NCBI GenBank assembly: GCA_040954595.2
Contig: CM082584.2
Span: forward strand, 3,972,110-4,036,109
Length of the DNA: 64,000 bases
From: Balanoglossus misakiensis
Lineage: Eukaryota; Animalia; Hemichordata
Reading direction: 5' to 3'
Part shown: positions 1 through 64,000 of the stretch, piece after piece
Position numbering within the stretch: the first letter of the stretch is position 1
Layout of the letters: every line of letters begins with the position of its first letter
The notes under the pieces: generated by a model
Database searches by the model: none
What the model saw: only the letters and a program-made list of their open reading frames with translations
What the model was told of the DNA's origin: nothing
Program-made: the position numbers and the translations under genes

Positions 1-101
1 TAAGTGACACCCCCCCCCCCTGGATTTTGCCGCCCCCCAAACCCCACCCACCCACCCCCACCCCCCCCCCCCCCCCCCGGCCGTAAAAACTGAACGGTCC
101 C
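1..101. mobile_element. Right end of a Harbinger-type MITE, truncated by the window
   Basis: C-tracts then GTAAAAACTGAACGGTCCC|TAA, the same style as the 605-1479 end. Confidence 0.5.
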
Positions 102-604
102 TAATTATATCATGCTACCATCCGCCATTCTGATTGGACAAGAGCTCAATCCAGTGATGCTAAAATTAAGCAATAAAACACCCCCAGCCATGGTATACCA
201 CAAGATTTTGACCAGTTCACGACATATACGCATGAGCGATAGCGAGTGCGTATATGGAGTTGAACTGGTCAAAATCGATAAACTAAATAAATACCATAAA
301 AACACATGAATTTACAGACGTTTTATTTTGGAACTGCTCTGCTCTGAATATTTTGCACTTTTGTCACTTTTTGTCGTCTGCTTTATGTTTAATGCTCGAT
401 CCCGGGCCGCACGTGTTTACATTCATCGTCATCATGTTGGTTCACGATCGTAATGTCTCAGGCTGTGTAGGGGGGGGGGGCATTAATAAAATTCTTTGTT
501 TTGCCACCTGTTTGCTGTTCATTTTTTCAGATAAAATGAAATTCAGATTATGCTGTAGAATAAAAAAAAAGGTATTTTCCATACCGTTGACCATGTACTA
601 GTAA

Positions 605-1479
605 GGGAGCATTCGTTTTTTACAGGGAGGGGGGGGGGGGCCGGTGGAATTTGAGTCGCCGACTAAATGTAAAAGGCAACCCCCCCTCGAAATTACTTTT
701 CTAAAATGTGTCCCCCCCTAAATTCTTCAATTGTAAAATGTGACCCCCCCCCCAAAAAAAAAAAAGTTTATCCACCGGATTAAACTTATCAAACTTTGTC
801 AGATATTTAGACTGACCATTGTTATTGTTGACATATGATTCTATTCAGAATTACATTCATTCTATCTTGTAAAAAAAGAAAAACAGCACTCCCATGAAAA
901 GAATTTGAAACTGATGTTTCCCCTCATCAGTGGGTATTAAAACTGAACATTGTTTTTATTTTTTAAGTATTTGTATTCTGTGTTGGGAGACATTGTAAAC
1001 CGAGAATTGAATGGGGTGGGTTTGAAAATTTTGTAAAATACAGAGCTCAAAGCTGCATTTTAATGAACCCGGCAAAAGCAAATTAACTCAACTACCGGTA
1101 TGTTGGGGAGGACAAATTTAACCGTCGCCGCTCAAAGTTATCATGGGGTGGGGGCAAGTCCCCTGACCTGGGACACTATGGATAAACCAGTCAATGATTG
1201 AAAGGTGTTGATGAGGGGTGGGTGTGGGAGGGGGTTTCCCCCTCCCACATTAGAAAATTTTGTCAAATAAAGGGCGCGAAACTGCATTTTTGCGGACTCA
1301 AAATAAACATTTAGTCGTCAAAGTGTGCTATAATTCCATACAAATCTGTTGTAAAAATTGTCCCCCCCCTAAACCATTGATTATAAAATGTGTCCCCCCC
1401 CTAAAAACTGCTTTGTAAAAGTAAACCCCCCCTGATTTCCACCGGCCCCCCCCCCTCCCTGTAAAAAACGAATGCTCCC
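605..1479. mobile_element. PIF/Harbinger-type MITE
   Basis: TIR GGGAGCATTCGTTTTTTACAGGGAGGG..CCGGTGGAA, TAA on both sides; absent from copy 2 (~47900). Confidence 0.85.
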
Positions 1480-1658
1480 TAACCAATGAGAAACTGGGTT
1501 TATGTACTTACGCATAAAATTGTATTTCCTTGTTTGTTCAATTGGTGGCTGGGTAAGATTAGGGAATTTTGCTAATGGCTAACAAAGGATTTTATATGTG
1601 ATCTCTTTTTTTCTGAATACCCATAACATTAACACAATACATTTTCCATATTTAGACA

Positions 1659-4600
1659 ATGAGTGAGCAGTTACCTGGTACGAGCAGAACTGGGTGTTTT
1701 CCAAGGACAAGAATCCACCAACCAGGCAACAACGCTGATATGACGACTTTATCAGAGACATCAGACAATAATGTTTTACCTGATATGTCTGAAACGGATA
1801 TTGAAAACAGAAGTCAACGTCAAACTTTTAACAATGATGAGGAAGGCTCTCAGGTACTGTATTTATATTATATTGTCCTACTTCAATCTCAGTGGTCTGC
1901 ATTGTTTGTAAGTGTGTAGTTATTCAAGCACATGGGTGATGCAATTTAAGTTCACAATCAGGCTGCATCGAAAATAAATTTGAAAACTATTTGGTGTTTA
2001 AATTTAGATGGGTTTTAGTCTATGTAGGTAATTTAATAACGGATTGAGTAGGTCAGGTTAGTCAAAACTAGTAACTGATTTGGTAACGTTTTTCACTCTG
2101 AAAATATCTATGTGTCCCTCCAGAAACTGTGTACTGTTAAGTATAATGACATCAACACCATTTGGTAGTTTGTACTACTGTAGAAAGTAGGGGCTATGGC
2201 TGTTTTAGATCATTCGGTCCATTTCTGTTGAGATTACAGAATCATTATATGCAACTGTTGAGGGCGCTGTTTTCATCAGTATTTCTTGTGCTCCCTGTTT
2301 AGATATCTAGACGTACATAGGCTCCTCTCTGAAACCTTAGTTTCAGGGAGGAACCAACATCTAGGTACAAGACTTGCAACCTCTTGGCCCCTTTGAATGC
2401 AGATTATAAACAAACAAACAAATCTGCCGCATGGACTTTTTCCTAACCTGGTGTGACATTAATGATTTATGAATTCTGGGCTTGATCATGAAGGTGACTA
2501 AGGGGTCAAAATAAAGCAATTGCCTCATCAACTCGGGCTTATAATTCCTTGGCAAACCCCTCCCCCCCCCCCACATTTGTCCTGTATCGCCCGAGGTGGG
2601 CTCCCTTGGGGATTAGATTACATTGACTGCTGCATCAGGGGTCCAGTCAATCTGATTAAAATCAGATGTAGGGAACGGCGACGTGGTTTTTTTATGCTGT
2701 CGCCGACAGCATAAAAAAACCATGTCGCCGTTCCCTACATCTGATTTTAATCAGATTGGGGTCCAGTGTTCTCCCCAGGAATTTCTGGCAGAGTGGTGGC
2801 TAATTTACATAACAATGTGGATAATTGTTACATTAAAGAGTTTCTATTGTTTTCCAAAAATTACAGAGTGTTGGCTGTGCTCTGAAATTGCTCTGGGGAG
2901 AACACTACAAGGGGGTCATATTGCATTGTCTGTTTGCTAATGTCACCATACATGTCTGAATTTAATCAAGCAAGAACTATTATCTGTTAGTCTTGAACAT
3001 TTGTAATTTTGCTTTTTCGTAGATCATTTTGAGTGTGATATGGGGTGCAGGTAAAGTTGGACTGGCTTATTATGACACTGAGACATGCCATATTCATCTG
3101 ATGATGGACATTGCAGAATCTGATGATTTTCCAATGACTAGAAGTGGTAAGATTCATTCATTTAGCTAGCTCCATTAGCTGTATCTTTTCGCTATGTTTT
3201 CAGCAGTTTTGTTTTGCGTACCTACTGCAGTTTCTTGTCCAAATTCTGGAAACACGATGAAATGCCCAGCATTTTAGCTTATCAACACAACATATATGTG
3301 TATTGTCAGCATTGTTTTTATGCAAAATTTGAATTTAAGTCTGGACAAAAATTCATTTGTCAATAATAACAATGGCCTTTATACACATACAGGCTATGTT
3401 GACAAGCGGGGTACCAAGTATAATACATGTATTAGCATGCTACCGGTATTTGGACTAGAACAAGAAATTGCATTTGGTACACAGAACAAAAATACTGAAA
3501 GCTGAAAAGTTACGGCTATAAATGTTCCTTTAAATATTCTGTGGAAATGTGCTGTTAGGAAGGGAGGGGCCATTCTGGTTTATTTTTGATTTGTTTGTTG
3601 TTGTTGTTGTTGTTATTGTTGTTTTTTGGGGGGAGAGGAAAACTCTTTATATGTCTTACTGAGAATAAGTGACAGAAAAAAAACCCACTACCCTAAAAAT
3701 ATAATGGGACTCCCACCCCCCTGAAAAAATAAAAATAATAGTGACGCCTCCAGGTGGAATTTTCTAGATTGTCAAGTTTAATAAAAATTGTGTTGACAAT
3801 ATTATCAGCAGAAAAGTTAAAAAAGCTTGTAAAGGGTAAAGTGTTACTGCTATAATACATTGGTTGTTTACATGTCTTTGCCATTTTGGTGGACTGTCGT
3901 TCACTACTCTCTCCTCTCCAGCAATTTTTGATTCTGTATTTTTCAAAATAATGTGTTCCGAAATTAGTTGGAAATGCATTCCAACTGAGCTTACTTGCAA
4001 CATGATGATAGCATTTGATTCTGTGGCCAGAGAGCATTCTGGGATAAATATCCTAATTGTATTTAAAAAGGAAATGTCAGATTATTGTATGACAGAAATT
4101 GTTAAAATTTAAACTTCAAATCTGAAACTGCCATGGACTCTCCTCTGACAGACCAACTATAACAATATGATTGTCACAATATGTTTATGGCATTTGATGT
4201 TGTCTTCCTAGTCTGCCAGCCTTAAAGGAGACATCCTTTGATTCTTAAAGGGGCAATTTTCAATCCCGGGCTCTTGTTGATATTGATTGAATGTTTATGT
4301 GGTGCAAAGCTTTTGTTTTCCATTGAAATCTTTATCAATCTGTTTGCTTTTAGCTAAAAGCTGACAAAGAAGGTGCCCCTTTAAAATGAGTCTTCAGAAA
4401 TAACAAGTTCAGAGATTTCTAACATAGAATTTTTTTTTTGTCAGTTTCAAAGCAAATCATCCCAACATGTGTTATTACAAGCAGCAAACAAGATGAAAGA
4501 ATGTTACATTGTCTGTCTGAAGAAGGTATGAACAAATCTTGATATTAATTGTTTGTGACAACCTTATGCTGAATATGCCCATAGTGGTTGAATTTGCCCT

Positions 4601-7600
4601 CTAGGGCTTCATAAACTACAATGTACTAGTAAATGCATTTTGATTAAAAGGAAAAAATCACCAAGGTGCTTTTTCACATGATATGGCAGGGACCTCACAC
4701 CAGGCTGTACATATGAACAATTCATAGTCATATATGATGCTAAATTGTGGTGATCAAAACACTTTACTTGTGATGTTTGTGCTCTCATCTCATGTCTGCC
4801 CTTTTATTGATAACATTTAATTTAATTTTACAGTTACTGCTCTTCAAGAATCAACTAGTAACTCTGTCGATCTACAAATCTTGCCAAACATTGATTTCTG
4901 TGAGTATACCGTGATTAGAACCCCTAATTTACCTAATATAAGCAGTGTTAATGTAAACTTTAAGAACTTCATGAAAAAAATTATACTTGAAAAGGGCTCC
5001 AAAACATGAATCATGGCAACAATAATTATCATTTATGTAGTGGAATAGTAAATATAATTGTTTTAAAATATTTTGGGTGTATGAAGTCATTCAGATATTA
5101 TCTGTATGTGTTGTTGCATTATTGCAAACTTTAGAGGCCGAAAATAACTGCAAAGACGCATCCCCCATTGCTATGCGTTTCTGTGAAATATTCATGTCTC
5201 ATTTTGTTTTCATCAAAGCCTTGGAAGCTAGCAAGAGGAGACTCATGAATTTAAATCTCTCCTGCGTCCCGGATCACTATACTGAAGATCAAAGACTTAT
5301 TTATATGTCTTCATTAGTACCATTCGAACAAATCAACATGGTAAGATGGTTGGTGAAATAGTCATTGATAGATAAAGAGCATTGTTTTCCCCCTACTTCA
5401 ACAGGTGTTTTCATACACAGTATTTCTATTGAGCAAAATCCAACTAGGACCTAGTCATGACTAATAGAATCTCACACTCCCAAGGACCTGGGATCATATT
5501 TCTCACATGAGTTGGGGATTTTTTGTCCCACACGAACCTGCGGCTCGTGTGGGACAAAATATCCCAAACGAGTGTGAGAAATATGATCCCAGGTCCTTGG
5601 TGTGTGAGATTCTATTTCTCACACGGTCACAAATTAGCCAAATTCGTTAAAAACATTGAATAAATGACGCTGGAACTGTCGTCTGGGCATGTTGTAGTCT
5701 CTGTCCCTATAATACACATCGCGCCATTGGATAACATTTAGTGCGCGTTGGCAAGAGAACGCTTTGTCAACCAATCAGCGCTGACGTCATGTACAGCTTT
5801 TGATTCAGTGAGAGTGTGGGATCGATTTTTTTCCGACTTTGATCCCACACTCCCAGCGTGCCAGGAGTGTGAGAATAAAATAATTCTTACTGGTGAATAT
5901 ATTTGGTCCATGTCCACCTTTAGTTGAAGTCAGTGCCTGTATGAAAATCATCACAAATCAAGTAATTCTAAGTCAAGGATAAACTCTTAGACTCAGTACA
6001 ATGTATTCACTCAAAGTGAAAGTTCAGAGGACCTATACTGAAATTGCAAAAGTATGGTAAAACATGCACAAATAGTTGTCCAACACGCAAACAAATTGAG
6101 TGTAGATGTAAGGCTGCATTCACAAACACCTCTGGAGGGGGGGGGGGGGGGCGGGAGAATTCAATTTTTTTTACCGCTAATTTTCACATGCCCCCCTTCC
6201 GAACTGCCAATATTTTCAAATCCCCCCCTTCCGAACTGCCAAAATTTTGAAATCCCCCCCCCCATTTTCTTTCACAAAGCAAAACACATCACCTATCTAT
6301 CTTGTAAAAAGAAAAACAGCGCTCCCATGAAAAGAATTTGAAACTGATGTTTCCCCTCATCAGTGGGTATTAAAACTGAACATTGTTTTTATTTTTTAAG
6401 TACATAAATTTGTATTCTGTGTTGGGAGACATTGTAAACCGAGAATTGAAGGGGGTGGGTTTGGGAGGGGGTGTCCCCCTCCCACGTAAGAAAATGTTCT
6501 AAAATACAGAGCTCAAAGCTGCATTTTAATGAACCCGGCAAAAGCAAATTAACTCAACTACCGGTATGTTGGGGAGGACAAATTTAACCGTCGCCGCTCA
6601 AAGTTATCATGGGGTGGGGACAAGTCCCCTGACCTGGGACACTAGATAAACCAGTCAATGATTGAAAGGTGTTGATGAATGGAGGGGGTGGGTGTGGGAG
6701 AGGGTGTCCCCCTCCCACATTAGAAAATTTTGTAAAATAAAGGGCGCGAAACTGCATTTTTGTGGACTCAAAATAAATATTTAGTCGTTAAAGTTTTCAA
6801 GTCCCCCCCCTTTCAGTCCCTAAATTATTTCAAATCCCCCCCTTACATACCCTCAAATTTTTCAAATCCCCCCCCTCAATTCTCCTGCCCCCCCCCCCTC
6901 CAGAGGTGTTTGTGAATGCAGCCTAATTTCATTTCATTATACACTGATTTCTAGTGTTCAGGACAGTAGATGTATAATAATCATGTATACTGGTGGTAGT
7001 AAGCAAAATGAAGTTAGATGTCTGTAGGATCAGAATGTTCCAGCATTAATGGAAGTTATGTGTTATAGACTTTTCACATTGTATTCATGTTTCAGGTGCG
7101 TGCAGCCGGTGGTTTGCTGAAATATTTGGATAAGAACAGAATTGGAGTGGAACTTGAAGATCAAAGTGTCAGAGTTCCAGTACTTGGTCTTCAAGTATTC
7201 ACTTTGTAAGTAGACTTTAGTGATTTTGCTGCTGTTTATTGAAACAAAACACGTAGTGTCTAAAAGGGGCAAAGTTGCTCTCTTTTGATCTTTTTATGCT
7301 CCCATGTCATACTGGGGGAGGAGGGGTTGGGGAGGGGGTATGTACATGTATATGGCTGGGAGGATATTCGTATAAGCCTGTCTGTATTATGTAAGGGGAG
7401 AACCATTTTATTTCGGGAGGGGGGATTTGGATTTAGTAACGTTTTCATGGTTTAGTATAATACATGTATAGCATGGTACAGTACTCTCGTATCTAATACA
7501 CTAAACTGTAATAATATATATAAAAAAGGGCATCTAAAATTCTTACGACGGGGTTATTAAAAAGACCCTGTTTATAATAAATGCTGCAATATTTCTGAAT

Positions 7601-10600
7601 GCTAACATGGTCACAACCACTTCCCTTCGGCTCTAAATGTTGTGAACTGCAGTTTTGTTTGATATGAAAAGTTGTCTGTATTGTTTGACTTCTTGAAACA
7701 TGCTTAAATACTGGTCAACTGTTAAAAAACTGTTACAAACTCCACTCTGCCTGTAGACAGACAAGATTAAACATTCAAAGAATGAGTGTTCAATCTATCA
7801 AGGTAGTATTAAAGCCCCTATAGCTGCCAACTTTCACATATTTTTCCCACAGTAAAATATTTCAAATACATTCCCTATCCTCTAAAATCCTCACCATTAA
7901 GCCGTATAACTTGCATTTGCATCAGTTTGTCATCTCTTGGCGACACATACCACGATAGCTGCGTACTGTTCGTATGGAGGCTGATTAAATCCGTGTGGCA
8001 CCGTTTTAATAAATAGCATGTTCAAATTGCTACATGCAGTCACAATCGGGCATCGATAAGGTGTTCATGTATACCTATCAGTAAGCTTGATGAATCAATT
8101 TAAGTTGGAAAATATAACCATGAAAATAATGCAAAAAGTGGCAGCTGTAGAGGCTTTAAAGGGTCTATGACATGCCCTATACAACCACGCGTAAAATCAC
8201 TCTTTGGGTCTTGAAGTTAACGTATGTTACTATCTGGCATTGCGTATCACCTTCTGTGCTTAGATAACAGGCAAGTAAAAGTGGCGAGTGGGCGTGTACC
8301 CCTAACCCAACTCAGTCGATTTTTTTCGGCTTTTCAATGTTAAGCCGAAGACTTATCTTGATGTGGACAAATAGTCTTTCACACCTTTGTAAATCCTCTG
8401 CCTGTAATCTTAGGCAAGGGCTTCTTTTGCTTTGAACACTGCTTAATATATAGTTTGTCTTTGTCTATGTACTTAATTACTCATGGCCCGCTAATTACAC
8501 TTTACTGTAAACAGAATGGTACACTAGAACCTAGTGTACTTGTTTGTCCATATGCAAATACCTTCACCTGGCTCGAGTGCGAAGTGGCTCCCTGATCACA
8601 GGCATGAAAAAAGGGGGCAAATTCCGGCATTCGTGCACATTTTTCGGAACCGACACAATAAGCAATGCATGGACAGGTACCCTAGGTGAGCTTTTGACGG
8701 GGAAAAATAAAAACTTTTTATAGCATGTCATAGACCCTTTAAGGTGTGACATACAGCAAGGACTGCAGTAGACAAAGTATACATGGAGTATGTGTGTTGG
8801 TTCATCTGGTGAACATTCCAGATGTAGGAAATAAAGTGTTTGATCTGGAGTAATTTCAAACACATGGCCATGACTTAATCATGTGTGTCTTTTGGTAGTT
8901 ATGTTTCTATACTTCATGTCATTGTTGCAATGTTATTGTGTTGTCTTTAATCCAGTGAGATAAAAACATGATTAAAATTGTCTTGTTGAATCTTTCAGGA
9001 ACAAGATGTTAATGGTTGACCACAATACTTACAATGCCTTGCAGATCTTTCAGAAGGAACTTCATCCATCCATTTATAAATTTGGCAGCAGTGGTTCAAA
9101 GGAAGGTTTGAGTTTATATGGTAAGTTATTGTGTACATGTACCGGTATTATCATTTCATTTGTCAGTCAGTCTCATTATATTGAACACCTATTGCCTGGC
9201 CATGAGGGCCATAGCAGCCGTTTATTACCCCCAAGGGGCTGTGAGTTACAAGAATCATATGCTATTTCCATATTTTTTTCTGCTATTTCCCTAGGGATTC
9301 ATTCTATTCATATCATGTGACAGATTCTGGCAAATCACGTCACAGTATTAGCATGAGGTATACATGTATTATAAAATCCAATATGGTTGTCAAGGGGCAA
9401 TTTCATGATCTATTTTCTATGTCTGGAGTGATTACTAAGATATGCCTTTGGGACCGTCTCAGATTGTCACATAAGCTCAACAAACGAAATAACTATGTTT
9501 CATGTCAATTCGTTTAGTGGACTTCAATTTCACACTTGTTTAGATGACTAAAAATTTCCTTTTATGTTTTTATTAAAGCAAAAACTAGTGGTGTACCAAA
9601 GAATCTACCTATATTCTGTCTCTCACTCTAGAAGTTCTCTGTTAATTATTTGATTGGATTAAATTACTGCGATTTTCTAACTCTGCAAGTGATCAGAGGC
9701 AAAAGTTACTCAAAATCTATAGCCATTCTTCAACATTGTAGTTTATTTCGGATATCAACACTTAATTTTTCACACTTTTGAGCTGGTGTTTAAAGGAGGG
9801 GGTTCGGATTCAAACGAATACATTTTGTTCGTTGAGCCTAGGTGACAATCTGAAACGGTCCCTTAGAGATCATTGGCCTTTAGATAAACATTGTGCAATT
9901 TCATACATTTTTTGTGTCGTGTCTATTTTACTATCCAAAATATTATAATGAAACAAAGACCACGTGATCATAAACAAGATAGATGCCTCCAATGTCCATA
10001 CGCCAATGAGAGCCATGTTTACAAAAGCCTGTGCCTGACCCTTTCCCTTTAGCGTAGCGCAGCCAGCGGTGGGAATGGGGCAGGGGACCAGACTACACCA
10101 CCACCACCACCAACGACAAACATTCTGTTTGCTTTTGTTGTGTCACTGTTTCATGACATTGTAATAGACTCGTTCAGTCGCAGGTGCACACTATATCCAC
10201 ACTCAGTAAAGAATATATGCATGGCGAACGGGAAGGGAGGGGGGGGGGATATTATGGGCGTGTCCCTGCCCAATTTTCCCTTAATATGGACGTTCCACAC
10301 ATAGTGCCATGAAGCGTTTAGGGACTATGGACAGACTGTCCACAATGTAGAACACGTCCTGCACGCGCCGTGTGACCAACAGATCGTATTGTCTGTGACC
10401 TACTTTACACTATTAAATGTATTATTCAAAACCGCAGCACAGAGCGATATCCATCCGCCATATGCAAATGAGCCGAAGTATAAAAGCAACGAGCAACGTA
10501 CAGTCTGTCCCTCCCTTGCAATAGGCACGATAGCACGAACCATGGCTCATACTGGTCCCGCAGCCCGAGCTTTTGTGGACTCACACCAGGACTCCGCAGA

Positions 10601-10936
10601 ACTTTCCGTTCCCCAGCCAAGACCCGGTCCTAGTGGTGCCACACCCCAGCAAAATGCCGCAGCAGCGCCTAAGCCTGCACCAACACCAGCAAGTGGAGAG
10701 GCAACAAGCGTCAGCAGCAGTGTTACCCAGGTTAGTATTCCCCCTTGTATGCCGCCGGTCATTTCGGTTTTGTTTTGCAGTGCAGTTTTTTATGCACTAC
10801 GGTCCACCAAAACTTCTCTCCTCGTGTTTGTCCTTTTGTTTCGCCTTCCGAATTTTCCTAGTGCAGGTGGAAGGCCAAATCACCATTTTGAAACTCCGCC
10901 ACCTGTTAGGCCTGACACCACCTGTTTCGCCAGTTG

Positions 10937-10968
<32 letters not shown>

Positions 10969-13900
10969 CTATGCAATATGCGTCGAATACTTGGAGTTAC
11001 AGGAGTGAGCGGCAGGCCAGGCAGTGTGATATACTGCGAGAGCGCCAACATTTGTTTGTTAAATAGAGCTGGGTGGGTTATACCCATGAGTGCCAAGGAG
11101 ACCGGCCAGGCAGTTCATCCGGTGATGACTGCGAGAGCGCCGAATTATTGTGGCTGAGGCCAAAGGAAATACATAGGCTCGAGGGAGGAGCAACGTGAGC
11201 GGTCATTTACGTGGCAGAAGCATGTTCGCCTTGAATTTTGCTGATGCCTATGTAATAAGGCGCTCGCCCTGTAAACAAAAGGGGAGTATTCAGTACGGGA
11301 GAGCAAGTATACTTTCCACCCGTGGTAATGGGCAGAGAAGTTATTGTATGTGTACGTTTATTGCAGAAAGGGGAGTTGGAGAACCTAAAGAAGCAGGTGA
11401 AAAAACTGCAAGAATTGACAGAAACCGCATCTGTGGATGACGCCTTGGAAAAAGTCATGCACCTGGCCCATACTCCATCGTTAACCTCACGATCCCAGCT
11501 CATCGCCGCCCTGAGGGCCCTGGTGGATAGGGCGACGGTAGCAGCTCACCCAAAGTTACATCGCTTCCGGGCGGTCCTAGCCCAGTTTGAATCGAATGAT
11601 TTCGGCCAAGAAGCTGGGAGGTTGATAGTTCTACTACTGGGAAATAAAGAAGAGGAGGAAATCGCGTCGAAAGTGTCGAAGTTTATGCGGGATAGCGGCC
11701 ATGGCGGCTATCGTCGCCCAAGAGCACAATTCGAACGATTTAGACCATACGAGAGAAGAAACAAAGATGAATTAGTCACATGCTTTGTATGCGGTGAGAA
11801 AGGGCATGTTGCCAGAGCCTGCCCAAATAGAAAGTAGTGTAACCACATTGCTGTTTTTTTTTTTCTTGTTGATCGTGGATATTTTTTCGTCACAGCAAGT
11901 AAACATGGGTTACTCATCCACGTACACGCATGCACACTTACACGCATACTCCTCTCGGTCGCCTGCACACTAATTGACGCCTTCATGCACACCTGCACAA
12001 TCGCATACTTTCCACAACCACTCGCACTATGGACGGAACGCATTCACGCATATACATAAAATCGCAAAAAACGTGCCTGAGGAACTGGGCTTCAGCAAAC
12101 GCTACACGCACACCCACGATTAAGAACTTGCTGTGATGCTTTTGATAACTTGATATGTACGAAAAGTCGAGGTGCTTACAACCCTCCGTGACAATTAAAA
12201 AGGTTGTCTTGAGAATAAAAAAAATAAATAAATAAATAAAAAAAAAAAAAAAAAAAATGTGTTTTTTGTTTTGTTTTTATCTCGCCTTCCTAGATTGGCC
12301 CCACTCAACCAGTAGCGGATATACCGTATTTATCATACACCAAACATCGCCCCGAACGCAGGGAGGACTAAAACAGTCCTTTGCATTCATGCAGCCTCGC
12401 CTTACTGAGGTCCTGTCTAGGGGCCCCCTCAAGAGAACATTTTTACATGTAGTAGCCCACAGTTTATATCTATCCTTTTCAGTTCACTCCCTACGCATGG
12501 GAAACCGGCCCTGAGGAACTTCCAGTCGCCAGAAAGTCGTACACATGGGTATCTCTTGAGGGCGCCCCTCGACAGGAACCAAGGAGACCCGTTATCAATG
12601 TCGATGAGGTCGCTAAATCCAACAAGAAAGTGTCGCCCGCACTACTATCATTTAGAAACCCACATGAATTTGTCGCCGGGGAGGTTCATAAACACAAGGA
12701 GGTGTGGAATCGCCTATCGACGGCAGCAGAGAATCCGGCTCAAGTTATGCACTGGATATGTGACAAAGTCACCGTTTCACAGTACTTCAAGCACTTTCGG
12801 GGCACGTTTAAGGGATGTCAATATGACGGACCATCTCCACCGGCAAAGATTTTTGCTAATAACCCCTCATGTCAAAATTTCGTTGGTTTCATTTCCAAAA
12901 CCATACATGATAGACTCCAGACTGGGGCCATTTCTGTCTTTGGTGAAGTTGGGAGGGACCCACCTCCCCACATAGTTATGCCGATAACAGTCGAACCGAA
13001 GAAGCCGCGAATGTGCATAGACATGCGCTTCCTGAATCTATGGATCAGAGACATGCCTTTTAAACTGGACAAGTTAATAGACGTTTCAAGGTATATGAAA
13101 AAAGGAGAATACCACTTCAAGTGTGATGATAAAAGCGGCTATCATGTTCTCATTAGGGAATACGACAGGCGGTATTTTGGTTTCCAATGGGGAGGCCGTT
13201 GGTACGTGAACAATTCATTACCGTTTGGGTGGAAATTGTCCGCCTACATCTACCATACCTTAGGCTATGCGATAACTAGTTATGCAAGAATGTTAGGAGT
13301 TCCGTGCCTCCAATATATTGACGACAGACACGGTGGCCCCCTGAGATTGCCAGCAACGGCTAATACCGTAGGCAGACAACACAGCTCCTGGTCTGACTTG
13401 GAACTAGCGGAGGCTGCTGCATTCATCCTGTTAGCTATGTGCATCGATGCAGGGTATTTCATTGCCTTAGAAAAGAGCACACTGCACCCCGTTAGGTCGC
13501 TAATAATGCTAGGAATGACGGTAGACACGGAAATTCAAGCTTTCATCATCCCAGAACAGAAAGTAGCTCGCTTCCTCGAGACGGCAGAGTTAGTACTTTC
13601 CAAACCCACTATTCCAGTTACTTTATTGCAAAAAGTTATGGGGAAATGCATTTCTTTCGCTCTCGCAATCCCCTGTGCGCGTTTATATATAAGACAAATG
13701 GCACATGCCATATCTAAGATGCAGGTATCGGCACAGAACTTGGTGCGCATTAAAGGCCCCCTTCGGGAGGAAGTGCAATTTTGGCTCCAGATTGTACGTA
13801 ACGCTCCCCCATTTCGTTGGCCTCGAGAAAGCCACAACGTTATACATGTATACACCGACGCCAGCTCGTTCAAATGGGCCGCGATACTGCAGCCAAATTC

Positions 13901-16900
13901 GCAACAGCGACAAGTAGTCAGTGACTCGTGGGAAACCGAGTGGATGCCCAGACCAATAGCAGAAAAGGAAGCCGAGGCTCTCGCCAGAGCACTTGTTGCT
14001 TTCAAGTCAGAACTAGCCGACGCGCGGGTGGACATACACTCAGATTCCGCAATCCTAGTCCACGCATGGAATGGCGGCTTCCCCGGATCAAAATCAGTTC
14101 GTTTAAACGAACTGTTGAAAAAGATCTTCAACCTGTGTTTTGAGTCGAATATTCGATTAAGGATAGTGCACGTCAGATCACATGAAAATCCCGCGGATCA
14201 GCCATCTAGGCACCTGTCCTTGTCAGAGGCCACACTCTCGGATGAGGCGTGGAAGAAAATAGACAGGCAATTTGGCCCACACACAATCGATGCTATGGCA
14301 AACAAGTCTAACGCTAAATTATCCAAATTCATTTCCGCTTTTCCACAACCCGAAAACACCGGTGTAAATTTCTTTAATTATAAATTCGCGCCAGATGAGA
14401 ACCTATATGTCTACCCTCCATTCTCGCTCGTGCATGCTGTTGTGAACCACATCGTCCAAAACGCACTAAAAGCAACAGTACTCGTTCCTCGGAGCCACTA
14501 CCCTCCGTTCTGGCCGTCAATCCAGAGGGCGGCACGTAGTTTCAACAAATTCGCCAGTCGAGGGGAGGTCGGCGTCGTGCTTGGGCCAACACGATCGGGT
14601 TATCATCCGTATAAGCTACAGTGCGACCTTTTTGTCGCTACATTCGCCCCTTAGGTCTTAATTATGGAGACAGACAGACAAAAAATAAAGAAACAAAAAT
14701 AATTTTATTCAACGGATAAATATACGTATTTTTTTTTTTTATATACAAGCGACTAAATCATGCGCACTGTACGTCTTCACGTGCTTGTCCAATTTTCCCC
14801 GCTTAGGACTGCTGGATGTGCGGGTTGGACAATCATCACGAAAACTACTGCCATAACTGTGGCACCAAGACTCACTACTCTCGCCAGCGTGAACATGCCC
14901 AGGGAAGTCTCCCAACTGGTTTTAACCTGCCGGAAATCGATCAGCGTATGCAAGTCATTCTCGGCGATCGCTCTCAACATGAAATACAAAAGGACCGTCT
15001 CGTCCAACAACTGGAGTCGTTCCTTTTTAAGTTGGATAGCAAAAAAAGTATCTGGTCGGCAACACCCCAAGATATCACTAGGTTCCTTATTTTTAAAGAT
15101 AAAGACGCGAAAACTCAGGTACATGAGGTAAATTGTGCACATTTAGGATCATCTGGACTCCAGCAGTGTGCTTGTCCAAAAAGGCTCCGTGCCAATACAG
15201 TCAGAAATATGGTCTCCAAATTAAAGACATTTTATCAGTCCCAGGCAGTGGTAGCCGGTAAGGCCACCCCTAACCCCTTGGAGTCAATTATAATAGAAAG
15301 GTACATTAAGAAAACATCTGAAGAACAGGCCAGAGCACTCCTGACACCAAAGCAGGCGAAACCTCTCTTTCTAGATAAGATGCGGCTAATTTACCGTCAT
15401 ATTATAGACAAAATGAAGAGCCCACAAACTGCTCAACAATTGTACATTCTCGCCAGGGATATGGCATTTTTTAAACTACTAGCCTTCTCTGGTGACAGGG
15501 CGCATGATTTAGGACACGTGAAAACGCAGGAAATTTTGCGGCTACCCGATAATTCAGGCCTGCTCTTCAATCACACCTTTGGTAAAACGCTCCGGGGGGC
15601 GGGGTCAAACCTATTCGCAGTTAAGCGATGCCAAGATACTCTCATGTGTCCGATTAACACTTTGGAGGCATATCTCGAGCTTGCATCCAGCCTCGATATC
15701 GACCTTACAACAGGTTACCTGTTTCGCCCTACAAACTCACAGGGAGTGCCAGAGCAAAAGCCGTTCTCATCGCAATTAGCTTATCACCGGTTAAAAACAT
15801 ACCTACTAGATGTAGGAATCGACGCAGGCGAAACCCCACATGGCTGCCGAAGTGCTTGCGCTATTTCTTTGGCCATGGCAGGCACGGACATTAAGACTCT
15901 TATGTCCCATGTGGGTTGGAGGGCGGAAGAAACGGCACAGTACTATATGCAGTTAGGGAAGGTCATTAGTTGGGGATCACCAGCAAGCACCTTATCTGAG
16001 TTAGCCAACGACGAAAAGCAGAACACAAAAAGATATGAGAACCTCAATGAGTTAATTGGATTTTCCAAGGCTTTTGTTGAGAAAAAATGAGCCTCCCGAT
16101 GTATTTCTCTGACACAGTAAATTTATTTTTTTTCCCTTTGTTTTCTCTCTCTCGCACTATACCCCGACAGGGAAGAGTGCACCAGACAATTTTCAAGTAC
16201 TTATAACGGAATAAAGCACAATAAAATGAAGGTACCGTTTTTCGTTCTTTTTCATTTCCAGCCGTAATTTATGGCTGGATGAAGGTTGGGTGTGTTTGTA
16301 GTGGAAGCTTGTTTGTTACTTTGGTTGACTGTATTTTAAGGATTGGGGGGATACCCAACTAGGTAATAATGGGCTCAAGCGCGAGGAGAATAGGCTTTGC
16401 GTCCGGATGCGCCTCCAAAAGCCCAGACCCATTCCTTTAACAATAGGCATATCCATGAGCGAAGTGATGCGGCTTTAAATACTTAGTTATTCAAAACCGC
16501 AGCACAGAGCGATATCCATCCGCCATATGCAAATGAGCCGAAGTATAAAAGCAACGAGCAACGTACAGTCTGTCCCTCCCTTGCAATAGGCCAAGAGAGT
16601 AGGGCTATGTGCGTAAACGGGACAGGGTGGGGATTTTATATGACCAGCCCCCTCGGTAAATCCTTTGCGAATGTATTCCCACCCGCCCTCCCGCTTTTTG
16701 AATATAAGAGGTTTTACACTTCGCTATGGATGCGCCTCCAAAAGCCCAGACCCATTCCTTTAACAATAGGCATATCCATGAGCGAAGTGATGCGGCTTTA
16801 AATACTTAGTACTTTGAACCTTGTTGAACGAAACGTGTTACGCATGCGCTGACTGCATTACCAAGGCTGTAGCGAAAGCTTCTCTGGATCTGGTACCCGA

Positions 16901-19900
16901 TTGAACAAGGCATCATTTGCCAACTAAGGTAAGGTTTAATTTCCTAAGTTGTTCATACATCATTTATTTTGGATGATGGTAGGAAACAATGATGATATCT
17001 TTGTGGTCCGTACAACCTTGAAAATCCCCTCTTTTAAGCGAAAGATCTCTACAATACGTTCCGACTGAAACAAAATTTAACAAAAACACTTCCTGGTTCA
17101 GTAAACTTACACCCCAACAGTCTAAATGGTTGTATTGTTTTAACAAGGTGAATCGCATTCCACTAAATACGGACTATCACAAAACGACCTCGACAATTTG
17201 ATCAGCGACATTATTGTGCAATCAATTTGAAATAATCATATCAAATCAAGAGTAAATACAATTATTTTTTCCGTCCTCGGGAGTGTAGATTTTTGAGGTG
17301 TTATACATGAAAACAGTGTACATGGATATAGGCCATCACCGCCTAGCATTTTGACCACACAACTTTGACCACAAACATCACATGATTCGCCCAAATCACG
17401 TTATGTCATGAAATATGAAAGTGAAAGAGCAGTATGTTTAAGGTGGCATTGCATGAAACCGTCGAGACTTTTTCAGAGGCCTATTTCTCATCAAAGACAA
17501 CGTTAAAACCCCCATAAACCATATATATTCTGGAAGCTGAGTTTTTGAACTTTTGTTTGCGTTGCAAATATTATTGATCCCCGGAAATGGTGGCGATTTT
17601 GGGTTAAAAACCCATTTTTTGATATTATGTCATAAAATTTAAAATAGGTAAAAAAGTTGACCATGCATCATGCATCTTAATATGTCATTCGAAACTAGAG
17701 TACACGTGCAAAAATACGGTAATTTTGTTTTGCGTTATCTGCTTCCATTGAAGAGTAACAGCGTTTGAAAGTTAGATTTTTAGTAAAATTTGATGAAATT
17801 CACGGTGAGTTGTATTGAATCAGAGTTTATTCCCGCCAGGGACACTTTATCGACTAACAAAAACACCGTTTTGTTGGATGGGTCATACACAATCCCCAGT
17901 TAAAATTTGAGCAAATTCGGCCAACGCAGAGCGAAGCTATTTTCGTCTGAAGTTATCAAGAGCAGCGAAAATGCAAACTGAGAAAAACGACCATTTGCAT
18001 TGTTGACACCTATTTGTTAAGCTGTGAACTCATTCAGAAAAGTGCTATTTGGGGGTGATTATGCACCATTTCCGCCAAGACGTATTAGTCAGGATGTGGG
18101 TCAGTATTAGGCCTACCGATTTATGTAAAAAAGTAAAATTTGGCAAAAATCACAACTTTTCATGCAATGCCACCTTAATATACAACTTTTATTTTTTAAA
18201 TGGACACTTTTTTTAATGAGATGTGAATCTTGCATGGATAAAGTGTTGTGCATGCATTTTTTGTCAACAGTTTATCAACATACCTGTCACAAGTTCCAGA
18301 AAGAATCGACTCCCTTTAGCCTTAATACCAACGGATACATTTGTACACATTTCATAAAACCGACATTACAGTAAAGAAAACGATTGTGAAATGGCTAAAG
18401 TAGTGCTGCTTATGATCCGTAGTCTTTTGACCACAAGAATAATAAAAATAATTTGTGTACCTCAAAGCTAAAATCCTGTCCTGCACTAATTTATCAACAT
18501 GTCTATTATTAGTATCCAATATTCATCTTTAATTTATCATCAGATCAACATACCAAGAGTATATCTAACAAAATGGCCGAAGCAATGCCTAGTGGGAGTT
18601 TCCTCCAACAGCGCATAGATGAGAAAATCCTCTTCTGTCCGATCTGCCAAGAACGGATGGTGAAACCCAAAAGTCTACCCTGCATACACACCTTCTGTGA
18701 GAAGTGCCTCCAACAATGGGTGCGACAGAAAGGAGGCAGACTTGAATGTCCGACGTGTCGACGTACATGTCCACTCCCGCAGGCAGGGGTCAAAGGTCTC
18801 ACTAACAATTTTTTCATCAATGACCTGATTGAACTATTTGACGAGTTGCAGGGCAACCCCGGCGAGACCGTATGCGATTTGTGTGCCAGAAAAGCAAGCT
18901 GTTGGTGTCAAGAATGCGCCCAGTTCTTTTGTGATGGATGTCGGCGTAGTCATTTGAAAATAAGGATAACAAGAAACCACAGATTCATGTCTATGGAAGA
19001 ATACAACGCCGTGGCTGAGTCTGGTCGTGATCACCTGATTCGTCCCCGATTCTGCACAGTTCATCAAGACAGTCAGCTCAAGTTATTCTGCCAACACTGT
19101 CAGGTGAATGCGTGCATGGAATGTGCAGTGACCGTTCACAAGGGCCGGGCGCACAATCTGGTGTCGTTAGAAGATGCATTGGAAGAGTTCGACCCAGAGT
19201 TGCAAGACAAAGAAAATGCAGTGTCAAATAGGGTATTTTCACTCCGAGAAAAACAACAAGAGGCAACCAAAGATATAGAAGATATTGACAAAAACGGAAG
19301 TCAGGTTGTGCGTCAAATCAGACATAAAATAGCAGAAATGAGAAATAAATTGCAAAAAGAGGAAGACAGGTTGGTGGAAAAGGCGTTGGCAATGAGTGGA
19401 CAGATGAAGAAAAACAGGCAATCAGAACTGGACCAGATAGAATTCGATCTAGCCTCTGCAGAAAATTTGTATGTCTACACACGAAATCTGCGGACACACG
19501 GCAATGCAGCTGATATACTTTCCCAGAAGAAAGAACTGGTGCAGAGATTGAATGAAATCATAAATGATCGTTCAACAGACCGATACGTACCTCCACAAAA
19601 CACCCGCCTTGTTTTTCAAGAGAACAGCCAGTGCATGCAACTTTCTCTTGGAGAAGTAATCGACCAATCAGAAATGACACATGCTGCACGTGTCAGCCAA
19701 TCAGTTGATCGACAGATACTACAACAGCAACCTGAGGCAACGACCGAGAAATCTGTGATTAAAAGAGAAATGACCGACCAATCCGGGGTGTCTAGTATGT
19801 CACGTGTCAGCCAACCAACTGTCGAGAGGAAACAACAAAGACCTAAGACTCTGGCCCAGAAGACTTCTGCTCCTGGAGTTGTTACTGGTAATATGCCAAC

Positions 19901-22900
19901 GGGAACTATGGACGTTGATAGTAACATATTCTCATACTTAGGGGTGATTACTATTACATATACGTTTGCAGATGGAATACAAGGAGTAAGTAGTACAATA
20001 AAAACGGTTTGAGATGCACAGAAGGAATGTACTGACTATCGATTTGTTTATCAACATAGTCAAAAGAAAACAGGCTTTTCGCATTCAAGGTTAGACTTGC
20101 CCCAAGTCTATAGGCTTAAATTTCAGCAAAATCAATGTTCCGATTTAATATAGCGTGTGTGGAGTGAACGCATTAAGTTGTGGCATCGCGATAGTGATGA
20201 ACAGTAACCGAAACTCAGTACCGAAATTCAACCAAGGCAAACAAACGTATGAAGGGTAATGAGTAAAATTAAGAAATGGGGAACACCTGAATTAGTCAAG
20301 CGAATAGTGGGCTAGTCTAATTCAAGGTGAAGATGAAAAACCACGACTAGACCACAATGCATGCTTTAGTGATAAGAATGTATCACCCTAAACAAACAAT
20401 CTGTTATGAACTGTAACAATGAAAAAAAATCACTGGTCTGTACATTTCTTCTGTGCATCTCAAACACCTTTTTTACCGTTGTCGTTGTATATGTTTGAAG
20501 TAATGGTTTGGCTAAATGCGTTTGCATACCTTTGCAGTCCCGGCTTCTCTGTTTAAGTAAATTTTGAACTGTTCCTGGCTTGTCAATATCAATGTCAATA
20601 TGGGGTATGATATAGAGGGCTGAAAAGTGGTCATGTTTAGTAGTACCTAAGTCTTGCTGTTTCATTTACACACACGAACACTTATCGGCTATTATATCGA
20701 CTTAGTTAACTTCTTCGCAAATAACATTATTAATATTCTTTTGTCAAACTTGGTATGCTAACAACAGAGATTTGTGTATCAATACAAATTATTCACGCTA
20801 CATGAATAAGTGTATCGGAAATGTTTCCTTAATGTCATCATAAACCTGAAAGTTTTGACAGAAAAAGACAGCCAGCCCATCTTGACTTGATGGCCGAAAT
20901 CGCACAGAAAACGCTACAATCCATGTGTGGCTACACTTCATTGTTAGTGATGTTTTCGACTGTCACATTTTGATGATCAAAATAAAAGGAAACAGTCACC
21001 TCCCAAAATTGAACCTTCATGATTTCACCTTTTGTGGAAGTAATCAGATCATAATTGATATGAATATTTATTCTCCACAGAATCCAATATTTATTCTTAA
21101 AAGTTCAGTTAATACACGCATCAAACACGAATGATAACGCAACGATTGGTGGGGAACTAACCAAAGCCACACGTCTTTCTCACTTTTCAAAATTTGAAAT
21201 GTTGACGAGCGCGAGTTGTTTGTTTGAGAGATAAAAATCTGCCGAAGCGCCCTCAACGGCTGTACGTAAAAGTGTGTGTCTGCCAAGAGAGTAACAAACT
21301 CTGTGATCAAGGAAACATGGGTTTATATCTTTCAAATTATTCCCTCAGTAAATTTTCCGACAGATTCCAGTGTGGTAAACAATTATTTATAGTTATTACA
21401 CCTGATACGACATAAATCAGGACAACGTCAAAATGCTTCACAAGACTTGAATTATTATTTTAATTTTAATATTTTGTTTATTTTATCAACTCAAAAATAA
21501 CTAAATACATATATATTTGTAAATAGATTTTTTATAATTAGCCAAATTTTATTGTAGTATGACTAATAAATCATACGTTATAGTTATTATTATTACTATT
21601 TATTTTTCATTTCCAAACCCTACATCTAATCAAGTATTTGTGTGGTTTAGAATGATGTTTATTGCTTTGAATCCTTTGTCAGAAATATTTCGATTTTGTC
21701 ATATAATTTTGGTAAAATCTGACACCATACTCTACAAATTTAAAGAGTAAGTACCAAAACTCCCAAGTCACATGATTTGATGCTGCTTGTGTTGCAGCCT
21801 GAACATCCAAACCCTGGACAGCCATACAGTGGTGGTCAGTTCAAAGGACGGTTACGGGACAATGACGAGGGTCGTGAAGTGCTGCGGCTGTTGAGGATTG
21901 CATTTGATCGCCGACTGACTTTCACCATCAATGGGAAATCAAACAAAGTAGTCTGGAATGGCATAACACATGAGGATTACATTAGGTAAGTTTGATTTCC
22001 ATTATTGCTATTTCATCACACGAACACCCATTTAATTTCAATTAACCAACAATATGTTACTTTTTTGCGATGTGTATCAGAAATTTAAAGGGGTCTTCAA
22101 TCATGTCAGCTCTTGTTTCCCTGTGTGGTTTTAATGGCGAACTGGGAGAAAAAAACATACATTGTAGGTCATTGGAATAGTTATCAAAATTAAAACAACA
22201 CCGTTCCGGTGCCAGGAAAAGAGACACGTAACGTGAAATACATTTCGAGATCTCTATATGGAATAATTTTATGGAAATGCATAGGATTCCAGCCCTGAAT
22301 GTCTAGGTCTCTGCTAGTGACAAAAGTGTACATACATAGGTTATAGCAAAAAAAAAACCTAAAATCAAAGTATTTTGATCAGTTAGCCAACAAATCAATA
22401 GTACCACAAGTCAAAATAGCAACGGCAAAGAACAGACATGTACATGTATTGAAGCTCATTGAACATGTTTGAGCTCACCCGCTGATGGTGATAGTATCTG
22501 TGCAGGTAACCATCTTACTTAATTTTCACGTCTTTTGGTTTCATTGAACTACTCCTCTCGCACCTGAGTGTGTTCCTTGTAATGGGTACTAATGAGGTCA
22601 ATAATCAAGTTATCAGTTCTTTCAAAATATTTAGGGAATTGAAAATCAAAATCTACATATAGACACATTCTTATGTGACTCTCACTCAGACAGAAACGAC
22701 TTGCGCACGTACCTATAAAATTGTTGTAATGTTGATGAAGGGAATATCGACATGTTTTATTACAAACACATCCATTCGCAAGTAATTGTGTGACTGTTAC
22801 AACGTTACACGCCATTGTAACTGGTTGCATAGGAAGGTCGAGTGTGCGATGTCGTTTTAAAATACACAGCTATAAGCATGTGTAATTCAACCTTCAATCC

Positions 22901-25900
22901 ATTGATTGACACCTATTCAGGTTACCCAAAATGGCTATAAATATTGCAGTGGCATAAAATATTCCAGTATTATAAATCCAAGTTGCGTCAAACCCATCCC
23001 TCAATGAATGTCTTGTATTTTGCATCTGTCCATCGCAATAAATTGATGCAGATAATGAACATTAGGGCTTCTAACGTGACAATCAAACAAATACCAAATT
23101 GCCAGATGGTAAAACTAACATGTATAGTTTTGATCAAAACCATCTGGCTTACGTTCATGGCACACTTTCGATTCATATCGAAGTCTTGAGAATCATGGGT
23201 ATATTCTTCAGAATTGTCATATTTCATTTATACTTGGATGGAATTTTGAAATCACTACATGTATTATGTGGTTGTCGTTTGCATACTTACCCGAGTTAAA
23301 TATACTATTCCACGTTCATCGGGATCATACAAAATAAACATAATATGTCTAGTTTTCAGTCCAAACACAGAATTGAGGTTTAACAGCTCATTGGACGTTC
23401 TTTGCCTGGGGATGCTCAAGAAATTGTGTTATTATACAAATTATTTGAACTCAATGCCATGAGACATTTGGCAGCTTCATTTACATATCACTAATTTGCT
23501 GCACATCATTTTAGAATTTATAAACAGAGTTGTAAAATTTTCCAAATGCTAAAGGTGTTAGTCAAGAATCTAAGTACAGGTAATGTCATCACATACGAAC
23601 AGGTATATTAGTGCCAAGTGTGGAATATTATTTCCTTCTATATCATGGACTAGGCATTGGTGATATCTGATTATTAAGTGAGGTGTTATTTTTATCATGT
23701 CACTTTTAGGGTATAACTTGCTTCACAGAAGAGCACAATGCTGTATTTTTGTTATAAAACTTTGTTCTGTACTGTAGTTGTGTATATTTGACATCTCCAT
23801 TTAATTTAATAATATTTAACTGTTGGCAACCAACAGTGGTTTGGCGTCACGGACCATCAAAATTATTATTAGCTGCACAACGCGTACCACACACTTGTGA
23901 GAGTGAAATCATTTCGTGCACAGTAATGGGAAAACTAATACATGTAATACTACACATTTATTTTTATCCAGGTTTTGGATGTCCAATTGGCCATCTTATT
24001 ATGCAAAAGTGAACTGCACGGATGTGAGGGCGCTTTTCCCAATAGACTTAACATGGGCACGTCAATATAGGCATATGATAACAAGTGTTATGTATACTAT
24101 TCCACGTTCACCGGGATCATACAAAATAAACAGAATATGCCAATGTTGGACCAAAGAAACGACAGAATTCAGATGTAACACTTGCACGTTATATCTGTAG
24201 TGATGGTCAGGAAATTGCGATGTTGTGCAAATTATTTGAACTCATAAGATATTTGGCAGCTTCATTTGCTCAAATCTTACATTTATGACACTCATTACTG
24301 CACATTATTTGAAAGTTTTCAAACAGCATTGTTCTCTTTCCAAATTAAAGTCAAGAGTCTGGGTATAGTTAATGTTGTCGCATTGATGCCATCTGTAGAA
24401 TTTGATTTATTTTCTTCTATATCCTGTTACTATAGGCAACGGTGAGATGCGATTATTAAGCGGACTGTTTTTTCTATCACGTCACTTTTTTACGTTTAAC
24501 GTAACACTGAGAAGAGCACCATGCTTTATATTTGTTACAAAAACTTCGTACTGTGCTGTAGTGTATATTTGACATTTCCATTTAATGTCATAATCTTTAA
24601 TTGTTAGTCGTTGTTGAGAGTTACCAACTACAGATTTGTTTATTTTATCCAGGTATATTTTGAGAGATGCTAACTGGCGATCTTATGTGCCACAAGTGAA
24701 GAAAGAATTGGCTGCAAAAGGAGTGGTGTAAATGCCAAGACGCCCTCACAACATGGTTGTAGCCACCACATGGAATGCATAATGAGAAAGACCTCAAGTG
24801 AATGTCAAGTACTCCGTGACGAAGAGTCATTCTCTCAAATTATTTGGAGTTTTAGAAATATTTTATTGTATTATACAGAATAAAATTTGGTAAAGGAAAG
24901 CTAGTGTAGAATAGGATTTTGTCAAGAAAAATGTAGAAGATAAGGATTACTCTGTGTGTAGTCACGGTATATTTCAAGTACAGAATTATCGCTGATCTGG
25001 TTCAGTTCATTTGGGATAATTGCATAGTAATAAACTTTATAAAACTCTCAGCACAGTACATGTAGCCTACGTCACACTCAACATTTGGTCAGAAATACCA
25101 CATTATCCCCAAGTACAACAAATACTAATTGTTTTTTACCCATTGATTTGTAATATAAAAGAAGTTCATTTTTCTTATACTTAGCACTCAAATCTAATTC
25201 TTGCATATATCCAAGTTATTTTACACAGTGAATGGGGTTTTAACACATTAGTACACTGAATATAGATTTGAAAGCCATGTCAATTTTTGCACAAATAATT
25301 CTGAAGATTTTTTAATTCCATCAATACCAATGATATCAATTTATCACATGATAATATGGTTTCTTGAATATAGTCTAACAAGTAACATTTTTTTTTCAAT
25401 TATGTACATAAAATTTGTAACATTGGAAATAAATTACCAATAAAAACCAATACTCATGGCTTTGTTACATCTGTAAATCTAATAAAGCTTTTGTCTCCAA
25501 AGTTTTCATCTCAGCCACACATCCTTACAAGAGGAAAAACTCAATTGCTCAGTGATTTATTGTATACTTTTGAAGAAATAACTTGTATGCATGCACTTTT
25601 ATTTTTCATCCCCTAATTTCCATGTCATACTTCTGCATTTAGTTAATGTCGAATCCTATGTATCTTGCTAATAATCTGTTCTGAACCTCTAGGCTAACAC
25701 GTATCTAACTTTATATCAAGCTAGAAACAGAAGTGATATTCTGTTAAATAAAAACAAATGTATAATAAGGTATGGACGTTGGAGGCAGCAATCTATCCCA
25801 TCATCCCCATTTTTCCCGTACATGTTTCCAAAACTCTATCCCTATAAAATTTACCATCACCAGCGGTCAATAGTCTAGTCTGGTCCTCTGCCCCATTCCC

Positions 25901-28900
25901 GCCGTTGGCTGCGCTACGCTAAAAGACCCAAGGGTCAGGTATGGACTATTGTTAGTATGGCTCTTATTGGTCAATAAATACGAACATTGTGATTGGACGA
26001 ACGCTATTTCCAACATTACAACTTCGAAGTTTGAGTTTGTTTGCCAATCAAAATATGCTTTGGTGAAGTTGAATGAGAAACACTCCTTATCAAACTATCG
26101 AATAGTCTGGTCCTCTGCCCCATTCCCACTGCTGGCTGCGCTACGCTAAAGGGAAAGGAGTCAGGTACAGGCCGATCTTGGCCAAAAACCTGGCCAGCGT
26201 ATTATAATGAAACAAAGACCACGTGATCATAAACAAGATGGATGCCTCCAATGTCCGTATGCCAATGAGAGCCATGTTTACAAAAGCCTGTGCCTCAGAC
26301 CCTTTCCTTTAGCGTCGCGCAGCCAGCAGTGGGAATGGGGCAGGGGACCAGACTAGTCACATAACAGCTTGTCTGTGAGCGCATTTACACACTCTTGATC
26401 CCCCACTCCCAGTGGCCAGGAGTGTGAGAATGTTGTATTATTAGTTCTCTGATATAGAAACCACATCCAAAACAACTTAGGTACTTTTCTGTTCTTATTT
26501 TTTAGGAATAATGAATCAAACAAAATCAGACTTGGGCAAGAAAATGCTAAGGTAAACATGTAGTTACAAATGTGAGAAAAATTATTGAATGGTGAGAAGA
26601 TTTTTGTATTTATCCAAACTTGCAAACAAAAATGAACCAGTACATTACAAGTTCCCCTGGATAGTCGCAAATAAAACTTTTTGACCGTACAACTGTATTT
26701 CTCCTGGCTAGAGCCCAGGGATCTGAACATCGAACATTTACCAGGGGAATGAGGGGTGCTCTTGTCCTAGCACCCACCTTTAAATGTTAAAAAACTGTTG
26801 TACAGTAGATTTGCTAAAATAGAACATTTTATTTACTGAGAAGTAAAAGGATTGTGTTATACAATAATACATACCTGATGTACAAGATGACAAGAAAATA
26901 TTAAATGGGAAAAAAAATGTTGACAAACTTCAATATTACCTACTTCTATTTTACTCATCAATTGTTTATTTCAACTGTAAACATCAGCTGGGGCTCTAAA
27001 TAACAGGATATTTTATAGATTAACCCTTTCACCACTATGGTCCGTTCCAAATCCAATGTTTTCTATGGGAAGATTGGACCTCTATAGAGGAAACTGGGGG
27101 TGAAAGAGTTAATGGAAGTGGGGCCTTTGCCTTCAGGAGCAAGAGCCTCTACCAAGAGAAATACAGTAGATTAAGTTTGTTTGAACCAATATTACAATGG
27201 ACAAGATAATTGACTTGACAATTTTCAACATATCCTACGGGTAAAGATAGAGTTGGATGAATGACAATATTACATACAAACATACATGGAATCCAAAGAC
27301 CATTTATATCTTCATCAAGTTTTCAAAACCAAGAATCCCTTCCCATTTACTATAATGCTGTGTCCCCAATCATGAAAAATTGTTTTGATTTGCTCAGGAT
27401 GTGGTTTTTGAGACCTGTACAGGATATTGATCTCCTGAAGGAAAGACAAGCTGCAATCAGTTTTTTTGTCTCACCAAGAAATATTGAAGTATGCTCATCT
27501 CTACAAGACGCTCTACGGAATATCAAGAATGTCGCTGTACGTAGATTGTTTTTCTACTAAGTATATTTATGTATTTTGAATGACAATTTTTTCAATTTCA
27601 TTATAGTTCATATCAATTTTTGCTACAAGTAGACATATACTGTACTTACTTATAACAAATATATCCTGTGCGTAGATGTTTTTATTTTTGAAAAATACCA
27701 TATATCCGCTGTTAATTTTAGATAAATTCTCTTTGTATTTGAATTTTCTTTGATAGTTTGCATTGTGTGTGTGCATTGTATGTGTTAGAGTGAAAGGTCC
27801 ATCGTTTGAGGGCGCTCCATATGTTAGCACTCTTGAACGAATTGGATCCTGTGTGTGGAAGAACCAAATACATTAGTTTTATCAGAAACGTGTAGTACAT
27901 GTATCTGTAGTATATTGCAAACATATGGATTATGTATTATTGTTCTTTTTGTTTATTTATATTTCTAGAGAGTGTTGGGTCGGATGAAAACAGCTCAAGC
28001 CTCAATCGGTGACTGGCAAGCCTTATACCAGGTAATATACCAAGCTTATTCTATAGTTAGTCCATTAGCCAAAAGTTGATTTTACTGGAACTTACATGTT
28101 GCGAAGCTCAGAAAAAGAAAGAGTGTAAAAGACTTCAGAATCAGATGTTACTGATCAAATAGCCATATCCAGGTATAACACACATTAAATTATCTATATA
28201 TGAGTATGAGCTACCAAAAAATTATTGCAAAATTTGGATTTTGGTGTACAGAGAGGGGGGGGGGGGCAGATAAACATTGGAATTCAGGGGCTACTTGGAC
28301 CATACAGTGTTTGTCTACTGGTCAAGTAAACAGTGTTCCAATAATTCCCCTTGCGTAGTTGAGTTCAATCAAAAAGTATAAAACATCATTGAAATTACCA
28401 AACATGCACTTCACAAGATCCCTCAGCTGCTGTCTGATTCTTTTTTTTTTGTTAAAGCACAATAAGCTGTATTAAAACTTTGTTTGTATAAGCCTATAAT
28501 TTGCGCCACCCCAATTCTCTCCAAGTTTCATCAAGTCCTTAAGTTAATATTTTCACAATACTTAGTAAATAAATCTACAATAATTACACACTTTAAAGAT
28601 AACTTAGATCATTGATATGAAAGAGATATCTTGCCTTTAAATTATTTATTGCGTGTTACTTGTAGACTGCCTACAATGCAATATACATTGGTGATATATG
28701 CAGAGCTCAGACTGCTGATGTGGCCATCTTTAAGAAGGTGAGGAAACTTTCATAAGCAATTTACATTTACTGTCGTGTATTGGTTTTAGAAATGTAACAA
28801 ATGAGTCTGTTAATGTGTAAGAAAGAAGTCGAGACTTTCTAAAATAGTCAGTGCATGTTTTTTTCAATGTCACCTGTGATTTTTATTCCTGTACACCTAT

Positions 28901-31900
28901 TTCTGTGTAATTCCCAAAAGGGAGCACAGTGTCCTTGATGCTATGTTTTTCTGTCTGATTGCTTTGAAATTTGGGTTACAGGTTCATGATAGATTTAGCT
29001 AGTTTGTAATTTTCTTTATTTTTGGTCAAAAAGCACTACATGTATTGATTCAATGGATGCAAAATGCAAACAATAGATATGCAATGCAGTGGGCCATCTG
29101 AAAGTCTTCTTTGCACCTGCACTACAATGGTTGAGAGTTGAGACCAGGTCACAGGCCAAGAATGCACTATTTTGAGGCCCAACAAATTCAGTTTTTTCCT
29201 GTGATTTTTATATGAAAATGGGTGACTTGTGGTTGGTGAATCAACTTCTATTGGCCAACCAACCTCCCAGGACAGATATGAGATCATTCCTGGTGACCTC
29301 TCCTATTAAAATATTACACACTGCAATCTGAATGAATGGTAAGAAGTGACACCTTGGTTGCATGTAACTCCAGTTTGAGTTTCATTACGACAGGGACGTG
29401 GCTGTTTTCTTCATATGCTCTTTGTGCTAACACATTTATTCCAAACAGAGATGTTCACATAGCTGCATGTCCTGACAATGTGATATTTACAGGATTTGTT
29501 ATTTTCTCCTTTTTTTCGACAGATAAGCAGAACATTCACTGAGGATTTACATTATATTGCCGGCCTGATTATCAAAATTGTAAGACTTGGTTATTTTGTT
29601 TTAATGTCCTCCAGACAAACCCAGGATAGAGACATAGATTATCATAAGGCCAAAATAAAAAATATGTGCTGTTCCGATTACCCGACCTACCCTAATTTTA
29701 ACCCGCCGACCTTAAACTTTTTAGAGCTTCATTAACCTTCAAGTAAAAAATAATGTCAAATATACAAAATTTATAGAAAATTGTGCGAAATATGATGAAA
29801 TCGCGCGCATCACGCAAGAACTATGACATCTTTCTTCTACACTAACGCTGCAAGAGAAATAAAAAAAAATTCCCTACCTACCTACCCTATTTTAAAACAC
29901 AATGTAATCGGAACAGCACATATTATTTGGGGGGGGGGGCCTAATATCAATTATAATTTCTGTCCATGTACACTTCTGTTTATCTGCAGCCATTGAATAG
30001 ACATCAGTGAAAAGTACAGGATAAGTACCGGGCAACAGCAATATAGTTTTCAAATATGAAACCTGTAATTGAGAATGACTTGATTTACATGGATATATTG
30101 GTGATGATCTGATGTCTTTACAATGGTAAAATGATCAAAAAATAGTTTTGTTAATTTATTTAGTTATAGTGTAAGACACAGTATACATATTTTCATGACT
30201 ATCTATGGATGGGAATAATTCAATAAATTCATTTTTCAGTGATGAGAATTTCTGAAGTGAAGTCAAGATGTTATTTAGCTAAATACTTGAAGAGAAAAAA
30301 AATTCACTTGTTATTTCCAGGTGGATTTTGAAGAATCTGCTGTTCTGAACAAGTTTGTTGTGAAACCAAACGTAGACAAGGCTCTGGATGAAAGTGAGTT
30401 GACAATAGTAGATACATGTTACTTCTATTAAAGGGACAAAGTCTCTCTCTCGCTGCCCTTTTCCCATTAATTATTTTTGATACAAGACAATGTTTATGTT
30501 ATTCTACATGTGGATATATAGTGAATGAACATTCAATCACACACACCTTCCATCCCACTTGCAGACACAAGAGTGAAAAACTCGCCTAAATGAATAATTG
30601 TTCTCAACCATTTATTCATTTTAGGCGAGTTTTAACTCTCATATCATCACGCCACAGTATTAGCATGAGGTATATTATAATGTATGATAGAACGCCATAG
30701 GTTATGCCAGTAGGTGTATAATAATATTTATTGGCAATGACTGTATTCCAGAGAAGGAAACCTACAATGGATTGCCAGATTTTATGACCAAGATTGCCAG
30801 AGAGGAGTTGAAGAAACTTGGTGATGACATCAAGGAATGCAATGTGGTGTATTTACCTCAGCTGGGTTATCTACTGGCTATTCCAAGATCCTCAATTATG
30901 TCAGAGAAGCAAGACTTTCAAATGCCATCGCTTGAGTTTGTGGTGAGTCAACTTTGATAGTCTTGGTTCTACCACAGTACAGGACATTGATAACATTATT
31001 ATTTGTTGTTTTTGCTATTTAAAGGTATACGGTCACCTACAGAAATTTAGCTATAGTTACCATGGTAAACTTGAGATCTAGCCAATCACGGATTTTTAGT
31101 TCGTGGCACACGCGCGAAAAAAGAGCGCCACCATATGTTCTTTAGAATCTTCAAATACCCCATTTCAGCCATATATGGGCGTATGTAAATTGGAGGTGAC
31201 TGTAAACCTTTAAGTTTAAGTTTATACCATATAACCAAAGATGTTTCGAATATTATCCAAACAGTGATATTTTCCATGTTCACTTTGTAGTTCTTGTCAA
31301 ATAATACGGTTCATTACAAGAGTGCCAGTACAAGAGGTGAGTAAATGTTTGGCTGTTTCACACAGAGTTCATACAGTCCTGGAAAAATCGTTGAAAGTTT
31401 TTAAAATGTGAAACCTGGAAAATCTGTAAGAGTTAATAAACAAATCACTGCCAGAGAATTCCATCTATCGTGATGCCATAAACATGACATGTTTTAACCT
31501 GAAGCAATGACTGGCATTTTCAATCTGTTGATCTAACAGGGAGTATGTCAATGACATTGACTTGTTATTACATTACTTACCAGTAGCTTTGTTACAGTTG
31601 GGGAGAAATAATGAAAAGCTGAGAAGTTTATATGGATTGCCTGAGTGGTCACATGTTTGTGACATGTTTAAATTCAAGCAACCATTTGATAGTTCTATTC
31701 TGTTTTTTGGCCAATCTTACAGCAATGGAGTTCTGTTCTACCTTATATTATTTCAAATAGCCATAATAAACACCCTACTTTTCTCCATATGTGTGATTTA
31801 AAAAAATATTGTTAATATAATACTTTGAGTCGATCTAGATTACATTTTAATTACCAGGGTAATCTATTTTATTTTAAAATGTTTACTTTTTATATTATGT

Positions 31901-34900
31901 CAAATTGATTCACTTTATTTTATGTATTATTTATGCTTGATTTTACATTGTGGTTGTTTAATTTGTTGTTTTGTTTTGTTTTGTTTTGTTTTGTTTTGTT
32001 TTGTTTTCTATTGGTTCAACTGCCACACAAAGAGTTGCCTTAGGGGGGATGATAAAGAATAATGTTATTGGTGTTTGGTGTACACTTCAATCTTCAGAAT
32101 TGGATGCAATACTAGGAGATACTCAATGTGAAATAACAGGTAATATTATTTTACTTGAAACATTCTTATGTATTTTCCTGCTATTATATCCTTCTTAACA
32201 ATAGCATAATGAAAACAATGGATTCAGATTATGATCATAGCTTGGTTCTCCATGGTGTTTTTTTTTTCAAAAATATTAATAAATAAATAAATAAACAATT
32301 ATTTGTTTATTATGCCAATCAACAATAACAAACAAGCAAGTAAACTCTAAAACACAGAGGGAGAGCCTCCTGTGCTGAAACATGAACACAGATAGTATCT
32401 TGATAAGATACCTAGTCTAATTTGTATTTTGTACTATTGTATTGTATTGTATTGTATTGTATTGTACATGTATTTTGTTGCAGACCATGAGACAACTATC
32501 ATGCATAGACTTCAAAATAATATCTTAGAGCACAGTGAAGTCTTAAATGCAGTTCTGGAATATGCTGCTGAACTGGATTGGTAAGATGATAACAAAAAAA
32601 TATTTTCAAATATTTGTACCTGTGTGAATTCTATGGGATTCGTCACAAAATACATGTATGCGCATTGTACAGTTGGTAATTTTGAGCTATAAAGTGGCTA
32701 TTTGTAGTGTAGTAATAAAAGCCTTCTTGCAATATTTGTAAACCAGGGTCTCTCTATCAACAGAGATCATTAGTAAACTATTTATTATAGTATGTTCATG
32801 AACATGTTTTGTTCACAATTTAGTACACCGGTAGTCAGCAGAAATTGACAGGTATATACATGTAGAATACTGTAAAAGACTGTATTTTCGCGAGTTGAAA
32901 TTTTCGCGATATTGACAGATGCCACTGTTTCACGAGTATTAATTTTCGCGTTCTCTTATTTCATTCATGGCATCGTTATCTCCAGAAAAAATTTATGCGA
33001 CTTTTTATTTTCTTGCTATTTTGGTTCTCGCGTATTTTGCAAAAATTTATTGCTCGCGAAAATAACATGTTTTACAGTATTAAAGCCAACATGCATTTGT
33101 GTTCCTTTTCAGTCTAATATCACTGGCTGTATGCGCAAAGGAATATAACTACACACAACCAGTATTAACACAAAACAATGTAATACACATCAGAGGTGGC
33201 AGACATCCACTACAAGAACTTTGTGTCAGTCCATTTGTACCAAACGATACTCTATCTGGTGACAAAGGCAGCAAAATTAAATTCCTTACTGGTCCAAATT
33301 CAAGTGGTAAAAGTGTCTACATAAAGCAGGTAATGTACAATTCTCCCTAATTTAAATAGTGTTTTGCTACCTAAGTGAGTGATGAAAATCTTATACGGTC
33401 AACACAATTTCAAGATGGCCGATTTTTGCCATGAGAGTTCATAAGCTAATAAGTGATGATGGGTCATTCTGAAACTTTTTAACAAAAAATAACAGAATGT
33501 GAAAAAAAGTTTAATGAGTTTAATATGCTAACTACAAAGGCAAAAATGTTTTACCAAAGGAAGTCATGAAATACAATAAACAATATCATTTCTTCTATCT
33601 CTTAGTACAGTGGGCTGTCGACTTATCGCCCAGAATGCAATGTGATTTGACCCCCTAGCACAAAGTGAAAACTTATCTAAGGCAGACAGAATTGGATCTA
33701 TGATGATATCTGTCAGAAAAAAAATTGAGAAGCCGTGCGCTCCTTACCCAATCTGATTAAAAATCAGATGTAGAGTTAGGCGTTGTGTTTACCTTTGCTG
33801 ATTCTTGGCTGTTCTGGTTGGAAGGGGCCAAGACAGAGAACAGAACAGCCAAAGCTGAGAGAACAGAACAGCCAAAACTATCGTACCAGCGCCTAACTCT
33901 GCATCTGATTTTAATCAGATTGCTCCTTACCATGACACTGTCTATTAAGGTCATCTTTAGGAACAGAAAAACTGTCCTCAAATTAATAGAGAAATAGAGA
34001 GGTAACATTCAATGTGTCTGTAATGAAAGGTTTCACTGTATCACAGGCGAAGTAGGCATCCGTCACGATAAAAAAGTTAGACAGAGAAACAAACAAACAA
34101 GCAAAAAATAAAGAAACAACAACCACCGTCATGATAACAATTATTAGGGCCCAAGCCCAGCAGGCTTGGGCCCTATTGGTTTTACTGGGGTTTTTCTTCT
34201 ACTTCTTTTTCTTGTGTAGTTTTTTTCGTCAAGTACATCTTGAAAACGGCTGAACCTACAAATCTCAAACTTGGCACAATGGTGCAGGCCAATGAGAGCA
34301 TGAGTTGTACCCTTGTGAATGTTTAATTTGTCACGTGACCTGATGACCGTATATGGGCAAAATTTTCAAATCGGCCTAATTTGCATATGAATGGAGATAT
34401 CACAATTCTGTTAAGATGCTTTGTGGGCCATATGGCCAAGGTTGTACATGCCAAATATCAAGGCCATAGGCCAAGTCAATTTTGAGAAGAAGATTTTTAA
34501 GTATTATTTTTCATATTTTTCGCCCAAGCCATGGGCCTATACTTTACATAGGAAAGCTATGACCACATATTATTTTGGATAAATATGCATACATATCCCA
34601 AAATCTGTTAGGCCGATCATCTCAAACTTTGGTGTGCAGCTAGCCTAGCATTTGTCAATCATTTTAAGCGAAAAAAAATAATATGAAAAATCGACCAATT
34701 TTTTTATATTTATTTTTTTTTATTAAATTTATACCTTTACTTATACCTCTATAGTTAAGCTATGTACAGGTCTTAGTGTGGCATTCTGGTCTGTGCAACG
34801 GTCCTGTATAGTGACTGTCTATTGGGCAGTGAGCACAATGGGACCAAAATAACAGGCAAAATTTTGGGCTCACCTGTAACACCTGCTTAATACATTAATT

Positions 34901-37900
34901 ATGTGCATACCTAATTCCGGGCTAACTAATAGGGCTAGAGGTTTTGTTCTTGTGGGACACGGACCAGTATGGGGTCAAAATTTCTTGCCCAAATTTTGGG
35001 TGACCTCAGTAGACCTTTGACCTACTTTCCTATATCTCAGCACCTAGAGCAGGTACAGACTTGGCATTTGGAGGGTTGGGACTAAAGTTGAAAAGCCAAA
35101 ATGGGGGGTCACCTGTGACACCTGCATATCTCATTAATTATGTGCATACCTAATTCCAGGCTAACCAATAGGGCTGGAGGTTTGATTTATGCTGAACATG
35201 GACCAGTATGGGGTCAAATTTTTTTGCCCATATTTGGGTGACCTCAGGTGACCTTTGACCTACTTTACCATATCTCGGCATCCACAGCAGATACAGCCTT
35301 GGCATTTGGAGGCATGGAACTCCTGATGGAGCCTTAAACTTTATCTCATTAATTATACGCATACCTAATTGTAGGCGAACCAATAGGGCTAGAGATTTTG
35401 TTCTTGTGGGACACGGACCAGTATGGGGTCAAAATTTATTGCCCAAATTTTTGGTGACCGCTTATGACATTTGACCTTCTGCTTAAGCTTGGGCCCGTCA
35501 TCGCTGCTTGCAGCTATATTTGTACAAATGTATGTGCTTACGCTGTGTCTTGTGTTGAGCTGCCCACTCGCGTGATCAACCAGCTGACCAAAGAAGTGGC
35601 TTGTGTCAAAGGACTCGTCCGTATGCTAGTATATTACTATACATGTATTCAGTGGAAGCAGATCCTTTTTATTTTTATGAAACTCTATGTATATGTTGTT
35701 TAATATAAACAGATCTGGGTGTTGGTAACCTGTGTTGTGAGGGCTACTATGAAATTTTGCACGACATAACTTTTCATGCCATATAACATAACCTACATTT
35801 TGACAGGTTGGTCTGATTGTATTTCTAGCTCATATTGGGAGTTTTGTACCAGCCGAGTCTGCCCACATTTGTATGCTGGATAGAATCTTTACCAGGATTC
35901 ATTCCAGGGAATCTGTCACCACTGGCCTCTCCACATTCCTTATTGATCTTAATCAGGTGAGAATGTTACAAGATATTAGGTTTTTAAAGGGTGTGACGAT
36001 CGTCTTATGCGCATGTGCTAAACCAGAGACTCTGCATGGTTACAAAAATTGTATACAGTCAATGCCATAATTAAGGCAGTGTGCTGTCCTAACAACAGAC
36101 AAGATGGTGGCGACCATAGTTTGTGATGGAGACCAGGAAAAGACAGCCAATTGGGGGAAAAGAAGACACAAAACTAGAGTCTACTTAATATATGATATGC
36201 ATGAAATATAGAAGGAAGCGAAGGTAGTCCACTATTTGAATGCGTCAAGCGCAAAATTTGCAGAACATTTGGATTGGACGTAATGTTTGTACACACGAAA
36301 TTACGCACATGTGCATAAAGTCAATCGTCAGCCATTATTAACAGCTCGTATGTATTTCCATGTATTTCTTCATAATTGTGTGTTATTTCATAATTGGATT
36401 CATCAGCCAACAGATGAAAAAGCTCAGTTGTAGAATTCATTACCCACCCACGTCCACCATTCATGGATAATATACAATATTAAAAGAAGCTTGAGAAAGT
36501 AAAGTGTCTTGTATAAACTCTTTGAACCTGCAATTCTACACCAAAATATAGAAATTCAGTTGAACAATATCTGAAAAAATTGTTTCTCTAGGATGTGCAT
36601 GATCATAGTAAAGATTTATAACAAACTTTGTCTACAGTAAAACGGGTTATTTTCGTGAAATCAAAAGCGGTAACTGTTACATGAAGATTAATTTTCGCAT
36701 TCTCATATTTCACTAACTGCATCGTTATTTCTGAAAAACATTTTACGCAACTTTTTATTCACATGTTTTTTGGCTCTCGCGTATTTCGCAAAAAATTTTT
36801 ATTCACGAAAATAACCAGTTTTACAGTATTTTTTCTATAAATTTAATTCTGTTACATTCCATTGTTGTTGCTGGTTTCAAATACATAATAATAATTTCTT
36901 TATAGATTTGTGTGGCATTAAAGTATGCAGGTCAGCGTTCATTGGTCAGGGTTTTACATCACTTTTTACTTTTGGGAGTCCCTGGGACTCCTAGTGTTGA
37001 AAAATGGGGGTCCTACATCAAATCATGGGGGTCCCAATTTATTTCACCAGAATATTTTATCATTTTATCAATGCTGGAAATTAGAAAATCCTTCTGTGAA
37101 TGGGCAACGGTTGTAAGAATCAATACCAATCCAAATCATAAAATGATATTGTCTACAAGATATAGGGAGTAATTCCAAGATCAACTGTAGTATGGCTAGG
37201 GGTCCCATCTTGAACATCACCTTATGAGTGACCCTTTGACCTAAAGCATATAATATGGAGAATACCAGTACATGTACTCTCAACTTGGTCTTCTTAAAGT
37301 CTTATTCGAGAAATTTGCAGCTGAATCTATATTTAAAGTTTAAGTTCAGGGTTTTCAACAAAACTAAGACTTCTGGTACTCATGGACGGAGTTGGTTTCA
37401 GAGCAATAGGAGTCACGGTAGTTCACTGCTTGCACACAGCAAAGTGCGATATAGGCGTGATATCGCAGTGTAACTTATAATTCCCAAGAGGGTGACAGCG
37501 TGTGCGTAAACTGTATCAAATTCAACAATAAACCAAGTTTGCTACAAGTTTGCTATGAAACTGTTATCAGTATCGATTACAGGTCATAAGGTCATTAACT
37601 GTTTAATTGACTCTCTGTGTACGCGTACACCCATTAGATATCAGGAAACGCGCCACAAGGGTCTCAACAACAGACATATTTCATGCGTCCCAAGGGACGC
37701 ATGGTTTAGTTTTTGACGGGTCCCACGCCCAGTTTTGTGCGTAAAGGACGCAGAAATGCGCGTCATGTAAAACCCTGATTGGTGTTGCTGGATGAGTTTG
37801 GAAAGGGTACACAGACAATGGATGGAATAGCCTTACTATGTGGCTGTTTACAGCATTGGATAAACCAGGCCAAGAATTGTCCTCATGTCTTGGTATCTTC

Positions 37901-40298
37901 TCATTTCCATACCATTGTACATCAACATCTGCTGTCAAGGTCATCCATCATTCAATTTCAGGTCAGTCAATCTTTGCATCTCCTGTTTTAGTGTCGCTAT
38001 ATTCAAACTGGGATGTTCACATGAAACAAAATTAGAAGACATCAACTTGTGATGGCCGCTAGCTCTCATTAAAGTAGTATATGCTTCGGAAATCAAAGTC
38101 AAAGACTTTTCTCATATTTTGCTGAAGTATTCTAGCTCTCTTTAAGGTTGAGAATAAAAATTAAAGGCCCACCTTGCAGAATTTTGAATGATCAGAGAAC
38201 AAAATTGTCTCAAATTTGAAATTCAATTTGAAGTCTCTGTGTTTACTCTATGGAAAATATTTAAAATACTGATTATTATGAAAACAAGATGGCAAACACC
38301 CTATTATCTTCTTTATTTCAAAAAGACTCCTCACACGCTTTAGCAAAGAATTAAAATGAATGGAGGACTGTCATATTTCTGATTATCTTTCTCCAAGGCA
38401 CATCCTACCTTAATTATTTTATTCCTCTCTGACAGATGATGGAAGTTTTGGAAGACAAGGATGAATTGGTGTCCCTCTATCAATTAATTGATGGCCATAA
38501 TAGCAGCAGTTATGCCCACCATGTTGCCAAAGTTGCTGGATTGCCGACCAAGATACTGGTCAGAGCTCAAGATGTCATTTTCAATTATTCTTTATTTCAT
38601 GCAGTAATCTTTAACCCTTTCACCCCCAGTATTCACTATAGAGGTCTTACTCATACCATAGAAAAGAAGGGTTAAAAATGCAGTTTTGTACTGTTCTGAG
38701 TCTGCATAGGCAAACCATGGTATGTTTGTGTGAATAGGAACATCCATACTTTAAAGCCCCTATAGCTGTCAAATTTCAAATATTTTTTCCACACAAAAAA
38801 CATCAAATATATATTGCCTATCCTCTGAAATCTTCACCATTAAGCCGTATAACTTGCATTTGCATCAGTTTGTCATCTCTTGGCGACGCATACCACGATA
38901 GCTGCGTACTGTATGGAGGCTGAATAAATGGATGTGGCACCTGTTTAATACATAGCGTGTTCAAATTGCAACATGCAGTCACAGTCGGGCATGGATAAGG
39001 TGTTCATGTATACCTATCAGGAAGCTTTATTTAGATGAACCAATTTAAGGATGTACGTTCAGTAATATTGAAAGTATTGTCATTTTTTTTAATTGTGGAT
39101 TTTTGGATTCTCTTGTGTATACATAATGAAAATCCGTGATAAAATAATAGGGGTCACCTCGCTTGTTTTTGAAATACAGAGCCATGAATTTAGTCGATAA
39201 TAGAAGAAAACTGCTGACTCAGCATTTTTCACCAATGGTCTATGGGCAAAATTTTTAACGCAATTTATCTCAAAATATAGCGCGGTGACCCCTATATTTT
39301 ATTTGACCAATGAATTTAAATTTACTGGACTACTAGCTTTGTGTGAAATTTCGTGAAAATGACAATAGTAGAAGTTTGTTTTCTAGCAATTATCAATGTA
39401 ATCCTATGGGAAAAAGTCGGGTCGCGCAGTTTTCTGGGTTTTGTTCTGCGCGTACATCCTTAAGTTGGAAAATAAAGTCATGAAAATAATGCAAAAAGTG
39501 GCAGCTATAGAAGACTAAGAGGCTTTAAAATATCCTTTTTGTGGGACAAGACTACAGATAACGTGATTGAAAGGCACTGTCTTGCAGTTGTAAAAATGAG
39601 TAGCCATGCAATCAACTAATCTCAGTTTAATTAATACTGCTTTTTGCACACTCTAAGATTACACACACAACATGAGTGATTTCAAGGAATGATTTTATAT
39701 ACGAAAAATTAATATATTTTTCAAAGGTACAGGACTGATGGTTATGCATATTTTTTTTATTTGTCAAGAACAAAAGTCATGACAACAAGTTTGTTAAAAG
39801 GCACACTGACTGATGCAGTGTGCTCATTTGAAGAATTTGGACAGATACAGACTTACTGTAAAACGGGTTATTTTCGCGTCAGGAAATTTTCGCGATATCA
39901 AAGGAGGCAACTGTTACGCAAGAATTAAATTTTCGCGTTCTCTTATTTTTACTGGATAGTTATCTCCGAAAAACGTTTTATGCGACTTTTCATTTTCACA
40001 TTTTTTTGGCTCTCGCGTATTTCGCGTAAATTTTTTTCTCGCGAAAATAACCCGTTTTACAGTATTCAGCCTCAGCTTGCTACAGTGATTCATTAAACAT
40101 GTGAATATCCTTTGGTGATTACAGGTCTGGTCGTTGCTTCAACAGAAGAAAGCAATACACATTCCGCATGTATCCAATGATGACAAGAAGACGAGTTGTG
40201 AAGCAGTTGTTCGACAATTTCTGAATTTGAATTTTGAGAAAGATAATCTGCAATCGTTTCTTGGTCAATTGATTACCATTGTTTCTCAGAAAACATGA
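1659..40298 (+). CDS. MSH5: MutS homolog 5, copy 1; 22 coding exons, 847 aa once the exon-20 insertion is removed; as assembled it is interrupted (possible null allele or young pseudogene)
   Basis: GT-AG exons in continuous frame: 1659-1853, 3023-3146, 4445-4525, 4834-4899, 5219-5340, 7096-7205, 8999-9120, 26506-26551, 27398-27536, 27969-28031, 28666-28737, 29523-29579, 30321-30393, 30752-30942, 31291-31336, 32098-32139, 32484-32580, 33113-33329, 35807-35956, (36906-36946 + 37784-37961), 38436-38573, 40125-40298; sum 2544 nt. Motifs [34 protein letters not shown], Walker [19 protein letters not shown], Walker [22 protein letters not shown] are typical of MSH5. Confidence 0.95.
2648..2758. mobile_element. 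111-bp foldback MITE with 9-bp TSD (Mutator-like)
   Basis: Near-perfect palindrome CAATCTGATTAAAATCAGATGTAG..; TSD GGGTCCAGT; empty site in copy 2 (~50810). Confidence 0.88.
5464..5875. mobile_element. Non-autonomous element with a terminal hairpin and an internal region complementary to both ends
   Basis: Absent in copy 2 (~53896). 5602-5624 is the reverse complement of right end plus left end. Confidence 0.75.
6112..6923. mobile_element. PIF/Harbinger-type MITE
   Basis: TIR GGCTGCATTCACAAACACCTCTGGAGGGG, TSD TAA; single TAA at the empty site in copy 2 (54108-54110). Confidence 0.88.
7813..8738. mobile_element. Two adjacent TTAA-flanked MITEs (7813-8155 and 8160-8738; Kolobok-like) sharing one TTAA
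   Basis: TIRs AGCCCCTATAGCTGCCA / TGGCAGCTGTAGAGGCT and AGGGTCTATGACATGC / GCATGTCATAGACCCT. The first family recurs at ~38755-39525. Confidence 0.8.
9450..9862. mobile_element. Older Harbinger-type MITE present in both copies (copy 2 ~55583-56000)
   Basis: Imperfect TIR GGGACCGTCTCAGATTGTCAC / GTGACAATCTGAAACGGTCCC. Confidence 0.65.
10422..10526 (+). repeat. Split direct repeat A1, containing octamer ATGCAAAT (10462-10469) and TATAAAA (10479-10485)
   Basis: Identical by eye to 16487-16591. Confidence 0.92.
10542..11837 (+). CDS. Gag-like protein, predicted spliced: 10542-10730 joined to 11367-11837 (219 aa)
   Basis: C-terminal zinc knuckle [14 protein letters not shown] after an R-rich tract. 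Leader MAHTGP...SVTQ ends at CAG|GTTAGT in phase 0; acceptor TTGCAG|AAA is phase 0. The splice is inferred. Confidence 0.75.
12483..14654 (+). CDS. Pol: reverse transcriptase, RNase H and DIRS-type Dam-like methyltransferase domain
   Basis: RT motifs [25 protein letters not shown]; RNase [23 protein letters not shown]; MT-like IDAMA..N.KL..F.S..YVYPPF. Frame is open from 12456; acceptor TATCCTTTTCAG ends at 12482. Confidence 0.93.
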   Translation, partial: FTPYAWETGPEELPVARKSYTWVSLEGAPRQEPRRPVINVDEVAKSNKKVSPALLSFRNPHEFVAGEVHKHKEVWNRLSTAAENPAQVMHWICDKVTVSQYFKHFRGTFKGCQYDGPSPPAKIFANNPSCQNFVGFISKTIHDRLQTGAISVFGEVGRDPPPHIVMPITVEPKKPRMCIDMRFLNLWIRDMPFKLDKLIDVSRYMKKGEYHFKCDDKSGYHVLIREYDRRYFGFQWGGRWYVNNSLPFGWKLSAYIYHTLGYAITSYARMLGVPCLQYIDDRHGGPLRLPATANTVGRQHSSWSDLELAEAAAFILLAMCIDAGYFIALEKSTLHPVRSLIMLGMTVDTEIQAFIIPEQKVARFLETAELVLSKPTIPVTLLQKVMGKCISFALAIPCARLYIRQMAHAISKMQVSAQNLVRIKGPLREEVQFWLQIVRNAPPFRWPRESHNVIHVYTDASSFKWAAILQPNSQQRQVVSDSWETEWMPRPIAEKEAEALARALVAFKSELADARVDIHSDSAILVHAWNGGFPGSKSVRLNELLKKIFNLCFESNIRLRIVHVRSHENPADQPSRHLSLSEATLSDEAWKKIDRQFGPHTIDAMANKSNAKLSKFISAFPQPENTGVNFFNYKFAPDENLYVYPPFSLVHAVVNHIVQNALKATVLVPRSHYPPFWPSIQRAARSFNKFASRGEVGVVLGPTRSGYHPYKLQCDLFVATFAP
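14807..16090 (+). CDS. Tyrosine recombinase with N-terminal CxxC..CxxC zinc ribbon
   Basis: Catalytic pattern SGDRAHDL (R), TPHGCRS (HxxR), HVGW..AQYY (H/W, Y). CWMC..CHNC starts upstream of the first ATG (14816), right after acceptor TTTTCCCCGCTTAG ending at 14806. Confidence 0.93.
   Translation, partial: DCWMCGLDNHHENYCHNCGTKTHYSRQREHAQGSLPTGFNLPEIDQRMQVILGDRSQHEIQKDRLVQQLESFLFKLDSKKSIWSATPQDITRFLIFKDKDAKTQVHEVNCAHLGSSGLQQCACPKRLRANTVRNMVSKLKTFYQSQAVVAGKATPNPLESIIIERYIKKTSEEQARALLTPKQAKPLFLDKMRLIYRHIIDKMKSPQTAQQLYILARDMAFFKLLAFSGDRAHDLGHVKTQEILRLPDNSGLLFNHTFGKTLRGAGSNLFAVKRCQDTLMCPINTLEAYLELASSLDIDLTTGYLFRPTNSQGVPEQKPFSSQLAYHRLKTYLLDVGIDAGETPHGCRSACAISLAMAGTDIKTLMSHVGWRAEETAQYYMQLGKVISWGSPASTLSELANDEKQNTKRYENLNELIGFSKAFVEKK
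16405..16809 (+). repeat. 3' repeat block B1 (16405-16486), A2 (16487-16591), spacer, B2 (16728-16809)
   Basis: The B1|A2 junction acttag|ttattcaaaa equals the element's right end joined to its left end, i.e. the circle junction. Confidence 0.92.
16810..16934 (+). promoter_or_regulatory. Putative promoter and non-coding first exon of TRIM-DTC copy 1
   Basis: NRF1-like ACGCATGCGC near 16840 and a strong donor AAG|GTAAGG at 16928/16929, both kept in copy 2 (~56575-56667). The coding exon starts with an acceptor (18543), so it needs an upstream exon. Confidence 0.4.
17442..18174. mobile_element. TTAA-flanked MITE (Kolobok-like) upstream of the TRIM coding exon
   Basis: TIR GGTGGCATTGCATGAAA, TTAA on both sides; absent in copy 2 (~57168). 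Confidence 0.85.
18573..24731 (+). CDS. TRIM (RING-Bbox1-Bbox2-coiled coil) fused to a Deltex C-terminal domain, copy 1, 559 aa; nested in MSH5 intron 7
   Basis: Exons 18573-19985, 21798-21985, 24653-24731 (GT-AG, in frame). C3HC4 [21 protein letters not shown], two B-boxes, heptad-rich region. DTC signature GNMP.GTM..ITY.F..GIQGPEHPNPG.PY.G..DN.EGREVL.LLR.AF.RRL.FTI..VVWNGI.H..V..ELAAKGV. Confidence 0.9.
23290..24700 (+). repeat. Old ~790-bp tandem duplication covering the acceptor and start of the TRIM-DTC last exon
   Basis: TATACTATTCCACGTTCA.CGGGATCATACAAAATAAACA at ~23301 and ~24093; TTTTATCCAG|G at 23971 and 24652. Confidence 0.75.
26103..26354. mobile_element. Academ-like MITE (TAGTCTGG ends); a further left arm at ~25877 and right halves at 9941-10094 and ~56079-56232
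   Basis: ~65-bp TIR TAGTCTGGTCCTCTGCCCCATTCCCACTGCTGGCTGCGCTACGCTAAAGG. Confidence 0.7.
29648..29941. mobile_element. Harbinger-type MITE
   Basis: GGCC..ATATGTGCTGTTCCGATTAC inverted at both ends; TAA flanks. Confidence 0.7.
31023..31209. mobile_element. TTAA-flanked MITE; inverted second copy at 40752-40934
   Basis: TIR AGGTATACGGTCACCT; TTAA on both sides in both copies. Confidence 0.78.
32870..33077. mobile_element. Tc1/mariner-type MITE with TA flanks; other copies at 36635-36826 and 39856-40062
   Basis: TA|CTGTAAAA....TATTTTCGCG ... CGCGAAAATAAC..GTTTTACAG|TA. Confidence 0.8.
33749..33922. mobile_element. Second member of the CAATCTGATTAAAATCAGATG MITE family
   Basis: Same TIR; 9-bp TSD CTCCTTACC (33740-33748 and 33923-33931). 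Confidence 0.85.
34144..35520 (+). mobile_element. Helentron/DINE-like non-autonomous element with internal ~240-bp tandem repeats
   Basis: Subterminal IR GGGCCCAAGC with a nearby complement, T-rich tract, 3' GCTTGGGCCC then hairpin GCTGCTTGCAGC and a T-rich end; no TSD. Confidence 0.75.
36947..37777. mobile_element. 831-bp non-autonomous TIR transposon (hAT-like CAGGG ends) inside an MSH5 coding exon
   Basis: 13-bp perfect TIR CAGGGTTTTACAT / ATGTAAAACCCTG; 6-bp TSD ATTGGT at 36941-36946 and 37778-37783. Removing it restores [12 protein letters not shown]. Confidence 0.93.
39049..39459. mobile_element. TTAA-flanked MITE nested at the internal TTAA of the 38755-39525 MITE; inverted family member at 53004-53404
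   Basis: TIR GGATGTACG. The uninterrupted host is seen at 7813-8155; the 53004 copy has an empty site in copy 1 (~4948). Confidence 0.85.
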
Positions 40299-41501
40299 AT
40301 TTTGATATAAAGTTTTGCCCGGGAAAGATCCTTATCTCCACATCTGTGCTCATAAACGATGCATTTTACCATCAATATTTTAGTGTGATAAAATCAAAAT
40401 ACCTATGTACCTGGAAAATCTAAGTATATATAATGCAGAGATCATCAAGCCAAAACGAATGCATCCATTGTGAATCTAGCAGATACACTTTGTTCACTGT
40501 TTAACAGGAGTTTGGTATTTGAAAATGTCGCTTGTAAAATATACCACTCTTTGTGTAGTGTTTTCAAAGTACTGGCATAAAGTACATAGAAACTGTCGAA
40601 GTACACATTAAAAAAATACTGTTTTAACCACTGTTTGTGGGTTCTATATGCATGATACAAGGTCCATCACTCAAGTTCCACACTTCCATTCACCAGAATT
40701 GTAATAAGTGTATTGCACTCCTTTTTATGCAAAACTCCAATGATCCTTTAAAGGTATACGGTCACCTCCAATTTACACACGCCCATATACGTCAGAAATG
40801 GTGTATTTGAGTGTTTTAAAGAGCATATGGTGGCGCTCTTTTTTCATGTGTGCACCCACTGAAAATCTGTGACTGGCTAGATCTCAATTTTCCATGGTAA
40901 CTGTAGCTATATTTGTATAGGTGACTGTATACCTTTAATGTATTGGTGACGGAAGTCTCCCCAACCTTTGAGAACATGTCATTTACAGACTCCCGAAAGA
41001 GACAATGAGAGGCTCCATTTATTCCCATGTCAGTTTTCAATTATAATATCCTCCTGTCTTTCATGCAAAATGCATTGAACGAGAGAAAGCCTGCAGTCTC
41101 AATTTTTATGATTATCTGTTGAATTCAGGTTGATATTTACTTTCTTTATAAATAGATGACAAAAGTTTGCTATGTGGATAAGATTTTGCAGTGATTTTAC
41201 TAAGGTTGGGAAACATTGGTTTTATACCCATGGGAAAATTAGGGCATTAGACTGGAAAGGTTGGTCACTGCAACTCACTGATAATCATGATTCGTTCGTG
41301 AGAGAGGGAGAGGGAGAGGGAGGGAGGGTGGAGAGTGCCCTCAAAACAACATGTCTTTCAGTCAGACCAACCAACCAAGGATTGTAGCTTCAATCAAGTA
41401 CCATATAAAACATGTGTGTCTGTCTAAGGAATTTTACTCTAGAAAAACTTCTTTGAGGTAGTGATCATCACAAATGTCAAAAGAGAATCAACAGGGCTTA
41501 A

Positions 41502-42106
41502 AGCCCCAGTATTTCTCGTGTGCATCCATTTTTCATCATCGAAAAAAGCCCGTTTTTCCAGTACATCCATCATGGAATACTATATAATGAAGATGTAAGA
41601 AAGGTTTGGGCAATTGTAGCTACATGCAAGCCGAAAATATCGCCCGTAACACTTGAAATGATGCGCGGGTTTGTTTACAACGGAAATGTTGTACATGTCG
41701 ATCAGCAAACGTGCCACTTTGACATTTTGATGGTCAGACCATTTTCGGATTTGATCTGGTTCCATCGACTGATATTTCTCCCATAAAGTTATCTTCCCAA
41801 AATTTCGCCGAATTAGTGCGCATTTCTTCGCTGAGTCGCTTGATTTGGGGCGACCAAACCTCTTCCGCATAGATTCACATTTGAGTGCGCATGCGCACTA
41901 GTCACGTGTGTCAACATTAGCCTGACTCACGTGACTTTCTGTCCGGACAGAAAGTCATTCTTCACTCGTTATATTGTAAATTGTATGAGTTTATCAGCAG
42001 AGCTGGGGATGATGACTGTTCGATTCAGTATCAATTATCATCTACTTTTAGAAATTATAGATGCCGTTTCAAACAAAATTTTGCCCCTACGAGAAATACT
42101 GTGGCT
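41502..42106. mobile_element. TTAA-flanked MITE
   Basis: TIR AGCCCCAGTATTTCTCGT / ACGAGAAATACTGTGGCT. Confidence 0.75.
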
Positions 42107-42427
42107 TTAAGGTTGAGATTTGAACAATCAAAATTTGATTATCCATCTTTTTTTCAATGCCATGTTGTGCACTTTGGATAAGTTGTCAGAAATTTGAAAA
42201 TGTTTAAAAGTTCTTTCATATATCGTTGATTTCAGTGACTGACATTTTGCAGTGACTGAGTTTTATATGAGTTTTTATGTTGAAAAAAACACCCAAAGAG
42301 TTTATAACAAAATAAAATGATACAGTTCATTACAGGTGTTTTGCTCATGTATGTGGATGTATGTGATGAGGACAATTCGATGGTCATTAGAATGAAAAAA
42401 CAACAACAACAGAATGACGTTATGTGC

Positions 42428-42814
42428 TAGTCTAGAATCTATCCGTTCGTAGTCGCATTCACCCTACTACCGTCTAGGACCGCAGAACCAAAATCTAGTA
42501 AGGCCATAAAAATGGTAATTTGAATGTGAATAGTCTCCAACTGAGCAGTCTGACGTCAGAGAAGTCAATCACTTACGTTGACCGACTACTGATTGGCCGT
42601 GAGGTGATGACGTTGAATGTTACTTATGTTTACAATGTAGCTCCGCCCCGAATGATACATAATCATGATCACGTGGTGACGCTTGACGTCAGATTGCTCA
42701 GTTGGAGACTATTCACATTCAAATTACCATTTTTATGGCCTTACTAGATTTTGGTTCTGCGGTCCTAGACGGTAGTAGGGTGAATGCGACTACGAACGGA
42801 TAGATTCTAGACTA
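42428..42814. mobile_element. Academ-like foldback MITE with ~130-bp near-perfect TIRs
   Basis: TAGTCTAGAATCTATCCGTTCGTAGTCGC.. inverted at the right end; TSD not evident. Confidence 0.75.
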
Positions 42815-43293
42815 GTTATATGCATGCATGTAAAAACTTGAATGGTAAGGGTTCAGCAATTGTTTGGGGGGGGGGTCACTTAAATTTTGAAATCCAAAAG
42901 GGGGTCATCTTTTTTTTTTTTTGAGATGTTTAGGGGGGTCACATACTTTTGCCACCGAACTTTTGCTAGGACACCCCCTCCCATACTCACCCCCTTCATT
43001 CTTTGCCACATCTAGTGTACCAGGACAGAGTTCTTGTCACCCCACCCCACCAATGCTTACTTTGAGTGGAGTGGCAAAAGTAAAATTGGTCCTCCAAGCA
43101 TTTAGTTAATTTGCTTTTGAGTTCATTAAAATGCAACTTTGAGCTCCATATTTAACAAAAATTTCTTTCCCACCCCCTTCATTCTTCACCACATCTACCC
43201 AGGGCGGAGTACTTGCCCACCCTCCCCCACCCACCCATCCATGCTAACTTTGAGTGGCTAAAATTAAATTAAATTAAAGTTCACCTTATATTT

Positions 43294-43966
43294 AGGGGTT
43301 ATTACACGGATTTTGGTCGATAACGCGTCGTATTCGAGTGTGTCAGTATTTTGACGAGTTGCGCTTCGCAACGAGTCGAAATACGGACATCACGAGAATG
43401 CGTCGCGTTATCGACCAAAATCCGTGTAATAACCCCTTTATCATACATGCCTACCTATAAAACAGTACGATTTGCGAAAATGCACCGAGAAAAACAATTT
43501 CAAATTTGAACTAGGCGCTGGGATCACGGCAGTAGCCATGTTGTGACGTATGACGTGTGGGCCGTAATATAATTTTAAGGGGGTTGGCAGCTTTCATTAC
43601 GATGGGCACATCCGCATTCTAAATAAACTTGTCTACGTTCTCTTTCAAAATATCATGTTAACAATTATTTCGCATTGAGAATTTCGAAGAAGTAAAAATG
43701 AAACATTCAACATGGCAAAACCGCCAGCTTTGAAAACGTTATTTCAGCTTCTAATAACCGAATTTTACAACACCCCTCTCCACTAGCGTCCTATGCCCCG
43801 TACGTCGCTCGCACGCGCAGCGAACTGTCGTGCCGCGCGTTCTCAAAAATTGTTCGAGACGCGGAGTGTAATACCGTAAAATATCGCGCTCAGTGTTATA
43901 CCGTAAAATATCTTCGGGGCGAGAACAATAGAAAGTGTTAAATACAGGCGTTGCATGTATGATAAA
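43294..43966. mobile_element. Non-autonomous element with a terminal hairpin and internal complement of both ends (unrelated in sequence to 5464-5875)
   Basis: Hairpin 43294-43437, immediately followed by TTATCATACATGC, which is complementary to the far end GCATGTATGATAA (43953-43965). Confidence 0.7.
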
Positions 43967-45821
43967 TATATATATCAATAATAGCGAAACCAGAAAGCTT
44001 CTGTTGAAAATTTTATCGTAAAAACGTACAGTCCCTATGAAAATATAGCACCATTTGATTACACTCCCCATTCCTTGAATAGGCTAATCCACATTACGTC
44101 AGCTTAAATTATACTAAATTTAGAAAGAACGAGAACTCCCTCATACGTCATTGTAAATTTGCAGACCAATTGTTCAATTCGGGGTAAATGACCTTTGAAA
44201 AGCTACGTCAAATCTTCCATTTACAGCTAGGACTTGGTAATCGCGGCCACTGGGTCCAAAGTTTAGGCAGTTAACACCATCTTTGGCATGTAGTTGTTTG
44301 CTTTCACGAAAGGTGAGTTTAGGTAGGCGCGGAATGGGACGTTTTGTATTCCATAGGAAATGCGATAGTGACAGGCATCGGCCATTGTGACCTCCATGGT
44401 TCATGATCAAAGCAGAAGAATTTTGGATCGCGCGAAGGCTGTTTTGCTAATTGCTAACCATTGATGACTCAAGTCTTCAATGTTCTAGAGATTGTAGTCG
44501 AGCTATAAAAAAAAAAAGATCCGCTTGAGCGAACGATGGTCTTGCCACCAAAACAACAACTCTCCCGGGCCCAGGCTCCTGATTCGTATTCGCATGCATT
44601 GAGGTTCCTTCTGTAGTCAGTAGCTCTCTGCGTGGCATGGGATGTGTGTCTTCCGGCGATGCTTCGAAACATCTCCGCGCCGTTTAGACAAACAGCCCCG
44701 CCACGTAGAACTACTTCTGTGGTACCTCCATGCGTAGGGCTAGCCTCCACCACATGGAAAGCAAGATGGGTCTGTGACCTGGTACTCGATTATGGAGTGA
44801 GATTCCCGCCAAAACAGATTAATATTCTTATTTATTTATTTATTTGCTTGTTATGTATCATCATGTTTTTGCAATTTATTGCAGTTGTTTGATTATTTCA
44901 GTTTATTTTATCATTAAATTTTTTACAATATTTTTCGATCTCGTTCAGTAGTATTTTTCTTTTTATTTTATCAGTTCATCATTCAAATAATTTACATGAT
45001 TTATTTTATTATTTCTATGACTTCATTAAAGTTGACTTTTTACAAATTTAACTTCTTTTTGCATGAGTATCAGGCAAATTATTCTCTCAATTTGTCATTT
45101 CATCCGTTCAGTCATTATTTTTCATTTCATTTCAGTTTTTCATTCAAATAATTTGCATGATTTATTTCAATGTTTCACTAAAGTTGATTTTTTAAGCATC
45201 TAATTTCTGTTATATCCTTACAATATGAAATTGTGTGTACTCAAATTACTGTCAGTTACACCAATTACCATGTCTAAAATTCTTACAAATGGCTTTGACT
45301 ACCCCCCCCCCCCCCCCCCCCGGGTATATGCAACACCTAACTATAAACAAAAGAGAACAAAAGCCCTTTTTTTTTTTATAATCCAAGTTTAAGCAGTAAG
45401 TCATTTAACCCGGCGGCATCAAAAAAATAAAGCCACACCACACTTCCTACAGTCCTTTTTTCTGCAGTGGAGGTACAAAGTGCACACAAACGACTGCACC
45501 TTAGAAGTCTAGGATGTTCTTATGCAGAGAGAAACTTTAATGTCCAGTGTCCAGTACAGAACAAATGAATGATCAAACTCACAGCTCTATAGGAGTATCT
45601 TGTATATTTATCACACGTGTATACAACATTTTATTATGGTATGCCTCATATTTGTTTACAAAAATAGCTCATAAAACTTAACTTTGTGTGGTTTACTGGG
45701 AAAACTAGTTCAAAGATATCCGTAGTGCTGGCCTAATATTTGTGTTCCAGAAAATTACGTTATATGAAATCCAGGTGGCATTGTCAAGTCTAAAATGCTT
45801 AGGAAGGCCATTGTACTGGTA

Positions 45822-45977
45822 TAGACTCTCTCACAGCCCCTCTCGCTGTTCATGCAGGCTTATAGCCTGATTGCATGTGTCGCTACACAACACCATATGG
45901 GGCTTCTCCTTTGCTAAACGGTTGAGGGCGCATCAGTGAAGAGCATTGTAGTGAAACTTGGGCTGTGAGAGAGCCTA
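45822..45977. mobile_element. Small Academ-like MITE
   Basis: TAGACTCTCTCACAGCCC / GGGCTGTGAGAGAGCCTA with 3-bp GTA flanks. Confidence 0.65.
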
Positions 45978-48081
45978 GTACTGGTAGTGCTTATAATGTA
46001 GGTACATGTATATTGTTAATGGACATTTTCACTCAAAAAGTCAAGAACATGAAAGAAAGATATTTTATTCCAGCAAAAACACTGATTGGTGATGATGTCA
46101 TTGTCAATTATTTTAAAACAGTAAGAAAATCCTCCCCCCCCCCCCCCGCACCTCCCATGTGGCACCCGTCATATATCAACCATTACTTCAAAATACAAAG
46201 CAGTCACACACTGAATGCAACTGTCAATGATGCCAGTATTTGTTTACTTGTCCACTAGCTCATGATCAACTGCCAAAAAGTGTTTGGATGTAGAAACAAG
46301 TCTTTTTCTGCAATAACCATAATAAGTTTGCAAAATCAGTACATGCTCTTGTATAGGGAATTAGCTGGGAGATGTATTAGGCTGGTGAGAGTGGAATATT
46401 GATAGTAAAGTTGAAATCATCTTCAACAGTTTTTTTCTGCAACATTTTTGTATCATGTCTGCCTTTTTCTCTCATTTGGCTATGGTGACTTATTCACAAA
46501 TATAATTTCTATCGTTTTTGTTTTTTAATACACTTCCATTTATCTATTTATGTCATTTATTGTTCTCGCTTGATTTTCCCCCTACATTTATTTCTGTTTT
46601 TCATGTTAAAGTACAGTCCTTTTCCATGTTATCTGTTATTCTTTCGAACTTTTTAGGGTTTTTCCAAAAATTAACAATATTCTACTGTCCTGTAACTTCC
46701 TCTATTTGTAAAGTCGTGTTATTTTCAAAACTATACACTGTAATTACCATGCACTAAGCTGTTTTCTCTTTTAGTGTACAAAAAGTATGGCAAATACCAT
46801 TATTTTCTTAAAAACTGAAAGTGGTTGTCTGCTCATCTCACCATGTACAGCAAATTAAGATGCTGATTGGTTAAATTGAAAAATTATCTTTTATACCTTG
46901 AGATTATATTTTCCAATTCTCCAAATTTCACATCCACATTTTAGTATAGGTTTAAAAGGACTAGTTTGCTTACTTTTAACATCTTTTTGATCGTATTAGT
47001 TTCTTTTGATAGATGATTTATGTTGTTTGCTGAAAAATGGAAAAATCACTGCTTGTTACTATCACATTCTGTATAAACTAGTCTCATCATTCATTGAAAA
47101 CCACAATCTTTTAGCGGCAACACATAGTTTCTGGGTTACAAGCCAGAGGTAGATGACTATGGCCCGTGAGAATGACCCTGTATATAGATTATTCAACGTA
47201 ATTTTGGTTTTTGCCTAAAATTAAGAGACGGAAGTATTCATTTGTTATTTCAAGTGCATTTTACAGGCCATGATCTGAGCGTTGGCAAAAAAGTCATTAG
47301 ACATATTCAAGTAGAATTACATAAATAATTTCTCATAAGAATAAAATGATGAGAATAATGTCAAAAGTGGGTGACTTTGTCCCTTTTTATCACAAAATCG
47401 TTGTCCATTCACGATTTTAAAAGTTTAGACATTGTTATGATCTGCTGAATACAACAGGATGCTTTTAATGCCTTATTATATAACAATTCTCTAGCTAAGT
47501 CCATTTTTTCCATTAGATTAAAATTCTATATCAAAACTTTTAACCATTTCCAATTCCAGTTTTTGGTTTATTTTTATATAAATTGCCATTGGTCTTGGTT
47601 TAATTCCAGATATTTTTAAAGTCAAAAAATATTTTATATAACGATTACTACAAAATTGTGACTGGGCTGCATGGTTGAATTTATATGTCTCTGGCTGCAA
47701 CTGAAAAATGAATGTACCAAACATGATGACACTACAGTAAATGATATTGTAATAGCTCTTGTCTCAGGCTGTGTAAGGGGGGGGCATTAATAAAATTCTT
47801 TGTTTTGCCACCTGTTTGCTGTTCATTTTTTCAGAGAAAATAAAATGCAGATTATGCTGTAGAATAAAAAAAAAACGATATTTTCCATACCGTTGACCAT
47901 CCAATGAGAAACTGGGTTTATGTACTTACGCATACACTTGTATTTCTTTGTTTATTCAATTGGTGGCTGGGTAAGATTAGGGAAAATTGCTGATGGCTAA
48001 CAAAGGATTTTATTTAATATGTGATCTCTTTTTTTCTGAATACCCATAACATTAACACAATACATTTTCCATATTTAGATA

Positions 48082-51000
48082 ATGAGTGAGCAATTACCTG
48101 GTACGAGCAGAACTGGGTGTTTTCCAAGGACAAGAATCCACCAACCAGGCAACAACACTGATATGACGACTTTATCAGAGACATCAGACAATAATGTTTT
48201 ACCAGATATGTCTGAAACGGATATTGAAAACAGAAGTCAACGTCAAACTTTTAACAATGATGAGGAAGGCTCTCAGGTACTGTATTTATATTTATATTGT
48301 CCTTCTTCAAACTCAGTGGTCTGCATTGTTTGTAAGTGTGTAGTTATTCCACAGGGAACTCAGTAATTTTGTTATTGTTATTGTTGTTGTTATTGTTGTT
48401 GTTGTTGTTGTTGTTGTTGTTAAGATTGGTAATAAAATTTAAAAAAAAATCAATGTGTCATTTCTTGCTATGTTTGTCGATGTTATAGATAACTGTAAAA
48501 AAAAAACCCAACCATAATCGTGGAAAACACGACCTAGGTCGCCGAATGTCACTACCGTCTTACATACAGGCAAGGGTGGAATCCACATGCCCTGGATCTA
48601 GGCTCATGGGCCACCTTCAAGGCCCTGAAAAATCACCCCATTCACCAGCGAGCGATTAAATTATGCCACCATAGGCATTGAAATTTATCTCACTGACCTA
48701 ATTTGGGCTTCACTTCATCTATCGACCTGCAAACGAGTGGAAAAACGGCGATTTCCAAGTCGTACCCAGTCAAATTCAATCACATTTGAATCACGCGCCC
48801 GATGGTGATGGCTCCGTTTTCTCTGCCTATTTAAATTGACCAATCGGGCGCCCTGTAAAGGCTGCCTCGGCCACCGCTCAACTCGTACGAGTACGTGTAA
48901 CTGCGTTCAAAATAACGCGAAAAAAAGGAGGCGAAACCTTAAGAGTCATACAGATAAATGGATACTTCCCAACTTTGTCATAAAATCTACCATTTTACGT
49001 CTTGAATACAGTGCAGTCGATAGTCAGAACGTACACTTCCGGGTGTTGCTCGTACGAGTTGAGCGGTGGCCGAGGCAGCCTTTACAGGGCGCCCGATTGG
49101 TCAATTTAAATAGGCAGAGAAAACGGAGCCATCACCATCGGGCGCGTGATTCAAATGTGATTGAATTTGACTGGGTACGACTTGGAAATCGCCGTTTTTC
49201 CACTCGTTTGCAGGTCGATAGATGAAGTGAAGCCCAAATTAGGTCAGTGAGATAAATTTCAATGCCTATGGTGGCATAATTTAATCGCTCGCTGGTGAAT
49301 GGGGTGATTTTTCAGGGCCTTGAAGGTGGCCCATGAGCCTAGATCCAGGGCATGTGGATTCCACCCTTGCCTGTATGTAAGACGGTAGTGACATTCGGCG
49401 ACCTAGGTCGTGTTTTCCACGATTATGGTTGGGTTTTTTTTTTACAGTTATCTACAACATCGACAAACATAGCAAGAAATGACACATTGTTTTTTTTTTA
49501 AATTTTATTACCAATCTTAACAACAACAACAACAACAACAACAATAACAATAACAAAATTACTGAGTTCCCTGTGGTTATTCAAGCACATGGGTGATGCA
49601 ATTTAAGTTCATTATCAGGCTGCATCGAAAATAAATTTGAAAACTATTTGGTGTTTTATGGGTTTTAGTCCACGTAGATTAGGTAATTCAAGAACGGATT
49701 GAGTAGGTCAAGTTAGATTCGTAACGTTTTTCACTCTGAAAATATCTGTGTCCCTCCAGAAACTGAACTGTTAAGTATATAAATGACATCAACACCATTT
49801 GGTAGTTTGTACTACTGTACTATAGAAAGTAGGGACTGTCGCTATGGCTGTTTTGGATCATTCGGTCCATTTCTGTTGAGATTACAGATTCATTATATGC
49901 AACTGTTGAGGGCGCTGTTTTCATCAGTATTTCTTGTGCTCACGATGCTGAAGTTAGTCTCGGTTTCGGATTCGGATTCGGTTTCGGATTCGGGTTCGAG
50001 AGACTGAAAGTAGTTAAGCATTTTCGAGCGACCATCGCGGTTTGGCATCTGCATTACGAGTATGAAATAACTCTGTAAAAATATGAATATATTTGATCAA
50101 ACTCTCTCGACATTATACGTATGACATTTTTGGCACCAAAACACTGTTTTTTCACATCGGAAATTGTTAAATACATATTTTATTATCGAAAAACATACTT
50201 CAATGATAGAAAGATAATATTTTGTAATATTCGGTTTGAATAAACATTTTTGGGTGAGAAAAATGTCATACATAATAAGTGCAGATTAAATCAAATTTAT
50301 TCGTGTTTTAGTAAATTAATTTTCATCCTCGTACTGCAGATGCTGAACCGCGATGGTTGCCCGAAAATGCTAAACTACATTCAGTCCCTCCAACCCGAAT
50401 CCGAAACCGAATCCGAAACTGAATCCGAAACCGAATCCGAGTCTTACTTCAGTATCGTCTTGTGCTCCCTGTTTAGATATCTAGACGTACATAGGCTCCT
50501 CTCTGAAACCTTAGTTTCAGGGAGGAACCAACATCTAGGTACAAGACTTGCAACCTCTTGGCCCCTTTGAATGTAGATTAACAAACAATGAAATCTGCCG
50601 CATGGACTATCCCCTTCCATAAACGGGTGGGGCATTTATGAATTCTGGGCTTGATCTTGAAGGTGACTAAGGGGTCAAAATGAAGCAATTGCCCCATCAA
50701 CTCGGGCTTATAATTCCTTGGCAAACCCCTCCCCCCCCCCCCCACATTTGTCCTGTATCGCCCGAAGTGGGCTCCCTTGGGGATAAGATTACATCGACTG
50801 CTGCATCAGAGGTCCAGTGTTCTCCCCAGGAATTTCTGACAGAGTGGTGGCTAATTTACATAACAATATTGATAATTGTTATGTTAAAGAGTTTCTATTG
50901 TTTTCCAAAAATTACAGAGTGTTGGCCGTGCTCTGAAATTGCTCTGGGGAGAACACTACAAGGGGGTCATATTGCATTGTCTGATTGCTAATGTCACCAT

Positions 51001-54000
51001 ACATGTCTGAATTTAATCAAGCAAGAACTATTATCTGTTAGTCTTGAAAATTTGTTATTCTGCATTTTCATAGATCATTATGAGTGTGATATGGGGTGGA
51101 GGTAAAGTTGGACTGGCTTATTATGACACTGAGACATGCCATATTCATCTGATGATGGACATTGCAGAATCTGATGATTTTCCAATGACTAGAAGTGGTA
51201 AGATTCATTCATTATACATTCATTTAGCTAGCGCCATTAGCTGTATCTTTTCGCTATGTTTTCAGCAGTTTTGTTTTGCGTACCTACTGCAGTTTCTTGT
51301 TCAAATTCCGGAAACACGATGAAATACCCAGTATTTTAGCTTATCAACACAACATATATATGTATAGTCAGCATTGTTTTTGTGCAAAATTTGAATTCAA
51401 GTCCGGACAAGAATTCATTTGTCAATAATAACAATGGCCTTTATACACATACAGGCTATGTTGACAAGCTGGGTACCAAGTATATAAGCATGCTATTTGG
51501 ACTAGAACAAGAAATTGCATTTGGTATACAGAACAAAAATACTGAAAATAAAGCTGAAAAGTTACAGCTATAAATGTTCCTTAAATATTCTGTGGAAATG
51601 TGCTAGTGTTAAGAAGGGAGGGGCCATTTAGGTTTGTTTTTGATTTGTTTGTTGTTGTTGTTGTTTTTTGGGGGGAGAGGAAAACTCTTTATATGTCTCA
51701 CTGAGAATACGTGACAGAAAAAAGCACCCACTACCCTAAAAATATAATGGGACCCCCACCCCCCTGAAAATATAAAAATAATAGTGACACCTCCAGGTGG
51801 AATTTTCTAGATTGTCAAGTTTAATACAAATTGTGTTGACAATATTATCAGCAGAAAAGTTAAAAAAGCTTGTAAAGGGTAAAGTGTTACTGCTATAATA
51901 CATTGGTTGTTTACATGTATTTGCCATTTTGGTGGACTGTCGTTCACTACTCTCTCCTCTCCAGCAATTGTTGATTCTGTATTTTTCAAAATAATGTGTT
52001 CCGAAATTAGTTGGGAATGCATTCCAACCGAGCTTACTTGCAACATGATGATAGCATTTGATTCTGTTGCCAGAGAGCATTCTTGGATACATATCCTAAT
52101 TGTATTTGAAAAGGAAATGTCAGATTATTGTATGACAGAAATTGTTAAATTTAAACGTCAAATCTGAAACTGCCATCCACTTTCCTCTGACAGACCAACT
52201 ATAACAATATGATTGTCACAACATGTTTATGGCGTTTGATGTTGTCTTTCTAGTCGGCCAGCCTTAAAGGAGACATCCTTTGATTCTTAAAGGGGCAATT
52301 TTCAATCCCTGGCTCTTGTTGATATTGATTGAATGTTTATGTGGTGCAAAGCTGTTGTTTTCCATTGAAATCTCTATCAATCTATTTGCTTAAATTAGCT
52401 AAAGCTGACAAAGAAGGTTCCCCTTTAAAATGAGTCTTCGGAAATAACAAGTTCAGAGATTTCTAACACAGAATTTTTTTTTTTGTCAGTTTCAAAGCAA
52501 ATCATCCCAACATGTGTTATTACAAGCAGCAAACAAGATGAAAGAATGTTACATTGTCTGTCTGAAGAAGGTATGAACAAATCTTGATATTAATTGTTTG
52601 TGACATTAACTTTATGCTGAATATGCCCATAGTGGTTGAATTTGCCCTCTAGGGCTTCATAAACTACAATGTAGTAGTAAATGCATTCTTATTAAAAGGA
52701 AAAAAAATCACCAAGGTGCTTTTTCACATGATATGGCAGGGACCTCACACCAGGCTGTACATATGAACAATTCATAGTCATATATGATGCTAAATTGTGG
52801 TGATCAAAACACTTTACTTGTGATGTTTGTGCTCCCATCTCATGTCTGCCCTTTTATATTGATAACATTGAATTTCATTTTACAGTGACTGCTCTTCAAG
52901 AATCAACTTGTAACTCTGTCGATCTGCAAATCTTGCCAAATATTGATTTCTGTGAGTATACCGTGATTAGAACCCCTAATTTACCTAATATAAGCAGTGT
53001 TAGGGATGTACGCGCAGAACATAAACCGGAAACTGCGAGCACTCGTCTTTTTCCCATAGGATTACATTGATAAACAAACTTCTACTATTGTCATTTTCAC
53101 GAAATTTCACACAAAGCTCAGTCCAGAAAATATAAATTCATTGGTCAAAAAAATATAGGGGTCACTGCACTCTAGTTTGAGATAAATTGCGTTAAAAACT
53201 TTGCCCATAGACAAACCATTGGTGTAAAATGCTGAGTCAGCAATTTTCTTCTATTATCGACTATATTCATGGCTCTGTATTTCAAAAACAAGCACGGTGA
53301 CTCCTATATTTTATTACGGATTTTCATTATACATACAAAGGAGAATCCAAAAATCCACAATTAAAAAAAATGACAATACTTTCAATTTTACTGAACGTAC
53401 ATCCTTAATGTAAACTTTAAGAACTTCATGAAGAAATTATATAAGGACTCCAAAACATGAATCATGGCAACAATGGTCTATCATTTATGTAGTGGAATAG
53501 ATAATATAATTGTTTTAAAATATTTTTGGTGTATAAAGTCATTCAGATATCTGTATGTGTTGTTGCATTACTGCAAACTTTAGAGGCCGAAAATAACTGC
53601 AAAGACGCATCCCCCATTGTTATGCGTTTCTGTGAAATATTAATGTCTCATTTTGTTTTCATCAAAGCCTTGGAAGCTAGCAAGAGGAGAATCATGAATT
53701 TAAATCTCTCCTGCGTCCCGGATCACTATACTGAAGATCAAAGACTTATTTATATGTCTTCATTAGTGCCATTCGAACAAATCAACATGGTAAGGTGGTT
53801 GGTGAAATAGTCATTGATATACCGGTATAAAAGAGCAATGTTTTCATACACAGTTTTTTATACTGAGCAAAATCCAACTAGGACCTAGTCATAACTAAAA
53901 TAATCCTTACTGGTGAATATATTTGGTCCATGTCCACCTTTAGTTGAAGTCAGTGCCTTTATATCACCAAAGTCAAAGATAAACTTTGTATGATGACAAT

Positions 54001-55254
54001 GTATTCACTCAAAGTGAAAGTTCAGAGGGACCTATATTGAAATTGCAAAAGTATGGTAAAACATGCACAAATAGTTGTCCAACACGCAAACAAATTGATT
54101 GTGGATGTAACTTTATTTCATTATACACTGATTTCTAGTGTAGTGTTCAGGACAGTAGATGTATAATAATCATGTATACTGGTGGTAGTAAACAAAAGTT
54201 AGATGTCTGTAGGATCAGAATTTTCCAGCATTAATGGAAGTCATGTGTTATAGACTTTTCACATTGTATTCATGTTTCAGGTGCGTGCAGCCGGTGGTTT
54301 GCTGAAATATTTGGATAAGAACAGAATTGGAGTGGAACTTGAAGATCAACGTGTCAGAGTTCCAGTAATTGGTCTTCAAGTATTCACTTTGTAAGTAGAC
54401 TTTAGTGATTTTTTTGCTGCTGTTATTGAAACAAAACATGTAGTGTCTAAAAGGGGCAAAGTTGCTCTCTTTTGATCTTTTTATGCTCCCATGTCATACT
54501 TGGGGAGCAGGGGTTGGGGAGGGGGTATGTACATGTATATGGCTGGGAGGATATTTGTATTAGCCTGTCTGTATTATGTAAGCTTAGGGGAGATCCATTT
54601 GATTTCAGGGGGGGGATTTGGATTTTATATAGTATAGTTTTCATGGTTTAGTATAATATAGCATGGTACAGTACTCTCGCATCTAATACCGGTACACTAC
54701 ATATTACACTACATAGAATAAAAAAGGCATCTAACTCTGAGATTCTTATGATCCTTTATTTAAAAAACCTTGTTTATAATATATGCTGCAATATTTCCCA
54801 ATGCTAACATGGTCACAATCACCTACTTTCATTGGAGCTAAAAGAGCCTTCCCTTTGACTCTAAATGTTGTGAAGTGCAGCTTTGTTTGATATGAAAAGT
54901 TGTCTGTATTGTTTGACTTCTTGAGACATGCTTAAATACTGGTCAACTGTTAAAAAAACTGTTACAAACTCCACTCTGCCTGTAGACAGACTAGATTAAA
55001 CTTAATTTCAAACACATGGCCATAACTTGATCATTGATCATGTGTGTTTTTTGGTATTTTTTTTTCCATACTTCATGTTGTTGTTGTTGTTTTTAATCTA
55101 GTGATTGAGATTTTTTATGTTGAATCTTTCAGGAACAAGATGTTAATGGTTGACCACAATACTTACAATGCCTTGCAGATCTTTCAGAAGGAACTTCATC
55201 CATCCATTTATAAATTTGGCAGCAGTGGTTCAAAGGAAGGTTTGAGTTTATATG
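48082..55254 (+). CDS. MSH5: MutS homolog 5, copy 2, coding exons 1-7; intron 7 runs off the window end
   Basis: Exons 48082-48276, 51074-51197, 52490-52570, 52886-52951, 53668-53789, 54281-54390, 55133-55254 have the same lengths and splice sites as copy 1, an open frame, and only a few substitutions (e.g. WGAG/WGGG, EDQSV/EDQRV). Confidence 0.93.
48350..49575. mobile_element. 1.2-kb foldback element with ~530-540-bp inverted arms in MSH5 copy 2 intron 1
   Basis: Arms 48350-48891 and 49049-49575; TSD GTTATTC (7 bp; 5-bp TTATT if the ends are drawn one base wider); empty site in copy 1 (~1919-1925). Confidence 0.92.
49942..50458. mobile_element. Mutator-like MITE with subterminal GAATCC/GAAACC hexamer arrays
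   Basis: TIR ACGATGCTGAAGT / ACTTCAGTATCGT; 9-bp TSD CTTGTGCTC; empty site in copy 1 (~2285-2293). Confidence 0.88.
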
Positions 55255-57589
55255 GTAAGTTATTGTGTGCATGTATTATCATTTCATTCGTCAGTCAGTC
55301 TCATTATATTGAACACCTATTGCCTGGCCATGAGGGCCATAGCAGCCGTTTATTACCCCCAAGGGGCTGTGAGTTACCAGAATCACATGCTATTTCCAGA
55401 GACCGTATATTTTTTTCTGCTATTTCCCTAGGGATTCATTCTATTTCCATATCATGTAACGTTTTCTGGCGAATCACGTCACAGTATTAGCATGAGGTAT
55501 ATAATAAAATCCAATATGGTTGTCAAGGGGCTAATTCATGATCAATTTTCTATGTCTGGAGTGATTACTAAGATATGCCTTTGGGACCGTCTCAGATTGA
55601 CACATAAGCTCAACAAACGAAATAACTATGTTTCATGTCAATTCGTTTAGTGAACTTCACTTTCACACTTGTTTAGATGACCAAAAACTTCCGTTTATGT
55701 TTTTATTAAAGCAAAAACTAGTGGTGTACCAAAGAATCTACCTATATCCTGCCTCTCACTTTGGATGTTCTCTGTTAATTATTCGATTTGATCAATTTAC
55801 TGTGATTTTCTAACTGTACGTACATGTGATCAGAGGCAAATGTTATTCAAAATCTATAGCCATTCTTCAACATTGTAGTTTATTTTGGGCATCAACACTT
55901 AATTTTTCACACTTTTGAACTTTTGTTTAAGGGGAGGGGGTTTGGATCCAAACGAATACATTTTGTTCGTTGAGCTTAGGTGACAATCTGAAACGGTCCC
56001 TTAGAGATCATTGGCCTTTTGATAAACATTGTGCAATTACATACATTTTTGTGTCGTGTCTATTTTACTATCCAAAATATTGTAATGAAACAAAGACCAC
56101 ATAATTATAAACAAGATGGATGCCTCCAATGTCCATACGCCAATGAGAGCCATGTTTACAAAAGCCCCTGTCTGACCCTTTCCCTTTAGCGTAGCGCAGC
56201 TAGCGGTGGGAATGGGGCAGGGGACCAGACTACACCACCACCAACGACAAACAATCTGTTTGCTTTCGTTGTGTCACTGTTTCATGACATTGTAATAGAC
56301 TCGTTCAGTCGCAGGTGCACACATTATCCACACTCAGTAAAGAATATATGCATGGCAAACGGGAGGGGGGGGGATATTATGGGCGTGTCCCTGCCCAATT
56401 TTCCCTTAATATGGACGTTCCACACATAGTGCCATGAAGCGTTTAGGGACTATGGACAGACTGTCCAAAATGTAGAACACGTCCTGCACGCGTGTGACCA
56501 ACAGATCGTATTGTCTGTGACCTACTTTACACTATTAAATGTATACTTTGAACCTTGTTGCACAAAACGTGTTACGCATGCGCTGACTGCATTACCAAGG
56601 CTGTAGCGAATGCTTCTCCGGATCTGGTACCTGATCGAACAAGGCATCATTTGCCAACTAAGGTAAGGTTTCCTAAGTTGTTCATACGTCGCTTATTTTG
56701 GATGATGGTAGGAAACAATGATGATATCTTTGTGGTCCGTACAACCTTGAAAATCGCCTCATTTAAGCGAAAGATCTCTACAATACGTTCCGACTGAAAC
56801 AAAATTTAACAAAAACACTTCCTGGTTCAGTAAACTTACAACCCAACACTCTAAATGGTTGTATTGTTTTTACAAGGTGAATCGCATTCCACTAAATACG
56901 GACTATCACAAAACGACCTCGACAATTTGATCAGCGACATCATTGTGCAATCAATTTGAAATAATCATATCAAATCAAGAGTAAATACAATTATTGTTTC
57001 CGTCCTCATGCCCGTAGATTTTTGAGGTGTTATACATGAAAACAGTGTACATGGATATAGGCCATCCCTGCCTAGCATTTTGACCACACAACTTTGACCA
57101 CAAACATTACATGATTCGCCCAAATCACGATATGTCATGAAATATGAAAGTGAAAGGGCAGTATGTTTACTATACAACTTTTATTTTTTGACTGGACACT
57201 TTTTTAAAGAGATTTGAATCTTGCATGGATTAAGTGTTGTGCATGCATTTTTTGTCAACCGTTTATCAACATACCTGTCACAAGTTCCAGAAAGAATCGA
57301 CTCCCTATAGCCTTAATACCAACGGAAACATTTGTACACACATTCCATAAAACTGACTTTACAGTAAAGAAAACAATTGTGTAATGGCTAAAGTTAAGTG
57401 ATGCTTATGATCTGTAGTCTTTTGACCACAAGAATAATAAAAATAATTTGTGTACCTCGAAGTTAAAATCCTGTCCTGCACTAATTTTATGCACTTGTTG
57501 TTGAATTTTGTGCATTCCTTGATCACCTGAAAAGTCTAAAATTTCACCTCAATATTTTCGTTCAATAGATCGTAAACCCTAAAGACAAG

Positions 57590-60500
57590 ATGGCCACCAC
57601 AAACCCCGGGAAATCGTTTTCACAGCAGTTAATGACCGACATTGATGAGAAGATCTTGATTTGTCCAATCTGTCAAGATCGGATGACGAGACCCAAAATT
57701 CTACAGTGCGTGCACACCTTCTGTGAGAAATGTCTCCAAAAATGGGTCAGACAGAGAGGAGGTACCCTCGAATGTCCGACGTGTCGCTTTGTCACTCCAC
57801 TTCCCGAAAAGGGGGTCGAAGGTCTCGGTAATAACCTATTCATCAACGATATTATCGACATCTTTGACAAGCTGCAACCAACTGCTCCAGATTCGGTGAC
57901 CTGTGACCTCTGTGACAAAAAAGCTGACAACTGGTGTAAAGAATGCGCTCAGTTCTTATGTGATGGATGTCGCCTTATTCATCTGAAAACAAGAACCATA
58001 AAACATCACAAAGTTTTTACGATGGAAGAGTATAACAACATGGCCGAGTCTGGTCGGGATCACCTGATTCGTCCACGATTCTGCGCAGTTCATCTGGACA
58101 ATCAGCTCAAGTTATTTTGCGACCACTGTCAGAAGACAGTTTGTATTGAGTGCGCAATAATCAGTCATAAAGGCACTGCGCACAACTTGGAATCGCTAGA
58201 AGATGCGTCGAAGAAATACACTCCCGAGATGCAAATCCTGGTCGACAAGTTAGCAACCAAAGTGTCTTCACTCCGCGAAACTCAACAAGAGACAGATAGA
58301 TTCATCGGAGAATACAACAAAAAGAAGAGCAAGGTGCAACAGCAGATCAGACAGAAAGCATCTGACGTCATCAAACGAGTCCACAAAGAAGAACAGCGAT
58401 TGCTGGATGAAGTGACGGCAATTGATGGAAAGATCATGAAGGAAGTGCAGGCAAAGGTCGAAAAACTGGAGTTTGATCTCGGCTGTGCCGAAAACATGAA
58501 TGTCTACTCGCGAAGTCTGCTGCAACACGGCAATGCAGCTGATATACTTTCCCAGAAGAAAGAACTGATGCAGAGATTGAATGAAATCATAAATGATCGT
58601 TCAACAGACCGATACGTCCCCCCACAAAACAGCCATCTTGTTTTTCAAGAGAACAACAAGTGCATGCAACTTTCTCTTGGAGAAGTAATCGACCAATCAG
58701 AATTGACACATGCTGCACGTGTCAGCCAATCAGTTGATCGACAGAGACTACAACAGCAACCTGAGGCAAGGACCAAGAAATCTGCGATTAAAAGAGAAAT
58801 GACCGACCAATCCGGGGTGTCAAGTATGTCACGTGTCAGCCAACCAACTGTCGAGAGGAAACAACAAAGACCTAAGACTCTGGCCCAGAAGACTTCTGCT
58901 CCTGGAGTTGTTACTGGTAATATGCCAAAGGGAACTATGGACGTCTGTGATGACTATGGCGAGTTGATTATTACATATAAGTTTGCAGATGGAATACAAG
59001 GAGTAAGTAGTACAATGAAAACGGTTTGAGCTGCACAGAAGGAATGTACTGACTATCGATTTGTTTATCAACATAGTCAAAAGAAAACACGCTTTTCGCA
59101 TTCAAGGTTAGACTTGCTCCAATGCAAGTCTATAGGCTTAAATTTCAGCAAAATTTGTTCCGATTTAATATAGCGTGTGTGGAGTGAACGCATTAAGTTG
59201 TGGCATCGCGATTGTGATGAACAGTAACCGAAACTCAGAACCGAAATTCAACCAAGGCAAACAAACGCATGAAGGGTAATGAGTAAAATTAAGAAACGAG
59301 GAACACCTGAATTAGTCAAGCGAATAGTGGGTTAGTCTAATTCAAGGTGAAGATGAAAAGCCGCGACTAGACCACAATGCATGCTTTAGTGATAAGAATG
59401 TATCACCCTAAACAATCTGTTATGAACTGTAACAATGAAAGAAAATCACTGGTCTGTACATTTCTTCTGTGCATCTCAAACACCTTTTTTACTGTTGTTG
59501 TTGTTGTATATGTTTGAAGTAATGGTTTGGCTAAATGCGTTGCATACCTTTGCAGTCCCGGCTTCTCTGTTTAAGTAAATTTTGAACTGTTCCTGGCTTG
59601 TCAATATCAATGTCAATATGGGGTATGATATAGAGGGCTGAAAAGTGGTCATGTTTAGTACCTAAGTCTTGCTGTTTCATTTACACACACGAACACTTAT
59701 CGGCTATTATATCGACTTAGTTAACTTCTTCGCAAATAACATTATTTATTCTTTTGTCAAACTTGGTATGCTAACAACAGAGATTTGTGTATCAATACAA
59801 ATTATTCACGCTACATGAATAAGTGTATCGGAAATGTTTCCTTAATGTCATCATAAACCTGAAAGTTGACAGAAAAAGACAGCCAGCCCATCTTGACTTG
59901 ATGGCCGAAATCGCACAGAAAACGCTACAATCCATGTGTGGCTACACTTCATTGTTAGTGATGTTTTCGACTGTCACAATTTGATGATCAAAATGAAAGG
60001 AAACAGTCACCTCCCAAAATTGAACCTTCATGATTTCACCTTTTGTGGAAGGAATCAGATCATAATTGATATGAATATTTATTCTCTGCAGAATCCAATA
60101 CTTATTCTTAAAAGTTCAGTTAATACACGCATCAAACACGAATGATAACTCAACGATTGGTGGGGAACTAACCAAAGCCACACGTCTTTCTCACTTTTCA
60201 AAATTTGAAATGTTGACGAGCGCAAGTTCTTTGTTTGAGAGATAAAAATCTGCCGAAGCGCCCTCAACGGCTGTACGTAAGTGTGTGTCTGCCAAGAGAG
60301 TAACAAACTCCGCGATCAAGGAAATATGGGTTTATATCTTTCAAATTATTCCCTCAGTAAATTTTCCGCCAGATTCCAGTGTGGTAAACAATTATTAATA
60401 TTTATTACACCTGATACGATATAAATCAGGACAACGTCATCCAATGCTTCACAAGACTTGAATTATTATTTTTATTTTATTATTTTGTTTATTTCATCAA

Positions 60501-62490
60501 CTCAAAAAAAACTAAATACATATAAATTTGAAAATAGTTTTTTTTTATAATTAAATTTTATTGTAGCATGACTAATAAATCATACGTTATTGTTATTACG
60601 GGCCCAAGCCAAGCCAGGCTTGGGCCCGTATTGGTTTCGTTGGGGTTTTTCTTTCTTTCTTTCTTTCTTTCTTTCTTTATTCTTGGTTCACTTCTTTCGC
60701 GCTCTAGATCTCAGACACCGCTGCAGGTACAGTTCTCAAACTTGCTACAGTGGTCAAGGTCAATGAGTAGATGTGCAGTGACTTGTGAATACTTAATTAG
60801 TCACGTGACATGGCGGCCATATTGGATTTTCTGAAAAAATGCAAATCTCAGATCTCAGAAACTACAAGTCAGATCGAGTTCAGATTTGGCGTGCTGGTAG
60901 TATACCCTCTGCCCATCATTTTTGTAATTGGATATTTTGCTGTCAATGTTGCAGTTTTTTTGCTACAGTTGTTTTTCTGAAATCTGGTCAAAATTTCAAA
61001 AATCTTCTTCTCCAGAACCGGCGATAACCGAGTCACGCCGTTTGGGGTATGTGGTCACCTAACTGATGTCTATCAAGTTTGCGAAGATCATTGTGATTGG
61101 TCGAAGATTATGGCGGCCATATTGGATTTTCGAAAAACCATAGTAAAACTTCAAAAATCTTCTTCTCCAGAACGGGCGATAACCGAGTCACAAGATTTGG
61201 TGTGTGTGGTCATTAAAGAGATGTCTATCAAGTTTGCGAAGGGGAATGTGATTGGTCGAAGATTATGGCGGCCATATTGGATTTTGTGAAAAACGATTAA
61301 AAAGTAAAAATTCCTTTTCTAGCCTAAAAATTGATAGCACAGAAATTCTTTTTATGGATATGAATCATCATATGACAAGAATAAGCTATAAATATTTTGG
61401 TAATTTTGGCAATGACCTTTGACCTACTTTTGACGCATCAATTTTCTGCATATCTAATTCCAGGCTAACCAGTAGGGCTATAAGTTTGGTTTTTGATGTA
61501 TGTGGATTTGTATGTGATCAAAAAATGTTGCTACTTTTCATGACCCCTTTGACCTCTGGTGACCTCATTAAATATGCACATACCTAATTACAGATGAACC
61601 AATAGACCTAGAGATTTTGTTTTGGTTATACATGGACCAGTATGGGGTCAAAATATTTTGCCCAAATGTTGGGTGACCTCGGGTGACCTTTGACCTACTT
61701 TGGCATATCTTGACATCCTCAGCAGATACAGCCTTGGAGTTTGGAGGTATGGGGCCATAATGAAAAGCCAAAGTTTTGGGTCACCTGTGACACCTGCTTA
61801 ACTCATTATTTATGTGCATACCTAATTCCGGGCTAACCAAAAGGGCTAGAGATCTGGTTTTTGTTGGACATGGACCACTATGGGTCAAAATATACTGCCC
61901 AAATAATTGGTGACCTCTGGGTGACCTTTGACCTACTTAACACTATGTCAACACCAAACCTAGATATAACCTTTATATTTCATGGGATAAAACACAGCAT
62001 TATGTTTCTACTCATTAATTATGTGCATATCTAATAATCAAATCAGATAATAGAGCTTGGGCCCGGACAATGCTGCTTGCAGCTTTAATTATTATTATTA
62101 TTACTATTTATTTTTCATTTCCAAACCCTTCATCTAATCAAGTATTTGTGTGGTTTAGAATGATGTTTATTGCTTTGAATCCTTTGTCAGAAATATTTAA
62201 AATTCATCATATAATTTTGGTAAAATCTGACACCATACTCTACAAATTTAAAGAGTAAGTGCCAAAACTCCCAAGTCACGTGATTTGATGCTGCTTTTGT
62301 TGCAGCCTGAACATCCAAACCCTGGACAGCCATACAGTGGTGGTTGGTTCGAAGGATACTTATGGGACGATGACGAGGGTCGTGAAGTGCTGCGGCTGTT
62401 GAGGATTGCATTTGATCGCCGACTGACTTTCACCATCAATGGGGAATCAAACAAAGTAGTCTGGAATGGCATAACACATGGATACTTTGG
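57590..62490 (+). CDS. TRIM-DTC fusion, copy 2 (exons 57590-59002 and 62306-62490; last exon beyond the window)
   Basis: Same domain order and splice sites as copy 1; frame open. Confidence 0.88.
60594..62090 (+). mobile_element. Helentron/DINE-like element related to 34144-35520, in the TRIM-DTC copy 2 intron
   Basis: Same GGGCCCAAGC sub-TIRs and GCTGCTTGCAGC hairpin; inserted in a (TTA)n run that is empty in copy 1 (~21585). Confidence 0.8.
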
Positions 62491-63856
62491 GTAAGTTTGA
62501 TTTCCATTATTGATATTTCATCACACTGACACCCATTTAATATCAATTAACCAACAATACGTTACTTTTTTGCGATGTGTATCAGAAATTTAAAGGTGTC
62601 TTCAATCATGTCAGCTCTTGTTTCCCTGTGTGGTTTTAATGGCGAACTGGGACATTGTAGGTCATTGGAATAGTTATCAAAATTAAAACAACACTGTTCC
62701 GGTGCCAGGAAAAGAGACATGTAACGTGAAATACATTTCGAGATCTCTATATGGAATGATTTTATGGAAATGCATAGGAATCAAGCCCTGAAGGTCTAGG
62801 TCTCTGCTAGTGACAAAAGTGTACATACATAGATTATAGCAAAAAAATACTAAAATCAAAGTATTTTGATCAGTTAGCCAACAAATCAATAGTACCACAA
62901 ATCAAAATAGCAATGGCAAAGAACAGACATGTATTGAAGCTCATTGAACATGTTTGAGCTCACCCGCTGATGGTGATAGTATCTGTGCAGGTAACCATCT
63001 TACTTAATTTTCACGTCTTTTGGTTTCATTGAACTACGCCTCTCGCACCTGAGTGTGTTCCTTGTAATGGGTACTGATGACGTCAATAATCAAGTTATCA
63101 ATTCTTTCAAAATATTTAGGGAATTGAAAATCAAAATCTACATATAGACACATTCTTTTGTGACTCTCACTCAGACAGAAACGACTTGCGCAGGTACCTA
63201 TAAAATTGTTGTAATGTTGATGAAGGGGATATCCACATGTTTTATTACAAACACATCCATTCGCAAGTAATTGTGTGACTGTCACAATGTGACACGCCAT
63301 TGTAGCTGGTAGTATAAGTTGAGTGTGCGATGTCGTTTGAAAATACACAGCTATAAGCATGTGTAATTCAACCTGCAATCCATTGATTGACACCTATTGA
63401 GGTTCCCCAAAGTGGCTACAAATATTGCAGTGGCATAATTTAATCCAGTAAACGTTTATAAATCCAAGTTGCGTCCAACCCATCCCTCATTGAATATCTT
63501 CGATTCTGCATCTGTCCATCGCAATAAATTGGTGGAAAATAGAGAAAATTAACGTTTCACACGTGACAATTAACTTATTAAGGCTTAAACCAAATACCAA
63601 TTGCCTCTAGTAAAACCTAAATGTATAGTTTTGAACGAAACCATGCAGCTTTCGTTCATAGCACACTTTCAACTCATATCGAAGCCGTGGAAATCATGGG
63701 TACTAGTATATTCTTCTAAAATTGTTATACTTCATACTGGAACACAATTTTGAAATCCCTATAGCTGTACTATGATGCAGATAGAGAACATTAGGGCTTC
63801 AAACGTGACAATCAAACAAATACCAATTGCCAGATGGTAAAACTAACATGTATAGT

Positions 63857-64000
63857 TAGGGGCACAAGCCTATCGGGCTTGTGCCCCTATTGGTATTGTT
63901 GGAATTTTTAGGGCCCAAGCGCTTGCTTGCGCTTGGGCCCTATTGGTTTCGTTGGGGTTTTTTAGGGCCCAAGCGCTTGCTTGCGCTTGGGCCCTATTGG
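63857..64000 (+). mobile_element. Three stacked 5' ends of Helentron/DINE-like elements, truncated by the window
   Basis: TTAGGG(G)C(A/C)CAAGC...GCTTG.GCCC(C)TATTGG occurs three times. Confidence 0.65.

Follow-up and report, generated by a model that had tools for sequence, protein, structure and literature searches.

The retrotransposon found in the 64,000-nucleotide stretch of Balanoglossus misakiensis DNA analysed here (the window) encodes Gag, Pol and a tyrosine recombinase in three open reading frames (ORFs) which, as a preliminary description had stated, do not overlap. This raises the question of how three proteins are made from separate ORFs in a tyrosine-recombinase (YR) retrotransposon, a route that was not addressed in the literature searched.

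Boundaries and classification of the element

Self-BLAST comparisons place the element as listed in Table 1, so the span of 10542-16225 initially assigned to it covers the internal genes and leaves out the terminal repeats. At the empty paralogous site both flanks are joined and share one T, implying that there is no target-site duplication, as far as can be read from a paralog of 90-95% identity in which small differences are possibly masked. The joint between the internal repeats B1 and A2 is spanned by an imperfect palindrome with 13-nt arms, of which 11/13 positions are paired, and a 6-nt spacer. In control scans within the element 11 paired arm positions were reached in 1/114, and 3/5 relatives have a palindrome at the same joint with 10-12 of 13 positions paired.

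Table 1. Features of the element, with positions counted from the first letter of the window
Feature	Positions	Strand	Basis or detail
Whole retrotransposon, PAT-like, ALOG-recombinase class	10422-16810	+	self-BLAST against empty paralogous site near 56544
Split direct repeat A1	10422-10526	+	100% identical to A2 over 105 nt (self-BLAST)
Predicted coding leader exon, 63 codons	10542-10730	+	sequence reading
Predicted phase-0 splice donor CAG/GTTAGT	10731-10736	+	rank 2 of 327 GT in element
Predicted intron 1, 636 nt	10731-11366	+	stop codons in frame upstream of gag
gag exon, 156 codons, CCHC zinc knuckle	11367-11837	+	Pfam zf-CCHC E 3.9e-6
Candidate second phase-0 donor CAG/GTGAAA within gag	11397-11402	+	rank 6 of 327 GT
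Predicted gag poly(A) site	12214-12275	+	three AATAAA, then A run and GT/T-rich tract
pol exon, 723 codons	12483-14654	+	acceptor rank 3 of 420 AG
Candidate phase-0 donor GAG/GTGTGG within pol	12702-12707	+	rank 3 of 327 GT
AATAAA after pol, within A-rich tract	14684-14689	+	0.66 expected by chance in spacer
Tyrosine recombinase exon, 427 codons	14807-16090	+	Pfam
Predicted recombinase (possibly also pol) poly(A) site	16210-16262	+	two AATAAA and T-rich tract
Split direct repeat B1	16405-16487	+	100% identical to B2 over 83 nt (self-BLAST)
Imperfect palindrome at B1/A2 joint, predicted recombination site	16469-16500		palindrome scan
Split direct repeat A2	16487-16591	+	self-BLAST
Split direct repeat B2, right end	16728-16810	+	self-BLAST

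The element is a young, recently inserted PAT-like tyrosine-recombinase retrotransposon of the ALOG class, and its nearest relatives are acorn-worm sequences. It displays split direct repeats in the PAT-like order A1-B1-A2-B2, a methyltransferase-like domain after RNase H and a Gag zinc finger combined with a same-strand recombinase, while an ALOG domain ahead of the catalytic domain of the recombinase and an N-terminal zinc ribbon are features of the ALOG class. Split direct repeats whose internal pair follows the recombinase are also an Ngaro-like feature, but that assignment is ruled out by the methyltransferase domain, absent by definition in Ngaro according to passages of PMC4157794. A DIRS1-like assignment is likewise ruled out, as self-BLAST recovered only direct repeats inside the element and neither inverted terminal repeats nor an internal complementary region. 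An assembly artefact is ruled out by the perfect repeats, by the clean empty site and by relatives that show this layout too. A scan of viral contigs for relatives gave 68 pattern matches, of which 0 were confirmed.

Coding regions and predicted products

Repeat A1 carries a predicted promoter composed of ATGCAAAT at 10462, which we take to be an octamer, and TATAAAA near 10480, presumably a TATA box. The first ATG after the latter, at 10542, opens a leader that, exactly as first described, extends over 63 codons to 10730 and is followed by the donor CAG/GTTAGT. This leader is rich in Ala, Pro, Ser and Thr and contains an FVDSH motif at codon 11, and the predicted intron 1 behind it has a 30-nt A run near 10937. 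Joined to gag it would give a product of 219 aa; the gag exon itself is 49-81% identical to models from Ptychodera flava, and its first in-frame Met is codon 31 after the acceptor.

The pol exon encodes a reverse transcriptase (with a YIDD motif), RNase H and an adenine-methyltransferase-like domain. The corresponding Pfam matches, RVT_1, RT_RNaseH and Dam (E 0.0028), all fall below the gathering score, and the IDAMA and YVYPP motifs of the methyltransferase-like domain match conserved columns in a 42-row alignment. The predicted leader-pol product has 786 aa, and the earlier remark that pol lacks an early ATG is accurate, the first in-frame Met being codon 89 after the acceptor.

The recombinase comprises an N-terminal CxxC...CxxC ribbon (CWMC...CHNC at codons 2-18), an ALOG domain (ALOG_dom, E 3.6e-14, 53.5 bits, the cut-off being 26.6) and a catalytic domain (Phage_integrase, E 2.1e-9), and would form a 490-aa product with the leader. 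An in-frame TAG (14804-14806) lies immediately 5' of this exon. As had been pointed out, the first ribbon Cys (codon 2) precedes the first in-frame Met after the acceptor (codon 4); in relatives, 8/10 open recombinase exons with a zinc ribbon have no Met before the first Cys.

Conservation of splice acceptors and poly(A) signals

The acceptors proposed at the outset (TTTATTGCAG ahead of 11367, TATCCTTTTCAG ahead of 12483 and TTTTCCCCGCTTAG ahead of 14807) open phase-0 frames of 156, 723 and 427 codons respectively. By a rough, untrained splice score with generic frequencies, the gag and recombinase acceptors rank 24 and 14 among the 420 AG of the element. The gag acceptor is the blind best within its search range, and decoy AGs at 16262, 12294, 10781 and 14750 outscore claimed acceptors; ahead of the recombinase 14750 is the site picked blind, and from there the frame runs into the TAG. 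Because higher-scoring AGs exist, the window alone is inconclusive on the acceptors, and the excess over chance is supplied by the relatives.

For this purpose relatives were clustered into families at 75% identity, the window was excluded and the best acceptor was picked blind. With p values that denote conservation rather than independent events, since the families are related by descent, the blind best acceptor was in phase 0 for pol in 21/29 intact families (p 1.9e-5), for gag in 15/21 families (p 4e-4) and for the recombinase in 10/13 with a strict anchor and 16/22 with a relaxed one (p 1.8e-4). When broken families are included the figure for pol is 29/45, against 13/46 in an in-ORF control. 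The conservation across relatives that the preliminary description had called for is thus found at all three acceptors, distant families included.

Each of the AATAAA signals originally listed (12214, 14684, 16210 and 16220) is present, and there are others at 12223 and 12231 and one inside gag at 11643. In relatives AATAAA occurs within 250 nt past the gag stop in 8/21 families (1.5 expected) and past the recombinase stop in 4/7 (0.7 expected), with no enrichment after either in the antisense control. Initially, counting either AATAAA or ATTAAA in the gag-pol interval gave 15/21 in the sense direction but 10/21 on the minus strand, so the count was repeated with AATAAA alone. Spacers between pol and the recombinase contain a signal in 3/15 families, against 1.8 expected. 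The predicted gag and recombinase poly(A) sites are in line with the enrichment in relatives; a poly(A) site of pol's own, and with it a terminal pol exon, is weakly supported, as is the use of the AATAAA at 14684 as a poly(A) signal.

Gene models of relatives

The proteins that bear on the leader are database gene models. Of the NCBI matches to the gag exon, 13/13 come from P. flava, each model having a low-complexity N-terminus of 55-93 aa, and FVxxH, a motif chosen after inspecting the sequences and present in the leader of the window, occurs in 12/13 of them. The leader alignment score exceeds composition shuffles in only 3/14 P. flava proteins, and hence what links the leaders is their position, their composition and the FVxxH motif. 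In P0126 and P0127 a leader of this type is joined directly to the start of pol. Further, XP_070561811.1 (pol, isoform X1) and XP_070561812.1 (leader plus gag, isoform X2) have consecutive accessions and an equal-length contig. The P. flava pol isoform X1 (P0146) lacks the leader and has an internal Met as its start. Among 109 matches there was no hemichordate model with the leader joined directly to the recombinase.

In one oyster family, P0270 (Logan), P0271 and P0042 (NCBI) have a common N-terminus and a single divergence point, from which they lead into Gag, Pol and the recombinase. The mussel models P0281 and P0279 map to locus L034, where their joints are of the GT-AG type and coincide with the acceptors of gag and pol, both of which had been chosen by splice score before the models were mapped. 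At 3/3 mollusc-type loci gag contains a strong donor at the point at which the models of pol and the recombinase depart from it, so that the shared part in molluscs comprises the leader and the gag coiled coil. Outside molluscs no conserved gag-internal donor was recovered, the best donors in 14 gag exons being distributed over phases 0/1/2 as 5/7/2.

Proposed expression mechanism and its alternatives

Taken together, the conserved acceptors and the models of relatives make it likely that this young PAT-like element expresses all three proteins by splicing. The predicted promoter in A1 would give a single pre-mRNA, whose 63-codon leader would be spliced, in phase 0, to one of the three acceptors (gag, pol or recombinase). 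Gag would be the main product, favored by the nearest acceptor and a strong poly(A) site after gag, and the pol and recombinase mRNAs would skip gag, that of pol possibly ending after the recombinase rather than at 14684. A rarer unspliced read-through RNA would serve for reverse transcription, whereby the introns would be kept in new copies. The sole early start codon would lie in the shared N-terminus, which may also assist in loading the enzymes into particles of Gag. Of the original proposal, the single promoter, the shared spliced N-terminus and the three phase-0 acceptors are supported: the acceptors are conserved in relatives, and the relatives' models have one N-terminus on Gag, Pol and the recombinase. 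An origin of every splice at 10731 is less certain, as the molluscan relatives use a second donor inside gag and two models pass via 5' pol, so that we infer the donor for pol and the recombinase in this copy. The use of its sites, its poly(A) sites and the unspliced template are likewise inferred, whereas the anatomy of the element, its recent insertion, the sites and their conservation, and the models with a shared N-terminus are shown.

An unlikely but more serious competitor is that splicing is chained: the leader would always be joined to gag first, with pol and the recombinase reached from a donor in gag (11397 or 11454) or the recombinase from the pol donor at 12702, so that the leader would still be common to all three proteins. 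This is the pattern of the molluscan and nemertean models, with branch-point donors AAG/GTGAGG, AAG/GTACGG and AAG/GTGAGA in the 3/3 loci, and P. flava P0127 and Lineus P0065 do enter the recombinase by way of a 5' pol segment. The high ranks of the window donors at 12702 and 11397 fit as well, and the former could feed the recombinase acceptor; the codon matching the latter is other than Val in several P. flava gags. However, the homolog of the molluscan donor is weak here (AAA/GTCATG at 11454), 3/11 hemichordate-type gags have Leu at this site, P0126 is a direct leader-pol join and the 5' part of pol shows no hot spot of donor position among 50 family representatives. Moreover, in a tree confined to the relatives found here, the window clusters with hemichordate rows, away from the mollusc rows with the gag-internal donor.

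Direct joining of the leader to each acceptor has also to be weighed against a scheme in which only gag receives it, pol and the recombinase being started at internal Mets (12747 and 14816) of RNAs that are either separate or read-through, and T-rich spacers giving rise to the remaining acceptors as by-products. T-rich tracts behind poly(A) signals do score as acceptors, in some relatives a Met follows within a few codons of the acceptor, P0147 starts like P0146 at an internal Met, and P0130 starts MDLECW. Yet a start at 12747 would lose a conserved FxAG segment and one at 14816 the first ribbon Cys, the phase bias is left unexplained by T-rich spacers, and models with a shared N-terminus are known for both pol and the recombinase; we consider this scheme highly improbable. 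Scarcely more probable is a variant in which the proteins arise by splicing and reverse transcription uses an antisense transcript from B2, for which sense introns and poly(A) signals would need no bypass. In principle this would dispense with unspliced read-through of three poly(A) regions, and the minus strand has the word TATTTAAA at the right end of the element. Against it, AATAAA occurs four times on the element's minus strand and is not depleted there in relatives, and passages of PMC7192593 report that Dictyostelium DIRS-1, when it retrotransposes, loses a marker intron from its own transcript.

Comparison with known retroelements

Foamy viruses produce a spliced pol mRNA. The element described here differs from them in that Gag would also need a splice, a predicted coding first exon would be common to three proteins and integration is by a tyrosine recombinase. 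The polyprotein of Ty1/Copia elements is made from unspliced RNA, whereas in the present element none of the three proteins would be encoded in full on unspliced RNA. Points of likeness are, with foamy viruses and other spliced retroelements (PMC3196705), the separation of Pol from Gag and a genome of unspliced RNA, and, with the short gag RNA of plant Ty1/Copia (PMC5580714), splicing coupled to early termination that results in Gag excess, albeit that the Copia splice yields a Gag-only RNA. Penelope-like elements similarly keep introns through retrotransposition, but the functionally studied intron is in the 5' UTR of a single ORF and the passages of PMC8557442 contain no three-acceptor choice.

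Among YR elements, whose ORFs are frequently extensively overlapped according to passages of PMC6681497, the present one is distinguished by ORFs set apart by predicted introns. The echinoderm-form Pat1-like elements in passages of PMC4157794 share with it the A1...B1A2B2 repeats, the methyltransferase-like domain, the Gag zinc finger and the same-strand recombinase, but spliced expression is not mentioned in those passages. The ALOG-recombinase DIRS1-type retroposons of marine invertebrates (Iyer and Aravind 2012, PMC3537659) agree in the Gag zinc knuckle, RT-RNase H, adenine methylase and a recombinase with an N-terminal zinc ribbon and ALOG domain. Their metazoan copies are described in the main text as mostly disrupted, in contrast to the three open frames and identical repeats of this copy, and that text nowhere mentions introns or splicing.

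A literature search, with some key papers outside its coverage, found no published description of a three-protein splicing plan. On balance it seems probable that a PAT-like/ALOG lineage of marine invertebrates has no full protein on its genomic RNA and splices Gag, Pol and the recombinase alternatively to one coding leader, with the branch point rewired between the leader donor in acorn worms and the gag donor in molluscs and the three phase-0 acceptors kept, and that this is an undescribed retroelement strategy. If so, a widespread lineage would use the host spliceosome alone, without frameshift or read-through, and would still have to shield an unspliced RNA from a number of splice sites and poly(A) signals. 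The partition of transcripts into mRNA and genomic RNA would be testable in existing oyster, mussel and acorn-worm RNA data. ORF-based libraries would cut these proteins short, and many RefSeq isoform sets labeled 'uncharacterized protein' would be transposon transcripts.

Architecture and affinities of the element

The structural key in PMC4157794 classifies the element as PAT-like and not as Ngaro; the element also matches the ALOG class set out in PMC3537659. Pfam assigns a zinc knuckle to gag and, each time short of the gathering score, RT, RNase H and methyltransferase-like (Dam) domains to pol; the third ORF matches ALOG and phage-integrase. A 38-row tree of pol places the element with those of Ptychodera flava and Glandiceps talaboti (support 100/100), which makes an acorn worm the likely host. 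A conserved RT motif is one residue shorter than in 38 of the 42 aligned rows, and the copy may thus be defective despite its open frames, or else carry a sequencing error. The joint between repeats B1 and A2 is an imperfect palindrome resembling a tyrosine-recombinase site, and the equivalent joint scored 10-12 of 13 in three of five related loci (L081 near 6988, L047 near 10976 and L086 near 9700).

Features of the element and its surroundings in the window
Feature	Position	Comment
Repeats A1, A2	10422-10526, 16487-16591	100% identical (self-BLAST)
Repeats B1, B2	16405-16487, 16728-16810	100% identical (self-BLAST)
ATGCAAAT plus TATA box	10462-10486, 16527-16551	the former ~18 nt 5' of the latter, in both A repeats
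Predicted leader	10542-10730	63 codons from ATG to CAG/GTTAGT
Predicted gag exon	from 11367	156 codons; first in-frame Met at codon 31
Predicted pol exon	from 12483	723 codons; first in-frame Met at codon 89
Predicted recombinase exon	from 14807	427 codons; first in-frame Met at codon 4
Candidate donor in gag	11454	weak; counterpart of molluscan site
Candidate donor in pol	12702	good, phase 0
Short RT motif	13128-13157	
B1/A2 palindrome	16469-16500	13-nt arms, 6-nt spacer
Segmental duplication	about 1480-23270, 47900-63770	~22 kb, 86-96% identical
Empty insertion site	~56544	in duplicated segment, ~46 kb from element
TRIM ORF (RING-B-box-coiled-coil)	18513-20012	apparently intronless; 1.7 kb right of element
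TRIM paralog	~57500-59000	in duplicated segment
Long inverted repeat	48349-49576	arms at least 513 nt, 97-99% identity; probably a foldback element
Short dispersed repeat	9941-10098, 25873-26355, 56177-56235	both orientations; close to insertion on its left

Evidence for a probable shared leader

The preliminary description had proposed that gag, pol and recombinase are alternative terminal exons spliced to one leader, and its leader frame, donor and three phase-0 AG acceptors were all reproduced. The leader ATG is the first past the TATAAAA box of the left repeat, and the first Met of the recombinase exon lies downstream of the first Cys of its N-terminal zinc ribbon. A rough score based on generic splice-site frequencies places the donor second among 327 GTs in the element and the acceptors 3rd (pol), 14th (recombinase) and 24th (gag) among 420 AGs; as several other AGs, mostly within T-rich tracts 3' of poly(A) signals, outscore them, the window alone does not prove this choice of acceptors.

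Acceptors were also picked blind in relatives, the top-scoring AG within a fixed range being taken for each family and its phase read afterwards. Ninety loci were collected, 80 being the top-ranked among 397 confirmed matches in metagenomes and the other 10 coming from genome contigs; the pol anchor was present in 80 of 91 sequences, the window included, which form 52 families at 75% identity, with too short a flank in 6. The pol acceptor was in phase 0 in 29/45 families and in 21/29 among intact copies (p 1.9e-5), vs 13/46 for a control inside the pol ORF. Phase 0 likewise prevailed for gag (15/21 families) and recombinase (10/13 with a strict anchor, 16/22 with a relaxed one). Since the families share descent, these counts indicate conservation across distant families rather than independent origins. 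The acceptor in relatives is often itself an in-frame TAG, so that the ORF starts immediately 3' of it, and 8 of 10 open, ribbon-bearing recombinase exons have no Met before the ribbon.

Protein models of relatives, all gene models except P0270 (a Logan contig), point the same way. The gag exon recovered 16 matches, 13 of them NCBI gene models of P. flava, all 13 with a 55-93 residue N-terminus rich in Ala, Pro, Ser and Thr; 12 carry an FVxxH motif, resembling FVDSH in the window leader. In the gene models P0126 and P0127 a similar leader runs straight into the beginning of pol. Two models with successive accessions, one of pol and one of leader+gag, are labelled as isoforms X1 and X2, although the X1 pol model begins at an internal Met. 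Searching with the N-terminal part of a recombinase model from oyster yielded 162 matches; the 31 proteins examined were those among the best 150 that were new and at least 190 residues long. The oyster sequences P0270, P0271 and P0042 share an N-terminus and split at a single point into Gag, Pol and recombinase; the mussel models P0281 and P0279, placed on locus L034, show GT-AG joints at blind-picked acceptors; and scallop and Lineus model pairs diverge in the same manner. Splicing probably attaches the shared leader to each of the three proteins, by one of several candidate routes.

Among the relatives, L035 (3380-8157) and L084 (399-5123) have recombinase upstream of gag and pol, representing a permuted order or tandem copies. 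L082-L088, animal-type retrotransposons from genome bins labelled as the bacteria Sedimenticola and Thiodiazotropha, are likely host contamination. Degenerate tandem repeats lie upstream of gag or pol in L012, L025, L032, L036 and L052, and occupy the predicted first-intron region in many relatives.

Alternative donors and 3' ends

That one leader donor serves all three exons, as originally proposed, has to be weighed against two other routes. Elements of the mollusc type branch at a strong donor within gag (3/3 loci), and their shared part therefore includes the Gag coiled coil. The weakness of its window counterpart, the impossibility of a GT at the equivalent position in 3 of 11 hemichordate-type gags, and the direct leader-pol fusion of P0126 together favor the leader donor in the hemichordate clade. 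However, the gene models P0127 and P0065 reach recombinase via a 5' piece of pol, where the window has its own candidate donor; no conserved donor position in 5' pol appeared among 50 representatives. The mollusc-type loci L034 (800-1400), L047 (2100-2530) and L064 (100-600) have an acceptor immediately 5' of the leader ATG, implying that their first exon is non-coding; in L034 an additional intron interrupts the leader.

The claim that each terminal exon has its own poly(A) signal held better for gag and recombinase than for pol. AATAAA occurs within 250 nt after gag in 8/21 cases vs 1.5 expected (0/500 simulations) and after recombinase in 4/7 vs 0.7; after pol the enrichment is weaker (6/19 vs 2.3, 7/500 simulations), and the antisense AATAAA, used as a control in the same analysis, showed none. 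The pol-to-recombinase spacer proper, mostly shorter than 180 nt, contains the signal in only 3/15 families vs 1.8 expected. The mRNAs for pol and recombinase may end at a common 3' site.

Proposed mechanism

No description of spliced expression of a YR retrotransposon was found in the literature searched, and an earlier mention is possible. The searched texts of PMC3266345, PMC3783388 and PMC3537659 contain neither "intron" nor "splic"; those of PMC4157794 and PMC6681497 lack "intron" and use "splic" solely in an unrelated sense; and such expression is not described in the passages considered from PMC7192593, PMC2632668, PMC13465315, PMC9341512, PMC9940879, PMC12477816 and PMC8557442.

We infer that a single promoter in A1 would yield one pre-mRNA, from which the nearest acceptor, with a strong poly(A) site, would produce abundant Gag, while skipping of gag would give Pol and recombinase bearing the same N-terminus. 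Rare unspliced RNA extending into B2 would be the copied template, its ends being rebuilt on the split repeats by the model cited in PMC6681497, and integration would occur at the B/A joint, the site of the imperfect 13-6-13 palindrome. An antisense RNA template is a weaker rival to the unspliced sense template. The A2 repeat is likewise a promoter candidate, which could direct transcription into B2 and the flank.
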